Source of the DNA: Escherichia coli | GTDB lineage: Bacteria > Pseudomonadota > Gammaproteobacteria > Enterobacterales > Enterobacteriaceae | Strand: one strand, 5' to 3' | Assembly (NCBI RefSeq): GCF_003334785.1 | Contig: NZ_QOWV01000002.1 | DNA: 64,000 bases | Part shown: positions 1 to 64,000 of the stretch, one piece after another | Position numbering within the stretch: the stretch's first letter is position 1 | Layout: each line of letters starts with the position of its first letter | Program-made: the position numbers and the translations under genes | Notes under the pieces: generated by a model | Databases searched by the model: none | Seen by the model: the letters and a program-made list of their open reading frames with translations, nothing else | What the model was told of the DNA's origin: nothing

Positions 1-627
1 GCGATGGCGAATGGTCATATCAATCTGATGGTGGCAGGTCTGGTCGGTGCGTTTATGACCTCGCTCTACACCTTCCGTATGATTTTCATCGTCTTCCACG
101 GAAAAGAACAAATTCACGCTCACGCCGTGAAAGGGGTAACTCACAGCCTGCCGCTGATTGTGCTGCTGATCCTTTCCACCTTCGTTGGCGCACTGATTGT
201 ACCGCCGCTGCAGGGCGTGCTTCCGCAAACGACGGAACTGGCGCACGGCAGCATGTTGACCCTGGAAATTACCTCTGGCGTGGTCGCGGTGGTCGGCATT
301 CTGCTGGCAGCCTGGCTGTGGCTGGGTAAACGTACTCTGGTGACCTCCATCGCCAACAGTGCGCCGGGCCGTCTGCTGGGCACCTGGTGGTACAACGCCT
401 GGGGATTTGACTGGCTGTATGACAAAGTGTTCGTCAAGCCGTTCCTGGGTATTGCCTGGTTGCTGAAACGCGATCCGCTGAACTCAATGATGAACATCCC
501 GGCTGTCCTTTCCCGCTTTGCAGGTAAAGGTCTGCTGTTAAGTGAGAACGGCTATCTGCGCTGGTATGTGGCATCCATGAGCATCGGTGCGGTCGTGGTG
601 CTGGCACTGTTGATGGTACTGCGTTGA
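1..627 (+). CDS. nuoL: NADH-quinone oxidoreductase subunit L, C-terminal portion (5' end outside window)
   Basis: Track ORF 4..627 is hydrophobic membrane protein sequence ending ...SIGAVVVLALLMVLR; frame is open back to position 1; followed by nuoM and nuoN in operon order. Confidence 0.9.
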   Translation, partial: AMANGHINLMVAGLVGAFMTSLYTFRMIFIVFHGKEQIHAHAVKGVTHSLPLIVLLILSTFVGALIVPPLQGVLPQTTELAHGSMLTLEITSGVVAVVGILLAAWLWLGKRTLVTSIANSAPGRLLGTWWYNAWGFDWLYDKVFVKPFLGIAWLLKRDPLNSMMNIPAVLSRFAGKGLLLSENGYLRWYVASMSIGAVVVLALLMVLR

Positions 628-669
628 GTTAAGGATTGTGGGATTGCCCCTGGGCATATAAGAACGTAG

Positions 670-701
670 GTCGGATAAGCCGCCTTCGCGGTGCATCCGA
701 C
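670..701. repeat. REP-like palindrome in nuoL-nuoM intergenic spacer
   Basis: Inverted repeat gtcggataag...gcatccgac, resembling REP element arms. Confidence 0.3.
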
Positions 702-790
702 ACTACCCCCAGTCCGAAGAGAATTTTCTGTCGTGAGAATTCGTTGAAAATCCGGTCCTGACGGGACTTTTACAAGGAATAAAGATCGCC

Positions 791-2320
791 ATGTTACTAC
801 CCTGGCTAATATTAATTCCCTTTATTGGCGGCTTCCTGTGCTGGCAGACCGAACGCTTTGGCGTCAAGGTGCCACGCTGGATCGCGCTGATCACCATGGG
901 ATTGACGCTGGCGCTGTCGCTGCAACTGTGGTTGCAGGGCGGTTATTCACTGACGCAATCCGCCGGAATTCCGCAGTGGCAGTCTGAATTCGACATGCCG
1001 TGGATCCCGCGTTTTGGTATCTCTATTCATCTCGCCATTGACGGGCTGTCGCTGCTGATGGTCGTGCTGACCGGTCTGCTCGGTGTGCTGGCGGTACTAT
1101 GTTCGTGGAAAGAGATCGAAAAATATCAGGGCTTCTTCCACCTCAACCTGATGTGGATCCTGGGCGGCGTTATCGGCGTGTTCCTTGCCATCGACATGTT
1201 CCTGTTCTTCTTCTTCTGGGAAATGATGCTGGTGCCGATGTACTTCCTGATCGCACTGTGGGGGCATAAAGCCTCTGACGGTAAAACGCGTATCACGGCG
1301 GCAACCAAGTTCTTCATTTACACCCAGGCGAGTGGCCTGGTGATGTTGATTGCCATCCTGGCGCTGGTTTTTGTTCACTACAATGCGACCGGCGTCTGGA
1401 CCTTCAACTATGAAGAGCTGCTGAATACGCCAATGTCCAGTGGTGTGGAATACCTGTTAATGCTGGGCTTCTTCATCGCCTTCGCAGTCAAAATGCCGGT
1501 GGTTCCGCTGCATGGCTGGCTGCCGGATGCGCACTCCCAGGCTCCGACCGCCGGTTCCGTTGACCTCGCGGGGATCTTGCTGAAAACTGCCGCTTACGGT
1601 TTGCTGCGTTTCTCCCTGCCGCTGTTCCCGAACGCGTCGGCAGAGTTCGCGCCAATTGCTATGTGGCTGGGTGTTATCGGCATCTTCTACGGTGCGTGGA
1701 TGGCCTTCGCCCAGACCGATATCAAACGTCTGATCGCCTACACCTCGGTTTCCCACATGGGCTTCGTGCTGATTGCTATCTACACCGGCAGCCAGTTGGC
1801 CTACCAGGGCGCGGTAATCCAGATGATTGCGCACGGTTTGTCGGCGGCGGGTCTGTTTATTCTTTGTGGTCAGCTTTATGAACGTATCCATACCCGCGAC
1901 ATGCGCATGATGGGCGGTCTGTGGAGCAAGATGAAATGGCTGCCAGCACTGTCGCTGTTCTTTGCGGTGGCAACGCTTGGGATGCCTGGCACCGGTAACT
2001 TCGTCGGCGAATTTATGATTCTGTTCGGCAGCTTCCAGGTTGTACCGGTGATTACCGTTATCTCTACCTTTGGGCTGGTCTTTGCATCTGTTTATTCGCT
2101 GGCGATGTTACATCGCGCTTACTTCGGTAAAGCGAAAAGCCAGATTGCCAGCCAGGAACTGCCAGGGATGTCGCTGCGTGAGCTGTTTATGATCCTGTTG
2201 CTGGTGGTGCTGCTGGTACTGCTGGGCTTCTATCCGCAGCCGATTCTGGATACCTCGCACTCCGCGATTGGCAATATCCAGCAGTGGTTTGTTAATTCCG
2301 TTACTACTACAAGGCCGTAA
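791..2320 (+). CDS. nuoM: NADH-quinone oxidoreductase subunit M
   Basis: 509-aa polytopic membrane ORF with antiporter-like motifs; position between nuoL and nuoN; length matches recalled NuoM. Confidence 0.95.
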   Translation: MLLPWLILIPFIGGFLCWQTERFGVKVPRWIALITMGLTLALSLQLWLQGGYSLTQSAGIPQWQSEFDMPWIPRFGISIHLAIDGLSLLMVVLTGLLGVLAVLCSWKEIEKYQGFFHLNLMWILGGVIGVFLAIDMFLFFFFWEMMLVPMYFLIALWGHKASDGKTRITAATKFFIYTQASGLVMLIAILALVFVHYNATGVWTFNYEELLNTPMSSGVEYLLMLGFFIAFAVKMPVVPLHGWLPDAHSQAPTAGSVDLAGILLKTAAYGLLRFSLPLFPNASAEFAPIAMWLGVIGIFYGAWMAFAQTDIKRLIAYTSVSHMGFVLIAIYTGSQLAYQGAVIQMIAHGLSAAGLFILCGQLYERIHTRDMRMMGGLWSKMKWLPALSLFFAVATLGMPGTGNFVGEFMILFGSFQVVPVITVISTFGLVFASVYSLAMLHRAYFGKAKSQIASQELPGMSLRELFMILLLVVLLVLLGFYPQPILDTSHSAIGNIQQWFVNSVTTTRP

Positions 2321-2326
2321 ATCGCC

Positions 2327-3784
2327 ATGACAATAACTCCACAAAACCTGATCGCACTGCTACCGTTGCTGATCGTCGGCTTGACGGTGGTGGTTGTGAT
2401 GCTCTCCATTGCGTGGCGACGCAATCATTTCCTCAACGCTACGCTCTCGGTTATTGGGCTTAACGCGGCGCTGGTTTCGCTCTGGTTTGTTGGCCAGGCG
2501 GGCGCTATGGACGTTACGCCGCTGATGCGCGTTGATGGTTTCGCCATGCTTTACACCGGGCTGGTATTGTTGGCGAGCCTCGCCACCTGTACTTTCGCCT
2601 ACCCGTGGCTTGAAGGCTATAACGACAACAAGGATGAGTTCTACCTGTTGGTGTTAATTGCCGCGCTGGGCGGGATCCTGCTGGCGAATGCCAACCATCT
2701 GGCGTCTCTGTTCCTCGGTATCGAACTGATCTCTTTGCCGCTGTTTGGCCTGGTCGGTTACGCTTTCCGCCAGAAACGTTCACTGGAAGCCAGTATCAAA
2801 TACACCATCCTTTCTGCCGCAGCGTCTTCTTTCCTGCTGTTTGGTATGGCGCTGGTGTATGCGCAGTCTGGCGACCTGTCGTTTGTCGCGTTGGGTAAAA
2901 ACCTTGGCGACGGTATGCTCAACGAGCCGCTGTTGCTGGCAGGTTTCGGCCTGATGATTGTTGGCCTCGGCTTCAAACTCTCTCTGGTGCCGTTCCACCT
3001 GTGGACGCCAGACGTATACCAGGGCGCGCCTGCGCCGGTTTCCACTTTCCTGGCGACGGCGAGCAAAATCGCTATCTTCGGTGTGGTGATGCGTCTGTTC
3101 CTCTACGCACCGGTGGGTGACAGCGAAGCGATTCGCGTGGTGCTGGCGATTATCGCCTTTGCCTCCATCATCTTCGGTAACCTGATGGCGCTGAGCCAGA
3201 CCAATATCAAACGTCTGCTCGGTTACTCATCTATCTCTCACCTCGGCTATCTGCTGGTAGCGCTGATTGCGCTGCAAACCGGCGAGATGTCGATGGAAGC
3301 GGTAGGGGTTTACCTGGCCGGTTATCTGTTCAGCAGCCTCGGCGCGTTCGGCGTGGTCAGCCTGATGTCCAGCCCGTATCGTGGCCCGGATGCTGATTCC
3401 CTGTTCTCTTACCGCGGTCTGTTCTGGCATCGTCCGATCCTCGCGGCAGTGATGACGGTGATGATGCTGTCTCTGGCCGGTATCCCGATGACGCTGGGCT
3501 TTATCGGTAAGTTCTACGTGCTGGCGGTCGGTGTCCAGGCACACTTGTGGTGGCTGGTGGGTGCCGTGGTTGTCGGTTCGGCAATCGGCCTCTACTACTA
3601 CCTGCGCGTGGCGGTGAGCCTGTATCTTCACGCCCCGGAACAACCGGGTCGCGATGCACCATCAAACTGGCAGTACAGCGCGGGCGGTATCGTTGTGCTG
3701 ATCTCTGCACTGTTGGTACTGGTGCTGGGTGTATGGCCACAACCGCTGATTAGCATTGTGCGTTTGGCAATGCCGCTGATGTAA
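2327..3784 (+). CDS. nuoN: NADH-quinone oxidoreductase subunit N
   Basis: 485-aa membrane ORF starting 7 nt after nuoM stop; last gene of nuo operon. Confidence 0.95.
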
Positions 3785-3807
3785 TCTGTTACTTTGTAAG
3801 TCAGAAA

Positions 3808-3832
3808 GCCGCCGACATGCTCGGCGGTTTTT
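3808..3832. terminator. Rho-independent terminator, likely bidirectional (nuo operon / yfbP)
   Basis: GC stem gccgccga...tcggcgg followed by TTTTT on plus strand and flanked by A/T on the other side; lies between convergent nuoN and yfbP. Confidence 0.6.
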
Positions 3833-3867
3833 CTGAAAAAGAAGGGATAGTAGATAGACGCAGAGCG

Positions 3868-4719
3868 TTAAGTGAACTGTGTACGACTATCGCCAAAATA
3901 CTCTAAACATAACTGCCTGAATTTTGCCCGCCATTCATCGATATTAAAATCATAGCGTTCCTGAAATGCAGTCGTTTCACTGGACATTATCCAGGCATAA
4001 TTATGTAACAGGGTTAATGCCTGAAGCGGTTTTCTCTGCGCAAAATAAGTATCAACACACATCTGCATCAAGGGGTAATTATTATTTTCCTTTGTTCCTC
4101 CAAAGCTAAGATCTAATCCTTGTTCTTTAATGCACTGAATCACAGGATCATCCTGGAAATTCGGGACATCTGCGGCCTGTGACAGCAAATGAATGACTTT
4201 ATTGTCAGGAACACCAAATGCCCAATTGCCAAGATAAGCATTAAGCGCAGCCTGTGCTGCAGCTTCTGTTTTTTTACATCGGCGATACTGGATTGCCAGT
4301 GCTAACCAATATTCGCTGACTTCAGGCAATTGTTCTGTTGCTCGCTGTAACAGTGGCAGTGCGTCATCAAGCCTTCCCGTTGAAAGACATTTCCGAGCAA
4401 CACGGAAGAGATTTGCTGCAAAGTCTTGATCTTCGATGCTGATGCCATTTTCATGGGGATCATCATCATTCACTTCCAGCCATTCTTCGAACTTCTTAAT
4501 GCTGGAAAAGGCAGGTACGATTCGCCATTCGTCATGGTACGTTTCGCACACTATAGGTAGTTTATGCTCCTGACCAATAGGCCAGTACAAACCGAAACAG
4601 TCTCCGTTACCATATGCTGCATCTGTAAGTACGGTAAATCCGTTCGGAGGAAAAGGCCCCGGGCAAATTCCATCAATGCCAGGTGAAATATCACTACTGC
4701 GAGGAATAAGTTTCATCAT
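3868..4719 (-). CDS. yfbP: Uncharacterized protein YfbP
   Basis: 283-aa ORF (MMKLIPRSSDISPG...); recalled as yfbP; no recognised catalytic motif. Confidence 0.75.
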   Translation of the reverse strand: MMKLIPRSSDISPGIDGICPGPFPPNGFTVLTDAAYGNGDCFGLYWPIGQEHKLPIVCETYHDEWRIVPAFSSIKKFEEWLEVNDDDPHENGISIEDQDFAANLFRVARKCLSTGRLDDALPLLQRATEQLPEVSEYWLALAIQYRRCKKTEAAAQAALNAYLGNWAFGVPDNKVIHLLSQAADVPNFQDDPVIQCIKEQGLDLSFGGTKENNNYPLMQMCVDTYFAQRKPLQALTLLHNYAWIMSSETTAFQERYDFNIDEWRAKFRQLCLEYFGDSRTQFT

Positions 4720-4774
4720 GTTCCTTCACATAAAAATTTATGTAAACATCCGCTTATCTGTTTATATAAATGTT

Positions 4775-5251
4775 TTAATCCCACCAACAAGTAACCGGAT
4801 GCATACCCACAGGGACTTCAACCCATCCATGCTCCGTATCTTCTGACCATCCTTCCCAGCACTCATCAGGGGCAATTTCTTCTACAAACCAGCTCTGAAC
4901 TTCTTCTGGTGAAGCAGTGGTGATAACTAAAATACTTTCACTAAAGGGCCAGTCTGGGTCATCGAACATCGTAATTTCTACCAAAACATCACTAACATTG
5001 TTACGCTCACGTATTTTCAGAAAATGGTGATAGATAGCTTGCGGAGATTGTTCTGGAATCACATTGCAACATATTGAACCATGGATATTATTGTCAATAA
5101 AAAAATCCTCAAGAGATAACAATGGACGAGGAGTATCAGGATTATTAACATCACCATTGATATTAACAAGTTGGGTAATGCGTTCTAAAGGTGTCATAAT
5201 TATTCCCTGAAATAATATATTCATCAAACGAATGACATTGTTTGAATTCAT
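4775..5251 (-). CDS. yfbO: Uncharacterized protein YfbO (start uncertain; possibly at 5197)
   Basis: 158-aa track ORF; internal Met (MTPLERITQ...) would give about 140 aa; AT-rich coding sequence. Confidence 0.65.
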   Translation of the reverse strand: MNSNNVIRLMNILFQGIIMTPLERITQLVNINGDVNNPDTPRPLLSLEDFFIDNNIHGSICCNVIPEQSPQAIYHHFLKIRERNNVSDVLVEITMFDDPDWPFSESILVITTASPEEVQSWFVEEIAPDECWEGWSEDTEHGWVEVPVGMHPVTCWWD

Positions 5252-5405
5252 TAGCAGATAAATAGTGACAATTCCATACGTATTATTAGTTTCAAGAGCA
5301 TCATAACATGAATGTTAAGCAGGAAAACGTGAGATATTCAGTCAGGCCGGGTCGTTATCCAGACGTTGTTATATTTAATATCATAAATATTTAAAGGGGT
5401 TTGAC

Positions 5406-6122
5406 ATGGAATGGTTAAGTGAAATTCGTAAACTTCGGAAGAACGTACCTGTCGGTATCCAGGTTGCCAGACGTTTGTTAGAGAGGACTGGCGGTGATGT
5501 TGATGAAGCCATCAAGTTGTTTCATATTGACCAAATCAATATATTGACGGCAAAAGCAGACGTCACTCATCAGGAAGCAGAGAATGTTTTGTTGGCTACA
5601 AACTATGATATTGCAGAAGCTCTTCGGCGTATTGATGAACAACGCTATACACTGACGGAATTGATTTTGCGTAAAAATAAGGATGCCGGAGATGCCTTAA
5701 ACAATATAGCATTGGCGATTGAATATGAGTGGGATCTCAAGCGTAAGTTTTGGTTTGGTTTTGCAGATATCCAATTATTACCGCCAGTTTTACAAACATT
5801 TATGCTGGTTTATGAATGGCATGAATATGTTGGTTGGGAAGGAATGGAGTGTGGGATATTTTTTGAAAGTGATCATACTCACCAGCAATTGCAAGCTTTG
5901 GGGTTATTAGAACTCGCCCAAAAAATGGTTACTGCAAGAATCCGATATGATGAGCTAAAAGACAAGGCCGAAAATTTTCACGAGATTACAGAGGATGACA
6001 TATTCAAAATGCTTATAATACATTGTGACCAACTTGCAAGAGAGGTTGATTCTATATTACTGCAATTTGTGAAGGACAATATTGATGTTTTCCCGTGTCG
6101 CCATAACAGACACGAGTTATAA
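5406..6122 (+). CDS. yfbN: Uncharacterized protein YfbN with N-terminal tandem EF-Ts-N/UBA-like motifs
   Basis: 238-aa ORF; residues about 5-40 (IRKLRKNVPVGIQVARRLLERTGGDVDEAIKLF) and about 50-75 (QEAENVLLATNYDIAEALRRI) resemble the EF-Ts N-terminal UBA-like fold pattern. Confidence 0.75.
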   Translation: MEWLSEIRKLRKNVPVGIQVARRLLERTGGDVDEAIKLFHIDQINILTAKADVTHQEAENVLLATNYDIAEALRRIDEQRYTLTELILRKNKDAGDALNNIALAIEYEWDLKRKFWFGFADIQLLPPVLQTFMLVYEWHEYVGWEGMECGIFFESDHTHQQLQALGLLELAQKMVTARIRYDELKDKAENFHEITEDDIFKMLIIHCDQLAREVDSILLQFVKDNIDVFPCRHNRHEL

Positions 6123-6394
6123 AAAATAATCCCAAAATTGAACAGGCTTTTTATCTACCTGGTAATGACAGGTTCAATTCCGTTTTCATCAAGCATGACA
6201 GATCGTTGCCAGCACAGAGGATATCGCTGTTACATACCGAATATACGGTATTGCATTTAACAATGCGACTAAGCAAGCATTTAGTAATATTTATACAAGG
6301 GGATAAAAACCGGACCATGGTTAAAGATTTTTTCAAGATGATCCTGGCGTAAATCTTAACTAATGGGTCTTTCTCCCCCAGGCATCAAGCTATA

Positions 6395-6898
6395 TCACCC
6401 AACAATAACCGTCAGCGCATGATTCCCTTGTCGCAGCATACGTCGATACGCGCTAATCAGCTTTTCCATATCAAGCATGATCGAGGCAAAGAGTTGCCCC
6501 TCTAACTCTTCTGAAAAGGTCACTCCCGGATAAATCTCCATTTCATTGAGTCGCTTAATGGAAAACTGTTTACGCAGTTCATTTCGATCCAGTGATTCCA
6601 GTCGGTCGATTGTCGCGGCTAACTCCTGATTCCAGGTCAATCCAAGGAAGCCATCTATGCCATCTTCGAGGCTGTGTTCACCAAGCACGGCACGACTCAG
6701 CGGATCATTCTTCGCGGGATCAAAAGCAGAGGTGCCTGTCAGCCCAAAGTGTAAAAAATCCCAGCGTTTATCAATATCCAGTCGGCGTAATCCTGAAAGC
6801 GTGTCATGTATATTATCCATCAAAGGTTTTTCAGTAGACTCAAGCAGTTGGTTAATCTTTTCTGAGTCAATTTCTGCAAAATAGCCAATCATTCCCAT
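6395..6898 (-). CDS. yfbM: Uncharacterized protein YfbM (DUF1877-type)
   Basis: 167-aa ORF MGMIGYFAEIDSEKINQLL...; length matches recalled YfbM. Confidence 0.75.
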   Translation of the reverse strand: MGMIGYFAEIDSEKINQLLESTEKPLMDNIHDTLSGLRRLDIDKRWDFLHFGLTGTSAFDPAKNDPLSRAVLGEHSLEDGIDGFLGLTWNQELAATIDRLESLDRNELRKQFSIKRLNEMEIYPGVTFSEELEGQLFASIMLDMEKLISAYRRMLRQGNHALTVIVG

Positions 6899-7000
6899 TT
6901 ATTTTTCCTCCGTTGAATTTCATGTTTCGCATCTTAAAACAGATGAGGGAAAATAAAATGTGCATGTCGCTTTTTCTGGACCCGCCTCGAGAAATTTTTA

Positions 7001-7978
7001 TTATTTACTGTTGTATAACAAAGTTATAACACCATCCACTACCTGAGCCATTTTCTGATAATTCAATCTGTCTGCGGTATCACCGGGCAAGTGGTATTGT
7101 TTATTACGATAAAAAGCGGTGTCAGTAATCATTATGGCGGGAATATCGTGTTGCCAATAATTCAGGTGGTCAGAGAAATCAATACCGGGAATAAACCCTG
7201 GGGTATTCATAGAATAAACAGATAAATCCTGAGATGACAACAATGCCGCTTTTACCTGACGAACGGCGTTGATATCCTGTATTCTGCCGACCACGGCAAT
7301 AAAGTCTCCCCGATCGGGATAAAGCCAGGACATTGCCGGGTAAGGGTAATTCTGGCTTCCAGGCGCAGAGTCGTAATAGCCAATCATCTCCAGTGCTATC
7401 ATTAATTTCACTGGACGCTCAAGCGAAGCTGCATGCACCGCGCTCCCCATTTCATCGCTACGAAAGAAGGGCGGTTCTTCCGACGCATAGGCGACCAGCT
7501 GCACGCCTGTTTTCGGTACTTGCTGATGTAACAAACGTGCCAGTTCGAGTAATCCTGCCACACCGCTGGCGTTATCATCCGCGCCCGGCGTATAGGTCAA
7601 TTGATCGTTTTCATAACTGCTGGCAGAGTCATAATGCGCACCAATAATAATCAGCGGTCCATCGGCAGGACCATAATCAGCAACAATGTTTTTGTAGGGG
7701 CCACCCGTAATGGGGACGTCCTGCGAGGTAACTCTGGCACCGCTACTGACAAAGACCTCTTTTATATATTCTGCGGACCTATTCAGATTATCAATATTGT
7801 CGGCACTACGTGGATGCACAGTTTGTGTAAGATAACGAACTGTTTTTTCTAATTGCTCAGGACTTGCGTGTCGGGGCGTTGACGGTAATGCATTGACCCA
7901 GGGTTGGTAAAAAATAATCATAGGGAGTAAAAACACAAATAATATAATAAAAGCAAAGATTATTTTTTTCATATGCAA
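7001..7978 (-). CDS. yfbL: Putative M28-family aminopeptidase YfbL (start probably at 7972)
   Basis: 325-aa ORF with N-terminal signal/TM segment (MKKIIFAFIILFVFLLPMII) and peptidase-like core (HYDSASSYENDQ..., GADDNASGVAGLLELARLL). Confidence 0.8.
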   Translation of the reverse strand: MHMKKIIFAFIILFVFLLPMIIFYQPWVNALPSTPRHASPEQLEKTVRYLTQTVHPRSADNIDNLNRSAEYIKEVFVSSGARVTSQDVPITGGPYKNIVADYGPADGPLIIIGAHYDSASSYENDQLTYTPGADDNASGVAGLLELARLLHQQVPKTGVQLVAYASEEPPFFRSDEMGSAVHAASLERPVKLMIALEMIGYYDSAPGSQNYPYPAMSWLYPDRGDFIAVVGRIQDINAVRQVKAALLSSQDLSVYSMNTPGFIPGIDFSDHLNYWQHDIPAIMITDTAFYRNKQYHLPGDTADRLNYQKMAQVVDGVITLLYNSK

Positions 7979-8109
7979 ATTATTAATGGGTTGCGTTGTT
8001 GAATCATTATTTGCTATGGGTTTCGATATTGTATTTTATTAAGATTAGCAGGATTATACAAAGAGTATATTTTATGTCTGGTGCCTGAGTTTATTTAAAA
8101 GGATTTTAT

Positions 8110-9837
8110 ATGCGAAATAAAAATATAATCATGTTGCTTATGAGTAGTTTGATTTTGTCAGGATGTGGGCCGCAACCTGAGAATAAGGAAAGTCAGCAAC
8201 AACAACCCAGTACTCCCACAGAGCAGCAAGTGCTTGCCGCGCAGCAAGCTGCAATAAAAGAGGCTGAGCAAAGCGCCGCCGCCGCGAAAGCCTTGGCCCA
8301 GCAAGAAGTGCAACAATATTCAGACAAACAGGCTTTACAGGGGCGATTGCAGGAAGCGCCAACATTTGCAAGAGCGGCTAAAGCAAAAGCTACACATATC
8401 GCAAATCCAGGAACCGCTCGCTACCAGCAGTTCGATGATAATCCGGTTAAGCAGGTAGCGCAAAATCCGTTGGCGACGTTTAGTCTTGACGTTGACACTG
8501 GCAGTTATGCGAATGTAAGGCGTTTCCTCAATCAAGGGCTGTTACCTCCGCCAGACGCTGTGCGGGTGGAGGAGATAGTCAATTATTTCCCGTCTGATTG
8601 GGATATCAAAGACAAACAATCTATTCCGGCCTCTAAGCCAATACCTTTCGCTATGCGCTACGAATTGGCACCTGCACCATGGAATGAACAGCGAACATTG
8701 CTGAAAGTTGATATCCTGGCGAAAGATCGCAAAAGTGAAGAGTTACCAGCTTCTAATCTGGTCTTTCTTATCGACACTTCTGGTTCAATGATTTCTGATG
8801 AACGTTTGCCACTTATCCAGTCTTCGTTGAAATTATTGGTCAAAGAACTTCGTGAGCAGGATAACATTGCCATCGTGACCTACGCTGGCGACTCCCGTAT
8901 TGCATTGCCTTCTATCTCCGGGAGTCATAAGGCGGAAATTAATGCCGCAATTGATTCGCTGGATGCCGAAGGCAGTACCAATGGCGGTGCCGGGCTGGAA
9001 CTGGCTTATCAGCAGGCGACGAAGGGGTTTATTAAGGGCGGCATCAATCGCATTTTATTAGCCACTGACGGTGACTTTAACGTTGGCATTGACGATCCAA
9101 AATCGATTGAATCAATGGTCAAAAAACAGCGGGAGTCTGGTGTTACTCTGTCGACGTTTGGCGTGGGGAATAGCAATTACAACGAGGCAATGATGGTGCG
9201 AATTGCCGATGTTGGTAACGGCAACTACAGCTACATTGATACCCTCTCTGAAGCGCAGAAAGTATTGAATAGTGAAATGCGGCAGATGTTGATTACCGTA
9301 GCAAAAGATGTCAAAGCGCAAATTGAGTTTAACCCCGCGTGGGTAACGGAATACCGTCAGATTGGTTATGAAAAGCGCCAACTTCGGGTGGAACATTTTA
9401 ATAACGACAACGTTGATGCAGGGGATATAGGCGCAGGCAAACATATAACGTTGTTATTCGAATTAACGCTGAACGGGCAAAAAGCATCAATTGATAAGTT
9501 ACGCTATGCCCCGGATAACAAATTAGCGAAATCGGACAAAACGAAAGAACTGGCCTGGTTAAAAATTCGCTGGAAATACCCGCAGGGAAAAGAAAGTCAG
9601 TTAGTTGAATTCCCGCTGGGGCCAACAATAAACGCGCCCTCTGAAGATATGCGTTTTCGCGCAGCAGTAGCTGCATATGGGCAAAAGTTACGCGGTTCTG
9701 AATACCTGAACAATACCTCCTGGCAGCAGATCAAACAGTGGGCTCAGCAGGCAAAAGGGGAAGATCCACAGGGTTACAGGGCGGAATTTATTCGCCTGAT
9801 TGAACTGGCGGATGGTGTGACTGACATCAGTCAGTGA
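8110..9837 (+). CDS. yfbK: von Willebrand factor A domain lipoprotein YfbK
   Basis: 575-aa ORF; lipobox LILSGC at N-terminus, Q/A-rich linker, vWA MIDAS motif DTSGSM (LVFLIDTSGSMISDERLPL). Confidence 0.85.
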   Translation: MRNKNIIMLLMSSLILSGCGPQPENKESQQQQPSTPTEQQVLAAQQAAIKEAEQSAAAAKALAQQEVQQYSDKQALQGRLQEAPTFARAAKAKATHIANPGTARYQQFDDNPVKQVAQNPLATFSLDVDTGSYANVRRFLNQGLLPPPDAVRVEEIVNYFPSDWDIKDKQSIPASKPIPFAMRYELAPAPWNEQRTLLKVDILAKDRKSEELPASNLVFLIDTSGSMISDERLPLIQSSLKLLVKELREQDNIAIVTYAGDSRIALPSISGSHKAEINAAIDSLDAEGSTNGGAGLELAYQQATKGFIKGGINRILLATDGDFNVGIDDPKSIESMVKKQRESGVTLSTFGVGNSNYNEAMMVRIADVGNGNYSYIDTLSEAQKVLNSEMRQMLITVAKDVKAQIEFNPAWVTEYRQIGYEKRQLRVEHFNNDNVDAGDIGAGKHITLLFELTLNGQKASIDKLRYAPDNKLAKSDKTKELAWLKIRWKYPQGKESQLVEFPLGPTINAPSEDMRFRAAVAAYGQKLRGSEYLNNTSWQQIKQWAQQAKGEDPQGYRAEFIRLIELADGVTDISQ

Positions 9838-9859
9838 TGACTGTTTAGCAAACTATGTT

Positions 9860-9890
9860 CGACCAGTCAGCATATTTGCTGACTGGTCGA
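9860..9890. terminator. Perfect 13-bp palindromic hairpin between convergent yfbK and elaD (bidirectional terminator candidate)
   Basis: cgaccagtcagca-tattt-tgctgactggtcg, flanked by A/T-rich sequence on both sides. Confidence 0.55.
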
Positions 9891-9907
9891 ATTAATTAAC
9901 AATGATG

Positions 9908-21274: not shown

Positions 21275-22923
21275 TTGGGACGATACTGAATCAGCACCAG
21301 ACGCTCCTGACGATCGATGGCATCTGCGGGCGGAATGGCGAGACTGTTGATATCTTCATCGCGGTCAACCGAAAGCACGAGAGTAATAATCCCCTCCTGA
21401 CGATGTTGATTAAGCCAGTTTGCGAACTCATCACCGCTGACAAATCTCCCTTTCGCATCCGGATAATTAAGGCCGTATTTCAACTCACCTGTCTGGCGAT
21501 ACATGATGATGTCATCGCGTTGCAGGCTCCATGCCAGACCTGCGGCAACACCGACGCTATCAGTAAGAATATAGCGGCTTGGCTGAAGTGATTCTTGTGT
21601 CATCTCGACAAAAAATTGCGGATGTTTTCCTTCCATAACTCTGTCAGGAATTGAAAATCCTACCAGCAACGCCAGCCCCAGCGGGCAAAGCGCGGCAAAA
21701 GGCCAGGTCTTTTCGACGTTTGTTAAGGTGTACCAGCCGAAAAATGCCCATAGCGAAAAAATCGACCAGGCACAAAAGACTTTATAGCTCTCGAAGGTTT
21801 GCCACACCGGCGTGTTCATTGGTCCCCACGGGGAGACCACAAATGTGGCAATAATGCCAGTGACGCCAAAAGCGATGTTAATCCAGCCATTAATCCGCAG
21901 CGCCAGAGGATTATTTTTTGCTGCCAGCAAAGCGTAATGCGCCATCAGCATTGCCAGAGATGCAAAGCAGGAAAGAATATAGGTGGGCAATTTACCTTTA
22001 GCGACGGAGAAAAACAGCAGCGGCATTATCGTCCAGCTCAACAAATAGACGGTTGCGGAATGCTTGCGGTTTTTCCAGCCTGTGTACAGTGCACCGGGGA
22101 GTAATCCCAGCCACGGCAGGCTACCGGCAATGATGACCGGCACGTAGTACCAGAACGGAGCTCTATGTTGGGCATCATCCAGTGCAAAGCGTTGAATATG
22201 CTCAACCCAGAAAAAATAGTGCCAGAAGTTAGGCTCCCGCTGCGCTATCGCCAGTCCCCAAGGGAGAACCGTCAGTACGCAACTGATAACCGCCAGCCAG
22301 CCGTAAATAAAGAGATCTTTCCAGCGTTTTTGCGTCGCTACCCATGGCAGCACGCTTAATACCGGCACGGCAAGGGCGAGAAAACCTTTGGTCATCACCC
22401 CCATGCCGCAGGTGATTCCCAGCAGTAAAAATCCTGCGCTTTTGCCTTTCCACGTCTGTGCCTGCATTGCCAGCCAGAAGCTGCACATTCCCGCCACCAG
22501 CCAGAATGCAATAAACGGATCGAGCACGGCATAAGTGCCGATGGCATAGACAATAAACAATGAGAGATAAATTACTGTGGCGAGTAGAGCCAGACGTTTA
22601 TCGCGCCATAAGCGCAGAGTAAACCAGGTCACCAGCGCGGCAGTTAACAGGGTCGCAAAGATAACGCCTGCCCGCACACCAAAGTTATTCGCGCCAAATA
22701 GCCATTGCCCAATGCTGTTAATCCAGTATCCGGCAATGGGTTTTTCGAAATAACGTAGCCCTAACAGATGGGGCACAATCCAGTCGCCGGATGCCAGCAT
22801 TTCTCGACTGATTTCCGCATAACGCGTTTCATCGGGTTGCCAGAGCAGACGCGTGCTGATCGGTAACAGGTAATAGCAGGCAATAAACGCGAAGAGGCCG
22901 ATAAGGTAACGTACCGATTTCAT
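21271..22923 (-). CDS. arnT: Lipid A 4-amino-4-deoxy-L-arabinose transferase ArnT
   Basis: 550-aa polytopic membrane glycosyltransferase ORF; operon position. Confidence 0.95.
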
Positions 22924-23813
22924 CAGCGACTACCCGCAATTTGTTGGCAACCCAGCCAGCCTTCACGTCCGGCAATATTTCCGCGAACAACTTGTCCGAG
23001 CGGCAACGTCTCTGATAACAGTTCGCTTAAAGGGCAAAATGTCACGCCTTCCTGAGCTGCGCGTTTGAGGAGATCCACAAAATTATGCTGATAAGCGCAG
23101 CCTTCAACTTCTGCATGAATGGTATAAACCGGCGTGCCTTTATCTCGCAGGATGCGGTTGAGTAACCAACCGTTAAAATCTTCTGCTTTCACATCCCGAC
23201 CAATCACTTCATCCCAGGTGGGTAAGGTCACCGGAATTTGCGCAGTGCCAGGGTTTCCTGATTCGAGCAATGGACGGAACGGCATGGCCCCACGACAATC
23301 GCTGTTGTAGCGCAAATGGAACGCTTCTTTTGCTTCGATCACCTTCTGGTCGGCACGCCAGCCCGCAGCGGCAGAACAGGTTACCGGTTGACCGATAATC
23401 TCTTCCAGAGTGCGAAGACCGCGTGCAATATCGTCGATCATTGTTTGCCGATCCCAGTTACCGCTACGGGCTTGCCAGGCATGGTGATCCCAGGCGTGCA
23501 GGCCGACTTCGTGATGTTTAGCCGCTTCACGAATGATATCGGCATTGGCATGACCAATCTCTTTACCTGGCCAGGCCGTACCTGCCAGTAAAATATCCCA
23601 GCCATAAAGCGATGCCGCGTTTGAGCGCAGCATCTTCCACAAAAACTGTGGCTTCACCAGTCGCCAGAGATGGCGGCCCATATTGTCCGGGCCGACGCTG
23701 AAAAAAATGCTGGCCTGAATATTATGCTTACTCAAGATTTCCAGCAGACGCGGCACGCCTTCACGGGTGCCACGAAAGGTATCGACATCAATGCGTAAGC
23801 CTACTTTGGTCAT
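22923..23813 (-). CDS. arnD: Ara4FN-undecaprenyl phosphate deformylase ArnD
   Basis: 296-aa polysaccharide-deacetylase-like ORF; operon position. Confidence 0.95.
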
Positions 23814-25791
23814 GATGGTTTATCCGTAAGATCAACGGTGCGCAGGAAGAAATCCAGCGTTTCGTCGATGGTTTCCTGCATATCAATTTTCGGCTCCCAG
23901 TCCAGGCAGCGGTGGGCATTGCGGATGCTCGGTTTACGATGCTCTACGTCCTGATATCCTTTGCCGTAGTAGCTGCTACTTTCGACAACGCGAAAGCCCG
24001 CAAACGGTGGGAAATGATGGCGCAGCGGATGTTTTTCGAAGCTCGCCAGCAGCATCTCGCCCAGTTCCTCAATGCTCGCTTCGTTCTCAGGATTGCCAAT
24101 GTTGATAATTTCACCGTCGCAGCGATTTCCCGCATTTTCGATAATGCGGTATAACGCCTCGATACCATCGCGAATATCAGTAAAGCAGCGTTTTTGTTTT
24201 CCGCCATCAATCAGCTTAATCGGTGAACCTTCTACCAGATTGAGAATGAGTTGCGTAATAGCGCGGGAGCTGCCAATTCGCGCTGCATTAAGGTTATCCA
24301 GTCGTGGTCCCATCCAGTTAAACGGGCGGAAGAGGGTGAACTGTAAACCCTCTTTTTCGCCATAGGCCCAGATCACCCGATCAAGTAATTGTTTTGATAC
24401 CGAATAAATCCAGCGTGGTTTATTCACCGGGCCGACGATTAAATTAGAATGGTCCTCATCGAAGTATTTATCGCTACACATCCCATAAACTTCTGAAGTT
24501 GACGGGAAGATGATTCGCTTACGGTACTTCACGCAGTAGCGGATAATGCGCAGATTCTCTTCAAAATCGAGTTCAAATACGCGCAGCGGGTTGCGGGTAT
24601 ATTCAATCGGCGTGGCTATCGCCACCAGCGGCAAGACGACATCACATTTTTTGACATGATACTCAATCCATTCGGAATGAATACTGATATCGCCTTCAAC
24701 AAAGTGAAAATGCGGATGATTCAGAAAACGGCTTATCGCATCGCTGCCAATATCCAGACCGTAAACTTCATAATGATCTTCGCGCAGCAGGCGTTCTGTC
24801 AGATGGTTGCCAATAAAGCCATTCACCCCGAGGATGAGTACCCGGGTACGGCGTCGGGCGGTGCAGGCAGGCTGGCTATTCAAGCGTGAACCTTGCACCA
24901 GGCCCAGCGTCTGCGCTAATTGCGAGCCCTGCATAGTAATGCCGTCGCCCGCCTGTCCGGTGACGATTTCCAGCGCGCCATCGCCACAGGCAATCAGCAG
25001 TGGCGCAACAGAAATCACGCTCCCCGGCTGTGCTTTGCTGGCATGAGGATGAACACGCGACGACCAGACGGTGAATTTCTGATTGCCAACATAGCTGAAG
25101 GCACCCGGCCACGGATCGGCAACGGCACGTACCATGTTGTGCAGTACGGATGCCGGTTTATGCCATTCAAGGAAACTGTCATCCGGCGTTCTGCGACCAA
25201 AACAGGTGGCTTCGTTTTCGCGCTGGGCGATTTCCAGAATATTACCGTGTTTAATGGCGGGTAATGTCTGTTCCAGTAGCTGGCGCGCGGCATGGCACAA
25301 TTTATGATGCAGCGTAATAGCGATATCGTCTGGCGCAATGGCAATGCGCAGTTGCGCCACAATGGCCCCGGCATCGGCACGTTTCACCATTCGGTGCAAT
25401 GTAACGCCAGTTTCCGTTTCACCGTTGACCAGCACCCAGTTCAGCGGCGCGCGACCACGATATTTTGGTAACAGCGAACCATGCAGATTAAATGCACCTG
25501 CGGGAGCGAGCTGCAAAATTTCGTCGTAAATAAGATGGCGATAATAAAAAGAGAAAATCACATCTGGCGACAGTTGGGCAATGCGTTCCACCCACAGCGG
25601 ATGATTAACGTTATCCGGCGCATAAACCGGAATGCCTCTTTCCGCCGCCAGACGAGCCACCGAACCATAAAAGGCTTTTTCACCGGGATTATCAGTATGG
25701 GTAAAAATGGCGCTAATTTCGTAACCGGCAGCCAGCAGGGCTTCAATACCGAGGCATCCCATATCGTGGTAGGCAAAAACGACGGTTTTCA

Positions 25792-25792
<1 letters not shown>
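23810..25792 (-). CDS. arnA: Bifunctional UDP-GlcA decarboxylase / UDP-Ara4N formyltransferase ArnA
   Basis: 660-aa ORF: N-terminal formyltransferase domain, C-terminal SDR domain with Rossmann motif ([14 protein letters not shown]). Confidence 0.95.
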
Positions 25793-26763
<971 letters not shown>

Positions 26764-27927
26764 TTATTGTCCTGCGAGTTGCTGAAGGGCTGTGATGACA
26801 TGGTCGGCATCGGCGGTAGTCATATCCGGGAACAGCGGCAAAGAACAGATGCGTTCGCTATTCCATTCGGTATTCGGTAACGACAGCGTGGGAAAACGCT
26901 CGCGATAATATTTTTGTGTGTGAGCGGCGCGGAAATGTAACCCGGTACCAATGCCTCTTTCTTTTAACGCTTCCATCAACGCATCGCGACTGATACCACA
27001 ACGTTGTTCATCGACACGAATAATAAACAGATGCCAGGCGTGAACGTGCGGCCAGGCGGGAAGGCTTAATGGCTGAAAGGGGAGAGCTGCCAGTGCTTGC
27101 TGATATTGCTGGGCAATTTCGCGCCGACGGGTGTTGAGGTGCTCTAATTTGACTAACTGTGTCAGGGCAATCGCGGCGTTAATATCGGTCAGATTGTACT
27201 TATAGCCCGGTGTTAAGACTTCAGCCTGCGGTGCACGGCCCCAGGTTTGTCTGTCATAGGCATCGACACCCAGACCGTGAAATTTCAGCATCCGTAGCTG
27301 GCGGGCAAGGTTTTCATTATCAGTTACAATCAGGCCACCTTCAGCACAGGTAATATTTTTAATGGCATGAAATGAAAAAATAGCGGTACCTTTTGCGCCA
27401 ATATGTCGCCCTTTGTAATACGTACCGACGGCATGGGCAGCATCTTCGATAACTGCGATGCCGTAACGTTCGCCAATGGCGTCAATATCTGCTGGCGCAC
27501 CGGCATAATGCACCGGAATGATGGCTTTAGTGCGTGGCGTAATGGCTGACTCGATAGCTTCAGGCGTGACCATCAGCGTATCGCGGTCGACATCCACCAT
27601 TACCGGCGTTGCACCCAACAAGGAAATCATATTGAGGGTTGAAACCCAGGTCAGGGAAGGCGTAATCACTTCATCGCCCTTGCCAATTTTCAACGCCATT
27701 AGCGTGATATGCATTCCGGCGGTGGCTGAACTGACCGCGATGGCATGCTGATTTCCCGTCAACTGGCAAAAAGCTTGCTCAAGCGCCTGATTCTTCGGAC
27801 CGGTTGTGATCCAACCGGATTCGAGAACCTCTTTAACTGCAGCGAGTTCCTCCACGCCCATTGCTGGTCGCGAAAAAGGCAAAAATTCTGACATTGCTTT
27901 TCCTTCCGCCATTGAATACCTGTCCAC
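26764..27927 (-). CDS. arnB: UDP-4-amino-4-deoxy-L-arabinose aminotransferase ArnB (start probably at 27912 or 27894)
   Basis: DegT/ArnB PLP aminotransferase ORF; track ORF starts at GTG; SD-like GGAAGGA precedes the MSEFLPF start. Confidence 0.95.
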
Positions 27928-27992
27928 TTATATTTGCTATAAAGAGTGTTGTGTATATTTTGCCATTTGGAGCGAAATTTTAAGGATAGAAT

Positions 27993-28009
27993 ATTAACTT
28001 AACCTTAAG
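27993..28009 (-). promoter_or_regulatory. Candidate PmrA(BasR) box upstream of arnB
   Basis: Minus strand reads CTTAAG-gttaa-GTTAAT, two hexamer half-sites spaced 5 bp, similar to the YTTAAK-N5-YTTAAK consensus; in arnB-ais divergent region. Confidence 0.5.
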
Positions 28010-28201
28010 AAACTAATATTAGACGTAAATATTGAAATTTTTATATTTTTTCTTATTTAGGCTTTGCATTTGGCAAAATTTTGAGGCATTTTGCCGACAT
28101 CGTAGGATTTTTAATATTACACCAACTGCGAATTATCGCCAGAAATGTAGCTCAATTTCACGGTAATTGTCTGGTTGCGCTTGTCTATAGGTGGAGTTTA
28201 C

Positions 28202-28804
28202 GTGTTAGCTTTTTGCCGCTCTTCGTTGAAGTCAAAAAAATATATCATCATTTTACTGGCGCTCGCTGCAATTGCCGGACTGGGTACTCATGCCGCCTGG
28301 AGTAGCAATGGTTTGCCACGTATCGACAATAAAACACTGGCCAGACTGGCACAGCAGCACCCGGTTGTCGTTTTGTTTCGTCATGCTGAACGTTGCGACC
28401 GTTCAACCAATCAATGCTTGTCAGATAAAACAGGTATTACGGTTAAAGGTACCCAGGATGCCCGTGAACTGGGCAACGCTTTTAGTGCTGATATCCCTGA
28501 TTTCGATCTTTATTCCAGTAATACCGTCCGGACCATTCAGTCGGCTACCTGGTTTTCAGCGGGTAAAAAATTGACGGTAGATAAACGACTTCTTCAGTGC
28601 GGTAATGAGATTTATAGTGCAATTAAGGACTTACAAAGCAAAGCGCCTGATAAAAATATCGTTATTTTCACCCATAATCATTGCCTGACATATATTGCTA
28701 AAGATAAGCGTGACGCGACATTTAAACCTGATTATCTGGATGGTTTAGTCATGCATGTGGAAAAAGGCAAAGTTTATCTGGATGGGGAATTCGTTAACCA
28801 CTAA
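28202..28804 (+). CDS. ais: Ais (PmrG-like) histidine-phosphatase-family protein, putative LPS core phosphatase
   Basis: Track ORF 28175..28804; GTG start at 28202 ([19 protein letters not shown]) after GGTGGAG SD gives 200 aa; signal peptide and RHAER motif (VVLFRHAER). Confidence 0.85.
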
Positions 28805-28842
28805 ATTTTCAATCTGACAGCCAGTAATGGCTGTCATCATTG

Positions 28843-29268
28843 TTACAGAAGACCTTTCAAACGTAACGTTTTTCGGGTGGCGACATTCAAATCATAATGC
28901 ACCAGATCTTCAGGTTTTACCCACGCGTAGTCCTGAAACTCTTCGTTTATTTTCACTTCTCGGTTGGCAGAAACGCAGTCAAAAATCAGGTAAATCATAT
29001 AAATCTCTTCCTTGCGACCATCTGCATACGTCTTGGTGCGAATATCATCGCTGAAGGTCCACGGCGTGATTTCTGTCAAAAGCAGCTGTTCTCCCAGTTC
29101 TTCGCGAATTTCGCGGCGTAGTGCCTCTTCAATTCGTTCGCCAGGCTCCACGCCGCCACCCGAAATCGCCCATTGACCGGGGAAAACGCCGCGATCGTCG
29201 GCCATTTTACACAGCAAATAAGCACCATCATTTTGAATCAAAGGGCATACAATAGTCCGTTGTCGCAC
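28843..29268 (-). CDS. nudI: Nudix hydrolase NudI
   Basis: 141-aa ORF with Nudix box [24 protein letters not shown]. Confidence 0.9.
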
Positions 29269-29546
29269 AGGGATATTCCTTATAAATAAAAAGAAACCAT
29301 GAGAATACGGTAACTCACAAATATGTGAAAGTGACAGTAATCTCTTTTGCGATGATAACTGTACTTATTATTATTTTTGTGTGTATCGATAAAGTGTGTT
29401 TATTTTTTCGGCATTTAATTATTTAAGAAGTATTTAGTTACAATAAGTGACTAGATCCTTTTTTTCGCTCATTGAATCCTCTGTGCCAGGCAGTACAATC
29501 CCGCAGCTTTGGGAATTTTGATTAATTGCTTGTGGGAAAGGGGATA

Positions 29547-30089
29547 ATGAAAAAAATTGCGCTAGCAGGTCTGGCCGGAATGCTGTTGGTTTCTGCATCG
29601 GTCAATGCAATGAGCATCAGCGGTCAGGCGGGTAAAGAATACACCAATATTGGTGTCGGTTTTGGGACTGAAACGACGGGCCTGGCGTTAAGCGGTAACT
29701 GGACACATAACGACGACGACGGTGATGTCGCTGGCGTGGGGCTGGGGTTGAATCTGCCTCTCGGGCCGTTAATGGCGACCGTTGGCGGAAAAGGCGTTTA
29801 CACCAACCCGAATTACGGCGATGAAGGTTATGCCGCAGCGGTAGGAGGTGGTTTGCAGTGGAAAATTGGCAACAGCTTCCGTTTGTTTGGCGAGTATTAC
29901 TACTCTCCGGATTCGCTCTCCAGCGGTATTCAAAGTTATGAAGAAGCGAATGCTGGCGCGCGTTACACCATTATGCGTCCAGTCAGTATTGAGGCGGGTT
30001 ATCGCTACCTGAATCTGTCGGGTAAAGACGGTAACCGCGACAACGCCGTGGCTGACGGCCCGTATGTTGGGGTTAACGCCAGTTTCTGA
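29547..30089 (+). CDS. yfaZ: Outer membrane protein YfaZ
   Basis: Track ORF starts at TTG 29526; ATG at 29547 with AAGGGG SD gives 180 aa; signal peptide, Gly/aromatic-rich beta-barrel-like sequence ending in F. Confidence 0.85.
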   Translation: MKKIALAGLAGMLLVSASVNAMSISGQAGKEYTNIGVGFGTETTGLALSGNWTHNDDDGDVAGVGLGLNLPLGPLMATVGGKGVYTNPNYGDEGYAAAVGGGLQWKIGNSFRLFGEYYYSPDSLSSGIQSYEEANAGARYTIMRPVSIEAGYRYLNLSGKDGNRDNAVADGPYVGVNASF

Positions 30090-30188
30090 TCCCTTCCGGC
30101 GCGGCATTCTGTCGCGCCATTCAGTTTCTTACTACGCCTTATCTCCCTTTGCGTTATAGTGATTCGATAACAAAAGCAGGAGATAACC

Positions 30189-31391
30189 ATGTTAAAAGTG
30201 GAAATGTTATCCACCGGGGATGAAGTGTTACACGGGCAAATCGTTGACACTAACGCTGCCTGGCTGGCCGATTTTTTCTTTCATCAGGGGTTGCCATTAT
30301 CTCGCCGCAATACGGTGGGGGATAACCTTGATGACTTAGTCACCATTCTTCGCGAACGTAGTCAGCACGCCGATGTGCTGATCGTTAACGGCGGGCTGGG
30401 ACCGACCAGCGATGATTTAAGCGCACTCGCCGCTGCGACAGCAAAAGGTGAAGGCCTGGTGCTGCATGAAGCCTGGCTCAAAGAGATGGAACGCTATTTC
30501 CACGAACGTGGACGAGTAATGGCACCGAGCAACCGTAAACAAGCGGAGCTGCCTGCCAGTGCTGAATTTATCAATAACCCGGTAGGCACCGCCTGTGGTT
30601 TTGCCGTGCAGCTTAATCGTTGCCTGATGTTCTTTACTCCCGGCGTACCGTCAGAATTTAAGGTGATGGTCGAGCACGAAATCCTGCCGCGCCTGCGCGA
30701 GCGTTTTTCTTTACCGCAGCCGCCGGTTTGTCTGCGTTTGACTACTTTTGGTCGTTCGGAAAGCGATCTGGCACAAAGCCTGGACACTCTACAACTGCCG
30801 CCGGGCGTAACAATGGGCTATCGCTCCTCAATGCCTATCATCGAACTGAAACTCACCGGACCGGCAAGCGAGCAACAGGCGATGGAAAAACTGTGGCTGG
30901 ATGTTAAACGTGTTGCCGGACAGAGCGTGATTTTCGAAGGCACTGAAGGACTGCCCGCGCAGATCAGTCGCGAATTGCAAAACCGCCAGTTCAGCCTGAC
31001 GTTGAGCGAGCAATTCACCGGTGGTTTATTGGCTTTGCAACTTTCTCGCGCAGGTGCTCCATTGCTGGCGTGTGAAGTGGTTCCTTCACAGGAGGAAACC
31101 CTGGCGCAAACTGCGCACTGGATTACAGAACGGCGGGCCAACCATTTTGCCGGGCTGGCACTGGCTGTTTCGGGTTTCGAGAACGAGCATCTCAACTTTG
31201 CGCTAGCCACGCCAGACGGCACTTTCGCTCTGCGTGTGCGTTTCAGCACTACGCGCTACAGCCTGGCTATCCGTCAGGAAGTGTGCGCAATGATGGCACT
31301 GAATATGCTGCGCCGTTGGTTAAACGGCCAGGATATCGCCAGTGAGCATGGCTGGATTGAGGTTGTTGAGTCCATGACCTTATCTGTCTGA
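30189..31391 (+). CDS. yfaY: CinA-like protein YfaY (MoCF-biosynthesis domain)
   Basis: 400-aa ORF; N-terminal MoaB/MogA-like domain (MLKVEMLSTGDEVLHGQIVDTNAAWL). Confidence 0.85.
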   Translation: MLKVEMLSTGDEVLHGQIVDTNAAWLADFFFHQGLPLSRRNTVGDNLDDLVTILRERSQHADVLIVNGGLGPTSDDLSALAAATAKGEGLVLHEAWLKEMERYFHERGRVMAPSNRKQAELPASAEFINNPVGTACGFAVQLNRCLMFFTPGVPSEFKVMVEHEILPRLRERFSLPQPPVCLRLTTFGRSESDLAQSLDTLQLPPGVTMGYRSSMPIIELKLTGPASEQQAMEKLWLDVKRVAGQSVIFEGTEGLPAQISRELQNRQFSLTLSEQFTGGLLALQLSRAGAPLLACEVVPSQEETLAQTAHWITERRANHFAGLALAVSGFENEHLNFALATPDGTFALRVRFSTTRYSLAIRQEVCAMMALNMLRRWLNGQDIASEHGWIEVVESMTLSV

Positions 31392-31610
31392 TTCCGCCAC
31401 TCTGTGCCGGTTTACTGCACCGGCACATTCCCCCTCCGGCAAAATTTGTCCAACCTGTTGTACTCAATAAGAAAAAATCCGTGCGCTGATTCACAAATTT
31501 GTGCGTAATTTCTCCAGTCTGCTGGACGAGGAGCGGGATTTGATGCGCTTCACAATTTTACTCCCCCTGAGCAACGAGACTGATTCCAGTATCTAAGACT
31601 GGAGTCCAGT

Positions 31611-32393
31611 ATGTTGGAATCAAGCAAAGTTCCCGCCCTGACACGGGCTATTGATATTCTCAATTTGATTGCCCGCATTGGCCCCTGTAGTGCTGCGACG
31701 ATCATTGACACATTGGGAATCCCTAAAAGCACGGCCTATTTGCTGCTTAATGAACTCAGGCGTCAGCGTTTTCTTAGCCTTGATCACCAGGAAAATTTTT
31801 GTTTGTGGACCAGGCTGGTGGAGCTTTCCGGTCATGCGTTAAGCAAGATGGATCTCCGGGAACTGGCTCGACCGCGTTTGACGCAACTGATGGATACCAC
31901 CGGGCTGTTATGTCACCTGGGGATTATTGATAACGGCAGCGCTTATTACATTTTGAAAGTGGAGTCATCAGCCACTATCAGCGTGCGTTCCCATGAAGGA
32001 AAAAGCCTTTCGCTTTATCGCTCCGGAATAGGTAAATGCCTGCTTGCCTGGCAACCTGCAGCGGTACAGCAAAGTATTATCGAAGGGCTGGTCTGGGAGC
32101 AGGCGACACCCACAACGATTACTCATCCACAGCAACTTCACGAAGAACTGGCGCGTATTCGCCGTCAGGGCTGGAGCTATGACAACGGCGAAGATTACGC
32201 CGATGTCCGTTGTGTCGCTGCGCCGGTGTTTAACGCCAATAACGAGCTTACCGCTGCGATCTCGGTGGTCGGTACCCGCTTACAAATCAATGAAGAATAC
32301 CGTGATTATCTGGCGGGCAAGGCCATTGCCTGCGCCAGGGATATTTCACGTCTGTTGGGATGGAAAAGTCCCTTTGACTTACAAGCCTCATAA
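31611..32393 (+). CDS. rhmR: IclR-family transcriptional regulator RhmR
   Basis: 260-aa ORF with N-terminal HTH and IclR effector domain; precedes rhmD-rhmT-rhmA. Confidence 0.9.
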
Positions 32394-32407
32394 CAATGGA
32401 GAACATC

Positions 32408-33613
32408 ATGACCCTACCAAAAATTAAACAGGTTCGCGCCTGGTTTACTGGCGGTGCGACAGCAGAAAAAGGCGCTGGCGGCGGTGATTATCACGACCAG
32501 GGGGCGAATCACTGGATAGACGATCATATTGCCACCCCGATGAGTAAATACCGCGATTACGAGCAGTCACGCCAGTCATTTGGCATTAACGTTCTTGGCA
32601 CGTTGGTTGTTGAAGTCGAAGCAGAAAACGGCCAGACCGGATTCGCCGTTTCGACAGCCGGTGAAATGGGCTGTTTTATTGTCGAAAAACATCTTAACCG
32701 TTTCATTGAGGGTAAATGTGTCAGTGATATCAAACTGATCCACGATCAAATGCTCAGTGCCACCCTGTATTACTCCGGCTCTGGTGGCCTGGTGATGAAT
32801 ACGATTTCTTGTGTCGATCTGGCTCTGTGGGATCTGTTCGGCAAAGTGGTCGGGCTTCCGGTTTATAAACTTTTAGGCGGCGCTGTTCGTGATGAGATTC
32901 AGTTCTACGCCACAGGTGCGCGTCCGGATCTGGCAAAAGAGATGGGCTTTATCGGTGGCAAAATGCCGACGCACTGGGGGCCACATGATGGCGATGCGGG
33001 GATCCGCAAAGATGCCGCTATGGTCGCGGATATGCGTGAAAAATGCGGTGAGGATTTCTGGTTAATGCTCGACTGCTGGATGAGTCAGGACGTGAACTAT
33101 GCGACCAAACTGGCCCACGCTTGCGCGCCCTATAACCTGAAATGGATCGAAGAGTGCCTGCCGCCACAGCAGTATGAAAGTTATCGCGAACTGAAACGCA
33201 ACGCGCCAGTCGGAATGATGGTCACCAGCGGTGAGCACCACGGCACACTGCAATCTTTTCGTACGCTTTCAGAAACCGGTATCGACATTATGCAGCCGGA
33301 TGTTGGCTGGTGCGGTGGTTTAACCACGCTGGTGGAAATTGCCGCAATCGCCAAATCCAGGGGGCAACTGGTGGTGCCGCACGGTTCGTCTGTTTACTCT
33401 CACCATGCGGTGATCACCTTCACCAATACGCCATTCAGCGAATTCCTGATGACCAGCCCGGATTGTTCAACGATGCGTCCGCAGTTTGACCCGATTCTGC
33501 TCAATGAGCCGGTTCCGGTGAATGGTCGTATTCATAAATCAGTGCTTGATAAACCCGGTTTTGGCGTCGAACTCAATCGTGACTGCAATTTGAAACGCCC
33601 CTACAGCCACTAA
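32408..33613 (+). CDS. rhmD: L-rhamnonate dehydratase RhmD (enolase superfamily); alternative start at 32396
   Basis: 401/405-aa ORF; GGAG SD precedes the second ATG; mandelate-racemase/enolase-like sequence. Confidence 0.9.
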
Positions 33614-33669
33614 TCACTCCGGGCGTTGCTGTGACAACGGTAACGCCCACATATTCTAAGGAGCTTTTT

Positions 33670-34958
33670 ATGAGCACCGCTTTGCTTGACGCCGTGGTGA
33701 AGAAAAACCGTGTGCGTTTAATTCCGTTTATGTTGGCGCTGTATGTGCTGGCGTTTCTCGACCGTTCGAATATCGGTTTTGCCAAACAGACCTACCAGAT
33801 TGATACCGGGTTGAGTAATGAAGCTTATGCGCTGGGAGCAGGCATTTTCTTTGTGGTATATGCGTTTCTGGGTGTTCCGGCGAATCTTTTGATGCGCAAA
33901 CTGGGGGCCAGAACCTGGATTGGTACGACAACACTGCTGTGGGGATTTCTTTCGGCAGCCATGGCATGGGCCGATACTGAAGCGAAATTTCTGATAGTTC
34001 GCACTCTGCTTGGTGCTGCGGAGGCCGGATTTTTCCCTGGTATGATTTATCTCACCTCGCAATGGTTTCCGCAGCGTAATCGCGCCAGCATTATGGGGCT
34101 GTTCTATATGGGCGCACCGCTGGCGTTAACACTGGGATCACCGCTTTCCGGCGCGCTGTTGGAGATGCATGGATTTATGGGGCATCCCGGCTGGTTCTGG
34201 ATGTTTGTGATTGAAGGATTGTTGGCAGTCGGTGCTGGGGTATTCACATTCTTTTGGCTTGATGACACACCGGAGCAGGCACGTTTTCTGAGTAAACAAG
34301 AAAAAACGTTGCTTATCAATCAACTGGCAAGTGAAGAACAACAGAAAGTGACTTCTCGGCTGAGCGATGCGCTGCGTAATGGCCGAGTCTGGCAACTAGC
34401 GATTATCTACCTGACCATTCAGGTGGCGGTTTACGGATTAATTTTCTTCTGCCGACCCAGGTTGCGGCATTGCTGGGAACAAAAGTGGGCTTTACAGCGT
34501 CGGTGGTCACCGCCATTCCGTGGGTTGCGGCCTTGTTTGGGACCTGGCTTATTCCGCGCTATTCCGATAAAACCGGCGAACGGCGTAATGTCGCAGCGCT
34601 GACATTACTGGCGGCGGGCATTGGTATTGGTCTGTCCGGGCTGCTTTCTCCAGTAATGGCGATCGTAGCGCTGTGTGTTGCAGCTATCGGGTTTATTGCC
34701 GTGCAGCCAGTGTTCTGGACGATGCCGACACAACTGCTTTCCGGTACGGCGCTGGCTGCGGGAATTGGTTTTGTAAACCTGTTTGGTGCAGTGGGCGGGT
34801 TTATTGCCCCGATCCTGCGCGTGAAAGCAGAAACGTTATTTGCCAGCGATGCGGCGGGATTACTGACGCTGGCAGCGGTGGCGGTCATCGGTTCGCTGAT
34901 TATTTTCACTCTGCGTGTAAATCGCACTGTTGCGCAGACCGACGTGGCACATCATTAA
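33670..34958 (+). pseudogene. rhmT: rhmT (MFS L-rhamnonate transporter) with a 1-bp deletion frameshift
   Basis: MFS ORF from 33670 (AAGGAG SD) changes frame near 34449 (attttcttc|tgccg); downstream frame (track ORF 34470..34958) continues MFS helices to the stop; one added base gives 429 codons. Confidence 0.8.
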
Positions 34959-34975
34959 ATAGGTTAAGGAACACG

Positions 34976-35779
34976 ATGAACGCATTATTAAGCAATCCCT
35001 TTAAAGAACGTTTACGCAAGGGCGAAGTGCAAATTGGTCTGTGGTTAAGCTCAACGACTGCCTATATGGCAGAAATTGCCGCCACTTCTGGTTATGACTG
35101 GTTGCTGATTGACGGGGAGCACGCGCCAAACACCATTCAGGATCTTTATCATCAGCTACAGGCGGTAGCGCCCTATGCCAGCCAACCCGTGATCCGTCCG
35201 GTGGAAGGCAGTAAACCGCTGATTAAACAAGTCCTGGATATTGGCGCGCAAACTCTACTGATCCCGATGGTCGATACTGCCGAACAGGCACGTCAGGTGG
35301 TGTCTGCCACGCGCTATCCTCCCTACGGTGAGCGTGGTGTCGGGGCCAGTGTGGCACGGGCTGCGCGCTGGGGACGCATTGAGAATTACATGGCGCAAGT
35401 TAACGATTCGCTTTGTCTGTTGGTGCAGGTGGAAAGTAAAACGGCACTGGATAACCTGGACGAAATCCTCGACGTCGAAGGGATTGATGGCGTGTTTATT
35501 GGACCTGCGGATCTTTCTGCGTCGTTGGGCTACCCGGATAACGCCGGGCACCCGGAAGTGCAGCGAATTATTGAAACCAGTATTCGGCGGATCCGTGCTG
35601 CGGGTAAAGCGGCTGGTTTTCTGGCTGTGGCTCCTGATATGGCGCAGCAATGCCTGGCGTGGGGAGCGAACTTTGTCGCTGTTGGCGTTGACACGATGCT
35701 CTACAGCGATGCCCTGGATCAACGACTGGCGATGTTTAAATCAGGCAAAAATGGGCCACGCATAAAAGGTAGTTATTGA
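34976..35779 (+). CDS. rhmA: 2-keto-3-deoxy-L-rhamnonate aldolase RhmA (HpcH/HpaI family)
   Basis: Track ORF 34673..35779 overlaps rhmT; start [21 protein letters not shown] at 34976 gives 267 aa. Confidence 0.9.
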
Positions 35780-35786
35780 TATCAAA

Positions 35787-35811
35787 GGCCCATGGGGATC
35801 GGCTGTGGGCC
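35787..35811. terminator. Hairpin between convergent rhmA and ypaA (terminator candidate)
   Basis: ggccca-tggggatcggctg-tgggcc with T-rich flank (tgtgtt). Confidence 0.4.
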
Positions 35812-35819
35812 TGTGTTAA

Positions 35820-36005
35820 TTAGTGGTTATTCGCTGCCAGATCGGCTTCGCTTAGCTGGGTGGCCGCGAGCACCTGGTCACGATCAAAGCCCTGTTCCAG
35901 CATGCGCAAAGCAATTTTAATGGCTTGTTCATGCAAACCTTCTAATTTACCTTCCTGCCAGCCAATTTGATGTCCTTCCTGCCGCAGCCGTTCAGCAATA
36001 GTCAT
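35820..36005 (-). CDS. ypaA: YpaA, small protein duplicating the C-terminal tail of YfaD/RpnE
   Basis: 61-aa [43 protein letters not shown]... near-identical to the last about 57 aa of the adjacent yfaD product, apart from a 4-aa insertion and a divergent C-terminus. Confidence 0.7.
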   Translation of the reverse strand: MTIAERLRQEGHQIGWQEGKLEGLHEQAIKIALRMLEQGFDRDQVLAATQLSEADLAANNH

Positions 36006-36201
36006 TAATCTCTCCTTTTAATGACAGTTCGGAATATCAGCATCAGTGAGTTGGGTTGTCGCCAGCACAATCTCACGTTCAAAGCCCTGCTCCAGCATGC
36101 GCAAAGCAATTTTAATGGCTTGTTCATGCATACCTTCCTGCCAGCCAATTTGATGCCCTTCCTGCCGTAGCCGTTCAGCAATAGTCATTAATCTCTCCTT
36201 T
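35820..36201. repeat. Tandem direct duplication of the yfaD 3' end (about 180 bp, including SD-ATG)
   Basis: Block caaaaggagagattaATGact... through ...gcgcatgctggagcagggctttga occurs twice (36018..36201 and 35820..36017 on minus strand) with a 12-bp indel and a few substitutions. Confidence 0.75.
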
Positions 36202-36917
36202 TGTAGTGGTGAACGTTCGGCAATCTCCTCAATAAAACGGGTGAAACGGGAGGTATCGCCGCATTGCAGCAGATAATTAAACAGTGTTTGTAGCTGGCTG
36301 TCATTAGTGAAGCCTCTAACCAAAAGCGTGGTGATCCTGTCGACCATGCCGATTAAATCGCGGTCGCGAATATGCTTTTGAATCAGTTCCAGCAGAGCTA
36401 TACGCCGATGTTGCATGATCTCATCGTCAGGTACGATGGTGATATCCACCAACGGAAAAGCTTCGGTGTACAACTGCCGGGCAAGTTGCGGATCGTCAAA
36501 CTCATCCAGCCAGTTGAGTGAGTACGGGTAAGGCGAGGTTTCGCCATGATAAAACAGCAACGGCACCACCAGCGGGACTCTGTCATAGCCTTTGTCCAGG
36601 TGACGCTGCATGGCGGCAGTGGCATAGCGCATTAGCCGAAAAGCCATATTCTTTTCTGCAGAGCTTTGATGTTCAATCACGCAGTAGATATAGCCGTCAC
36701 CGTCGCTGGTTTCCACGGACCACAAAACATCCGAGTAGTAAGCGCGTAAACTTTTTTCAATAAAACTAGTGGGTTCCAGGCGTAAGGTTTGCAGGTTGCA
36801 AAGCTTGCGCAGTGGTTCTGGTAAATGTATTTCGAGAAAATCCCGTGCGGTTTCGGGTGTGAACATAAAGGTTTTAAATACCGCATCATGCGGGGAGGAG
36901 GTTGTTGATTCGGTCAT
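36018..36917 (-). CDS. yfaD: Rpn-family (YhgA-like, transposase_31/PD-(D/E)xK) recombination-promoting nuclease YfaD/RpnE
   Basis: 299-aa ORF ([28 protein letters not shown]...); no flanking inverted repeats, so not an IS element. Confidence 0.85.
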
Positions 36918-37109
36918 GGTTGTCCGTCACCTGATATTTATGATGACGCGACATTACGGTTATCCCAGGCCTTTGACATCTGCCAGTTTCAGCCTTTGCG
37001 AGACGTTTTCAGAGGAATTTTCACTGCGTTGCAACGCATACATTGGGCACGGAATCGTGTACGCAAAAATGCCCGGTAACCACATGCTTACCGGGCATCA
37101 GAAAGGAGT

Positions 37110-41174
<4,065 letters not shown>

Positions 41175-41446
41175 TGTTATCCCTCTGAAGTTCGTTTTTT
41201 ACCATTTAGCCATAGTAAAAACATGAATTGTTTGATTTCGCGCATATTCGCTCATAATTCGAAAGTGAAACGTGATTTCATGCGTCATTTTGAACATTTT
41301 GTAAATCTTATTTAATAATGTGTGCGGCAATTCACATTTAATTTATGAATGTTTTCTTAACATCGCGGCAACTCAAGAAACGGCAGGTTCTCTCACTGAA
41401 TCAGGCTGTTAATCATAAATAAGACCACGGGCCACGGAGGCTATCA
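41175..41446. promoter_or_regulatory. Divergent glpACB / glpTQ control region with candidate GlpR operator repeats and CRP-like palindrome
   Basis: Repeated TTCG-centred motifs (tttgatttcgcgcat, tattcgctcat, aattcgaaag) around 41230..41265 and tgaaacgtgatttca palindrome near 41266..41280. Confidence 0.45.
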
Positions 41447-42805
41447 ATGTTGAGTATTTTTAAACCAGCGCCACACAAAGCGCGCTTACCTGCCGCGGAG
41501 ATCGATCCGACTTATCGTCGATTGCGCTGGCAAATTTTCCTGGGGATATTCTTTGGCTATGCGGCTTACTATTTGGTTCGTAAGAACTTTGCGCTTGCTA
41601 TGCCTTATCTGGTTGAGCAGGGATTCTCACGCGGTGATTTAGGTTTTGCCCTTTCGGGGATCTCGATTGCTTATGGATTTTCGAAATTCATCATGGGTTC
41701 GGTATCGGATCGCTCGAATCCGCGCGTTTTCCTGCCCGCAGGTTTGATTCTGGCGGCGGCAGTGATGTTGTTTATGGGCTTTGTGCCATGGGCGACGTCG
41801 AGCATTGCGGTGATGTTTGTACTGTTGTTCCTCTGCGGTTGGTTCCAGGGGATGGGGTGGCCGCCGTGTGGTCGTACTATGGTGCACTGGTGGTCGCAGA
41901 AAGAACGTGGCGGCATTGTGTCAGTGTGGAACTGTGCGCACAACGTCGGTGGTGGTATTCCGCCGCTGCTGTTCCTGCTGGGGATGGCCTGGTTCAATGA
42001 CTGGCATGCGGCGCTCTATATGCCTGCTTTCTGCGCCATTCTGGTGGCATTATTCGCCTTTGCGATGATGCGCGATACCCCGCAATCCTGTGGCTTGCCG
42101 CCGATCGAAGAGTACAAAAATGATTATCCGGACGACTATAACGAAAAAGCGGAACAGGAGCTGACGGCGAAGCAAATCTTCATGCAGTACGTACTGCCGA
42201 ACAAACTGCTGTGGTATATCGCCATCGCCAACGTGTTCGTTTATCTGCTGCGTTACGGCATCCTCGACTGGTCACCGACTTATCTGAAAGAGGTTAAGCA
42301 TTTCGCGCTAGATAAATCCTCCTGGGCCTACTTCCTTTATGAATATGCAGGTATTCCGGGCACTCTGCTGTGCGGCTGGATGTCGGATAAAGTCTTCCGT
42401 GGCAACCGTGGGGCAACCGGCGTTTTCTTTATGACACTGGTGACCATCGCGACTATCGTTTACTGGATGAACCCGGCAGGTAACCCAACCGTCGATATGA
42501 TTTGTATGATTGTTATCGGCTTCCTGATCTACGGTCCTGTGATGCTGATCGGTCTGCATGCGCTGGAACTGGCACCGAAAAAAGCGGCAGGTACGGCAGC
42601 GGGCTTTACCGGGCTGTTTGGTTACCTGGGCGGTTCGGTGGCGGCGAGCGCGATTGTTGGCTACACCGTGGACTTCTTCGGCTGGGATGGCGGCTTTATG
42701 GTAATGATTGGCGGCAGCATTCTGGCGGTTATCTTGTTGATTGTTGTGATGATTGGCGAAAAACGTCGCCATGAACAATTACTGCAAGAACGCAACGGAG
42801 GCTAA
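41447..42805 (+). CDS. glpT: Glycerol-3-phosphate:phosphate antiporter GlpT (MFS)
   Basis: 452-aa MFS ORF. Confidence 0.95.
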
Positions 42806-42809
42806 TGGC

Positions 42810-43886
42810 ATGAAATTGACGCTGAAAAACCTTAGCATGGCGATCATGATGAGCACTATAGTCATGGGAAGCAGTGCAATGGCGGCGGACAGCAACGAAA
42901 AAATAGTCATCGCCCATCGCGGTGCCAGTGGATATTTGCCGGAGCATACGCTGCCAGCAAAAGCGATGGCGTATGCGCAGGGAGCGGATTATCTGGAACA
43001 GGATTTGGTGATGACCAAAGACGACAATCTGGTTGTTCTGCATGACCATTACCTCGATCGTGTTACTGATGTTGCCGATCGTTTCCCGGATCGGGCGCGC
43101 AAAGACGGTCGTTACTACGCGATAGATTTCACGCTGGATGAAATTAAGTCGTTGAAATTTACCGAAGGTTTCGATATTGAAAACGGTAAAAAAGTGCAGA
43201 CTTATCCGGGGCGTTTCCCAATGGGTAAGTCCGACTTCCGGGTGCACACCTTTGAAGAAGAGATTGAATTTGTTCAGGGGTTAAATCACTCTACCGGGAA
43301 AAATATCGGTATTTATCCAGAAATCAAAGCGCCGTGGTTCCATCATCAGGAAGGGAAGGATATTGCGGCAAAAACGCTGGAAGTGCTGAAGAAATATGGT
43401 TACACCGGTAAAGACGATAAAGTTTATTTGCAATGTTTTGATGCTGATGAGCTGAAGCGTATTAAGAATGAGCTGGAACCCAAAATGGGCATGGAGCTCA
43501 ATCTGGTACAGCTGATTGCCTATACCGACTGGAATGAAACGCAGCAGAAACAGCCGGATGGAAGCTGGGTTAATTACAACTACGACTGGATGTTTAAGCC
43601 GGGTGCCATGAAACAGGTGGCGGAATATGCAGATGGTATTGGTCCGGATTACCATATGTTGATTGAGGAGACATCGCAGCCGGGTAATATCAAACTCACT
43701 GGCATGGTGCAAGATGCTCAGCAGAATAAACTGGTAGTGCATCCTTATACCGTGCGGTCAGATAAACTGCCTGAATACACTCCTGATGTGAATCAGTTAT
43801 ATGATGCTCTGTATAACAAAGCGGGTGTAAATGGGCTGTTTACTGATTTCCCTGATAAGGCAGTAAAATTTCTTAATAAAGAGTAA
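42810..43886 (+). CDS. glpQ: Periplasmic glycerophosphodiester phosphodiesterase GlpQ
   Basis: Track ORF starts in glpT; ATG at 42810 after GGAGG SD gives 358 aa with signal peptide and GDPD motif (IVIAHRGASGYLPEHT). Confidence 0.95.
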   Translation: MKLTLKNLSMAIMMSTIVMGSSAMAADSNEKIVIAHRGASGYLPEHTLPAKAMAYAQGADYLEQDLVMTKDDNLVVLHDHYLDRVTDVADRFPDRARKDGRYYAIDFTLDEIKSLKFTEGFDIENGKKVQTYPGRFPMGKSDFRVHTFEEEIEFVQGLNHSTGKNIGIYPEIKAPWFHHQEGKDIAAKTLEVLKKYGYTGKDDKVYLQCFDADELKRIKNELEPKMGMELNLVQLIAYTDWNETQQKQPDGSWVNYNYDWMFKPGAMKQVAEYADGIGPDYHMLIEETSQPGNIKLTGMVQDAQQNKLVVHPYTVRSDKLPEYTPDVNQLYDALYNKAGVNGLFTDFPDKAVKFLNKE

Positions 43887-43894
43887 TGTTACTG

Positions 43895-43920
43895 CAGGAT
43901 GGCGTTCATGCGCCATCCTG
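43895..43920 (+). terminator. Rho-independent terminator after glpQ
   Basis: caggatggcg-ttcat-gcgccatcctg hairpin 9 nt after the glpQ stop. Confidence 0.6.
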
Positions 43921-43927
43921 TCTCATA

Positions 43928-44179
43928 TCAAATTTTTCCAATCGCCACTAATTGTTCCATGCACATTTGTAGTAAAAACAGTGGACTGCCTTCTACCGGC
44001 TTTTCTTTAGCCAGCAACGAAATCTGTCGATAGAAAGTTGGTTCGAGAGGAACGGAACACAATTCACCTGCAATGCTTTTCAGCGTTAACTCTGGTTGTA
44101 AGGCGATGCCTAATCCCTGTCGAATAAAATTTATCGCTGTATCCGCCTGATTAAATTCACATTTTATCTGCTGGGCGCA
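43928..44179 (-). pseudogene. yfaH: LysR-family regulator C-terminal fragment (yfaH-like), no start codon
   Basis: Minus-strand open frame translating to ...IKCEFNQADTAINFIRQGLGIALQPELTLKSIAGELCSVPLEPTFYRQISLLAKEKPVEGSPLFLLQMC..., typical of a LysR effector-domain C-terminus; no HTH part or in-frame ATG. Confidence 0.5.
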
Positions 44180-44348
44180 CTATTAGTGGTAGTGGCTGGT
44201 GGAATCTATGCGCTGCAAATGAAGGGTAAAAGCGGTGTCAAGCTAGTAGTGGCAAAAGAAATTCATTAATACGACACGTTTCATTAAGATTTTCCTCAGG
44301 TAACCACCTATAGTCATTGTCGTTAATAAAAATGACAGGCGATAGGGT

Positions 44349-44999
44349 ATGGCAGTTTCAGCAAAGTACGACGAATTTAATCACTGGTGGGCAACAGAGG
44401 GCGACTGGGTTGAAGAGCCTAACTATCGCCGTAATGGTATGAGCGGGGTGCAATGCGTCGAGCGCAACGGCAAAAAGCTGTATGTAAAGCGCATGACGCA
44501 TCATCTGTTTCATTCCGTACGTTATCCGTTCGGCCGACCAACGATTGTCCGTGAGGTTGCGGTAATTAAAGAACTGGAACGGGCCGGTGTCATCGTGCCG
44601 AAGATCGTTTTTGGTGAAGCGGTGAAAATTGAGGGTGAATGGCGAGCGTTGCTGGTGACTGAAGATATGGCGGGGTTCATCAGCATTGCTGACTGGTATG
44701 CCCAGCATGCAGTATCGCCTTATTCTGACGAAGTACGGCAAGCCATGTTGAAAGCAGTGGCGCTGGCGTTTAAGAAAATGCATAGCATTAATCGTCAGCA
44801 TGGCTGTTGTTATGTTCGCCATATCTATGTGAAAACAGAAGGTAATGCAGAAGCTGGTTTTCTTGACCTGGAGAAAAGTCGTCGCCGCTTGCGTCGCGAT
44901 AAAGCGATTAATCATGACTTCCGCCAGCTGGAAAAATATCTGGAGCCAATCCCCAAAGCGGACTGGGAGCAGGTGAAAGCGTATTACTACGCCATGTAA
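44349..44999 (+). CDS. inaA: Acid-inducible Kdo/WaaP-family kinase-like protein InaA
   Basis: 216-aa ORF MAVSAKYDEFNHWWATEGDWVEEPNYRRNGMSGVQ... Confidence 0.9.
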   Translation: MAVSAKYDEFNHWWATEGDWVEEPNYRRNGMSGVQCVERNGKKLYVKRMTHHLFHSVRYPFGRPTIVREVAVIKELERAGVIVPKIVFGEAVKIEGEWRALLVTEDMAGFISIADWYAQHAVSPYSDEVRQAMLKAVALAFKKMHSINRQHGCCYVRHIYVKTEGNAEAGFLDLEKSRRRLRRDKAINHDFRQLEKYLEPIPKADWEQVKAYYYAM

Positions 45000-45003
45000 T
45001 CGT

Positions 45004-45047
45004 TGTAGGCCAGATAAGACGCATAAGCGTTGTATCTGGCACTACAA
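45004..45047. repeat. REP element downstream of inaA
   Basis: gtaggccagataagacgc...gcgttgtatctggcac inverted-repeat structure typical of REP. Confidence 0.45.
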
Positions 45048-45052
45048 CCAAT

Positions 45053-45307
45053 TCACATCTCGATTTCAATATCGCCTTTTGCCCGGCAACAACAGGGCAA
45101 AATTTCCCCCGGCTGAATAAAGGCTAACGGTTCGGCAATCCAGTCAACTTGACCTGCAACCAGGCGTGTGCGACAGGAGCCGCAGTAACCTTCGCGACAC
45201 TGGTACTCAACCGCCACATTGTGGGATTCCAGCGCCGCCAGAAGGGAAGGGTGTTCATCCTGGCACAGCAGTTGTGTGCCAGTGATGCGCAGGGTAACGC
45301 GGGCCAT
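45053..45307 (-). CDS. yfaE: 2Fe-2S ferredoxin YfaE (NrdB cofactor maintenance)
   Basis: 84-aa ORF with Cys pattern C-x4-C-x2-C...C (REGYCGSCRTRL); immediately downstream of nrdB. Confidence 0.9.
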   Translation of the reverse strand: MARVTLRITGTQLLCQDEHPSLLAALESHNVAVEYQCREGYCGSCRTRLVAGQVDWIAEPLAFIQPGEILPCCCRAKGDIEIEM

Positions 45308-46437
45308 CAGAGCTGGAAGTTACTCAAATCGTCGGTGTCCACTTCCGAGTCAATCTGCCCGACCAGATAAGAACTGACTTCCACTTCCTGCGGAGCAACC
45401 TGCACGTTATCAGACACCAGCCAAGTGTTGATCCACGGGATCGGGTTGGAGCGCGTCTGGAACGGCAGATCCAAACCGACTGCCTGCATACGGATATTGG
45501 TGATGTATTCAACGTACTGGCAGAGAATGTCTTTATTCAGACCAATCATCGAACCGTCGCGGAACAGATAATCCGCCCAGTCTTTCTCCTGTTGAGCTGC
45601 CTGAACAAACAGGTCATAGCACTCCTGCTTACACTCTTCGGCAATTTCCGCCATCTCAGGATCGTCCGCGCCGCTGCGCAGCAGATTCAGCATATGCTGG
45701 GTGCCGGTCAGGTGCAGGGCTTCGTCGCGGGCAATCAGGCGAATAATTTTGGCGTTGCCTTCCATCAATTCGCGTTCTGCAAATGCGAAGGAACAAGCAA
45801 AGCTGACGTAGAAACGAATCGCTTCCAGCGCGTTAACGCTCATCAGGCAGAGATACAGTTTTTTCTTCAGCTCGCGCAGGCTAACGGTCACAGTTTTACC
45901 GTTAACGGTGTGGGTACCTTCGCCCAGCAGATGCCAGTAGCTGGTCATTTCGATCAGCTCATCGTAATAGCTGGAGATCCCTTCCGCACGTTTCTGGATC
46001 TGCTCGTTGGTGACGATATCGTCAAACACAACAGACGGATCGTTAACGATATTACGAATGATATGAGTATAGGAACGGGAATGAATCGTTTCTGAGAACG
46101 CCCAGGTTTCGACCCAGGTTTCCAGTTCCGGAATAGAAATAAGCGGCAATAGCGCCACGTTCGGGCTACGACCCTGAATGGAATCCAGCAGCGTCTGATA
46201 TTTCAGGTTGCTGATAAAGATGTGTTTTTCGTGCTCCGGCAGCGCCTGGTAATCTATACGGTCGCGGGAGACGTCAACTTCTTCCGGACGCCAGAAGAAA
46301 GAGAGCTGCTTTTCGATCAGCTTTTCGAAGATGTCATATTTTTGCTGATCGTAGCGAGCCACGTTGACCGGCTGACCAAAGAACATCGGTTCTTTGAGCT
46401 GATCATTTTTCGTCTGTGAAAAGGTGGTATATGCCAT
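45307..46437 (-). CDS. nrdB: Class Ia ribonucleotide reductase beta subunit NrdB
   Basis: Track ORF extends upstream through REP sequence; start [22 protein letters not shown] at 46437 gives 376 aa. Confidence 0.95.
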
Positions 46438-46461
46438 GAGTGTGTCCTGTTGGGAGTTTAA

Positions 46462-46661
<200 letters not shown>

Positions 46662-46670
46662 ATCTCAATA

Positions 46671-48956
46671 TCAGATCTTACATGCGCCGCTTTCGCAGCC
46701 ATCGTCCTGGATTGACGGCACCAGATCGTCTTGTGCGTCTTCAGCGCCGTCACGGGTGTTCTGATAATACAGTGTTTTGACCCCGAATTTGTAGGCGGTG
46801 AGCAGGTCTTTCAGCAACTGCTGCATCGGCACTTTTCCTGACGGGAAGCGTGACGGATCGTAGTTGGTGTTGGCAGAGATCGACTGATCGATAAATTTCT
46901 GCATGATACCCACCAGTTGCAGATAACCATCGTTACCCGGCATTTCCCACAGCAGCTCATAGGCGTCGTGCAGGTGCTCGTAGTCCGGCACCACCTGGCG
47001 CAAAATACCGTCTTTCGACGCTTTGATGCTGACGTAACCGCGCGGCGGTTCAATACCGTTAGTGGCGTTAGAGATCTGCGAAGAAGTCTCGGACGGCATC
47101 AGAGCAGAAAGCGTGGAGTTACGCAGACCGTGCGTTTTGATTGACTCACGCAGAGCTTCCCAGTCGTAATGCAGCGGCTCATTAGCGATGGTATCCAGAT
47201 CTTTCTTATAGGTATCGATCGGCAGGATCCCTTTCGCGTAAGTGGTTTCGTTAAACCACGGGCACGCGCCTTGCTCTTTCGCCAGCTCATTAGAGGCTTT
47301 CAGCAGGTAATACTGAATGGCTTCGAAGGTTTTATGCGTCAGGTTGTTGGCGCTGCCGTCGGAGTAGCGTTTACCGTGCTTCGCCAGGTAGTAAGCGAAG
47401 TTGATCACACCAATACCCAGCGTACGACGACCCATCGCTCCACGTTTGGCGGCCGGGATCGGGTAATCCTGATAATCCAGCAGCGCGTCAAGTGCACGAA
47501 CCGCCAGAATTGCCAGCTCTTCCAGTTCATCCAGGTTATTAATTGCGCCCAGGTTGAAAGCAGACAGCGTACACAGCGCGATTTCACCGTTCTCGTCGTT
47601 GACGTCGTTCAGCGGTTTGGTCGGCAGGGCTATCTCCAGGCACAGGTTAGACTGACGCACTGGCGCGATGGCCGGATCAAACGGGCTATGGGTATTGCAG
47701 TGGTCAACGTTCTGAATATAGATACGACCGGTAGACGCACGTTCCTGCATCATCAGCGAGAACAGCTCAACGGCTTTCACACGCTGCTTGCGGATGCTGT
47801 CGTCTTTCTCATATTTGGTATACAGACGTTCAAACTCTTCCTGATCGGCGAAGAACGCGTCGTACAGCCCCGGTACGTCGGACGGGCTGAACAGGGTGAT
47901 ATCTTCACCTTTCAGCAGACGGGTATACATCAGTTTGTTGATTTGTACCCCGTAGTCCATATGACGCACGCGGTTGCCTTCCACACCACGGTTGTTTTTC
48001 AACACCAGCAGGCTTTCCACTTCCAGATGCCACATCGGGTAGAACAGCGTTGCCGCACCGCCGCGCACACCGCCCTGAGAGCAGGATTTCACCGCTGTCT
48101 GGAAATGTTTGTAGAACGGAATGCAGCCGGTATGGAACGCTTCACCACCGCGAATCGGGCTACCCAGCGCACGAATACGCCCGGCGTTGATGCCGATCCC
48201 GGCACGCTGGGAAACGTATTTAACAATCGCGCTGGAGGTGGCGTTGATGGAATCCAGGCTGTCACCGCACTCGATCAGTACGCAGGAGCTGAACTGACGA
48301 GTCGGGGTACGCACGCCGGACATGATTGGCGTCGGCAGCGAAATTTTAAATGTGGAAACCGCGTCGTAAAAACGCTTCACATATTGCAGGCGCGTTTCAC
48401 GCGGGTAGTTCGAGAACAAGCACGCGGCAACTAGAATATAAAGGAACTGGGCGCTCTCATAGATTTCGCCGGTCACGCGGTTCTGTACCAGATATTTGCC
48501 TTCCAGCTGCTTAACGGCAGCATAAGAGAAGGTCATATCACGGTCGTGATCGATAAAGGTGTCCATCTGCTTGAACTCTTCTTCCGTGTAGTCTTCCAGC
48601 AGATGATTATCGTATTTGCCCATCTCGACCATTTTCACCACGTGGTCGTACAGCGCAGGCGGCTCAAACTGGCCGTAGGCTTTTTTACGCAGGTGGAAGA
48701 TCGCCAGGCGCGCGGCGAGATACTGATAATCCGGCGCATCACGGGAGATCAGGTCTGCGGCAGCCTTGATAATGGTTTCGTGGATGTCAGAGGTCTTGAT
48801 ACCGTCATAAAACTGAATGTGGGAGCGCAGCTCGACCTGGGAAATCGAAACGTTATGCAGTCCTTCTGCCGCCCAATCCAGAACGCGATGGATTTTGTCG
48901 AGATTGATGCGCTCTGTGCTACCGTCGCGCTTTGTCACCAGCAGATTCTGATTCAT
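46671..48956 (-). CDS. nrdA: Class Ia ribonucleotide reductase alpha subunit NrdA
   Basis: 761-aa ORF with ATP-cone N-terminus ([29 protein letters not shown]). Confidence 0.95.
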
Positions 48957-49033
48957 GTATGTCGTACCTGTTTTTGGAATTCTTTCCGCAATAGTTTCAT
49001 GCAGACTACCTGTAGTACGGGAAGCTGCTTAGA

Positions 49034-49079
49034 ACACTATATATAGGGGGTATGTTTGGGATTCACTGCAAGATAGTGT
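49034..49079 (-). promoter_or_regulatory. Candidate tandem NrdR boxes in nrdA promoter
   Basis: ACACTATATATAG (49034..49046) and a degenerate AGATAGTGTG partner about 32 bp away; about 80-120 bp upstream of nrdA start. Confidence 0.45.
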
Positions 49080-49104
49080 GAAAATGACCCTCTTGCAAGT
49101 GCAT

Positions 49105-49113
49105 AACTTTGTG
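49105..49113 (-). promoter_or_regulatory. DnaA box (TTATCCACA) upstream of nrdA
   Basis: Plus strand gtggataac is the reverse complement of the DnaA box consensus. Confidence 0.45.
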
Positions 49114-49651
49114 GATAACTCAGGAAGGAAAAAGTGGCTTTCGCGCACCTTAGGTCAGACAAGGTGTCCGGGAAAGTCAATGGGAAGAGAAAAATTTGTT
49201 AAAAATAACTGTTCGGCGATTTCTTGAACGGCATAATAGGTTAGATAAATTGATATAGATGGTTTATTAATCTTTTTGCTAATGATTGCAAAAATTGATC
49301 TAAGCACGAGTCATCACATAATCTGATGTATCAGTTGTGGTCAATATATAAGCGAATGTAAGAGATTGTTGATGGCGAAATGGTTGTTTTCTATTCGGTT
49401 ATTGTTAAATGCTAAGCCATTTTGTTAATTTACCTTATATTATAAGAAAATTATTCATGACTTTAATTTAGTTTAAATATAACTGATATCCCTGAAGGTT
49501 ATTAACTTGAATTATGACGCACTGATATTATTCATCAAATAATAACAAAATAGCCATTGCACCGGGTTGAACAATTTACAAAAGAAAGATATTCCATATC
49601 GTATAATGCGATTAAATACGCCGTCTTATAGAAAATGATGGTTAGATTAAT

Positions 49652-64000: not shown

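Follow-up and report, generated by a model that had tools for sequence, protein, structure and literature searches.

A clonally shared one-nucleotide deletion breaks rhmT, the gene of a putative L-rhamnonate transporter, in a lineage of Escherichia coli

Introduction

In the stretch of Escherichia coli DNA analysed here (64,000 nucleotides, referred to as the window in the following), the transporter gene rhmT (yfaV) is an ordinary, recent and lineage-specific pseudogene in a dispensable operon, i.e. a case of routine gene decay. It lacks a single C, and the explanation that best accounts for the evidence, which we hold with high confidence, is a genuine, vertically inherited deletion of one nucleotide, probably a recent and neutral or nearly neutral loss in an often-discarded locus. 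The allele is already known, in that PGAP labels the gene as frameshifted in two RefSeq genomes and the shortened protein is present in GenBank.

RhmT/YfaV of E. coli K-12 (UniProt P76470) belongs to the ACS family of MFS transporters (TC 2.A.1.14), as a putative L-rhamnonate:H+ symporter. Its gene is part of the cluster rhmR-rhmD-rhmT-rhmA, which lies on the plus strand and places rhmT between the genes for L-rhamnonate dehydratase (rhmD) and 2-keto-3-deoxy-L-rhamnonate aldolase (rhmA). RhmD is reported to accept L-rhamnonate, L-lyxonate and L-mannonate as substrates (Rakus et al. 2008). According to the annotation of the near-identical strain JKHS016, the window covers the nuoL to yfaS region of the E. 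coli chromosome. In the following, we describe the lesion and its predicted consequences, the other genomes that carry it, and the alternative readings of the broken frame.

The lesion and its consequences for RhmT

The features of the rhm cluster are listed in Table 1. The computed length of rhmT is not divisible by three, and an alignment with the alleles of ATCC 8739 and CP8-3_Sichuan contains a single gap within the gene and no other differences; where the intact alleles read TTCTTCCTGCCG, the window reads TTCTTCTGCCG. As this gap falls on a CC pair, one C is absent immediately after position 34449. This affects codon 261 (Leu), directly past F260, and, by alignment and hydropathy, coincides with the end of TM7 (LAIIYLTIQVAVYGLIFF). 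Except for this one base, the gene is identical at the nucleotide level to the intact alleles of its close relatives. A preliminary description, made from the sequence alone, had placed a -1 frameshift near 34449 and suggested an alignment to a reference rhmT; the alignment bears out the frameshift as a one-nucleotide gap and shows that the coordinates and the missing base given there were exact.

Table 1. Features of the rhm cluster and of the rhmT lesion in the window
Feature	Position	Strand	Basis
rhmR (yfaX), IclR-family regulator, intact	31611..32393	+	IclR-family profile matches; no differences vs CP8-3_Sichuan
rhmD, L-rhamnonate dehydratase, intact	32408..33613	+	NF011968, 820 bits (cut-off 393); no differences vs CP8-3_Sichuan
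rhmT (yfaV) pseudogene, ACS-family MFS transporter	33670..34958	+	1289 nt vs 1290 nt in intact alleles
Shortened rhmT frame: 260 native and 50 out-of-frame residues, ending with TGA at 34600..34602	33670..34602	+	Translation
Deletion junction, C lost from ancestral CC, TTCTTC(C)TGCCG	34449..34450	+	Alignments, pairwise differences
3' rhmT remnant in the original frame, TM8-TM12	34470..34958	+	162-aa ORF with TTG start
rhmA (yfaU), 2-keto-3-deoxy-L-rhamnonate aldolase, intact	34976..35779	+	NF007521, 596 bits (cut-off 441); no differences vs CP8-3_Sichuan

Translated from its ATG, the gene proceeds to ...VAVYGLIFF and then continues as CRPRLRHCWEQ... up to the premature TGA, with a 50-residue out-of-frame tail that is basic and not membrane-like. 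The frame that starts at 34449 reads LPTQVAALLGTKVGF... and remains open up to position 34958, the normal rhmT stop, with the continuation LPTQVAALLGTKVGFTASVVTAIPW.... Both frames had been given in the preliminary description and are reproduced by our translation, as is its arithmetic for the repaired gene: re-insertion of a C after 34449 yields 1290 nt, or exactly 430 codons, and a protein of 429 aa, which is 100% identical to WP_001295288.1, the product of the intact yfaV of CP8-3_Sichuan. This identity, together with the position between rhmD and rhmA, establishes orthology. The window thus shares with K-12 RhmT (P76470; WP_001295288.1) both the flanking genes and the full sequence of the restored protein, whereas, compared to the intact K-12 protein, it is in frame for residues 1-260 only, with the C gone at codon 261.

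The best profile match of the restored protein is TIGR00893 (2A0114, D-galactonate transporter subfamily; E = 2e-74, residues 24-415), with a score of 250.8 bits that falls short of the curated cut-off for this subfamily, 395. For the shortened product of 310 aa, a match to PF07690 (MFS_1) is on record. No single frame of the window encodes the complete fold of 12 TM segments, since the break after F260 leaves TM8-12 out of frame, and rhmT thus counts as a pseudogene of the MFS/ACS family and not as a functional member of it. MFS carriers need both of their six-helix bundles, and TM8-12 are needed for the C-terminal one. Given that these helices are missing, loss of function is to be expected, and the RhmT carrier of the window strain is most likely non-functional.

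The remainder of the operon is unharmed, as had been claimed at the outset. The dehydratase, the aldolase and the IclR-family regulator are all present and intact, with sequences as in strains that have an intact operon, and both RhmD and RhmA exceed the NCBIfam equivalog cut-offs (NF011968 and NF007521, respectively). The product of rhmR, WP_000894185.1, is common to carriers of the deletion and to strains with intact rhmT. At the level of expression, the start of rhmA lies 373 nt downstream of the premature rhmT stop, and Rho-dependent polarity over these 373 nt of untranslated mRNA may reduce the expression of the aldolase gene. The preliminary description had further proposed that rhamnonate uptake might be specifically lost in this strain. 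We regard this as plausible and as a reasonable proposal, in which one inference is stacked on another.

Carriers of the allele and the quality of the base call

To judge whether the deletion is real, its occurrence in other assemblies is of particular relevance. Among the 5426 complete RefSeq genomes of E. coli, a 70-nt query spanning the junction has a 100% match in exactly two, those of JKHS016 and AST198; all other matches in this set have less than 99% identity. The respective genes, WAZ83_RS02990 (JKHS016, NZ_CP147059.1) and ACZ44X_RS12655 (AST198, NZ_AP043606.1), share the deletion and are identical to the window over 1289 of 1289 nt; PGAP labels both as yfaV, 'MFS transporter, frameshifted'. 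By contrast, every close relative examined, i.e. ATCC 8739, CP8-3_Sichuan and the other top hits, has an in-frame rhmT of 1290 nt. JKHS016, a strain of ST43 with a hybrid assembly from Illumina and ONT reads, was obtained from hospital wastewater in Japan, and AST198 from a human, also in Japan.

Both carriers differ from the window by a few SNPs or indels elsewhere in the 64 kb and represent different isolates. The window is not JKHS016 itself, given four SNPs over positions 1..32000 (9133, 10106, 16652 and 31406), which show that it stems from another isolate of the clone to which JKHS016 belongs; the last of the four is intergenic, between yfaY and rhmR, and upstream of the rhm operon. Neither is it AST198, from which it is set apart by a 45-bp indel in glpT and two SNPs over positions 32001..64000.

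Draft assemblies extend this picture. When the exact product of 310 aa, including its out-of-frame tail, was searched in 255 collection blocks of assemblies from NCBI, ENA and Logan, drafts included, it was found on 179 public contigs. An example in GenBank is KDY69760.1, which is named 'inner membrane transport protein RhmT'. The same gap is present in three NCBI drafts (GCA_030003255.1, GCA_000704785.1 and GCA_902859395.1) and in the Logan assembly of ERR3469019, and in these four the locus is 100% identical to the window across 3 kb. Within positions 32670..35669, which comprise the 3' part of rhmD, rhmT and most of rhmA, we searched for secondary mutations and found none; this segment is 100% identical among five carriers.

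A side observation from the protein clustering at 90% identity concerns the composition of the clusters. Cluster 1, which holds the shortened RhmT, also contains many RhmA aldolases of 267 aa, and cluster 2 contains an L-rhamnonate dehydratase from Acinetobacter. Unrelated neighbouring proteins appear to have become linked here, perhaps via fused or mis-called ORFs; we see in this a database oddity and not a part of the biology of the window.

With these carriers at hand, it can be asked whether the true genome has the CC pair and one base was lost merely in the consensus, as errors of assembly most commonly take the form of single-base indels. The site itself gives little reason for such an error, being a dinucleotide without a homopolymer run, and no fewer than six further independent assemblies share the identical gap, namely the JKHS016 hybrid, AST198, the three drafts and the Logan assembly of ERR3469019, in addition to the many contigs that encode the shortened product. 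Moreover, in a comparison with the near-identical CP8-3_Sichuan across positions 22000..46000, the only differences besides the rhmT deletion are an indel of 9 bp in arnB and a SNP at 44132. The rhmT deletion is thus the sole single-base indel in 24 kb relative to a strain with an intact gene, a frequency from which we conclude that the assembly is not noisy. We therefore consider a sequencing or assembly artefact extremely improbable.

The preliminary description had named two observations that would speak against a lesion. One was read evidence for an extra C at this site, against which the independent assemblies argue. The other was a reference sequence that is split in the same way. This is indeed seen in two RefSeq genomes and in many drafts, all of which belong to the same clone; they confirm the allele as real and do not make the split the normal state of the gene. 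We conclude that the deletion is genuine and was inherited within a single clone, with the base call supported indirectly, through identical independent assemblies.

Could the broken gene still yield a transporter?

A real deletion could in principle be tolerated if the ribosome were to bypass it, i.e. if programmed -1 frameshifting or another form of recoding restored full-length RhmT. The two frames do share one base, C34449, and a -1 slip at this position would in principle restore the protein. Yet the junction, ATT TTC TTC TGC, does not contain a slippery heptamer of the type X XXY YYZ, and a -1 slip would force tRNA-Phe to re-pair with CUU. Nor was a stimulatory RNA structure found in the 91 nt downstream: this segment has a minimum free energy of -29 kcal/mol compared to a mean of -32.3 for shuffled sequences, and it folds no better than these (z = +1.0; 168 of 200 shuffles fold at least as well). 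Recoding sites are conserved across orthologues, whereas the shifted form is limited to one clone, with two representatives among the 5426 complete genomes. Lacking both the heptamer and the downstream structure, programmed frameshifting in rhmT was rejected, and we assign recoding of any kind a virtually negligible probability.

Alternatively, the two parts of the gene might be made separately, with a fragment comprising TM1-7 and another comprising TM8-12, initiated at the TTG at 34470, assembling into a working carrier. Bibi and Kaback are said to have observed in 1990 that co-expressed LacY fragments assemble in this manner. In rhmT, the break is located in the loop between TM7 and TM8, and an in-frame ORF that spans TM8-12 persists, both of which would suit such an arrangement. 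The expression of the second fragment is the difficulty: its ORF starts with a TTG that is preceded by a weak AGG 8 nt upstream, and that lies inside the translated out-of-frame tail, with no nearby stop codon that would allow coupling. We therefore expect that this ORF of 162 aa is probably not translated. Gene callers, too, choose an ATG ORF of 100 aa downstream instead of it. In addition, the N-terminal fragment bears the highly basic, aberrant tail of 50 residues, and the downstream ORF is devoid of the LPTQVAAL segment. A split transporter is, in our view, very improbable, which leaves a non-functional carrier as the preferred reading.

Origin and significance of the allele

We propose that the loss of one C from the CC pair at codon 261 happened a single time, in a lineage of phylogroup A that is related to ST43, and that the deletion would then have been inherited vertically within this lineage. 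The resulting frameshift at the end of TM7 gives a product that consists of TM1-7 and the aberrant basic tail but lacks TM8-12, while rhmR, rhmD and rhmA stay intact, with a possible decrease of rhmA expression by polarity. The absence of further decay in rhmT suggests a recent loss that was neutral or nearly so.

A different view of the same history would be that the frameshift was not neutral but selected in the ST43-related lineage, for example because it kept a toxic analogue of a sugar acid out of the cell or rewired the expression of rhmD and rhmA, or that the two fragments form a carrier of altered specificity. The members of this lineage include an ESBL isolate from hospital wastewater and an astA-positive outbreak isolate. 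We deem a selected or re-purposed allele very improbable.

A near-neutral loss is in keeping with the fate of the locus elsewhere, as the rhm locus decays often in E. coli. Among the 5426 complete genomes, 1254 (~23%) have no match to rhmT. In strain 55989 (locus L010, 1467..1928), yfaY is directly followed by a 3' fragment of rhmA; the deletion has removed rhmR, rhmD and rhmT together with the 5' end of rhmA and corresponds to about 31400..35300 in the window. Six other sampled genomes resemble 55989 in their equally low coverage and in the annotation of the flanks. In strain 1223 (locus L011), an IS1 element is inserted within rhmT. Like the window, 55989 and 1223 have lost the putative transporter, and they show that the locus is dispensable. 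They differ in the mechanism, a large deletion in 55989 and an IS insertion in 1223, as opposed to the one-nucleotide deletion in the window that leaves the other three genes of the operon intact.

In the literature, we found no account of this rhmT allele, and a search for rhmT, yfaV and rhamnonate gave one relevant preprint (bioRxiv 10.64898/2026.05.20.726482); the supplement of the AST198 paper does not mention the strain. According to this 2026 preprint, no substrate could be assigned to RhmT, since L-rhamnonate does not support growth of the K-12 strain BW25113 and the purified protein was unstable and aggregated (10.64898/2026.05.20.726482). In comparison with an isogenic strain in which the deletion is repaired, natural carriers could help to settle the substrate of RhmT, given a background that expresses the pathway. 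Beyond this, the allele serves as a clean marker of a single clonal lineage of E. coli, of little significance outside of strain bookkeeping, and it adds one more case to the repeated decay of the rhm locus. Since the frameshift is real, annotation pipelines and metabolic models of this strain should drop RhmT.

Other features of the window

Several further differences from related genomes came to light in the window. Relative to CP8-3_Sichuan, arnB (about 26764..27894, minus strand) lacks 9 bp in frame at position 27474, where CP8-3_Sichuan reads gccAATGGCGCGAATGGCGtcaat and the window gccAATGGCGtcaat. A short direct repeat has thereby lost one of its copies, as would be expected from a slipped-strand deletion. 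The resulting ArnB protein is 3 aa shorter, and this form is common to JKHS016 and AST198 (gene of 1131 nt, WP_032183010.1).

The deubiquitinase gene elaD (9908..11118, minus strand, 1211 nt) falls apart into two ORFs (10369..11118 and 9908..10348); PGAP flags it as frameshifted in both JKHS016 and AST198. All 14 of the 14 best-listed genomes have the length of 1211 nt, and the split form of elaD seems to be far commoner than the rhmT allele. The window copy has a private SNP at 10106.

Downstream of rhmA, the window encodes rpnE (36018..36917, minus strand), an ISNCY/Transposase_31-like protein of 299 aa. It is followed by an ORF of 61 aa (35820..36005), which repeats the C-terminal HTH_Rpn_C domain of RpnE and looks like a partial tandem duplicate. 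Its annotation by PGAP varies by genome between a partial pseudogene and a hypothetical protein.

Finally, the indel in glpT that separates the window from AST198 corresponds to 45 bp at positions 42704..42748, which the window shares with JKHS016 and which AST198 lacks. In AST198, this amounts to an in-frame deletion of 15 codons (1314 nt compared to 1359 nt), which could be related to fosfomycin resistance.

Follow-up and report, generated by a model that had tools for sequence, protein, structure and literature searches.

The small Escherichia coli gene ypaA very probably is rpnE_Ss, a stand-alone paralog of RpnE_S that arose by tandem duplication, is made from rpnE transcripts and encodes a three-helix protein. 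We analyzed a 64,000-nucleotide stretch of E. coli DNA, referred to here as the window, in which ypaA lies immediately downstream of the nuclease gene rpnE (yfaD). The duplication, the internal start within rpnE and the antitoxin nature of Rpn tails are a correct rediscovery of what was already published in 2019 and 2023; the ypaA of the window is the very gene that Zhong et al. described in 2023 as RpnE_Ss, in an unchanged position and with no difference in kind. As the central facts are in print already, the value of the present work on these points is confirmatory only. Beyond Zhong et al., it reports how frequent the second copy is among 5426 genomes, which of the two tails is derived, the mosaic way in which the copies have diverged, the purifying selection on them and their unequal repeat numbers within haplotypes. 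With the Rpn system, it was first recognized that an antitoxin can be encoded within the gene of its toxin, and the system has been linked to anti-phage defense. As a paralog of such an antitoxin, ypaA shows how a gene within a gene can escape to become a free-standing gene, which is of relevance for the evolution of nuclease–antitoxin specificity.

Results

The window contains an E. coli chromosome segment with the gene order yfaU (rhmA), ypaA, rpnE (yfaD) and glpC; the RefSeq annotation of an identical locus gives the same order and names yfaD rpnE. Both rpnE and ypaA are encoded on the minus strand. The rpnE ORF (36018..36917, 299 aa) specifies the full-length Rpn/YhgA-like PD-(D/E)XK nuclease, RpnE_L, and the ypaA ORF (35820..36005, 61 aa), the stand-alone duplicate of the RpnE tail, follows after an intergenic gap of only 12 nt. 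When a 1181-nt query (35780-36960) was used, matches were obtained in 5421 of 5426 complete E. coli genomes, with several strains at 100% identity and K-12 at 99.8%. The two genes are flanked by the metabolic genes yfaU and glpC, a setting that is not a defense island, and tblastn across the 64-kb window found no further Rpn or tail copy besides rpnE and ypaA. A 13-nt inverted repeat around the pair (35778-35790 / 36968-36980) was considered as the mark of a mobile unit and rejected, as other Escherichia lack it at the corresponding loci; a 1.3-kb region would contain about 0.5 pairs of this kind by chance.

Judged by its profile matches, the rpnE product is a bona fide member of the Rpn/YhgA-like nuclease family. 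Residues 8-209 match Pfam PF04754 (Transposase_31; YhgA-like, PD-(D/E)XK-type) over positions 1-202 of the 203-position model (E=7e-88). The NCBIfam equivalog NF007418 gave 699.5 bits against a cutoff of 583, and the score of the RpnA model, 422, stayed below 583; the protein is therefore RpnE and not RpnA. Published work showed that overexpressed Rpn proteins lower viability and induce the SOS response, that purified RpnA_L cleaves DNA and that RpnE_L is detectable as a protein. No family in PADLOC-DB v2.0.0 matches RpnE or YpaA, which carries no weight against a defense role because this 2023 database has no Rpn model.

The first-pass annotation had described ypaA as a tandem duplicate of the yfaD/rpnE tail and had suggested a self-comparison of the region. 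Our repeat search of the window confirms this claim and returned two collinear direct-repeat blocks, both on the minus strand. In the 5′ block, the rpnE copy (36131..36202) and its ypaA-side partner (35948-36019) are 97% identical over 72 nt at a spacing of 183; in the 3′ block, the rpnE copy (36036..36137) and its partner (35841-35942) are 84% identical over 102 nt at a spacing of 195. The 12-nt difference between the two spacings is due to a 12-nt indel. At the protein level, BLASTP aligned YpaA 1-61 with RpnE 244-299, with 46 of 61 positions identical and one four-residue gap (E=1e-28). The gene ypaA is hence a direct repeat of the last ~180 bp of rpnE, with the ribosome-binding site and start, AAGGAGAGATTAATG, included; the repeat is real and far exceeds chance. 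Tandem Repeats Finder reported no repeat over 35700-37000, because just about two diverged copies are present and the score is too low.

The block common to the rpnE tail and ypaA opens at AAAAGGAGAGATTAATG. The motif AAGGAGAG-ATTA-ATG is therefore present twice, once within rpnE and once directly 3′ of the rpnE stop codon. The duplicated Shine-Dalgarno sequence of ypaA, AAGGAGAG (36010..36017, minus strand), begins right after this stop codon, and the ypaA ATG is found at 36005..36003. An earlier claim that the copies differ by a 12-bp indel and in their last residues also proved correct. The extra 12 nt of ypaA (35937..35948, minus strand) form codons 20-23 and add one four-residue unit, KLEG, relative to the rpnE tail, and the C-termini are unlike, reading ..DADIPNCH* in RpnE and ..EADLAANNH* in YpaA.

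Within rpnE, the internal Shine-Dalgarno AAGGAGAG (36193..36200, minus strand) is located 4 nt 5′ of the internal ATG (36188..36186). From there, the in-frame internal ORF rpnE_S (36018..36188, minus strand) encodes the putative intragenic antitoxin of 56 aa, corresponding to M244-H299 of RpnE. The internal Shine-Dalgarno and in-frame ATG had thus been recognized properly in the first-pass annotation, but the 57-aa ORF given there (36018..36191) has to be corrected, as position 36191 would take in the Leu243 codon, one codon too many. A purine-rich, Shine-Dalgarno-like motif before the internal ATG is kept in 70 of the 75 Rpn homologs that retain the methionine, and the internal Shine-Dalgarno–ATG is a feature of the whole Rpn family.

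Use of these internal starts has been shown by Ribo-RET/Onc112 profiling and immunoblot (PMC10400941; bioRxiv 10.1101/520783). Ribo-RET, which maps retapamulin-arrested ribosomes, gave in-frame internal start peaks in each of the five E. coli genes rpnA-E, and the homology of RpnE-C and YpaA was pointed out in the same study (Meydan et al. 2019, bioRxiv 10.1101/520783). Later work found by dRNA-seq an internal transcription start site in all rpn genes, from which an abundant short transcript originates, and showed that all five RpnS proteins are produced; SPA-tagged RpnE_S and YpaA (RpnE_Ss) were both seen on immunoblot (PMC10400941). The proposal that the internal start of rpnE yields a small protein is consequently backed for RpnE_S by profiling peaks and SPA-tag immunoblot, and the internal transcription start sites and ribosome footprints named earlier as a check are on record for the rpn genes.

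No sigma-70 site emerged from a promoter scan with strict settings. In a relaxed scan, ATGACA-N17-TTTAAT (36276..36304, minus strand) was the sole 10/12 match on the rpnE coding strand; located ~88 nt 5′ of the internal ATG, it is a candidate internal promoter nominated purely by its match to the consensus. In the sequence of the rpnE-ypaA gap, neither a promoter nor a terminator is visible. From the 12-nt gap and the lack of a site in the promoter scans we therefore infer that ypaA is translated from rpnE/rpnE_S transcripts. The convergent yfaU and ypaA have a GC-rich hairpin between them (35786..35812, called on the plus strand), which is likely a shared terminator and is conserved at the corresponding loci of other Escherichia.

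In the RpnE, RpnA and TIGR01784 models, YpaA aligns with the last 60-65 positions, as does the 56-aa internal ORF, and NF007418 places YpaA on model positions 244-308. When solved structures were searched by sequence, the sole meaningfully named match of YpaA was 7TH0, 'Recombination-promoting nuclease RpnA' (E=3e-4), the first helix of YpaA being 12 residues longer in this alignment. A comparison of YpaA and the tail with the other Rpn paralogs, as proposed in the first-pass annotation, thus links YpaA both to the family models and to a solved structure. An AlphaFold model of YpaA, built from an alignment of 36 Rpn tails, has a mean pLDDT of 75.6 and helices at residues 3-37, 42-49 and 53-57, and its best PDB match again was 7TH0 (prob 1.00, E=0.015, TM 0.73 normalized by target). 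With moderate confidence, the model suggests a fold like that of RpnA_S, with three helices and an extended first one. RpnA_S (7TH0) has the same 11-residue N-terminus as YpaA and likewise consists of three helices of which the first is long, and both RpnA_S and YpaA/RpnE_S are preceded by a Shine-Dalgarno inside a PF04754 nuclease gene. In contrast, RpnA_S is without inserted four-residue units, of which YpaA has three more, and RpnA, unlike RpnE, has no stand-alone copy downstream. Antitoxin activity has been published for RpnA_S, RpnB_S and RpnP2_S.

Precomputed Pfam data list PF27070 (HTH_Rpn_C) both for a sequence identical to YpaA and for the RpnE C-terminus. Our own Pfam-A profile scan of YpaA gave nothing at E<=0.001, and DUF4351 (PF14261) was absent altogether. 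According to Zhong et al., DUF4351 is the annotation of stand-alone RpnS genes in some species (PMC10400941); membership of YpaA in this family was rejected, as the Pfam-A scan was without a match. Going by these domain records, the family applicable to YpaA is PF27070 and not DUF4351.

The distribution of the second copy was assessed with a 90-nt query across the rpnE stop and the ypaA start, a coverage of 80% or more being called as two-copy. The two-copy junction was found in 3132 of 5426 complete E. coli genomes (58%); the other ~42% matched just the internal-start half of the query and hence are single-copy. About 65 two-copy loci were parsed, and ypaA was intact with Shine-Dalgarno and ATG in all of them. 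A metagenome scan with the junction sequence yielded 3 loci.

At the orthologous locus, one tail is present in E. albertii, in E. whittamii and in two genomes of Escherichia clades. This single tail ends ..IDRDLVLA(A/T)TQLSEADLAA..H and is thus of the ypaA type. It follows that ypaA keeps the ancestral end and that the in-gene tail of two-copy strains is derived. The last codons of the in-gene rpnE tail, CCGAACTGTCATTAA, resemble a shortened copy of the segment before the internal Shine-Dalgarno, CCGAACGTTCACCACTACAA, a likeness that would fit a tandem duplication of a unit reaching from there to near the end of the tail. As to the exact duplication breakpoint, later small deletions prevent an unambiguous reconstruction. 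The divergent Escherichia genome L018 carries a single mosaic tail.

Extra tails downstream of other Rpn genes are rare and were present in 2 of 80 other Rpn loci, L076 (rpnC-like) and L057 (Rahnella). Like rpnE-ypaA, the rpnC-like locus L076 pairs an rpn gene with a small downstream ORF copying its tail (3528-3698, 88% identity to the tail), a case of an already described architecture that we found independently. It differs from ypaA as a separate duplication of a different paralog, and its extra copy lies ~100 nt downstream rather than 12 nt.

Mismatches between the rpnE tail and ypaA are distributed as a mosaic: the 5′ block has 2/72, the 3′ block 16/102 (Fisher p=0.005). The same pattern is seen in pS, the synonymous divergence, with 0.14 in codons 1-33 versus 0.48 in codons 34-52. 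The 5′ part has either been homogenized by gene conversion or is younger. Comparing the rpnE tail with ypaA gave an overall pN/pS of 0.31, with 0.45 for the divergent 3′ part alone; among alleles, pN/pS was ~0.2 for each copy type. With values of ~0.2-0.3, both copies thus are under purifying selection outside the repeats. Diversifying selection between the copies was considered as well and finds no support in the between-copy values.

In helices 2-3, YpaA and the RpnE tail differ at 10 of ~25 residues. Further variation concerns the number of four-residue units, which is 3, 4, 5, 7 or 9 in YpaA alleles and 3, 4, 6, 8 or 11 in RpnE tails; in K-12 and in this window, YpaA has 4 units and RpnE 3. 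The nine haplotypes among the ~65 parsed two-copy loci had unit counts (RpnE tail, YpaA) of (3,4), (8,3), (8,4), (6,4), (8,5), (4,7), (11,7), (11,9) and (11,5). The count was thus equal in 0 of 9 haplotypes, although random pairing of these haplotypes leaves no equal pair with a probability of ~0.6, so that the unequal counts are not significant. Some single-copy rpnE tails are identical to YpaA alleles of two-copy strains: that of L005 equals the YpaA of L004, that of L007 the YpaA of L006 and L009, and that of L008 the YpaA of L101.

Discussion

A role of small C-terminal Rpn proteins in modulating the toxic full-length nuclease had been raised in the first-pass annotation, and it agrees with published RpnS/RpnL experiments. 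As suggested there, YpaA may be a copy that raises the dose of such a tail or has diverged from it. Zhong et al. (2023, PNAS 120:e2307382120; PMC10400941) showed that RpnS binds RpnL and blocks its toxicity, SOS induction and DNA cleavage. The same authors renamed ypaA rpnE_Ss, as a second RpnE_S copy downstream of rpnE, placed RpnE_Ss together with RpnE_S in their phylogeny and described its loss by deletion or by fusion with the N-terminal part of rpnE (PMC10400941). The identity of single-copy tails with YpaA alleles would be consistent with these fusion and deletion events. RpnS sequences differ by four-residue repeats in the first helix of the three-helix bundle, and the repeat number determines RpnS/RpnL specificity; one repeat added to RpnC_S or RpnC_LS abolishes neutralization unless both partners have it (PMC10400941). 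A published commentary restates that a repeat mismatch blocks inhibition in trans; other than this commentary, we found nothing further on YpaA/RpnE in the literature after the 2019 and 2023 papers.

We propose that a ~195-bp tandem duplication in the E. coli lineage copied the internal Shine-Dalgarno, the ATG and the tail-coding segment. The product consists of the nuclease domain, a first tail copy with a new, junction-derived PNCH* end, the Shine-Dalgarno–ATG and a second tail copy, ypaA, which retains the ancestral C-terminus. Translation of ypaA would proceed via its own copy of the Shine-Dalgarno from rpnE and rpnE_S transcripts, among them the short and abundant one that starts at the internal promoter; these transcripts would end at the hairpin at 35786-35812. 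The long first helix of YpaA with its variable four-residue repeats could provide an interface for dimerization and specificity. YpaA might thus dimerize through this helix, bind RpnE_L or RpnE_S and in this way modulate the nuclease. ArcB-C and Cas11d (from cas10d) resemble RpnE_S in that a C-terminal fragment is produced from an internal Shine-Dalgarno–ATG and acts on or with the full-length protein; in contrast to RpnE_S, however, their small product is found without a separate duplicated gene.

Neutralization of RpnE_L by the putative antitoxin YpaA is uncertain, because the repeat numbers are unequal and a mismatch of one repeat was decisive in the RpnC experiments. With one more unit and 10 substitutions in helices 2-3, YpaA may not be an inhibitor of the neighboring RpnE. 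Possible, although not probable, is a reading in which YpaA, with its ancestral-type tail, is a non-cognate RpnS next to an RpnE(L+S) that has drifted in repeat number and in helices 2-3. Unit counts that are never equal in the nine haplotypes and the loss of RpnC_S/RpnC_L neutralization by a one-repeat mismatch (PMC10400941) would agree with this, as would the observation that YpaA counts match RpnE tails elsewhere, e.g., the 4 units of K-12 YpaA and of the L006 RpnE tail. The absence of equal counts, however, is what random pairing of nine haplotypes would often give, and the mismatch rule comes from RpnC with one added repeat only.

As to its function, a non-cognate YpaA would add no cognate dose; tentatively, it might neutralize other RpnE alleles that arrive by recombination or transfer, or it might be a silent donor cassette. 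The single-copy tails identical to YpaA alleles point to exchange or fusion between the two positions, the mosaic tail of L018 would suit a cassette as well, and the low 5′ divergence (2/72 versus 16/102, p=0.005) is what gene conversion of the 5′ part would produce. Yet the single-copy alleles could be ancestral rather than deletion products, since the outgroups are single-copy. If the cassette idea were true, recombination with the in-gene tail would swap or re-tune the tail of the nuclease together with its matching antitoxin in a single event, amounting to a shufflon-like variation of an intragenic toxin–antitoxin module. Overall, we consider it rather unlikely that YpaA is kept as a mismatched ancestral-type RpnS beside a diverged RpnE(L+S) for cross-immunity or as a donor cassette.

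That ypaA is a functionless remnant, i.e., a partial pseudogene left by a neutral duplication and translated only since Shine-Dalgarno and ATG were copied by chance, is highly improbable: the PGAP label 'incomplete; partial in the middle of a contig; missing N-terminus', the lack of the second copy in ~42% of complete E. coli genomes and in all other Escherichia species sampled, and the absence of a ypaA phenotype from the literature speak for it, but ORF, Shine-Dalgarno and ATG are intact in every parsed two-copy locus (~65 loci, 9 haplotypes), pN/pS is ~0.2-0.3 and not ~1, the repeat region changes by whole 12-nt units with the frame kept, the YpaA protein reaches a detectable level (SPA tag, PMC10400941), and independent downstream RpnS duplicates occur beside rpnC-like and Rahnella rpn genes.

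The assignment of ypaA as a stand-alone RpnE_S paralog is of relevance for genome annotation. RefSeq/PGAP mostly lists ypaA as a partial pseudogene under the above label, and the rpnE product is still named 'ISNCY family transposase' in RefSeq.

Discussion

YpaA and the small protein encoded by the internal start of rpnE share 46 of 61 residues (75% protein identity; window 35820-36188), and the K-12 sequences gave the same picture. The 2019 preprint stated 98% identity for this pair (bioRxiv 10.1101/520783); we found that an identity of 97% between the ypaA and rpnE tail copies is confined to their 5' 72 nt.

Duplication of an Rpn tail is also seen elsewhere, as two of 80 other Rpn loci carry a downstream copy, namely a Rahnella bruchi locus (L057, locus positions 3679-3891) and an rpnC-like locus (L076, 3528-3698). 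These duplicates arose independently. The rpnC-like copy, the counterpart of the published rpnC_Ss, is 88% identical to the tail of its own gene; the Rahnella copy, about 240 nt downstream, has diverged further (58% identity). A single-copy rpnE with a mosaic tail was observed in L018 (3180-3440), a divergent Escherichia genome that bears the label E. coli SCPM-O-B-8794. There, an rpnE-type middle is joined to a ypaA-type end (EADLAANNH), and the tail has eight of the four-residue repeat units. This tail represents an old second allele class or else the outcome of recombination between the two copies.

In most RefSeq E. coli genomes (loci L001-L013 and L095-L102), PGAP labels ypaA (window 35820-36005) as a pseudogene, with the wording 'hypothetical protein; incomplete; partial in the middle of a contig; missing N-terminus'. 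Contrary to this label, the small protein YpaA has been detected experimentally (PMC10400941). The PGAP product name of rpnE is 'ISNCY family transposase', yet the 2023 paper argued that Rpn proteins are not transposases (PMC10400941). The name 'Rpn/YhgA-type helix-turn-helix domain-containing protein' appears in a small number of more recent records.

The rpnE-ypaA unit is bracketed exactly by a 13-nt inverted repeat, GATATCAAAGGCC at 35778-35790 and GGCCTTTGACATC at 36968-36980 (92% complementary). This arrangement is probably a coincidence, because a comparison with the orthologous loci in other Escherichia species did not turn up the repeat, and chance alone would produce about 0.5 such pairs.

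In three genomes, one of Escherichia whittamii (L016, 2468-3440) and two of E. coli (L111 and L112), the nuclease domain of rpnE is interrupted by an in-frame stop or a frameshift, whereas the internal SD and ATG, as well as the small tail ORF, remain intact. The antitoxin-type ORF seems to outlast its own toxin at these loci.

The rpnE locus (window 36018-36917) is flanked by metabolic genes and does not lie in a defence island. Its yfaU side is polymorphic between genomes (loci L005, L138 and L140); in some of them yfaU is truncated or missing, such that yfaY adjoins rpnE.

Follow-up and report, generated by a model that had tools for sequence, protein, structure and literature searches.

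The window, a stretch of 64,000 nucleotides of Escherichia coli DNA, contains a spacer of 272 bp (41175–41446; 36% G+C) between the divergent genes glpA and glpT (Table 1). NCBIfam equivalogs identify the minus-strand products as GlpA, GlpB and GlpC and the plus-strand products as GlpT and GlpQ, with the cut-offs exceeded several-fold, and the RefSeq annotation of identical DNA gives the same glp gene identities. The glpACB genes encode the anaerobic glycerol-3-phosphate dehydrogenase, and glpTQ encode the glycerol-3-phosphate transporter and a glycerophosphodiester phosphodiesterase. Positions 41102–41522 match E. coli K-12 MG1655 exactly, with 100% identity across the spacer; a K-12 coordinate is obtained as 2393821 minus the window position, the window running antiparallel to the K-12 numbering. 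A query of 651 bp (41000–41650) was found in 5,420 of 5,426 complete E. coli genomes, at 95–100% identity and on the chromosome in every case. The first-pass annotation of this DNA had placed a divergent glpACB/glpTQ spacer here, an assignment that NCBIfam, RefSeq and the identity with K-12 all confirm.

The spacer is the long-studied and well-characterized control region between the back-to-back glpACB and glpTQ promoters, a real and functional feature that is already known from the literature. The K-12 glpTQ–glpACB control region was reportedly the subject of work by Larson, Cantwell and van Loo-Bhattacharya in 1992 (said to be in J Biol Chem 267:6114) and by Yang, Gerhardt and Larson in 1997 (likewise, Mol Microbiol 24:511). 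It is among the most heavily annotated promoters of E. coli, and little new biology is added here. RegulonDB holds 21 sites for five factors at glpTQ, and Fis, CpxR, TorR and IHF are further reported inputs to the spacer. Consensus scans of the spacer for IHF, ArcA, CpxR and TorR gave only matches with one or two mismatches, and an Rfam search of it gave no RNA family. The region is also of practical interest, as GlpT is a route of fosfomycin entry and changes in the spacer alter susceptibility (PMC5352689).

For comparison across species, a scan of reference genomes for GlpT yielded 80 Enterobacterales loci, about 50 of them with glpA divergently upstream. The spacers of 15 Enterobacteriaceae were aligned, and a separate set of 47 spacers was anchored on the motif TTGAT. 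In the 15-spacer alignment, column identity is 73–93% in most 10-bp bins of 41195–41338 (63% in 41215–41224), and the glpT leader (41375–41424) is poorly conserved, at 41–51%.

Table 1 Features of the glpA–glpT spacer and its borders, in window coordinates
Feature	Position	Strand	Sequence	Remarks
glpA start codon	41172–41174	−	ATG	ORF of 542 aa, 39546–41174; NCBIfam GlpA NF008313, 1107 bits
GlpR-operator-like site	41187–41206		GAAGTTCGTTTTTTACCATT	14/20 to consensus; 5.4 bits; mean 7.7 bits in 15 species
Putative glpA extended −10	41204–41212	−	TGG-CTAAAT	GGCTAAATG invariant in 15 Enterobacteriaceae
Best GlpR-operator-like site, on FNR box	41227–41246		ATTGTTTGATTTCGCGCATA	15/20; 12.6 bits, rank 3 of 64 kb; mean 12.1 in 15 species
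FNR site	41232–41245		TTGAT-TTCG-CGCAT, TTGATTTCGCGCAT	Centre 41238.5; at putative −41.5 of glpA
10-bp tandem TTCG repeat, read as GlpR half-sites	41237–41261		TTCGCGCATA / TTCGCTCATA / ATTCG	
Palindrome, candidate PlaR (YiaJ)/KdgR IclR-family box	41266–41280		TGAAAC-GTG-ATTTCA, TGAAACGTGATTTCA	1 mismatch to PlaR/KdgR box
Degenerate CRP-like site	41271–41286		CGTGA-TTTCAT-GCGTC, CGTGATTTCATGCGTC	Centre 41278.5; overlaps palindrome; 5 mismatches, 3.0 bits
GlpR-operator-like site	41279–41298		CATGCGTCATTTTGAACATT	13/20; 6.6 bits; at least 4 bits in 67% of 15 species
Principal CRP site	41321–41336		TGTGC-GGCAAT-TCACA, TGTGCGGCAATTCACA	Centre 41328.5; class II, about −41.5 to −39.5 of glpT
glpT −10 hexamer	41358–41363	+	TAACAT	Aligned TAnnAT (TAACAT, TACTAT, TACCAT) conserved in Enterobacteriaceae
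glpT ribosome-binding site and start codon	41436–41449	+	GGAGG (41436–41440), ATG (41447–41449)	GGCCACGGAGGCT nearly invariant in 15 species
glpT ORF	41447–42805	+		NCBIfam GlpT NF008433, 977 bits

CRP and FNR sites at the two promoters

The principal CRP site is the sole match within one mismatch of TGTGA-N6-TCACA in the spacer, and 0.75% of spacer shuffles give an equally good match. Over all 64 kb, one-mismatch matches to this core are not rare (three, against 1.9 expected), so that the position and conservation of the site matter. It ranks first of the 64 kb with a CRP position weight matrix (PWM), at 18.2 bits (the training sites being, as we take them, those of the Stormo–Hartzell set), and is found at one mismatch in 12 of the 15 Enterobacteriaceae. 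A DNase I footprint of CRP-cAMP lies on AATGTGTGCGGCAATTCACATT, and glpT requires crp and cyaA (Kurabayashi et al. 2017, PMC5352689). On the 300-bp probe used in that study the sole CRP footprint reported corresponds to 41317–41338. A literature search with strings of the spacer sequence found this footprint paper alone; several CRP sites are reported in the glpTQ–glpABC spacer. The presence of a CRP site in the spacer, as proposed at first pass, is therefore borne out by the footprinted site, which lies 50 bp from the palindrome that had been taken for it.

The centre of the principal CRP site and the first base of the glpT −10 hexamer are 29.5 bp apart, as at class II promoters. Back-calculation from the site positions in PMC5352689 puts the glpT +1 at 41368, and canonical spacing puts it at 41370. 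A scan with the sigma-70 consensus recovered neither of the two activator-dependent promoters, and its single hit (TTGAAC/AATAAT, 41290–41319) is no better than chance.

On the glpA side, a 70-bp DNase I footprint of FNR-D154A contains TTGAT-TTCG-CGCAT (PMC5352689). Taken alone, the E. coli FNR box is not above chance, with three mismatches to TTGAT-N4-ATCAA (P = 0.55 in shuffles); the orthologous box has one mismatch in 22 of the 47 Enterobacterales. The same site is the second-best CRP-like site of the spacer by the CRP PWM (7.0 bits), which fits the reports of several CRP sites in the spacer. The distance from the centre of the FNR box to a TGn-nnnAAT element on the glpA strand is 29.5 bp in 47 of 47 spacers, an arrangement for which the anchor-plus-geometry filter itself selected; the E. 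coli element is TGGCTAAAT, read from 41212 to 41204. These features suggest that glpA has an extended −10 promoter with a +1 near 41197 and FNR at −41.5. Searches of the literature, including searches with the predicted K-12 coordinates, found no published glpA start, and neither glpA nor glpT is named in the main text of the FNR ChIP-seq paper.

Clustered GlpR-operator-like sites

The motif TTCG occurs at 41191, 41237, 41247 and 41258, and CGAA at 41260. Their joint count is not enriched (5 observed, with 3.25 expected from dinucleotide shuffles; P = 0.21), and it is their phasing that stands out: three TTCG motifs at 10–11 bp spacing are unique in the 64 kb and arise in 0.05% of dinucleotide shuffles. 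Tandem Repeats Finder assigns to 41237–41261 a period of 10, 2.4 copies, 86% matches and a score of 36. A general repeat search with default-like thresholds missed both the 10-bp repeats and the palindrome, because their arms and seeds are too short. The closely spaced TTCG-centred repeats described at first pass are thus present, in the form of this 10-bp tandem.

The consensus of the GlpR operator was taken to be WATGTTCGWTAWCGAACATW, presumably that of Zhao et al. 1994, and is confirmed from sequence by a perfect operator palindrome, TATGTTCGATAACGAACATT, upstream of glpD. In K-12 this palindrome is followed by the degenerate TATGAGCTTTAACGAAAGTG, and four adjacent degenerate units lie upstream of glpF. 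A plain count of 20-mers matching the consensus discriminates poorly (96 matches of at least 13/20 in the 64 kb) and was replaced by a PWM and a tandem-array score. The PWM was symmetrized and derived from six operators of glpD and glpFK, with no training site from the tested spacer. With it, the spacer has five matches of 5 bits or more, where 0.6 would be expected from its length, and two of 8 bits or more, where 0.14 would be; over thresholds of 5–8 bits the enrichment is 8- to 14-fold. Matches above background were thus obtained with the PWMs of both GlpR and CRP. Single GlpR matches of 5–8 bits are common in random sequence, and the 64 kb holds 151 matches of at least 5 bits. When adjacent operators at 20–21 bp spacing are scored as arrays of three or four, the top-scoring arrays of the whole 64 kb are those of this spacer.

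Besides the sites in Table 1, the 20-mer 41319–41338, which lies on the principal CRP site, is GlpR-like (8.3 bits). The site at 41187–41206 overlaps the putative +1 and −10 of glpA, and its left half reads (T)ATGTTCGTT in Enterobacter and others. Averaged over the 15 Enterobacteriaceae, the GlpR PWM peaks at 41187, 41227, 41237, 41247, 41269, 41279 and 41319. Of the 47 Enterobacterales, 43 retain the CG dinucleotide at +17 from TTGAT and 46 the one at +28, with flanks that vary: the TTCG of E. coli is replaced by AACGAA in Yersinia and others. GlpR half-site cores would be expected to behave in this way. At the 41227 site TTTGAT is invariant and never TTCGAT; FNR, more than GlpR, may be behind the conservation of that site.

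GlpR operators control glpTQ and glpACB (PMC4790336, PMC7567609), and the literature gives 4–8 GlpR sites per glp operon. Passages of the same two papers that cite Larson 1987 and 1992 describe GlpR binding and its release by glycerol 3-phosphate. It has also been pointed out that, for half of the GlpR sites in RegulonDB, at least 9 of 22 positions do not follow the consensus. Single matches being weak, it is clustering, phasing and conservation that carry the case for GlpR. Alternatively, both the TTCG repeats and the palindrome could be by-products of an AT-rich spacer full of CRP and FNR half-sites, with GlpR acting mainly elsewhere, for example at remote sites. Such a reading would account for the unenriched TTCG count, for the weakness of single PWM matches, for the position of the top match on the FNR box and for the lack in E. 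coli of the strong operator that other genera have on the glpT +1. It is nevertheless very unlikely, as it does not explain a phased TTCG triple that is unique in the 64 kb, a tandem-array score that is highest in the spacer, CG cores that persist in 43 to 46 of 47 species despite the change of flanks, or the published number of sites per operon. Candidates for remote GlpR operators inside glpA are weak and isolated. The proposal made at first pass, that the repeats are tandem GlpR operators, agrees with the excess of PWM matches, the third-ranked site, the top-scoring arrays and the conservation.

The palindrome at the centre of the spacer

Apart from the palindrome TGAAA-CGTGA-TTTCA, which the first-pass annotation had noted, the 64 kb contains no TGAAA-N5-TTTCA; the pattern arises in 0.45% of spacer shuffles, a figure to be read as post hoc. 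Among the 15 aligned species, the arms of the palindrome are not co-conserved: they are complementary at all five positions (5/5) in E. coli and two Enterobacter alone, and the majority base at 41280 is G. TGAAAC is kept in the closest genera only. The central GTGA (41272–41275) is retained in 14 of the 15 species.

The first-pass annotation had taken the palindrome for a CRP site, and this assignment did not hold: the best register has mismatches at 5 of 10 core positions and ranks 274th. The palindrome might still be one of the several CRP sites published for the spacer. The sequence between its arms, CGTGA, includes the widely kept GTGA; the homologous 16-mer is a CRP core with two mismatches in Raoultella, K. 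michiganensis and Entomohabitans; and the centre of the CRP-like register would be at −91.5 from a glpT start at 41370. We consider this unlikely. No register comes within three core mismatches, and 275 PWM matches in the 64 kb are equal or better. The arms TGAAA and TTTCA differ from the half-sites TGTGA and TCACA, and are separated by N5 rather than N6. The sole CRP footprint on the 300-bp probe lies on the principal site, and the site at 41238.5 is a better candidate for a second CRP site. What does appear to underlie the centre of the palindrome is a decayed CRP half-site (CGTGA), as judged from the CRP cores or boxes that relatives have at the homologous position.

The IclR-family repressor PlaR (YiaJ) provides a better match. 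In genomic SELEX, PlaR bound the spacer of glpT and glpA (Shimada et al. 2019, PMC6958661), and the gel-shift primer table of that paper includes a glpT/glpA probe, the primers of which map to about 41140–41462, with one extra base in the reverse primer relative to the window. The PlaR box ATnTGAAACnnnGTT(T)CAnTT is described in ten high-affinity targets and resembles the KdgR box (PMC6958661); the consensus as printed there has 20 letters, though called 21 bp. We infer that glpT/glpA is among these ten targets, since the only low-affinity probes named are mltB-srlA and frlA. In strains with deletions of plaR and of kdgR, the mRNAs of glpA and glpT are both increased (PMC6958661). When the 64 kb was searched for the pattern TGAAACNNNGTTTCA with up to two mismatches, the palindrome was the only match, with one mismatch; the chance rate at one mismatch or fewer is 0.16 per 64 kb. 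As positive controls, the pattern recovered TGAAATCAAGTTTCG in the plaR–yiaK spacer, TGGAACACTGTTTTA in the pdeH–kdgK spacer and two boxes with one mismatch upstream of kduI (TGAAACACTGTTTCG and TAAAACAATGTTTCA). The binding described in PMC6958661 is to the spacer, and its placement on the palindrome is a prediction from the motif. Taken together, the motif match and the published binding and expression data indicate that the palindrome is probably a PlaR/KdgR box.

The left arm also resembles an operator of Cra (FruR) or of another LacI-family protein, through the half-site GTGAAACG. The sequence AGTGAAACGTGATT (41264–41277) has one mismatch to the asymmetric Cra consensus, which we take to be RSTGAAWCSNTHHW, and 0.09 such matches are expected per 272 bp. 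That the palindrome is such an operator is extremely improbable. At the palindrome, nothing within two mismatches fits the symmetric core TGAAWCGWTTCA, since the right arm is shifted by 3 bp; a literature search found no link of Cra to glpA or glpT; the conservation of TGAAAC is confined to the closest genera; and the direct binding and expression data favour PlaR/KdgR. Abutting LacI-family half-sites, TGAAWC and GWTTCA around a central CG, were likewise unmatched within two mismatches at the palindrome.

Probable control of the divergent promoters and comparison with known systems

The region is very probably explained best by shared control of the divergent glp promoters by GlpR, CRP, FNR and PlaR/KdgR. 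Two activator-dependent promoters would face apart, with starts about 173–175 bp from each other (41197 and 41370). GlpR, a DeoR-family protein, would bind degenerate 20-bp operators made of 10-bp half-sites at about 41187–41298 and possibly at 41319–41338, and its oligomers would cover the −10/+1 region and the activator site of glpA together with the upstream part of the glpT promoter and so block both RNA polymerase and the activators; glycerol 3-phosphate would lift the block by removing the repressor. At glpT, CRP-cAMP overlaps the −35 region and is, on published footprint and genetics, the class II activator that this gene requires. At glpA, which would depend on an FNR/CRP-type site at its −41.5, FNR would be the class II activator under anaerobic conditions, given the predicted geometry of that promoter; FNR also enhances glpT anaerobically from about −130. 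PlaR, and probably KdgR, would add repression from the centre of the spacer by contacting the palindrome. The useful gain from the present analysis is that the palindrome is refiled as a probable PlaR/KdgR-type box instead of a CRP site, and that the CRP and FNR sites receive exact coordinates.

The arrangement differs among genera. Three elements stand at homologous positions in Yersinia, Serratia, Pectobacterium, Dickeya and relatives: an FNR box close to consensus (TTGATAAGGAACAA); a CRP box that fits the consensus and lies exactly 60 bp away from the FNR box (such as TGTGATCAAAGTCACA); and, on the glpT +1, a strong operator for GlpR (such as GGTGTTCGTTATAGAACATA). Escherichia, Citrobacter and Klebsiella have a degenerate FNR box, a middle CRP box that is decayed and displaced by 20 bp, and no operator on the +1. 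One tentative reading, which we hold to be possible rather than probable, is that the E. coli spacer is a decayed and rewired derivative of an older Enterobacterales layout, in which case the PlaR/KdgR box may occupy the decayed CRP site. If so, this history could be the reason that glpT of E. coli has to be repressed from a distance.

Both predicted promoter geometries resemble those of known class II promoters. As at class II CRP promoters, the CRP core overlaps the −35 region and is centred at −41.5 if A41370 is the +1; with the +1 at 41368 (PMC5352689), it would be at −39.5. The FNR box would have the spacing of class II FNR promoters, with 29.5 bp between its centre and the first base of the conserved extended −10, but differs from them in its degeneracy in E. 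coli (three mismatches), and the glpA start used for this comparison is a predicted one.

The palindrome fits the PlaR/KdgR core TGAAAC-N3-GTTTCA as well as the kduI boxes do, and better than the box of the plaR–yiaK spacer. It differs from known PlaR/KdgR boxes in lying between two promoters, at about −76 of glpA and −97 of glpT, where it overlaps no −10 or −35 element, and the flanking AT...TT of the 21-bp PlaR consensus is poorly matched.

The GlpR-operator-like sites share with the glpD and glpFK arrays the tandem 20–21 bp operators and the TTCG/CGAA-centred half-sites, and the scores of those arrays (8.5–23.9 bits) bracket that of the spacer. In contrast to the perfect palindrome of glpD, the best spacer site reaches only 12.6 bits, the half-sites are direct TTCG repeats at 10-bp spacing rather than clean inverted pairs, and FNR, CRP and putative PlaR boxes lie among the sites. 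The operator boundaries given here are computational, from a PWM of six sites, and may differ from the published K-12 footprints. The DNA itself is that of the K-12 glpTQ–glpACB control region, with no sequence difference and with the same divergent promoters, multiple GlpR operators and control by CRP and FNR.

GlpR- and CRP-like matches across the window

In Yersinia, Serratia, Pectobacterium and Brenneria, the predicted glpT +1 lies under a strong GlpR-like operator, one example being GGTGTTCGTTATAGAACATA at 13 bits. The equivalent E. coli segment, 41364-41383, contains no GlpR-PWM match of at least 5 bits. Isolated matches to the same PWM lie within the coding regions of glpA and glpT, the best of these being CAGGTTCGATAATGCGCGCT at +393 of glpA. 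The title of a 1992 paper by Larson reportedly implies remote GlpR operators; the intragenic matches are candidates for such operators, indistinguishable here from chance. Two of the five best GlpR-PWM matches in the window are located 210 bp apart in the interior of nrdB; TTAACG probably accounts for both as chance hits.

The CRP-PWM matches that rank second and third in the window, separated by 59 bp, are located in the spacer upstream of a 260-aa ORF (31611-32393), which we take to be, probably, the IclR-type regulator yfaX/rhmR. The single Rfam match in the whole window is naRNA4 (RF02564, 76 bits), a REP-type element located in the nrdA-nrdB interval. The glpQ-inaA interval carries two pseudogene fragments in the RefSeq annotation.

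Positions of motif matches, repeats and insertions (window coordinates unless a comparison locus, L, is named)
Feature	Position	Details
Conserved palindrome	41298-41317	homologous place in L007-L083
GlpR-like operator at glpT +1	~45 bp from the glpT-proximal CRP-like site, on its downstream side	L046, L056, L060, L043, L069 and others
Isolated GlpR-PWM matches within glpA	40781-40800, 40658-40677, 40445-40486	5-10 bits
Isolated GlpR-PWM matches within glpT	41676-41695, 41787-41806	5-10 bits
GlpR-PWM match in nrdB	46035-46054	ACGGATCGTTAACGATATTA, 14.8 bits
GlpR-PWM match in nrdB	45825-45844	CCAGCGCGTTAACGCTCATC, 12.2 bits
CRP-PWM pair	31477-31498 and 31536-31557	13.6 and 15.1 bits
naRNA4	46544-46614	
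glpQ-inaA pseudogene fragments	~43928-44270 (L001 5929-6270)	LysR-family regulator remnant; hypothetical protein (RefSeq)
IS1A, strain 361	L085 650-1417	inserted at window-equivalent 41340-41348
IS1, strain CNR20180903	L086 ~2906-3700	breakpoint near window-equivalent 41405
Inverted repeat	41196-41205 / 41212-41221	TTTTTACCAT / ATAGTAAAAA
Direct repeat	41324-41334 and 41365-41375	GCGGCAATTCA / GCGGCAACTCA
Overlapping IHF-like and ArcA-like matches in glpT leader	41399-41416	AATCAGGCTGTTA (IHF-like)

IS1 elements at glpT in other E. coli strains

In E. coli strain 361 (a blood isolate from Houston), the glpT promoter is interrupted by an IS1A element, which is flanked by a 9-bp target duplication (AATTTATGA) and lies between the glpT -10 on one side and the CRP site with the -35 on the other. 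The insertion is predicted to cripple CRP-dependent glpT expression, an effect that would plausibly open the way to fosfomycin tolerance. An IS1 element also adjoins the glpT leader in strain CNR20180903 (urine, Belgium), where nrdA comes next and occupies the place of glpT-glpQ-inaA-yfaE-nrdB. An IS1-associated deletion or rearrangement appears to have removed glpT.

Conserved palindrome and short repeats of the spacer

An imperfect palindrome, TGTCATAAA-NN-TGTAACA, is conserved in most Enterobacterales directly upstream of the glpT CRP site, and has diverged to TTTGTAAATCTTATTTAATAAT in E. coli and E. albertii. A match between the palindrome and a known factor was sought, and none was found; a consensus scan of the E. 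coli sequence places a CpxR-like GTAAATCTTATTTAA with two mismatches at this position. The same type of scan detects in the glpT leader an IHF-like match overlapped by an ArcA-like TGTTAATCAT, each with one mismatch, in a region that is poorly conserved.

Two short repeats are also present in the spacer. The copies of the direct repeat, 41 bp apart, are located within the CRP site and at the glpT start, respectively, and may have arisen by chance. The inverted repeat, with 10-nt arms that are 90% complementary, flanks the putative glpA -10, and is similar to the TTTTTAT...ATAAAAA arrangement of Citrobacter.

Follow-up and report, generated by a model that had tools for sequence, protein, structure and literature searches.

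In the genome annotation of Escherichia coli MG1655, a pseudogene named yfaH (b2238, 2349687-2349893) is placed between inaA and glpQ. Mentions of yfaH in the literature are limited to a marker site linked to gyrA, for which the pseudogene was replaced by a cassette carrying the selectable marker (PMC2714960), and to one expression table, in which it is found among the genes with changed expression in a study of CpxR (PMC9600279); the latter indicates that some RNA covers yfaH. In O157:H7 and many other E. coli strains the corresponding interval contains two complete genes, and the order is glpQ, a gene for a LysR-type regulator (minus strand, 292-299 amino acids, 879-900 bp), a gene for an MFS transporter (plus strand, 396 amino acids, 1191 bp) and inaA. 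Pfam analysis of the intact regulator assigned an HTH_1 domain to residues 3-63 and a LysR_substrate domain covering model positions 2-188. A search of the intact pair against NCBIfam gave no equivalog above cut-off, the best LysR matches (models for GltC, CidR, AlsR, and CynR) scoring far under their cut-offs. Only NF007272 (PRK09729) passed, a 68-amino-acid 'hypothetical protein' model matching residues 226-291 of the regulator; judging from its length of 68 amino acids, this model is probably a legacy of the old K-12 YfaH ORF call.

The window analyzed here is a 64,000-nucleotide stretch of an E. coli genome in which glpQ and inaA are separated by 462 bp, in accordance with the approximately 460 bp given in a previous sequence-only reading. 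The features of the locus are as follows.

41447-42805: glpT.
42810-43886, plus strand: glpQ coding sequence (glycerophosphodiester phosphodiesterase), left neighbor; from the ORF list, the 1077-bp glpQ of the K-12 PGAP annotation likewise ending at the spacer.
43887-44348: glpQ-inaA spacer, 462 bp.
43894-43921: perfect 12-bp stem with a 4-nt loop, candidate shared terminator (RNA fold, -22.5 kcal/mol).
43928-44170, minus strand: LysR-family remnant (yfaH), comprising the 3'-terminal 80 codons and the stop codon of a gene for a regulator of 292-299 amino acids (BLASTP, Pfam, PGAP).
44132, minus strand: T here and C in MG1655, by which the ATG of K-12 yfaH reads ATA; ATC (Ile) in intact genes.
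44163-44170: deletion junction at the 8-bp microhomology TTTATCTG; the window has a single copy, the intact allele two copies at a distance of 1879 bp.
44165-44269, plus strand: MFS-transporter remnant, consisting of the final 34 codons and the stop codon of a gene for a 396-amino-acid protein (BLASTP, PGAP).
44271-44314, plus strand: conserved inaA upstream block, presumed core promoter (conservation across alleles and in sister Escherichia lineages).
44349-44999, plus strand: inaA coding sequence, right neighbor (ORF list, PGAP).

Beyond inaA, the window continues with yfaE and nrdB. Upstream of nrdB (approximately 46440-46700, minus strand), the longest minus-strand ORF passes the nrdB start and its translation (…RLIRPTA…) repeats; from their sequence, these repeats look like REP/BIME-type palindromic units between nrdA and nrdB. 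MG1655 has a tiny gene, yoaM, annotated in the nrdA-nrdB interval.

Comparison with MG1655 revealed that the feature between glpQ and inaA is not new. The window differs from MG1655 at only two of 7001 bases (40877 and 44132), which shows that it derives from a K-12-like strain, and its spacer is 100% identical to that of strain LR-64-2. The 207 bp of MG1655 yfaH correspond to window positions 43928-44134, with the same position and strand relative to the neighboring genes and with 206 of 207 bases and 67 of 68 codons identical; the first annotated codon, ATG in MG1655, is ATA in the window (base 44132). The homologous remnant runs 36 bp (12 codons) further upstream than the MG1655 annotation, to 44170. 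PGAP annotates the equivalent 243 bp of K-12 (43928-44170) as 'LysR family transcriptional regulator, incomplete, missing N-terminus', a call made at this feature in thousands of genomes, and 105 bp on the opposite strand (44165-44269) as an incomplete hypothetical protein. The region 43928-44170 is the already catalogued pseudogene yfaH.

The sequence-only reading had described an open frame of about 84 codons with no start codon, all of which (43928-44179) was assigned to the C-terminal end of a LysR-type regulator. The frame indeed comprises 83 sense codons on the minus strand (43931-44179, CAQQIKCEFNQADTAINFIRQGLGIAL...VAIGKI) followed by a stop codon at 43928-43930, and two in-frame stop codons lie directly upstream (44180-44185). 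ATG and GTG are absent throughout 43931-44179, and the single start-type codon is a TTG at 44062, from which the ORF list derives a product of 44 amino acids. The LysR_substrate model (PF03466) matched the encoded fragment at model positions 131-189 of 209 (E = 1.2e-6), and BLASTP against the intact 299-amino-acid E. coli LysR protein gave 69 of 79 identical residues (87%, E = 3e-47) over residues 213-291. At the nucleotide level, the blocks that include the remnant are 92.7-95.6% identical to the intact locus, with 93.8% over the 243 bp of the remnant itself. The assignment to LysR is thereby borne out for 43928-44170, up to the deletion junction (44163-44170); the nine bases past it, 44171-44179 (codons C-A-Q), belong instead to the antisense strand of an MFS-transporter remnant.

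The fragment has little of what a functional LysR-type regulator requires. Pfam found no HTH_1 domain (PF00126) in it, the corresponding region being inside the deleted segment, and the effector domain is reduced to positions 131-189 of approximately 209. It has no start codon, the divergent promoter region is deleted, and the stop codons at 44180-44185 close the frame upstream. On the other hand, it has what is expected of a pseudogene derived from such a regulator, namely collinear similarity to an intact gene at the same locus in relatives and a loss of purifying selection, the latter based on small substitution counts.

The search for a full-length ortholog located the intact gene between glpQ and inaA and defined the boundaries of the deletion. 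Alignment of the window with the intact locus gave two collinear blocks, one at 43701-44175 (glpQ through the 3' end of the LysR gene) and one at 44163-44500 (3' end of the MFS gene into inaA), which overlap at 44163-44175. This overlap contains the octamer TTTATCTG, of which the window has one copy (44163-44170) and the intact E. coli locus L003 two (8276-8283 and 10155-10162), which identifies a deletion of 1879 bp at an 8-bp microhomology. The notion of a deletion remnant of a regulator gene was thus correct. As a result of the deletion, the 3'-terminal 80 codons of the LysR gene (43928-44170) are fused to the 3'-terminal 34 codons of the MFS gene (44165-44269); the encoded MFS tail is identical to the intact transporter at 31 of 34 positions (91%, residues 363-396, E = 5e-18) and represents a second remnant in the spacer that had been overlooked before. 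Four of five other strains with the deletion allele (K-12, L012, L013, and L015) share the junction, with one substitution in the repeat of L013; in the fifth, L014, the junction was not recovered by the anchor motif.

We consider it almost certain that the frame is a non-functional remnant (yfaH) of a LysR-type regulator left behind by this deletion. In this reading, the ancestral order was glpQ, a LysR gene on the opposite strand, a divergent MFS transporter gene and inaA. A single 1879-bp deletion between the 8-bp direct repeats TTTATCTG, probably by microhomology-mediated recombination or replication slippage, removed the LysR start, the HTH DNA-binding domain and approximately 70% of the LysR protein; the divergent promoter region shared by the two genes and the first 362 codons of the MFS gene were lost with it. 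The result is two tail-end fragments placed back to back without a promoter, start codon, or DNA-binding domain. The remnant DNA, which has no known activity, drifts neutrally and probably lacks any residual role.

The polarity of this event was deduced from outgroups. In Escherichia whittamii and Escherichia sp. E1V33, the LysR-MFS pair has glpQ on one side and inaA on the other, and in MOD1-EC7003 it adjoins inaA-yfaE-nrdB, the available stretch ending before the glpQ side. The pair also adjoins yfaE-nrdB in Kluyvera georgiana, Kluyvera genomosp. 3 and a Pseudocitrobacter MAG, with inaA between the pair and yfaE-nrdB in Pseudocitrobacter but not in Kluyvera. This synteny indicates that the intact state is ancestral and the state of the window derived. 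The opposite order of events, an insertion of the LysR-MFS pair into an ancestral K-12 arrangement, was rejected: it conflicts with the outgroup synteny, and the truncation points of both fragments coincide exactly with the shared microhomology. In Kluyvera genomosp. 3 YDC799 (L011:3193-4067) the LysR ortholog is present in two pieces with a frame change at residue 59/60, which is either a frameshift, and then another pseudogenization, or a sequencing error.

The distribution of the alleles was determined in 5426 complete E. coli genomes. The deletion allele, with a window-type spacer in one piece, was found in 3105 genomes (57%), and the intact allele, in which the deleted segment is retained, in 1217 (approximately 22%). 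A third, 'empty' allele of the Nissle 1917 type with a spacer of 201 bp was present in 1057 of the 5426 genomes (example: strain EcN_Sk, L004:5898-6098, corresponding to window 43887-44348). Like the window, the Nissle-type allele lacks functional LysR and MFS genes and has retained the upstream block of inaA; unlike the window, it is devoid of LysR sequence, and of the MFS gene only about 20 bp at the 3' end are left. The approximately 100 bp after glpQ are unrelated to the intact locus, and its junction differs from that of the window. The differences in junction and content point to a separate, independent loss, so that the LysR-MFS pair was lost at least twice in E. coli. Together, the two loss alleles (K-12 type, 3105; Nissle type, 1057) account for approximately 77% of the complete E. 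coli genomes, while sister Escherichia lineages, Kluyvera, and Pseudocitrobacter still have the pair. That its loss was favored by selection rather than being neutral decay appears doubtful; in a weaker variant of this idea, the fused remnant may now act as spacer and terminator between glpTQ and inaA.

Several individual loci depart from the three main forms. In H31, an IS1 element is inserted within an otherwise intact LysR-MFS pair, and H55 keeps just the last 393 bp of the deleted segment. Strain EC19 (L014:1-300) has the deletion allele, but the 300 bp preceding the match contain no annotated glpQ. In O157:H7 FRIK804 (L002:6476-7546), an extra gene for a 356-amino-acid hypothetical protein separates glpQ from the intact LysR gene; the other intact allele, L003, does not have it, and the encoded protein had no NCBIfam match at E ≤ 0.001. 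The same O157-type hypothetical gene, together with glpQ, LysR, and MFS genes, is found on a 3.5-kb contig deposited as 'MAG: Collinsella sp.' (L005, JAIJJM010000334.1) with 93-100% identity to E. coli; this contig appears to come from E. coli and to have been mis-binned into an actinobacterial MAG.

At the left end of the spacer, the hairpin at 43894-43921 sits where glpQ and the LysR remnant converge, between their stop codons, and from this position and its predicted fold it is plausibly a terminator shared by the two. It was not called by a consensus terminator scan because no T-run directly follows the stem. An Rfam search of the spacer yielded sub-threshold matches alone (RmaA, Ysr197, and sRNA71), the RmaA match at 43879-43978 (plus strand) reaching 24.1 bits versus a gathering score of 57. 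In Erwinia, RmaA is located between sufE and lpp and not near glpQ (PMC4070566); with the match driven by the hairpin and the Erwinia locus unrelated, an RmaA small RNA at 43879-43978 was treated as a chance hit.

At the right end, the upstream sequence of inaA that is common to all three alleles starts at approximately 44250, about 98 bp before the ATG, and its best conserved part begins directly after the MFS stop codon (44267-44269). This block, which is kept in the deletion, intact, and empty alleles as well as in sister Escherichia lineages, contains a marbox-like 19-mer (44271-44289, three mismatches to the consensus) and a TATAGT hexamer resembling a -10 element (44309-44314). Searching the window with the marbox consensus gave 135 matches versus 138 expected, and the 19-mer at 44271-44289 is one of many matches with three mismatches, so that taken alone it does not exceed chance. 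A scan of 43800-44420 for sigma-70 promoters and terminators under strict criteria gave no matches. The block at 44271-44314 is presumed to be the inaA core promoter. Work by Martin et al. from 1999 reportedly placed the inaA marbox so that it overlaps the -35 region. Searches of the literature for the inaA transcription start site (inaA promoter, MarA class II, SoxS/Rob sites) returned no usable position; one study used the inaA promoter in a reporter, and its main text gives no coordinates (PMC5257004).

These findings bear on the proposal of the sequence-only reading that the fragment may be part of the inaA 5' region, either as cis-acting promoter-upstream sequence or as 5' UTR. The fragment does share the 462-bp spacer with inaA, lying 179-421 bp upstream of its ATG, and a distal inaA promoter is formally conceivable. 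However, the only nearby marbox-like site and the TATAGT hexamer are located downstream of the MFS stop codon, more than 100 bp beyond the LysR remnant and within the approximately 98 bp that all alleles share. In intact strains, 1.9 kb of genes separate the fragment DNA from inaA; in approximately 1057 genomes of the Nissle type the fragment is wholly absent and the inaA block is kept. In addition, the fragment gathers substitutions, a frameshift, and a stop codon. Considering its distance from the conserved block, its remoteness in intact strains and its absence from the Nissle type, a role of the fragment in the inaA 5' region is very unlikely, and the proposal is not supported.

Even less probable is that the fragment encodes a small functional protein, the 68-amino-acid YfaH of older K-12 annotations, consisting of a free C-terminal LysR subdomain. 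An in-frame ATG opens a 68-codon ORF in K-12 and in several other remnant alleles, and the NCBIfam model NF007272 agrees with it in length and sequence. The history of this codon argues against such a function: it is ATC (Ile) in intact genes, ATG in most remnants including K-12, and ATA in the window, where the frame accordingly has neither ATG nor GTG. The start of the '68-aa YfaH protein' is thus a mutational accident at an internal Ile codon that was lost again in the window. The substitution pattern argues in the same direction. For the last 80 codons, dN/dS was 0.05-0.12 between intact copies, 0.7-2.1 between remnants and their nearest intact E. coli copies, and 0.7-1.0 among remnants; the shift to non-synonymous changes was significant (Fisher p = 3.6e-4), though counts were small (approximately 15 substitutions). 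With a dN/dS of about 1 from these small counts, the remnant seems to evolve neutrally. In agreement, individual remnant alleles are disrupted by a frameshift (L012) or an in-frame stop codon (L014), the gene's own promoter region is deleted, and both the MG1655 annotation and PGAP treat the feature as a pseudogene. The frame is still open in most remnant alleles sampled, which is unsurprising given its length of about 80 codons and the short time elapsed.

A chance origin of the open frame and its LysR resemblance can be dismissed: stop-free stretches of at least 83 codons are frequent (202 in the window versus approximately 123 in shuffled sequence), so that openness alone is no evidence and homology has to provide it, but the 87% identity over 79 amino acids to a syntenic intact LysR protein (E = 3e-47), the Pfam match (E = 1.2e-6), and the nucleotide collinearity with the intact locus leave no room for coincidence.

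The reading of yfaH as a remnant left by deletion provides a base-level reconstruction of how a gene remnant arose, in which one 1879-bp deletion at an 8-bp microhomology truncated two genes together. The ATG underlying the former annotation of a '68-aa YfaH protein' arose by mutation of an internal Ile codon, and the glpQ-inaA 'spacer' of K-12-like strains is mostly dead coding DNA and not regulatory sequence. In practical terms, markers can reasonably be inserted at yfaH as a neutral site, and the polymorphism with its three alleles (intact, K-12-type deletion, and Nissle-type deletion) could serve as a simple lineage marker. The significance is otherwise small; this is an ordinary gene remnant, and the repeated loss of the pair is only mildly interesting.

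The closest intact counterparts of the two fragments are the intact proteins of O157:H7 and other strains. The LysR fragment is orthologous to residues 213-291 of the uncharacterized regulators WP_000176738.1 and WP_000176733.1 (87% amino acid identity), and the adjoining fragment to residues 363-396 of the MFS transporters WP_000660231.1 and WP_000660220.1 (91%). In the intact pair, the regulator has an HTH_1 domain and a full effector domain, the transporter is complete, and a divergent promoter region is present; all of this is missing in the window, whereas the flanking genes of the intact pair are the same as those that enclose the two remnants.

Follow-up and report, generated by a model that had tools for sequence, protein, structure and literature searches.

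An ancestral nrdAB control region and a probable H-NS silencing tract share the nrdA/yfaL spacer of Escherichia coli

Introduction

What occupies the AT-rich spacer between the divergent genes nrdA and yfaL of Escherichia coli, and which of the two genes does it serve? This question was addressed in a stretch of 64,000 nucleotides of E. coli DNA (the 64-kb window, in whose coordinates all features are given). According to the list of open reading frames and the RefSeq annotation of an identical K-12-type genome, the spacer is flanked on the left by the nrdA coding sequence (46671..48956, minus strand, 761 aa, ATG at 48956) and on the right by yfaL/ehaC (49652..53404, plus strand), which encodes an AIDA-I family autotransporter adhesin of 1250 aa. 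A previous sequence-only reading had proposed that the spacer might hold a nucleoid-protein silencing platform for yfaL, further upstream sites for nrdAB, or an unannotated small RNA or small ORF.

Both halves of the spacer have already been described in the literature. We conclude, with a probability of roughly 0.85, that two regulatory regions with separate origins meet in it at 49230/49231, and that the tract on the yfaL side is an H-NS silencing platform.

Materials and methods

The nrdA loci of 80 Enterobacterales were compared, and the junction between ubiG and nrdA could be scored in 70 species. Published K-12 positions (K) were converted into window positions (W) as W = 48956 + 2342887 - K.

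Results and discussion

Size and composition of the spacer

The spacer measures exactly 695 bp with 33.7% GC, in agreement with the AT-rich divergent region of about 695 bp that had been noted from the sequence. The GC content falls to 28.5% in 49189..49651, while the window has a mean of 51%, and the segment 49190..49639 (28.4% GC) is the 450-bp minimum of GC across the whole window. The A+T content, 49% in the window as a whole, reaches 71.5% over 463 bp, which is a composition of the H-NS type. A very AT-rich stretch had been placed at 49140..49650; such a stretch exists, but it starts near 49185, since 49100..49199 still has 44% GC. The length of the spacer had also been called unusual, and this did not hold, because other gaps in the window reach 691 and 604 bp on a crude ORF map, and species lacking yfaL have 339-630 bp upstream of nrdA. 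The longest ORF within the spacer has 50 aa, which bears out the statement that no ORF of at least 60 aa is present, though RefSeq annotates the 47-aa ypaB as the single feature inside the spacer.

The sequence of the spacer is 100% identical to that of K-12-type E. coli, and the spacer was found in all 5426 of the 5426 complete E. coli genomes searched. An IS1A insertion was observed in the spacer of one E. coli strain, 23CRST009 (hit H1, NZ_AP045766.1, 1566536..1568006). IS1 prefers AT-rich targets, and the insertion fits this preference.

The nrdAB control region

The 274 bp of the spacer next to nrdA, 48957..49230, represent the ancestral region from which the essential nrdAB operon is controlled. 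The nrdA transcription start site (TSS) was mapped to 2342780, with the nrdA start at 2342887 (NC_000913.2), giving a 5′ UTR of 107 nt (Kim 2012); in the window, this corresponds to a UTR at 48957..49063 on the minus strand with the TSS at 49063. Downstream of the TSS lies the NrdR operator (49005..49050, minus strand), of which box 1, CCCCCTATATATAGTGT, was located by string position at 49034..49050 and the core of box 2, ACTACAGGTAGT, at 49005..49016; these two boxes together form the high-affinity NrdR site (PMC12176259). From the spacing to the TSS, the core promoter was assigned to 49064..49098 (minus strand), with TATCTT at 49070..49075 as the putative -10 element and TTGCAA at 49093..49098 as the putative -35 element. 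The weak NrdR "box 0" (49064..49080, minus strand) overlaps the -10 element (PMC12176259 and string position). Two DnaA boxes on the minus strand at 49098..49118, TTATCCACA at 49110..49118 and TTATGCACT at 49098..49106, were found by string search and are also annotated in the copy of this segment carried by phage P1. The elements that had been read from the sequence near 49030..49115, including the NrdR box at 49034..49050 and the DnaA box at 49110..49118, were thus located as described.

Further upstream, two boxes for HusR (YnfL) occupy 49121..49171, namely CACTTTTTCCTTCCTG at 49121..49136 (minus strand) and CAGACAAGGTGTCCGG at 49156..49171 (plus strand); the sequences of both boxes were published in 2026 together with a genomic-SELEX peak (PMC12844172). 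The alignment adds a distal conserved block, 49172..49230, which ends in CTTGAACG and is the last part common to genera without yfaL. According to a review, nrdAB is activated by IciA (ArgP), Fis and DnaA and repressed by H-NS and NrdR (PMC4009431), and the sites for Fis and IciA may lie in 49172..49230. The left 274 bp of the spacer therefore hold the mapped TSS and the NrdR, DnaA and HusR boxes at their published positions, whereas the AT-rich 420 bp lie outside the part that is conserved along with nrdA. H-NS control of nrdAB is reportedly the subject of a 2013 paper by Cendra.

Several minor observations concern this region. In B2 strains of the CFT073 type, represented by about 1100 records, the nrdA 5′ leader lacks 13 bp (GGAATTCTTTCCG) at 48977..48989, immediately ahead of the ribosome-binding region, and the leader is 84% identical between B2 and K-12, the coding sequence 99%. 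A genomic-SELEX table for minor sigma factors lists, under the heading of the heat-shock sigma factor, a ypaB/nrdA peak at 2342846, which corresponds to about 48997, inside the nrdA leader. The position of the DnaA boxes relative to the conserved NrdR box varies among the loci compared (L004-L083): they precede the -35 element in Escherichia, Pseudocitrobacter and some outgroups (Serratia), and they form an inverted pair in the 5′ leader at 36 loci, including Citrobacter, Klebsiella and Pantoea (e.g., L006, about 5900..6000). The idea that the upstream position arose with the insertion of yfaL was rejected, as Serratia, Yersinia and Edwardsiella have upstream boxes and no yfaL, and strain RIT691 carries yfaL yet has its boxes downstream.

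Conservation with nrdA ends at 49230

In 66 of the 70 species with a scorable junction, ubiG is directly followed by nrdA without yfaL, the two genes being 339-630 bp apart (median 415). The remaining four, in which yfaL lies between the two genes, are strain RIT691, a Pseudocitrobacter MAG and two Escherichia genomes. An alignment of the region upstream of nrdA in E. coli with that of genera lacking yfaL extends from the nrdA ATG to about 49230, where the last aligned block reads ...GAAGAAATC...; past this point, the sequence is limited to carriers of yfaL and is strongly divergent among them. Across Escherichia, 48957..49230 retains 93-98% identity, and it is recognisable in genera without yfaL. 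Even its outermost block, 49172..49230, has 93-97% identity to other Escherichia and E. albertii, with a collapse at 49231.

The border is sharp between K-12 and another genome labelled E. coli (L004), in which identity breaks exactly after CTTGAACG at 49230. The two genomes are 97% identical over the first 500 bp of nrdA (48457..48956), 98% over 49064..49120 and 95% over 49121..49230, and only 39-63% identical in four bins covering 49231..49651 and 60% over the first 50 codons of yfaL (49652..49800). A milder divergence is seen in the B2 haplotype (CFT073), with 78-91% identity to K-12 in the tract and 99% in nrdA. The L004 haplotype of the tract was considered as one that circulates in E. 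coli, and this was rejected, since none of the 5426 complete genomes contains it.

Despite this divergence, the minimum 200-bp GC content in the ubiG-nrdA interval is 0.25-0.34 in all four other carriers of yfaL. The composition of the yfaL-side tract is conserved and its sequence is not, and the AT-rich tract 49231..49651 appears to have arrived together with the horizontally acquired yfaL. A few short blocks are nevertheless kept across the divergent haplotypes (TTGAT at 49248, AAATTGAT at 49291, and 49338..49371), which indicates that some sequence-specific sites exist in the tract.

ypaB and the phage copy of the nrdA promoter

The annotated 47-aa ORF ypaB (49084..49227, plus strand; RefSeq) overlies the nrdA promoter and is most likely a chance reading frame over conserved nrdA promoter DNA rather than a real gene. 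Its ATG is replaced by CTG in CFT073, it is unannotated in B2 strains, and its counterpart in the P7-like copy of the segment carries a 1-bp deletion. A scan for Shine-Dalgarno sequences found no convincing one for ypaB. In a genome-wide dCas9 screen, the apparent "essentiality" of ypaB was attributed to the nrdA promoter inside it. Changes in the "ypaB" signal have been described by RT-qPCR and RNA-seq papers in husR and AZT experiments, and they imply some plus-strand transcription over 49084..49227. The Kim 2012 table also contains an antisense TSS within the nrdA coding sequence at 48444 (plus strand; 2343399 on the K-12 minus strand), which was given to ypaB, whose leader would then measure 640 nt. 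An antisense ORF of 421 aa inside nrdA (47169..48434, plus strand) is probably a codon-pattern artefact.

The stretch 49080..49209 is 82-95% identical to the "nrdA-like promoter" of P1, P7, SJ46 and many P1-like phage-plasmids, and copies of it (e.g., L002, 3008..3136; L084, 1501..1615) have been found at 235 places on plasmids of E. coli genomes. The phage copy covers the -10 and -35 elements, the DnaA boxes, the HusR boxes and most of ypaB, and it lies just upstream of hot, which encodes a homologue of the theta subunit of Pol III. Two small ORFs of P1, upfN and upfO, overlap with it, and upfO is the counterpart of ypaB. Unlike the chromosomal spacer, the copy comprises the promoter-proximal part of the nrdA region alone, and the AT-rich tract is absent. 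It was discarded as a new observation, since an "nrdA-like promoter" with a "dnaA box" is already annotated in M95666 and NC_005856.

The yfaL-side tract as a promoter island reportedly bound by H-NS

The AT-rich, yfaL-linked tract (49231..49651) makes up most of promoter island 2342143_534 (about 49167..49700), as placed by composition and by Table 1 of PMC3661553. In that study, Panyukov and Ozoline (2013) listed this island, yfaL(-)/ypaB(-), among 78 promoter islands of MG1655 defined with PlatProm, entered it as "A" in the H-NS column, meaning bound in all ChIP(-chip) studies compared, and marked it as associated with foreign genes (PMC3661553). Shimada (2014) identified the yfaL/nrdA spacer as a genomic-SELEX site of the RpoD holoenzyme and gave it an "HNS" flag (PMC3946193). 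The proposal of a nucleoid-protein silencing platform for yfaL is hence supported by the tables of these two papers and is itself not new. At the other end of the tract, the GadEWX study reported two ChIP-exo peaks given to yfaL, P16 (2342146-2342173) and P17 (2342169-2342207), probably for GadX, which together cover 49636..49697 and straddle the yfaL start codon (PMC4918353 and its supplement).

Our own counts agreed with this classification. Sigma-70-like hexamer pairs matching at least 9 of 12 positions number 11 in 49190..49650, the maximum of the window, which averages 0.57 per 460 bp; when the tract was shuffled with its dinucleotides preserved, 4.6 ± 2.4 pairs were obtained and 2% of the shuffles reached 11, so the excess over composition is modest. 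Like other promoter islands, the region is AT-rich, longer than 300 bp, densely filled with overlapping sigma-70-like start signals, reported to be bound by H-NS and probably poorly transcribed, and it adjoins an acquired gene, as yfaL is missing at 66 of 70 junctions and the tract occurs only with yfaL. No substantial difference from this class was found, apart from the simple hexamer count here exceeding the A+T expectation only modestly. The high-affinity H-NS nucleation motif TCGATAAATT has one match of 9/10 in the tract (TAGATAAATT, 49242..49251), and since thirteen such matches occur in the 64-kb window, this single match carries no weight.

The tract also resembles the upstream regions of other H-NS-silenced adhesin genes of K-12 (the ycgV island in the same table; fim, ecp and sfm). 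In common with them, it is a long AT-rich region preceding a horizontally acquired surface adhesin that is probably silent in the laboratory, with an AraC-family regulator binding at the start of the gene. In contrast to them, yfaL entered immediately next to the control region of an essential operon, nrdAB, and consequently a probable silencing platform and a housekeeping promoter share one spacer.

Alternative explanations

The spacer could alternatively be regarded as a single extended activating or architectural region upstream of nrdAB, over whose 695 bp Fis, IHF or curved DNA would set the cell-cycle-dependent transcription of the operon, with yfaL as a bystander. The known control of nrdAB by Fis, IciA, DnaA, NrdR and H-NS (PMC4009431; PMC12176259) and the 339-630 bp that species without yfaL retain upstream of nrdA would agree with this, as would a minus-strand promoter-like pair (49372..49343) that points to nrdA from within the best-conserved block of the tract. 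We nevertheless consider it very unlikely, because the conservation that tracks nrdA ends at 49230, and the sequence beyond follows the yfaL haplotypes and is missing where yfaL is missing. In addition, nrdA is 97-99% identical between genomes whose tracts are 40-60% identical, which argues that the essential operon tolerates replacement of the tract. The earlier suggestion of further nrdAB upstream sites thus holds up to about 49230, where cross-genus conservation and the HusR boxes (49121..49171) support it, but not beyond.

A second possibility places the control of yfaL in its transcript and not in a silencer at the DNA level. Transcription from a distal promoter would give yfaL an AT-rich leader of about 320 nt, which may act post-transcriptionally, through Rho-dependent attenuation or translational control, and such a mechanism would be compatible with H-NS silencing. 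Leaders that are long, unstructured and poor in C are commonly found on genes acquired by horizontal transfer, and Rho and H-NS often target them. The candidate promoter is a predicted sigma-70 promoter found by consensus scan at 49295..49322 (plus strand; TTGATC-16-CATAAT), some 330 bp ahead of the ATG, whose hexamers are those of the sole yfaL promoter named in the binding study (PMC3946193). Yet the Kim 2012 table contains no TSS for yfaL, at this promoter or elsewhere, the -10 element is not conserved in other haplotypes, the leader has no folding signal, and a perfect TATAAT at 49602..49607 offers a rival, proximal start. Assigning either promoter as the one that drives yfaL is a prediction, and we regard control by the leader in place of DNA-level silencing as unlikely.

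That a small RNA or small protein missing from the annotation is encoded in the AT-rich tract appears extremely improbable. Promoter-like sites are abundant in the tract, the promoter-island paper describes short oligos of 9-14 nt from such islands, an 18-aa ORF at 49372..49428 (plus strand) has a weak AAG-type Shine-Dalgarno sequence, and the annotated ypaB with its shifting signals in husR and AZT experiments lies nearby. Against this, the spacer yielded a single chance snoRNA match in Rfam at E ≤ 10 (E = 9.4), no terminator-like site in a terminator scan, and no folding better than shuffles in 42 sliding windows on both strands (minimum z -1.8, mean -0.1). Neither a promoter paired with a terminator, nor a conserved sequence or structure, nor a known family was thus found for a regulatory RNA. 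The start codon, ribosome-binding site and frame are not jointly conserved in relatives for ypaB or for the 18-aa ORF; the former has CTG for ATG in B2 strains, the latter loses its ATG in CFT073, and a combined scan for Shine-Dalgarno sequences and small ORFs yielded no conserved candidate. The identity of only about 40-60% between Escherichia haplotypes also argues that no product is conserved. In published transcript data, the nrdA TSS is the sole TSS inside the spacer in the Kim 2012 table, the examined part of the Adams 2021 supplement lists no 3′ end for yfaL, ypaB or nrdA, and the SMRT-Cappable-seq supplement does not mention any of the three genes. The small RNA or small ORF proposed from the sequence thus found no support.

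Proposed mechanism and its consequences

We therefore return to the silencing platform for yfaL. With about 71% A+T and many overlapping sigma-70-like hexamers, the tract would be expected to attract both RNA polymerase and H-NS, and together with a short extension into yfaL it probably works by composition rather than by exact sequence. H-NS would nucleate on the tract and spread across the yfaL promoter or promoters and the start codon, so that yfaL would remain silent in laboratory cultures. Regulators of the AraC type that bind where yfaL begins, GadX among them, are candidate counter-silencers. In this scheme, nrdAB would be controlled from the adjoining ancestral 274 bp.

Going upstream from the nrdA TSS, the yfaL-linked tract is reached after only about 170 bp. 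The repression of nrdAB by H-NS could accordingly be a lineage-specific side effect of the acquisition of yfaL, caused by spreading or bridging of H-NS from 49231..49651; we regard this as distinctly doubtful. If it were true, the H-NS effect should be absent in Citrobacter, Klebsiella and Enterobacter, in which ubiG abuts nrdA, and it might not be the same with the K-12 and the B2 haplotype of the tract. Whether the neighbouring island is the source of the H-NS control of nrdAB is a small testable question, and the one mildly novel question that is left. Otherwise, the discovery value is small, as this is the best-studied bacterial genome; what is gained is a map on which the nrdAB control region ends at 49230 and the yfaL-linked, probably silencing tract starts there. 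The sharp border shows that an acquired adhesin gene, in all probability silenced by H-NS, can abut the promoter of an essential operon.

The far edge and the coding sequence of yfaL

Palindromic repeats of the REP/BIME type at 53420..53510 (gcctgatgcgacgct...; ggccggataaggcg...) take up the 127-bp gap in which the ends of the convergent genes yfaL and ubiG face each other, and they form the second boundary of the yfaL insertion. In L004, the ATG at about 5290..5310 that aligns with the yfaL start of E. albertii is out of frame with the remainder of yfaL, as the short stretch directly following it is of a length that differs by one base; an assembly error, the use of another start codon or a frameshift may account for this. 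The 5′ half of yfaL (49652..51200) is a mosaic within Escherichia: CFT073 is 95% identical to K-12 over the first 50 codons, whereas from about 50200 it is 87-94% identical to the L004/E. albertii type and 65-73% identical to K-12. On sequence grounds, this pattern suggests recombination inside the passenger domain of yfaL.
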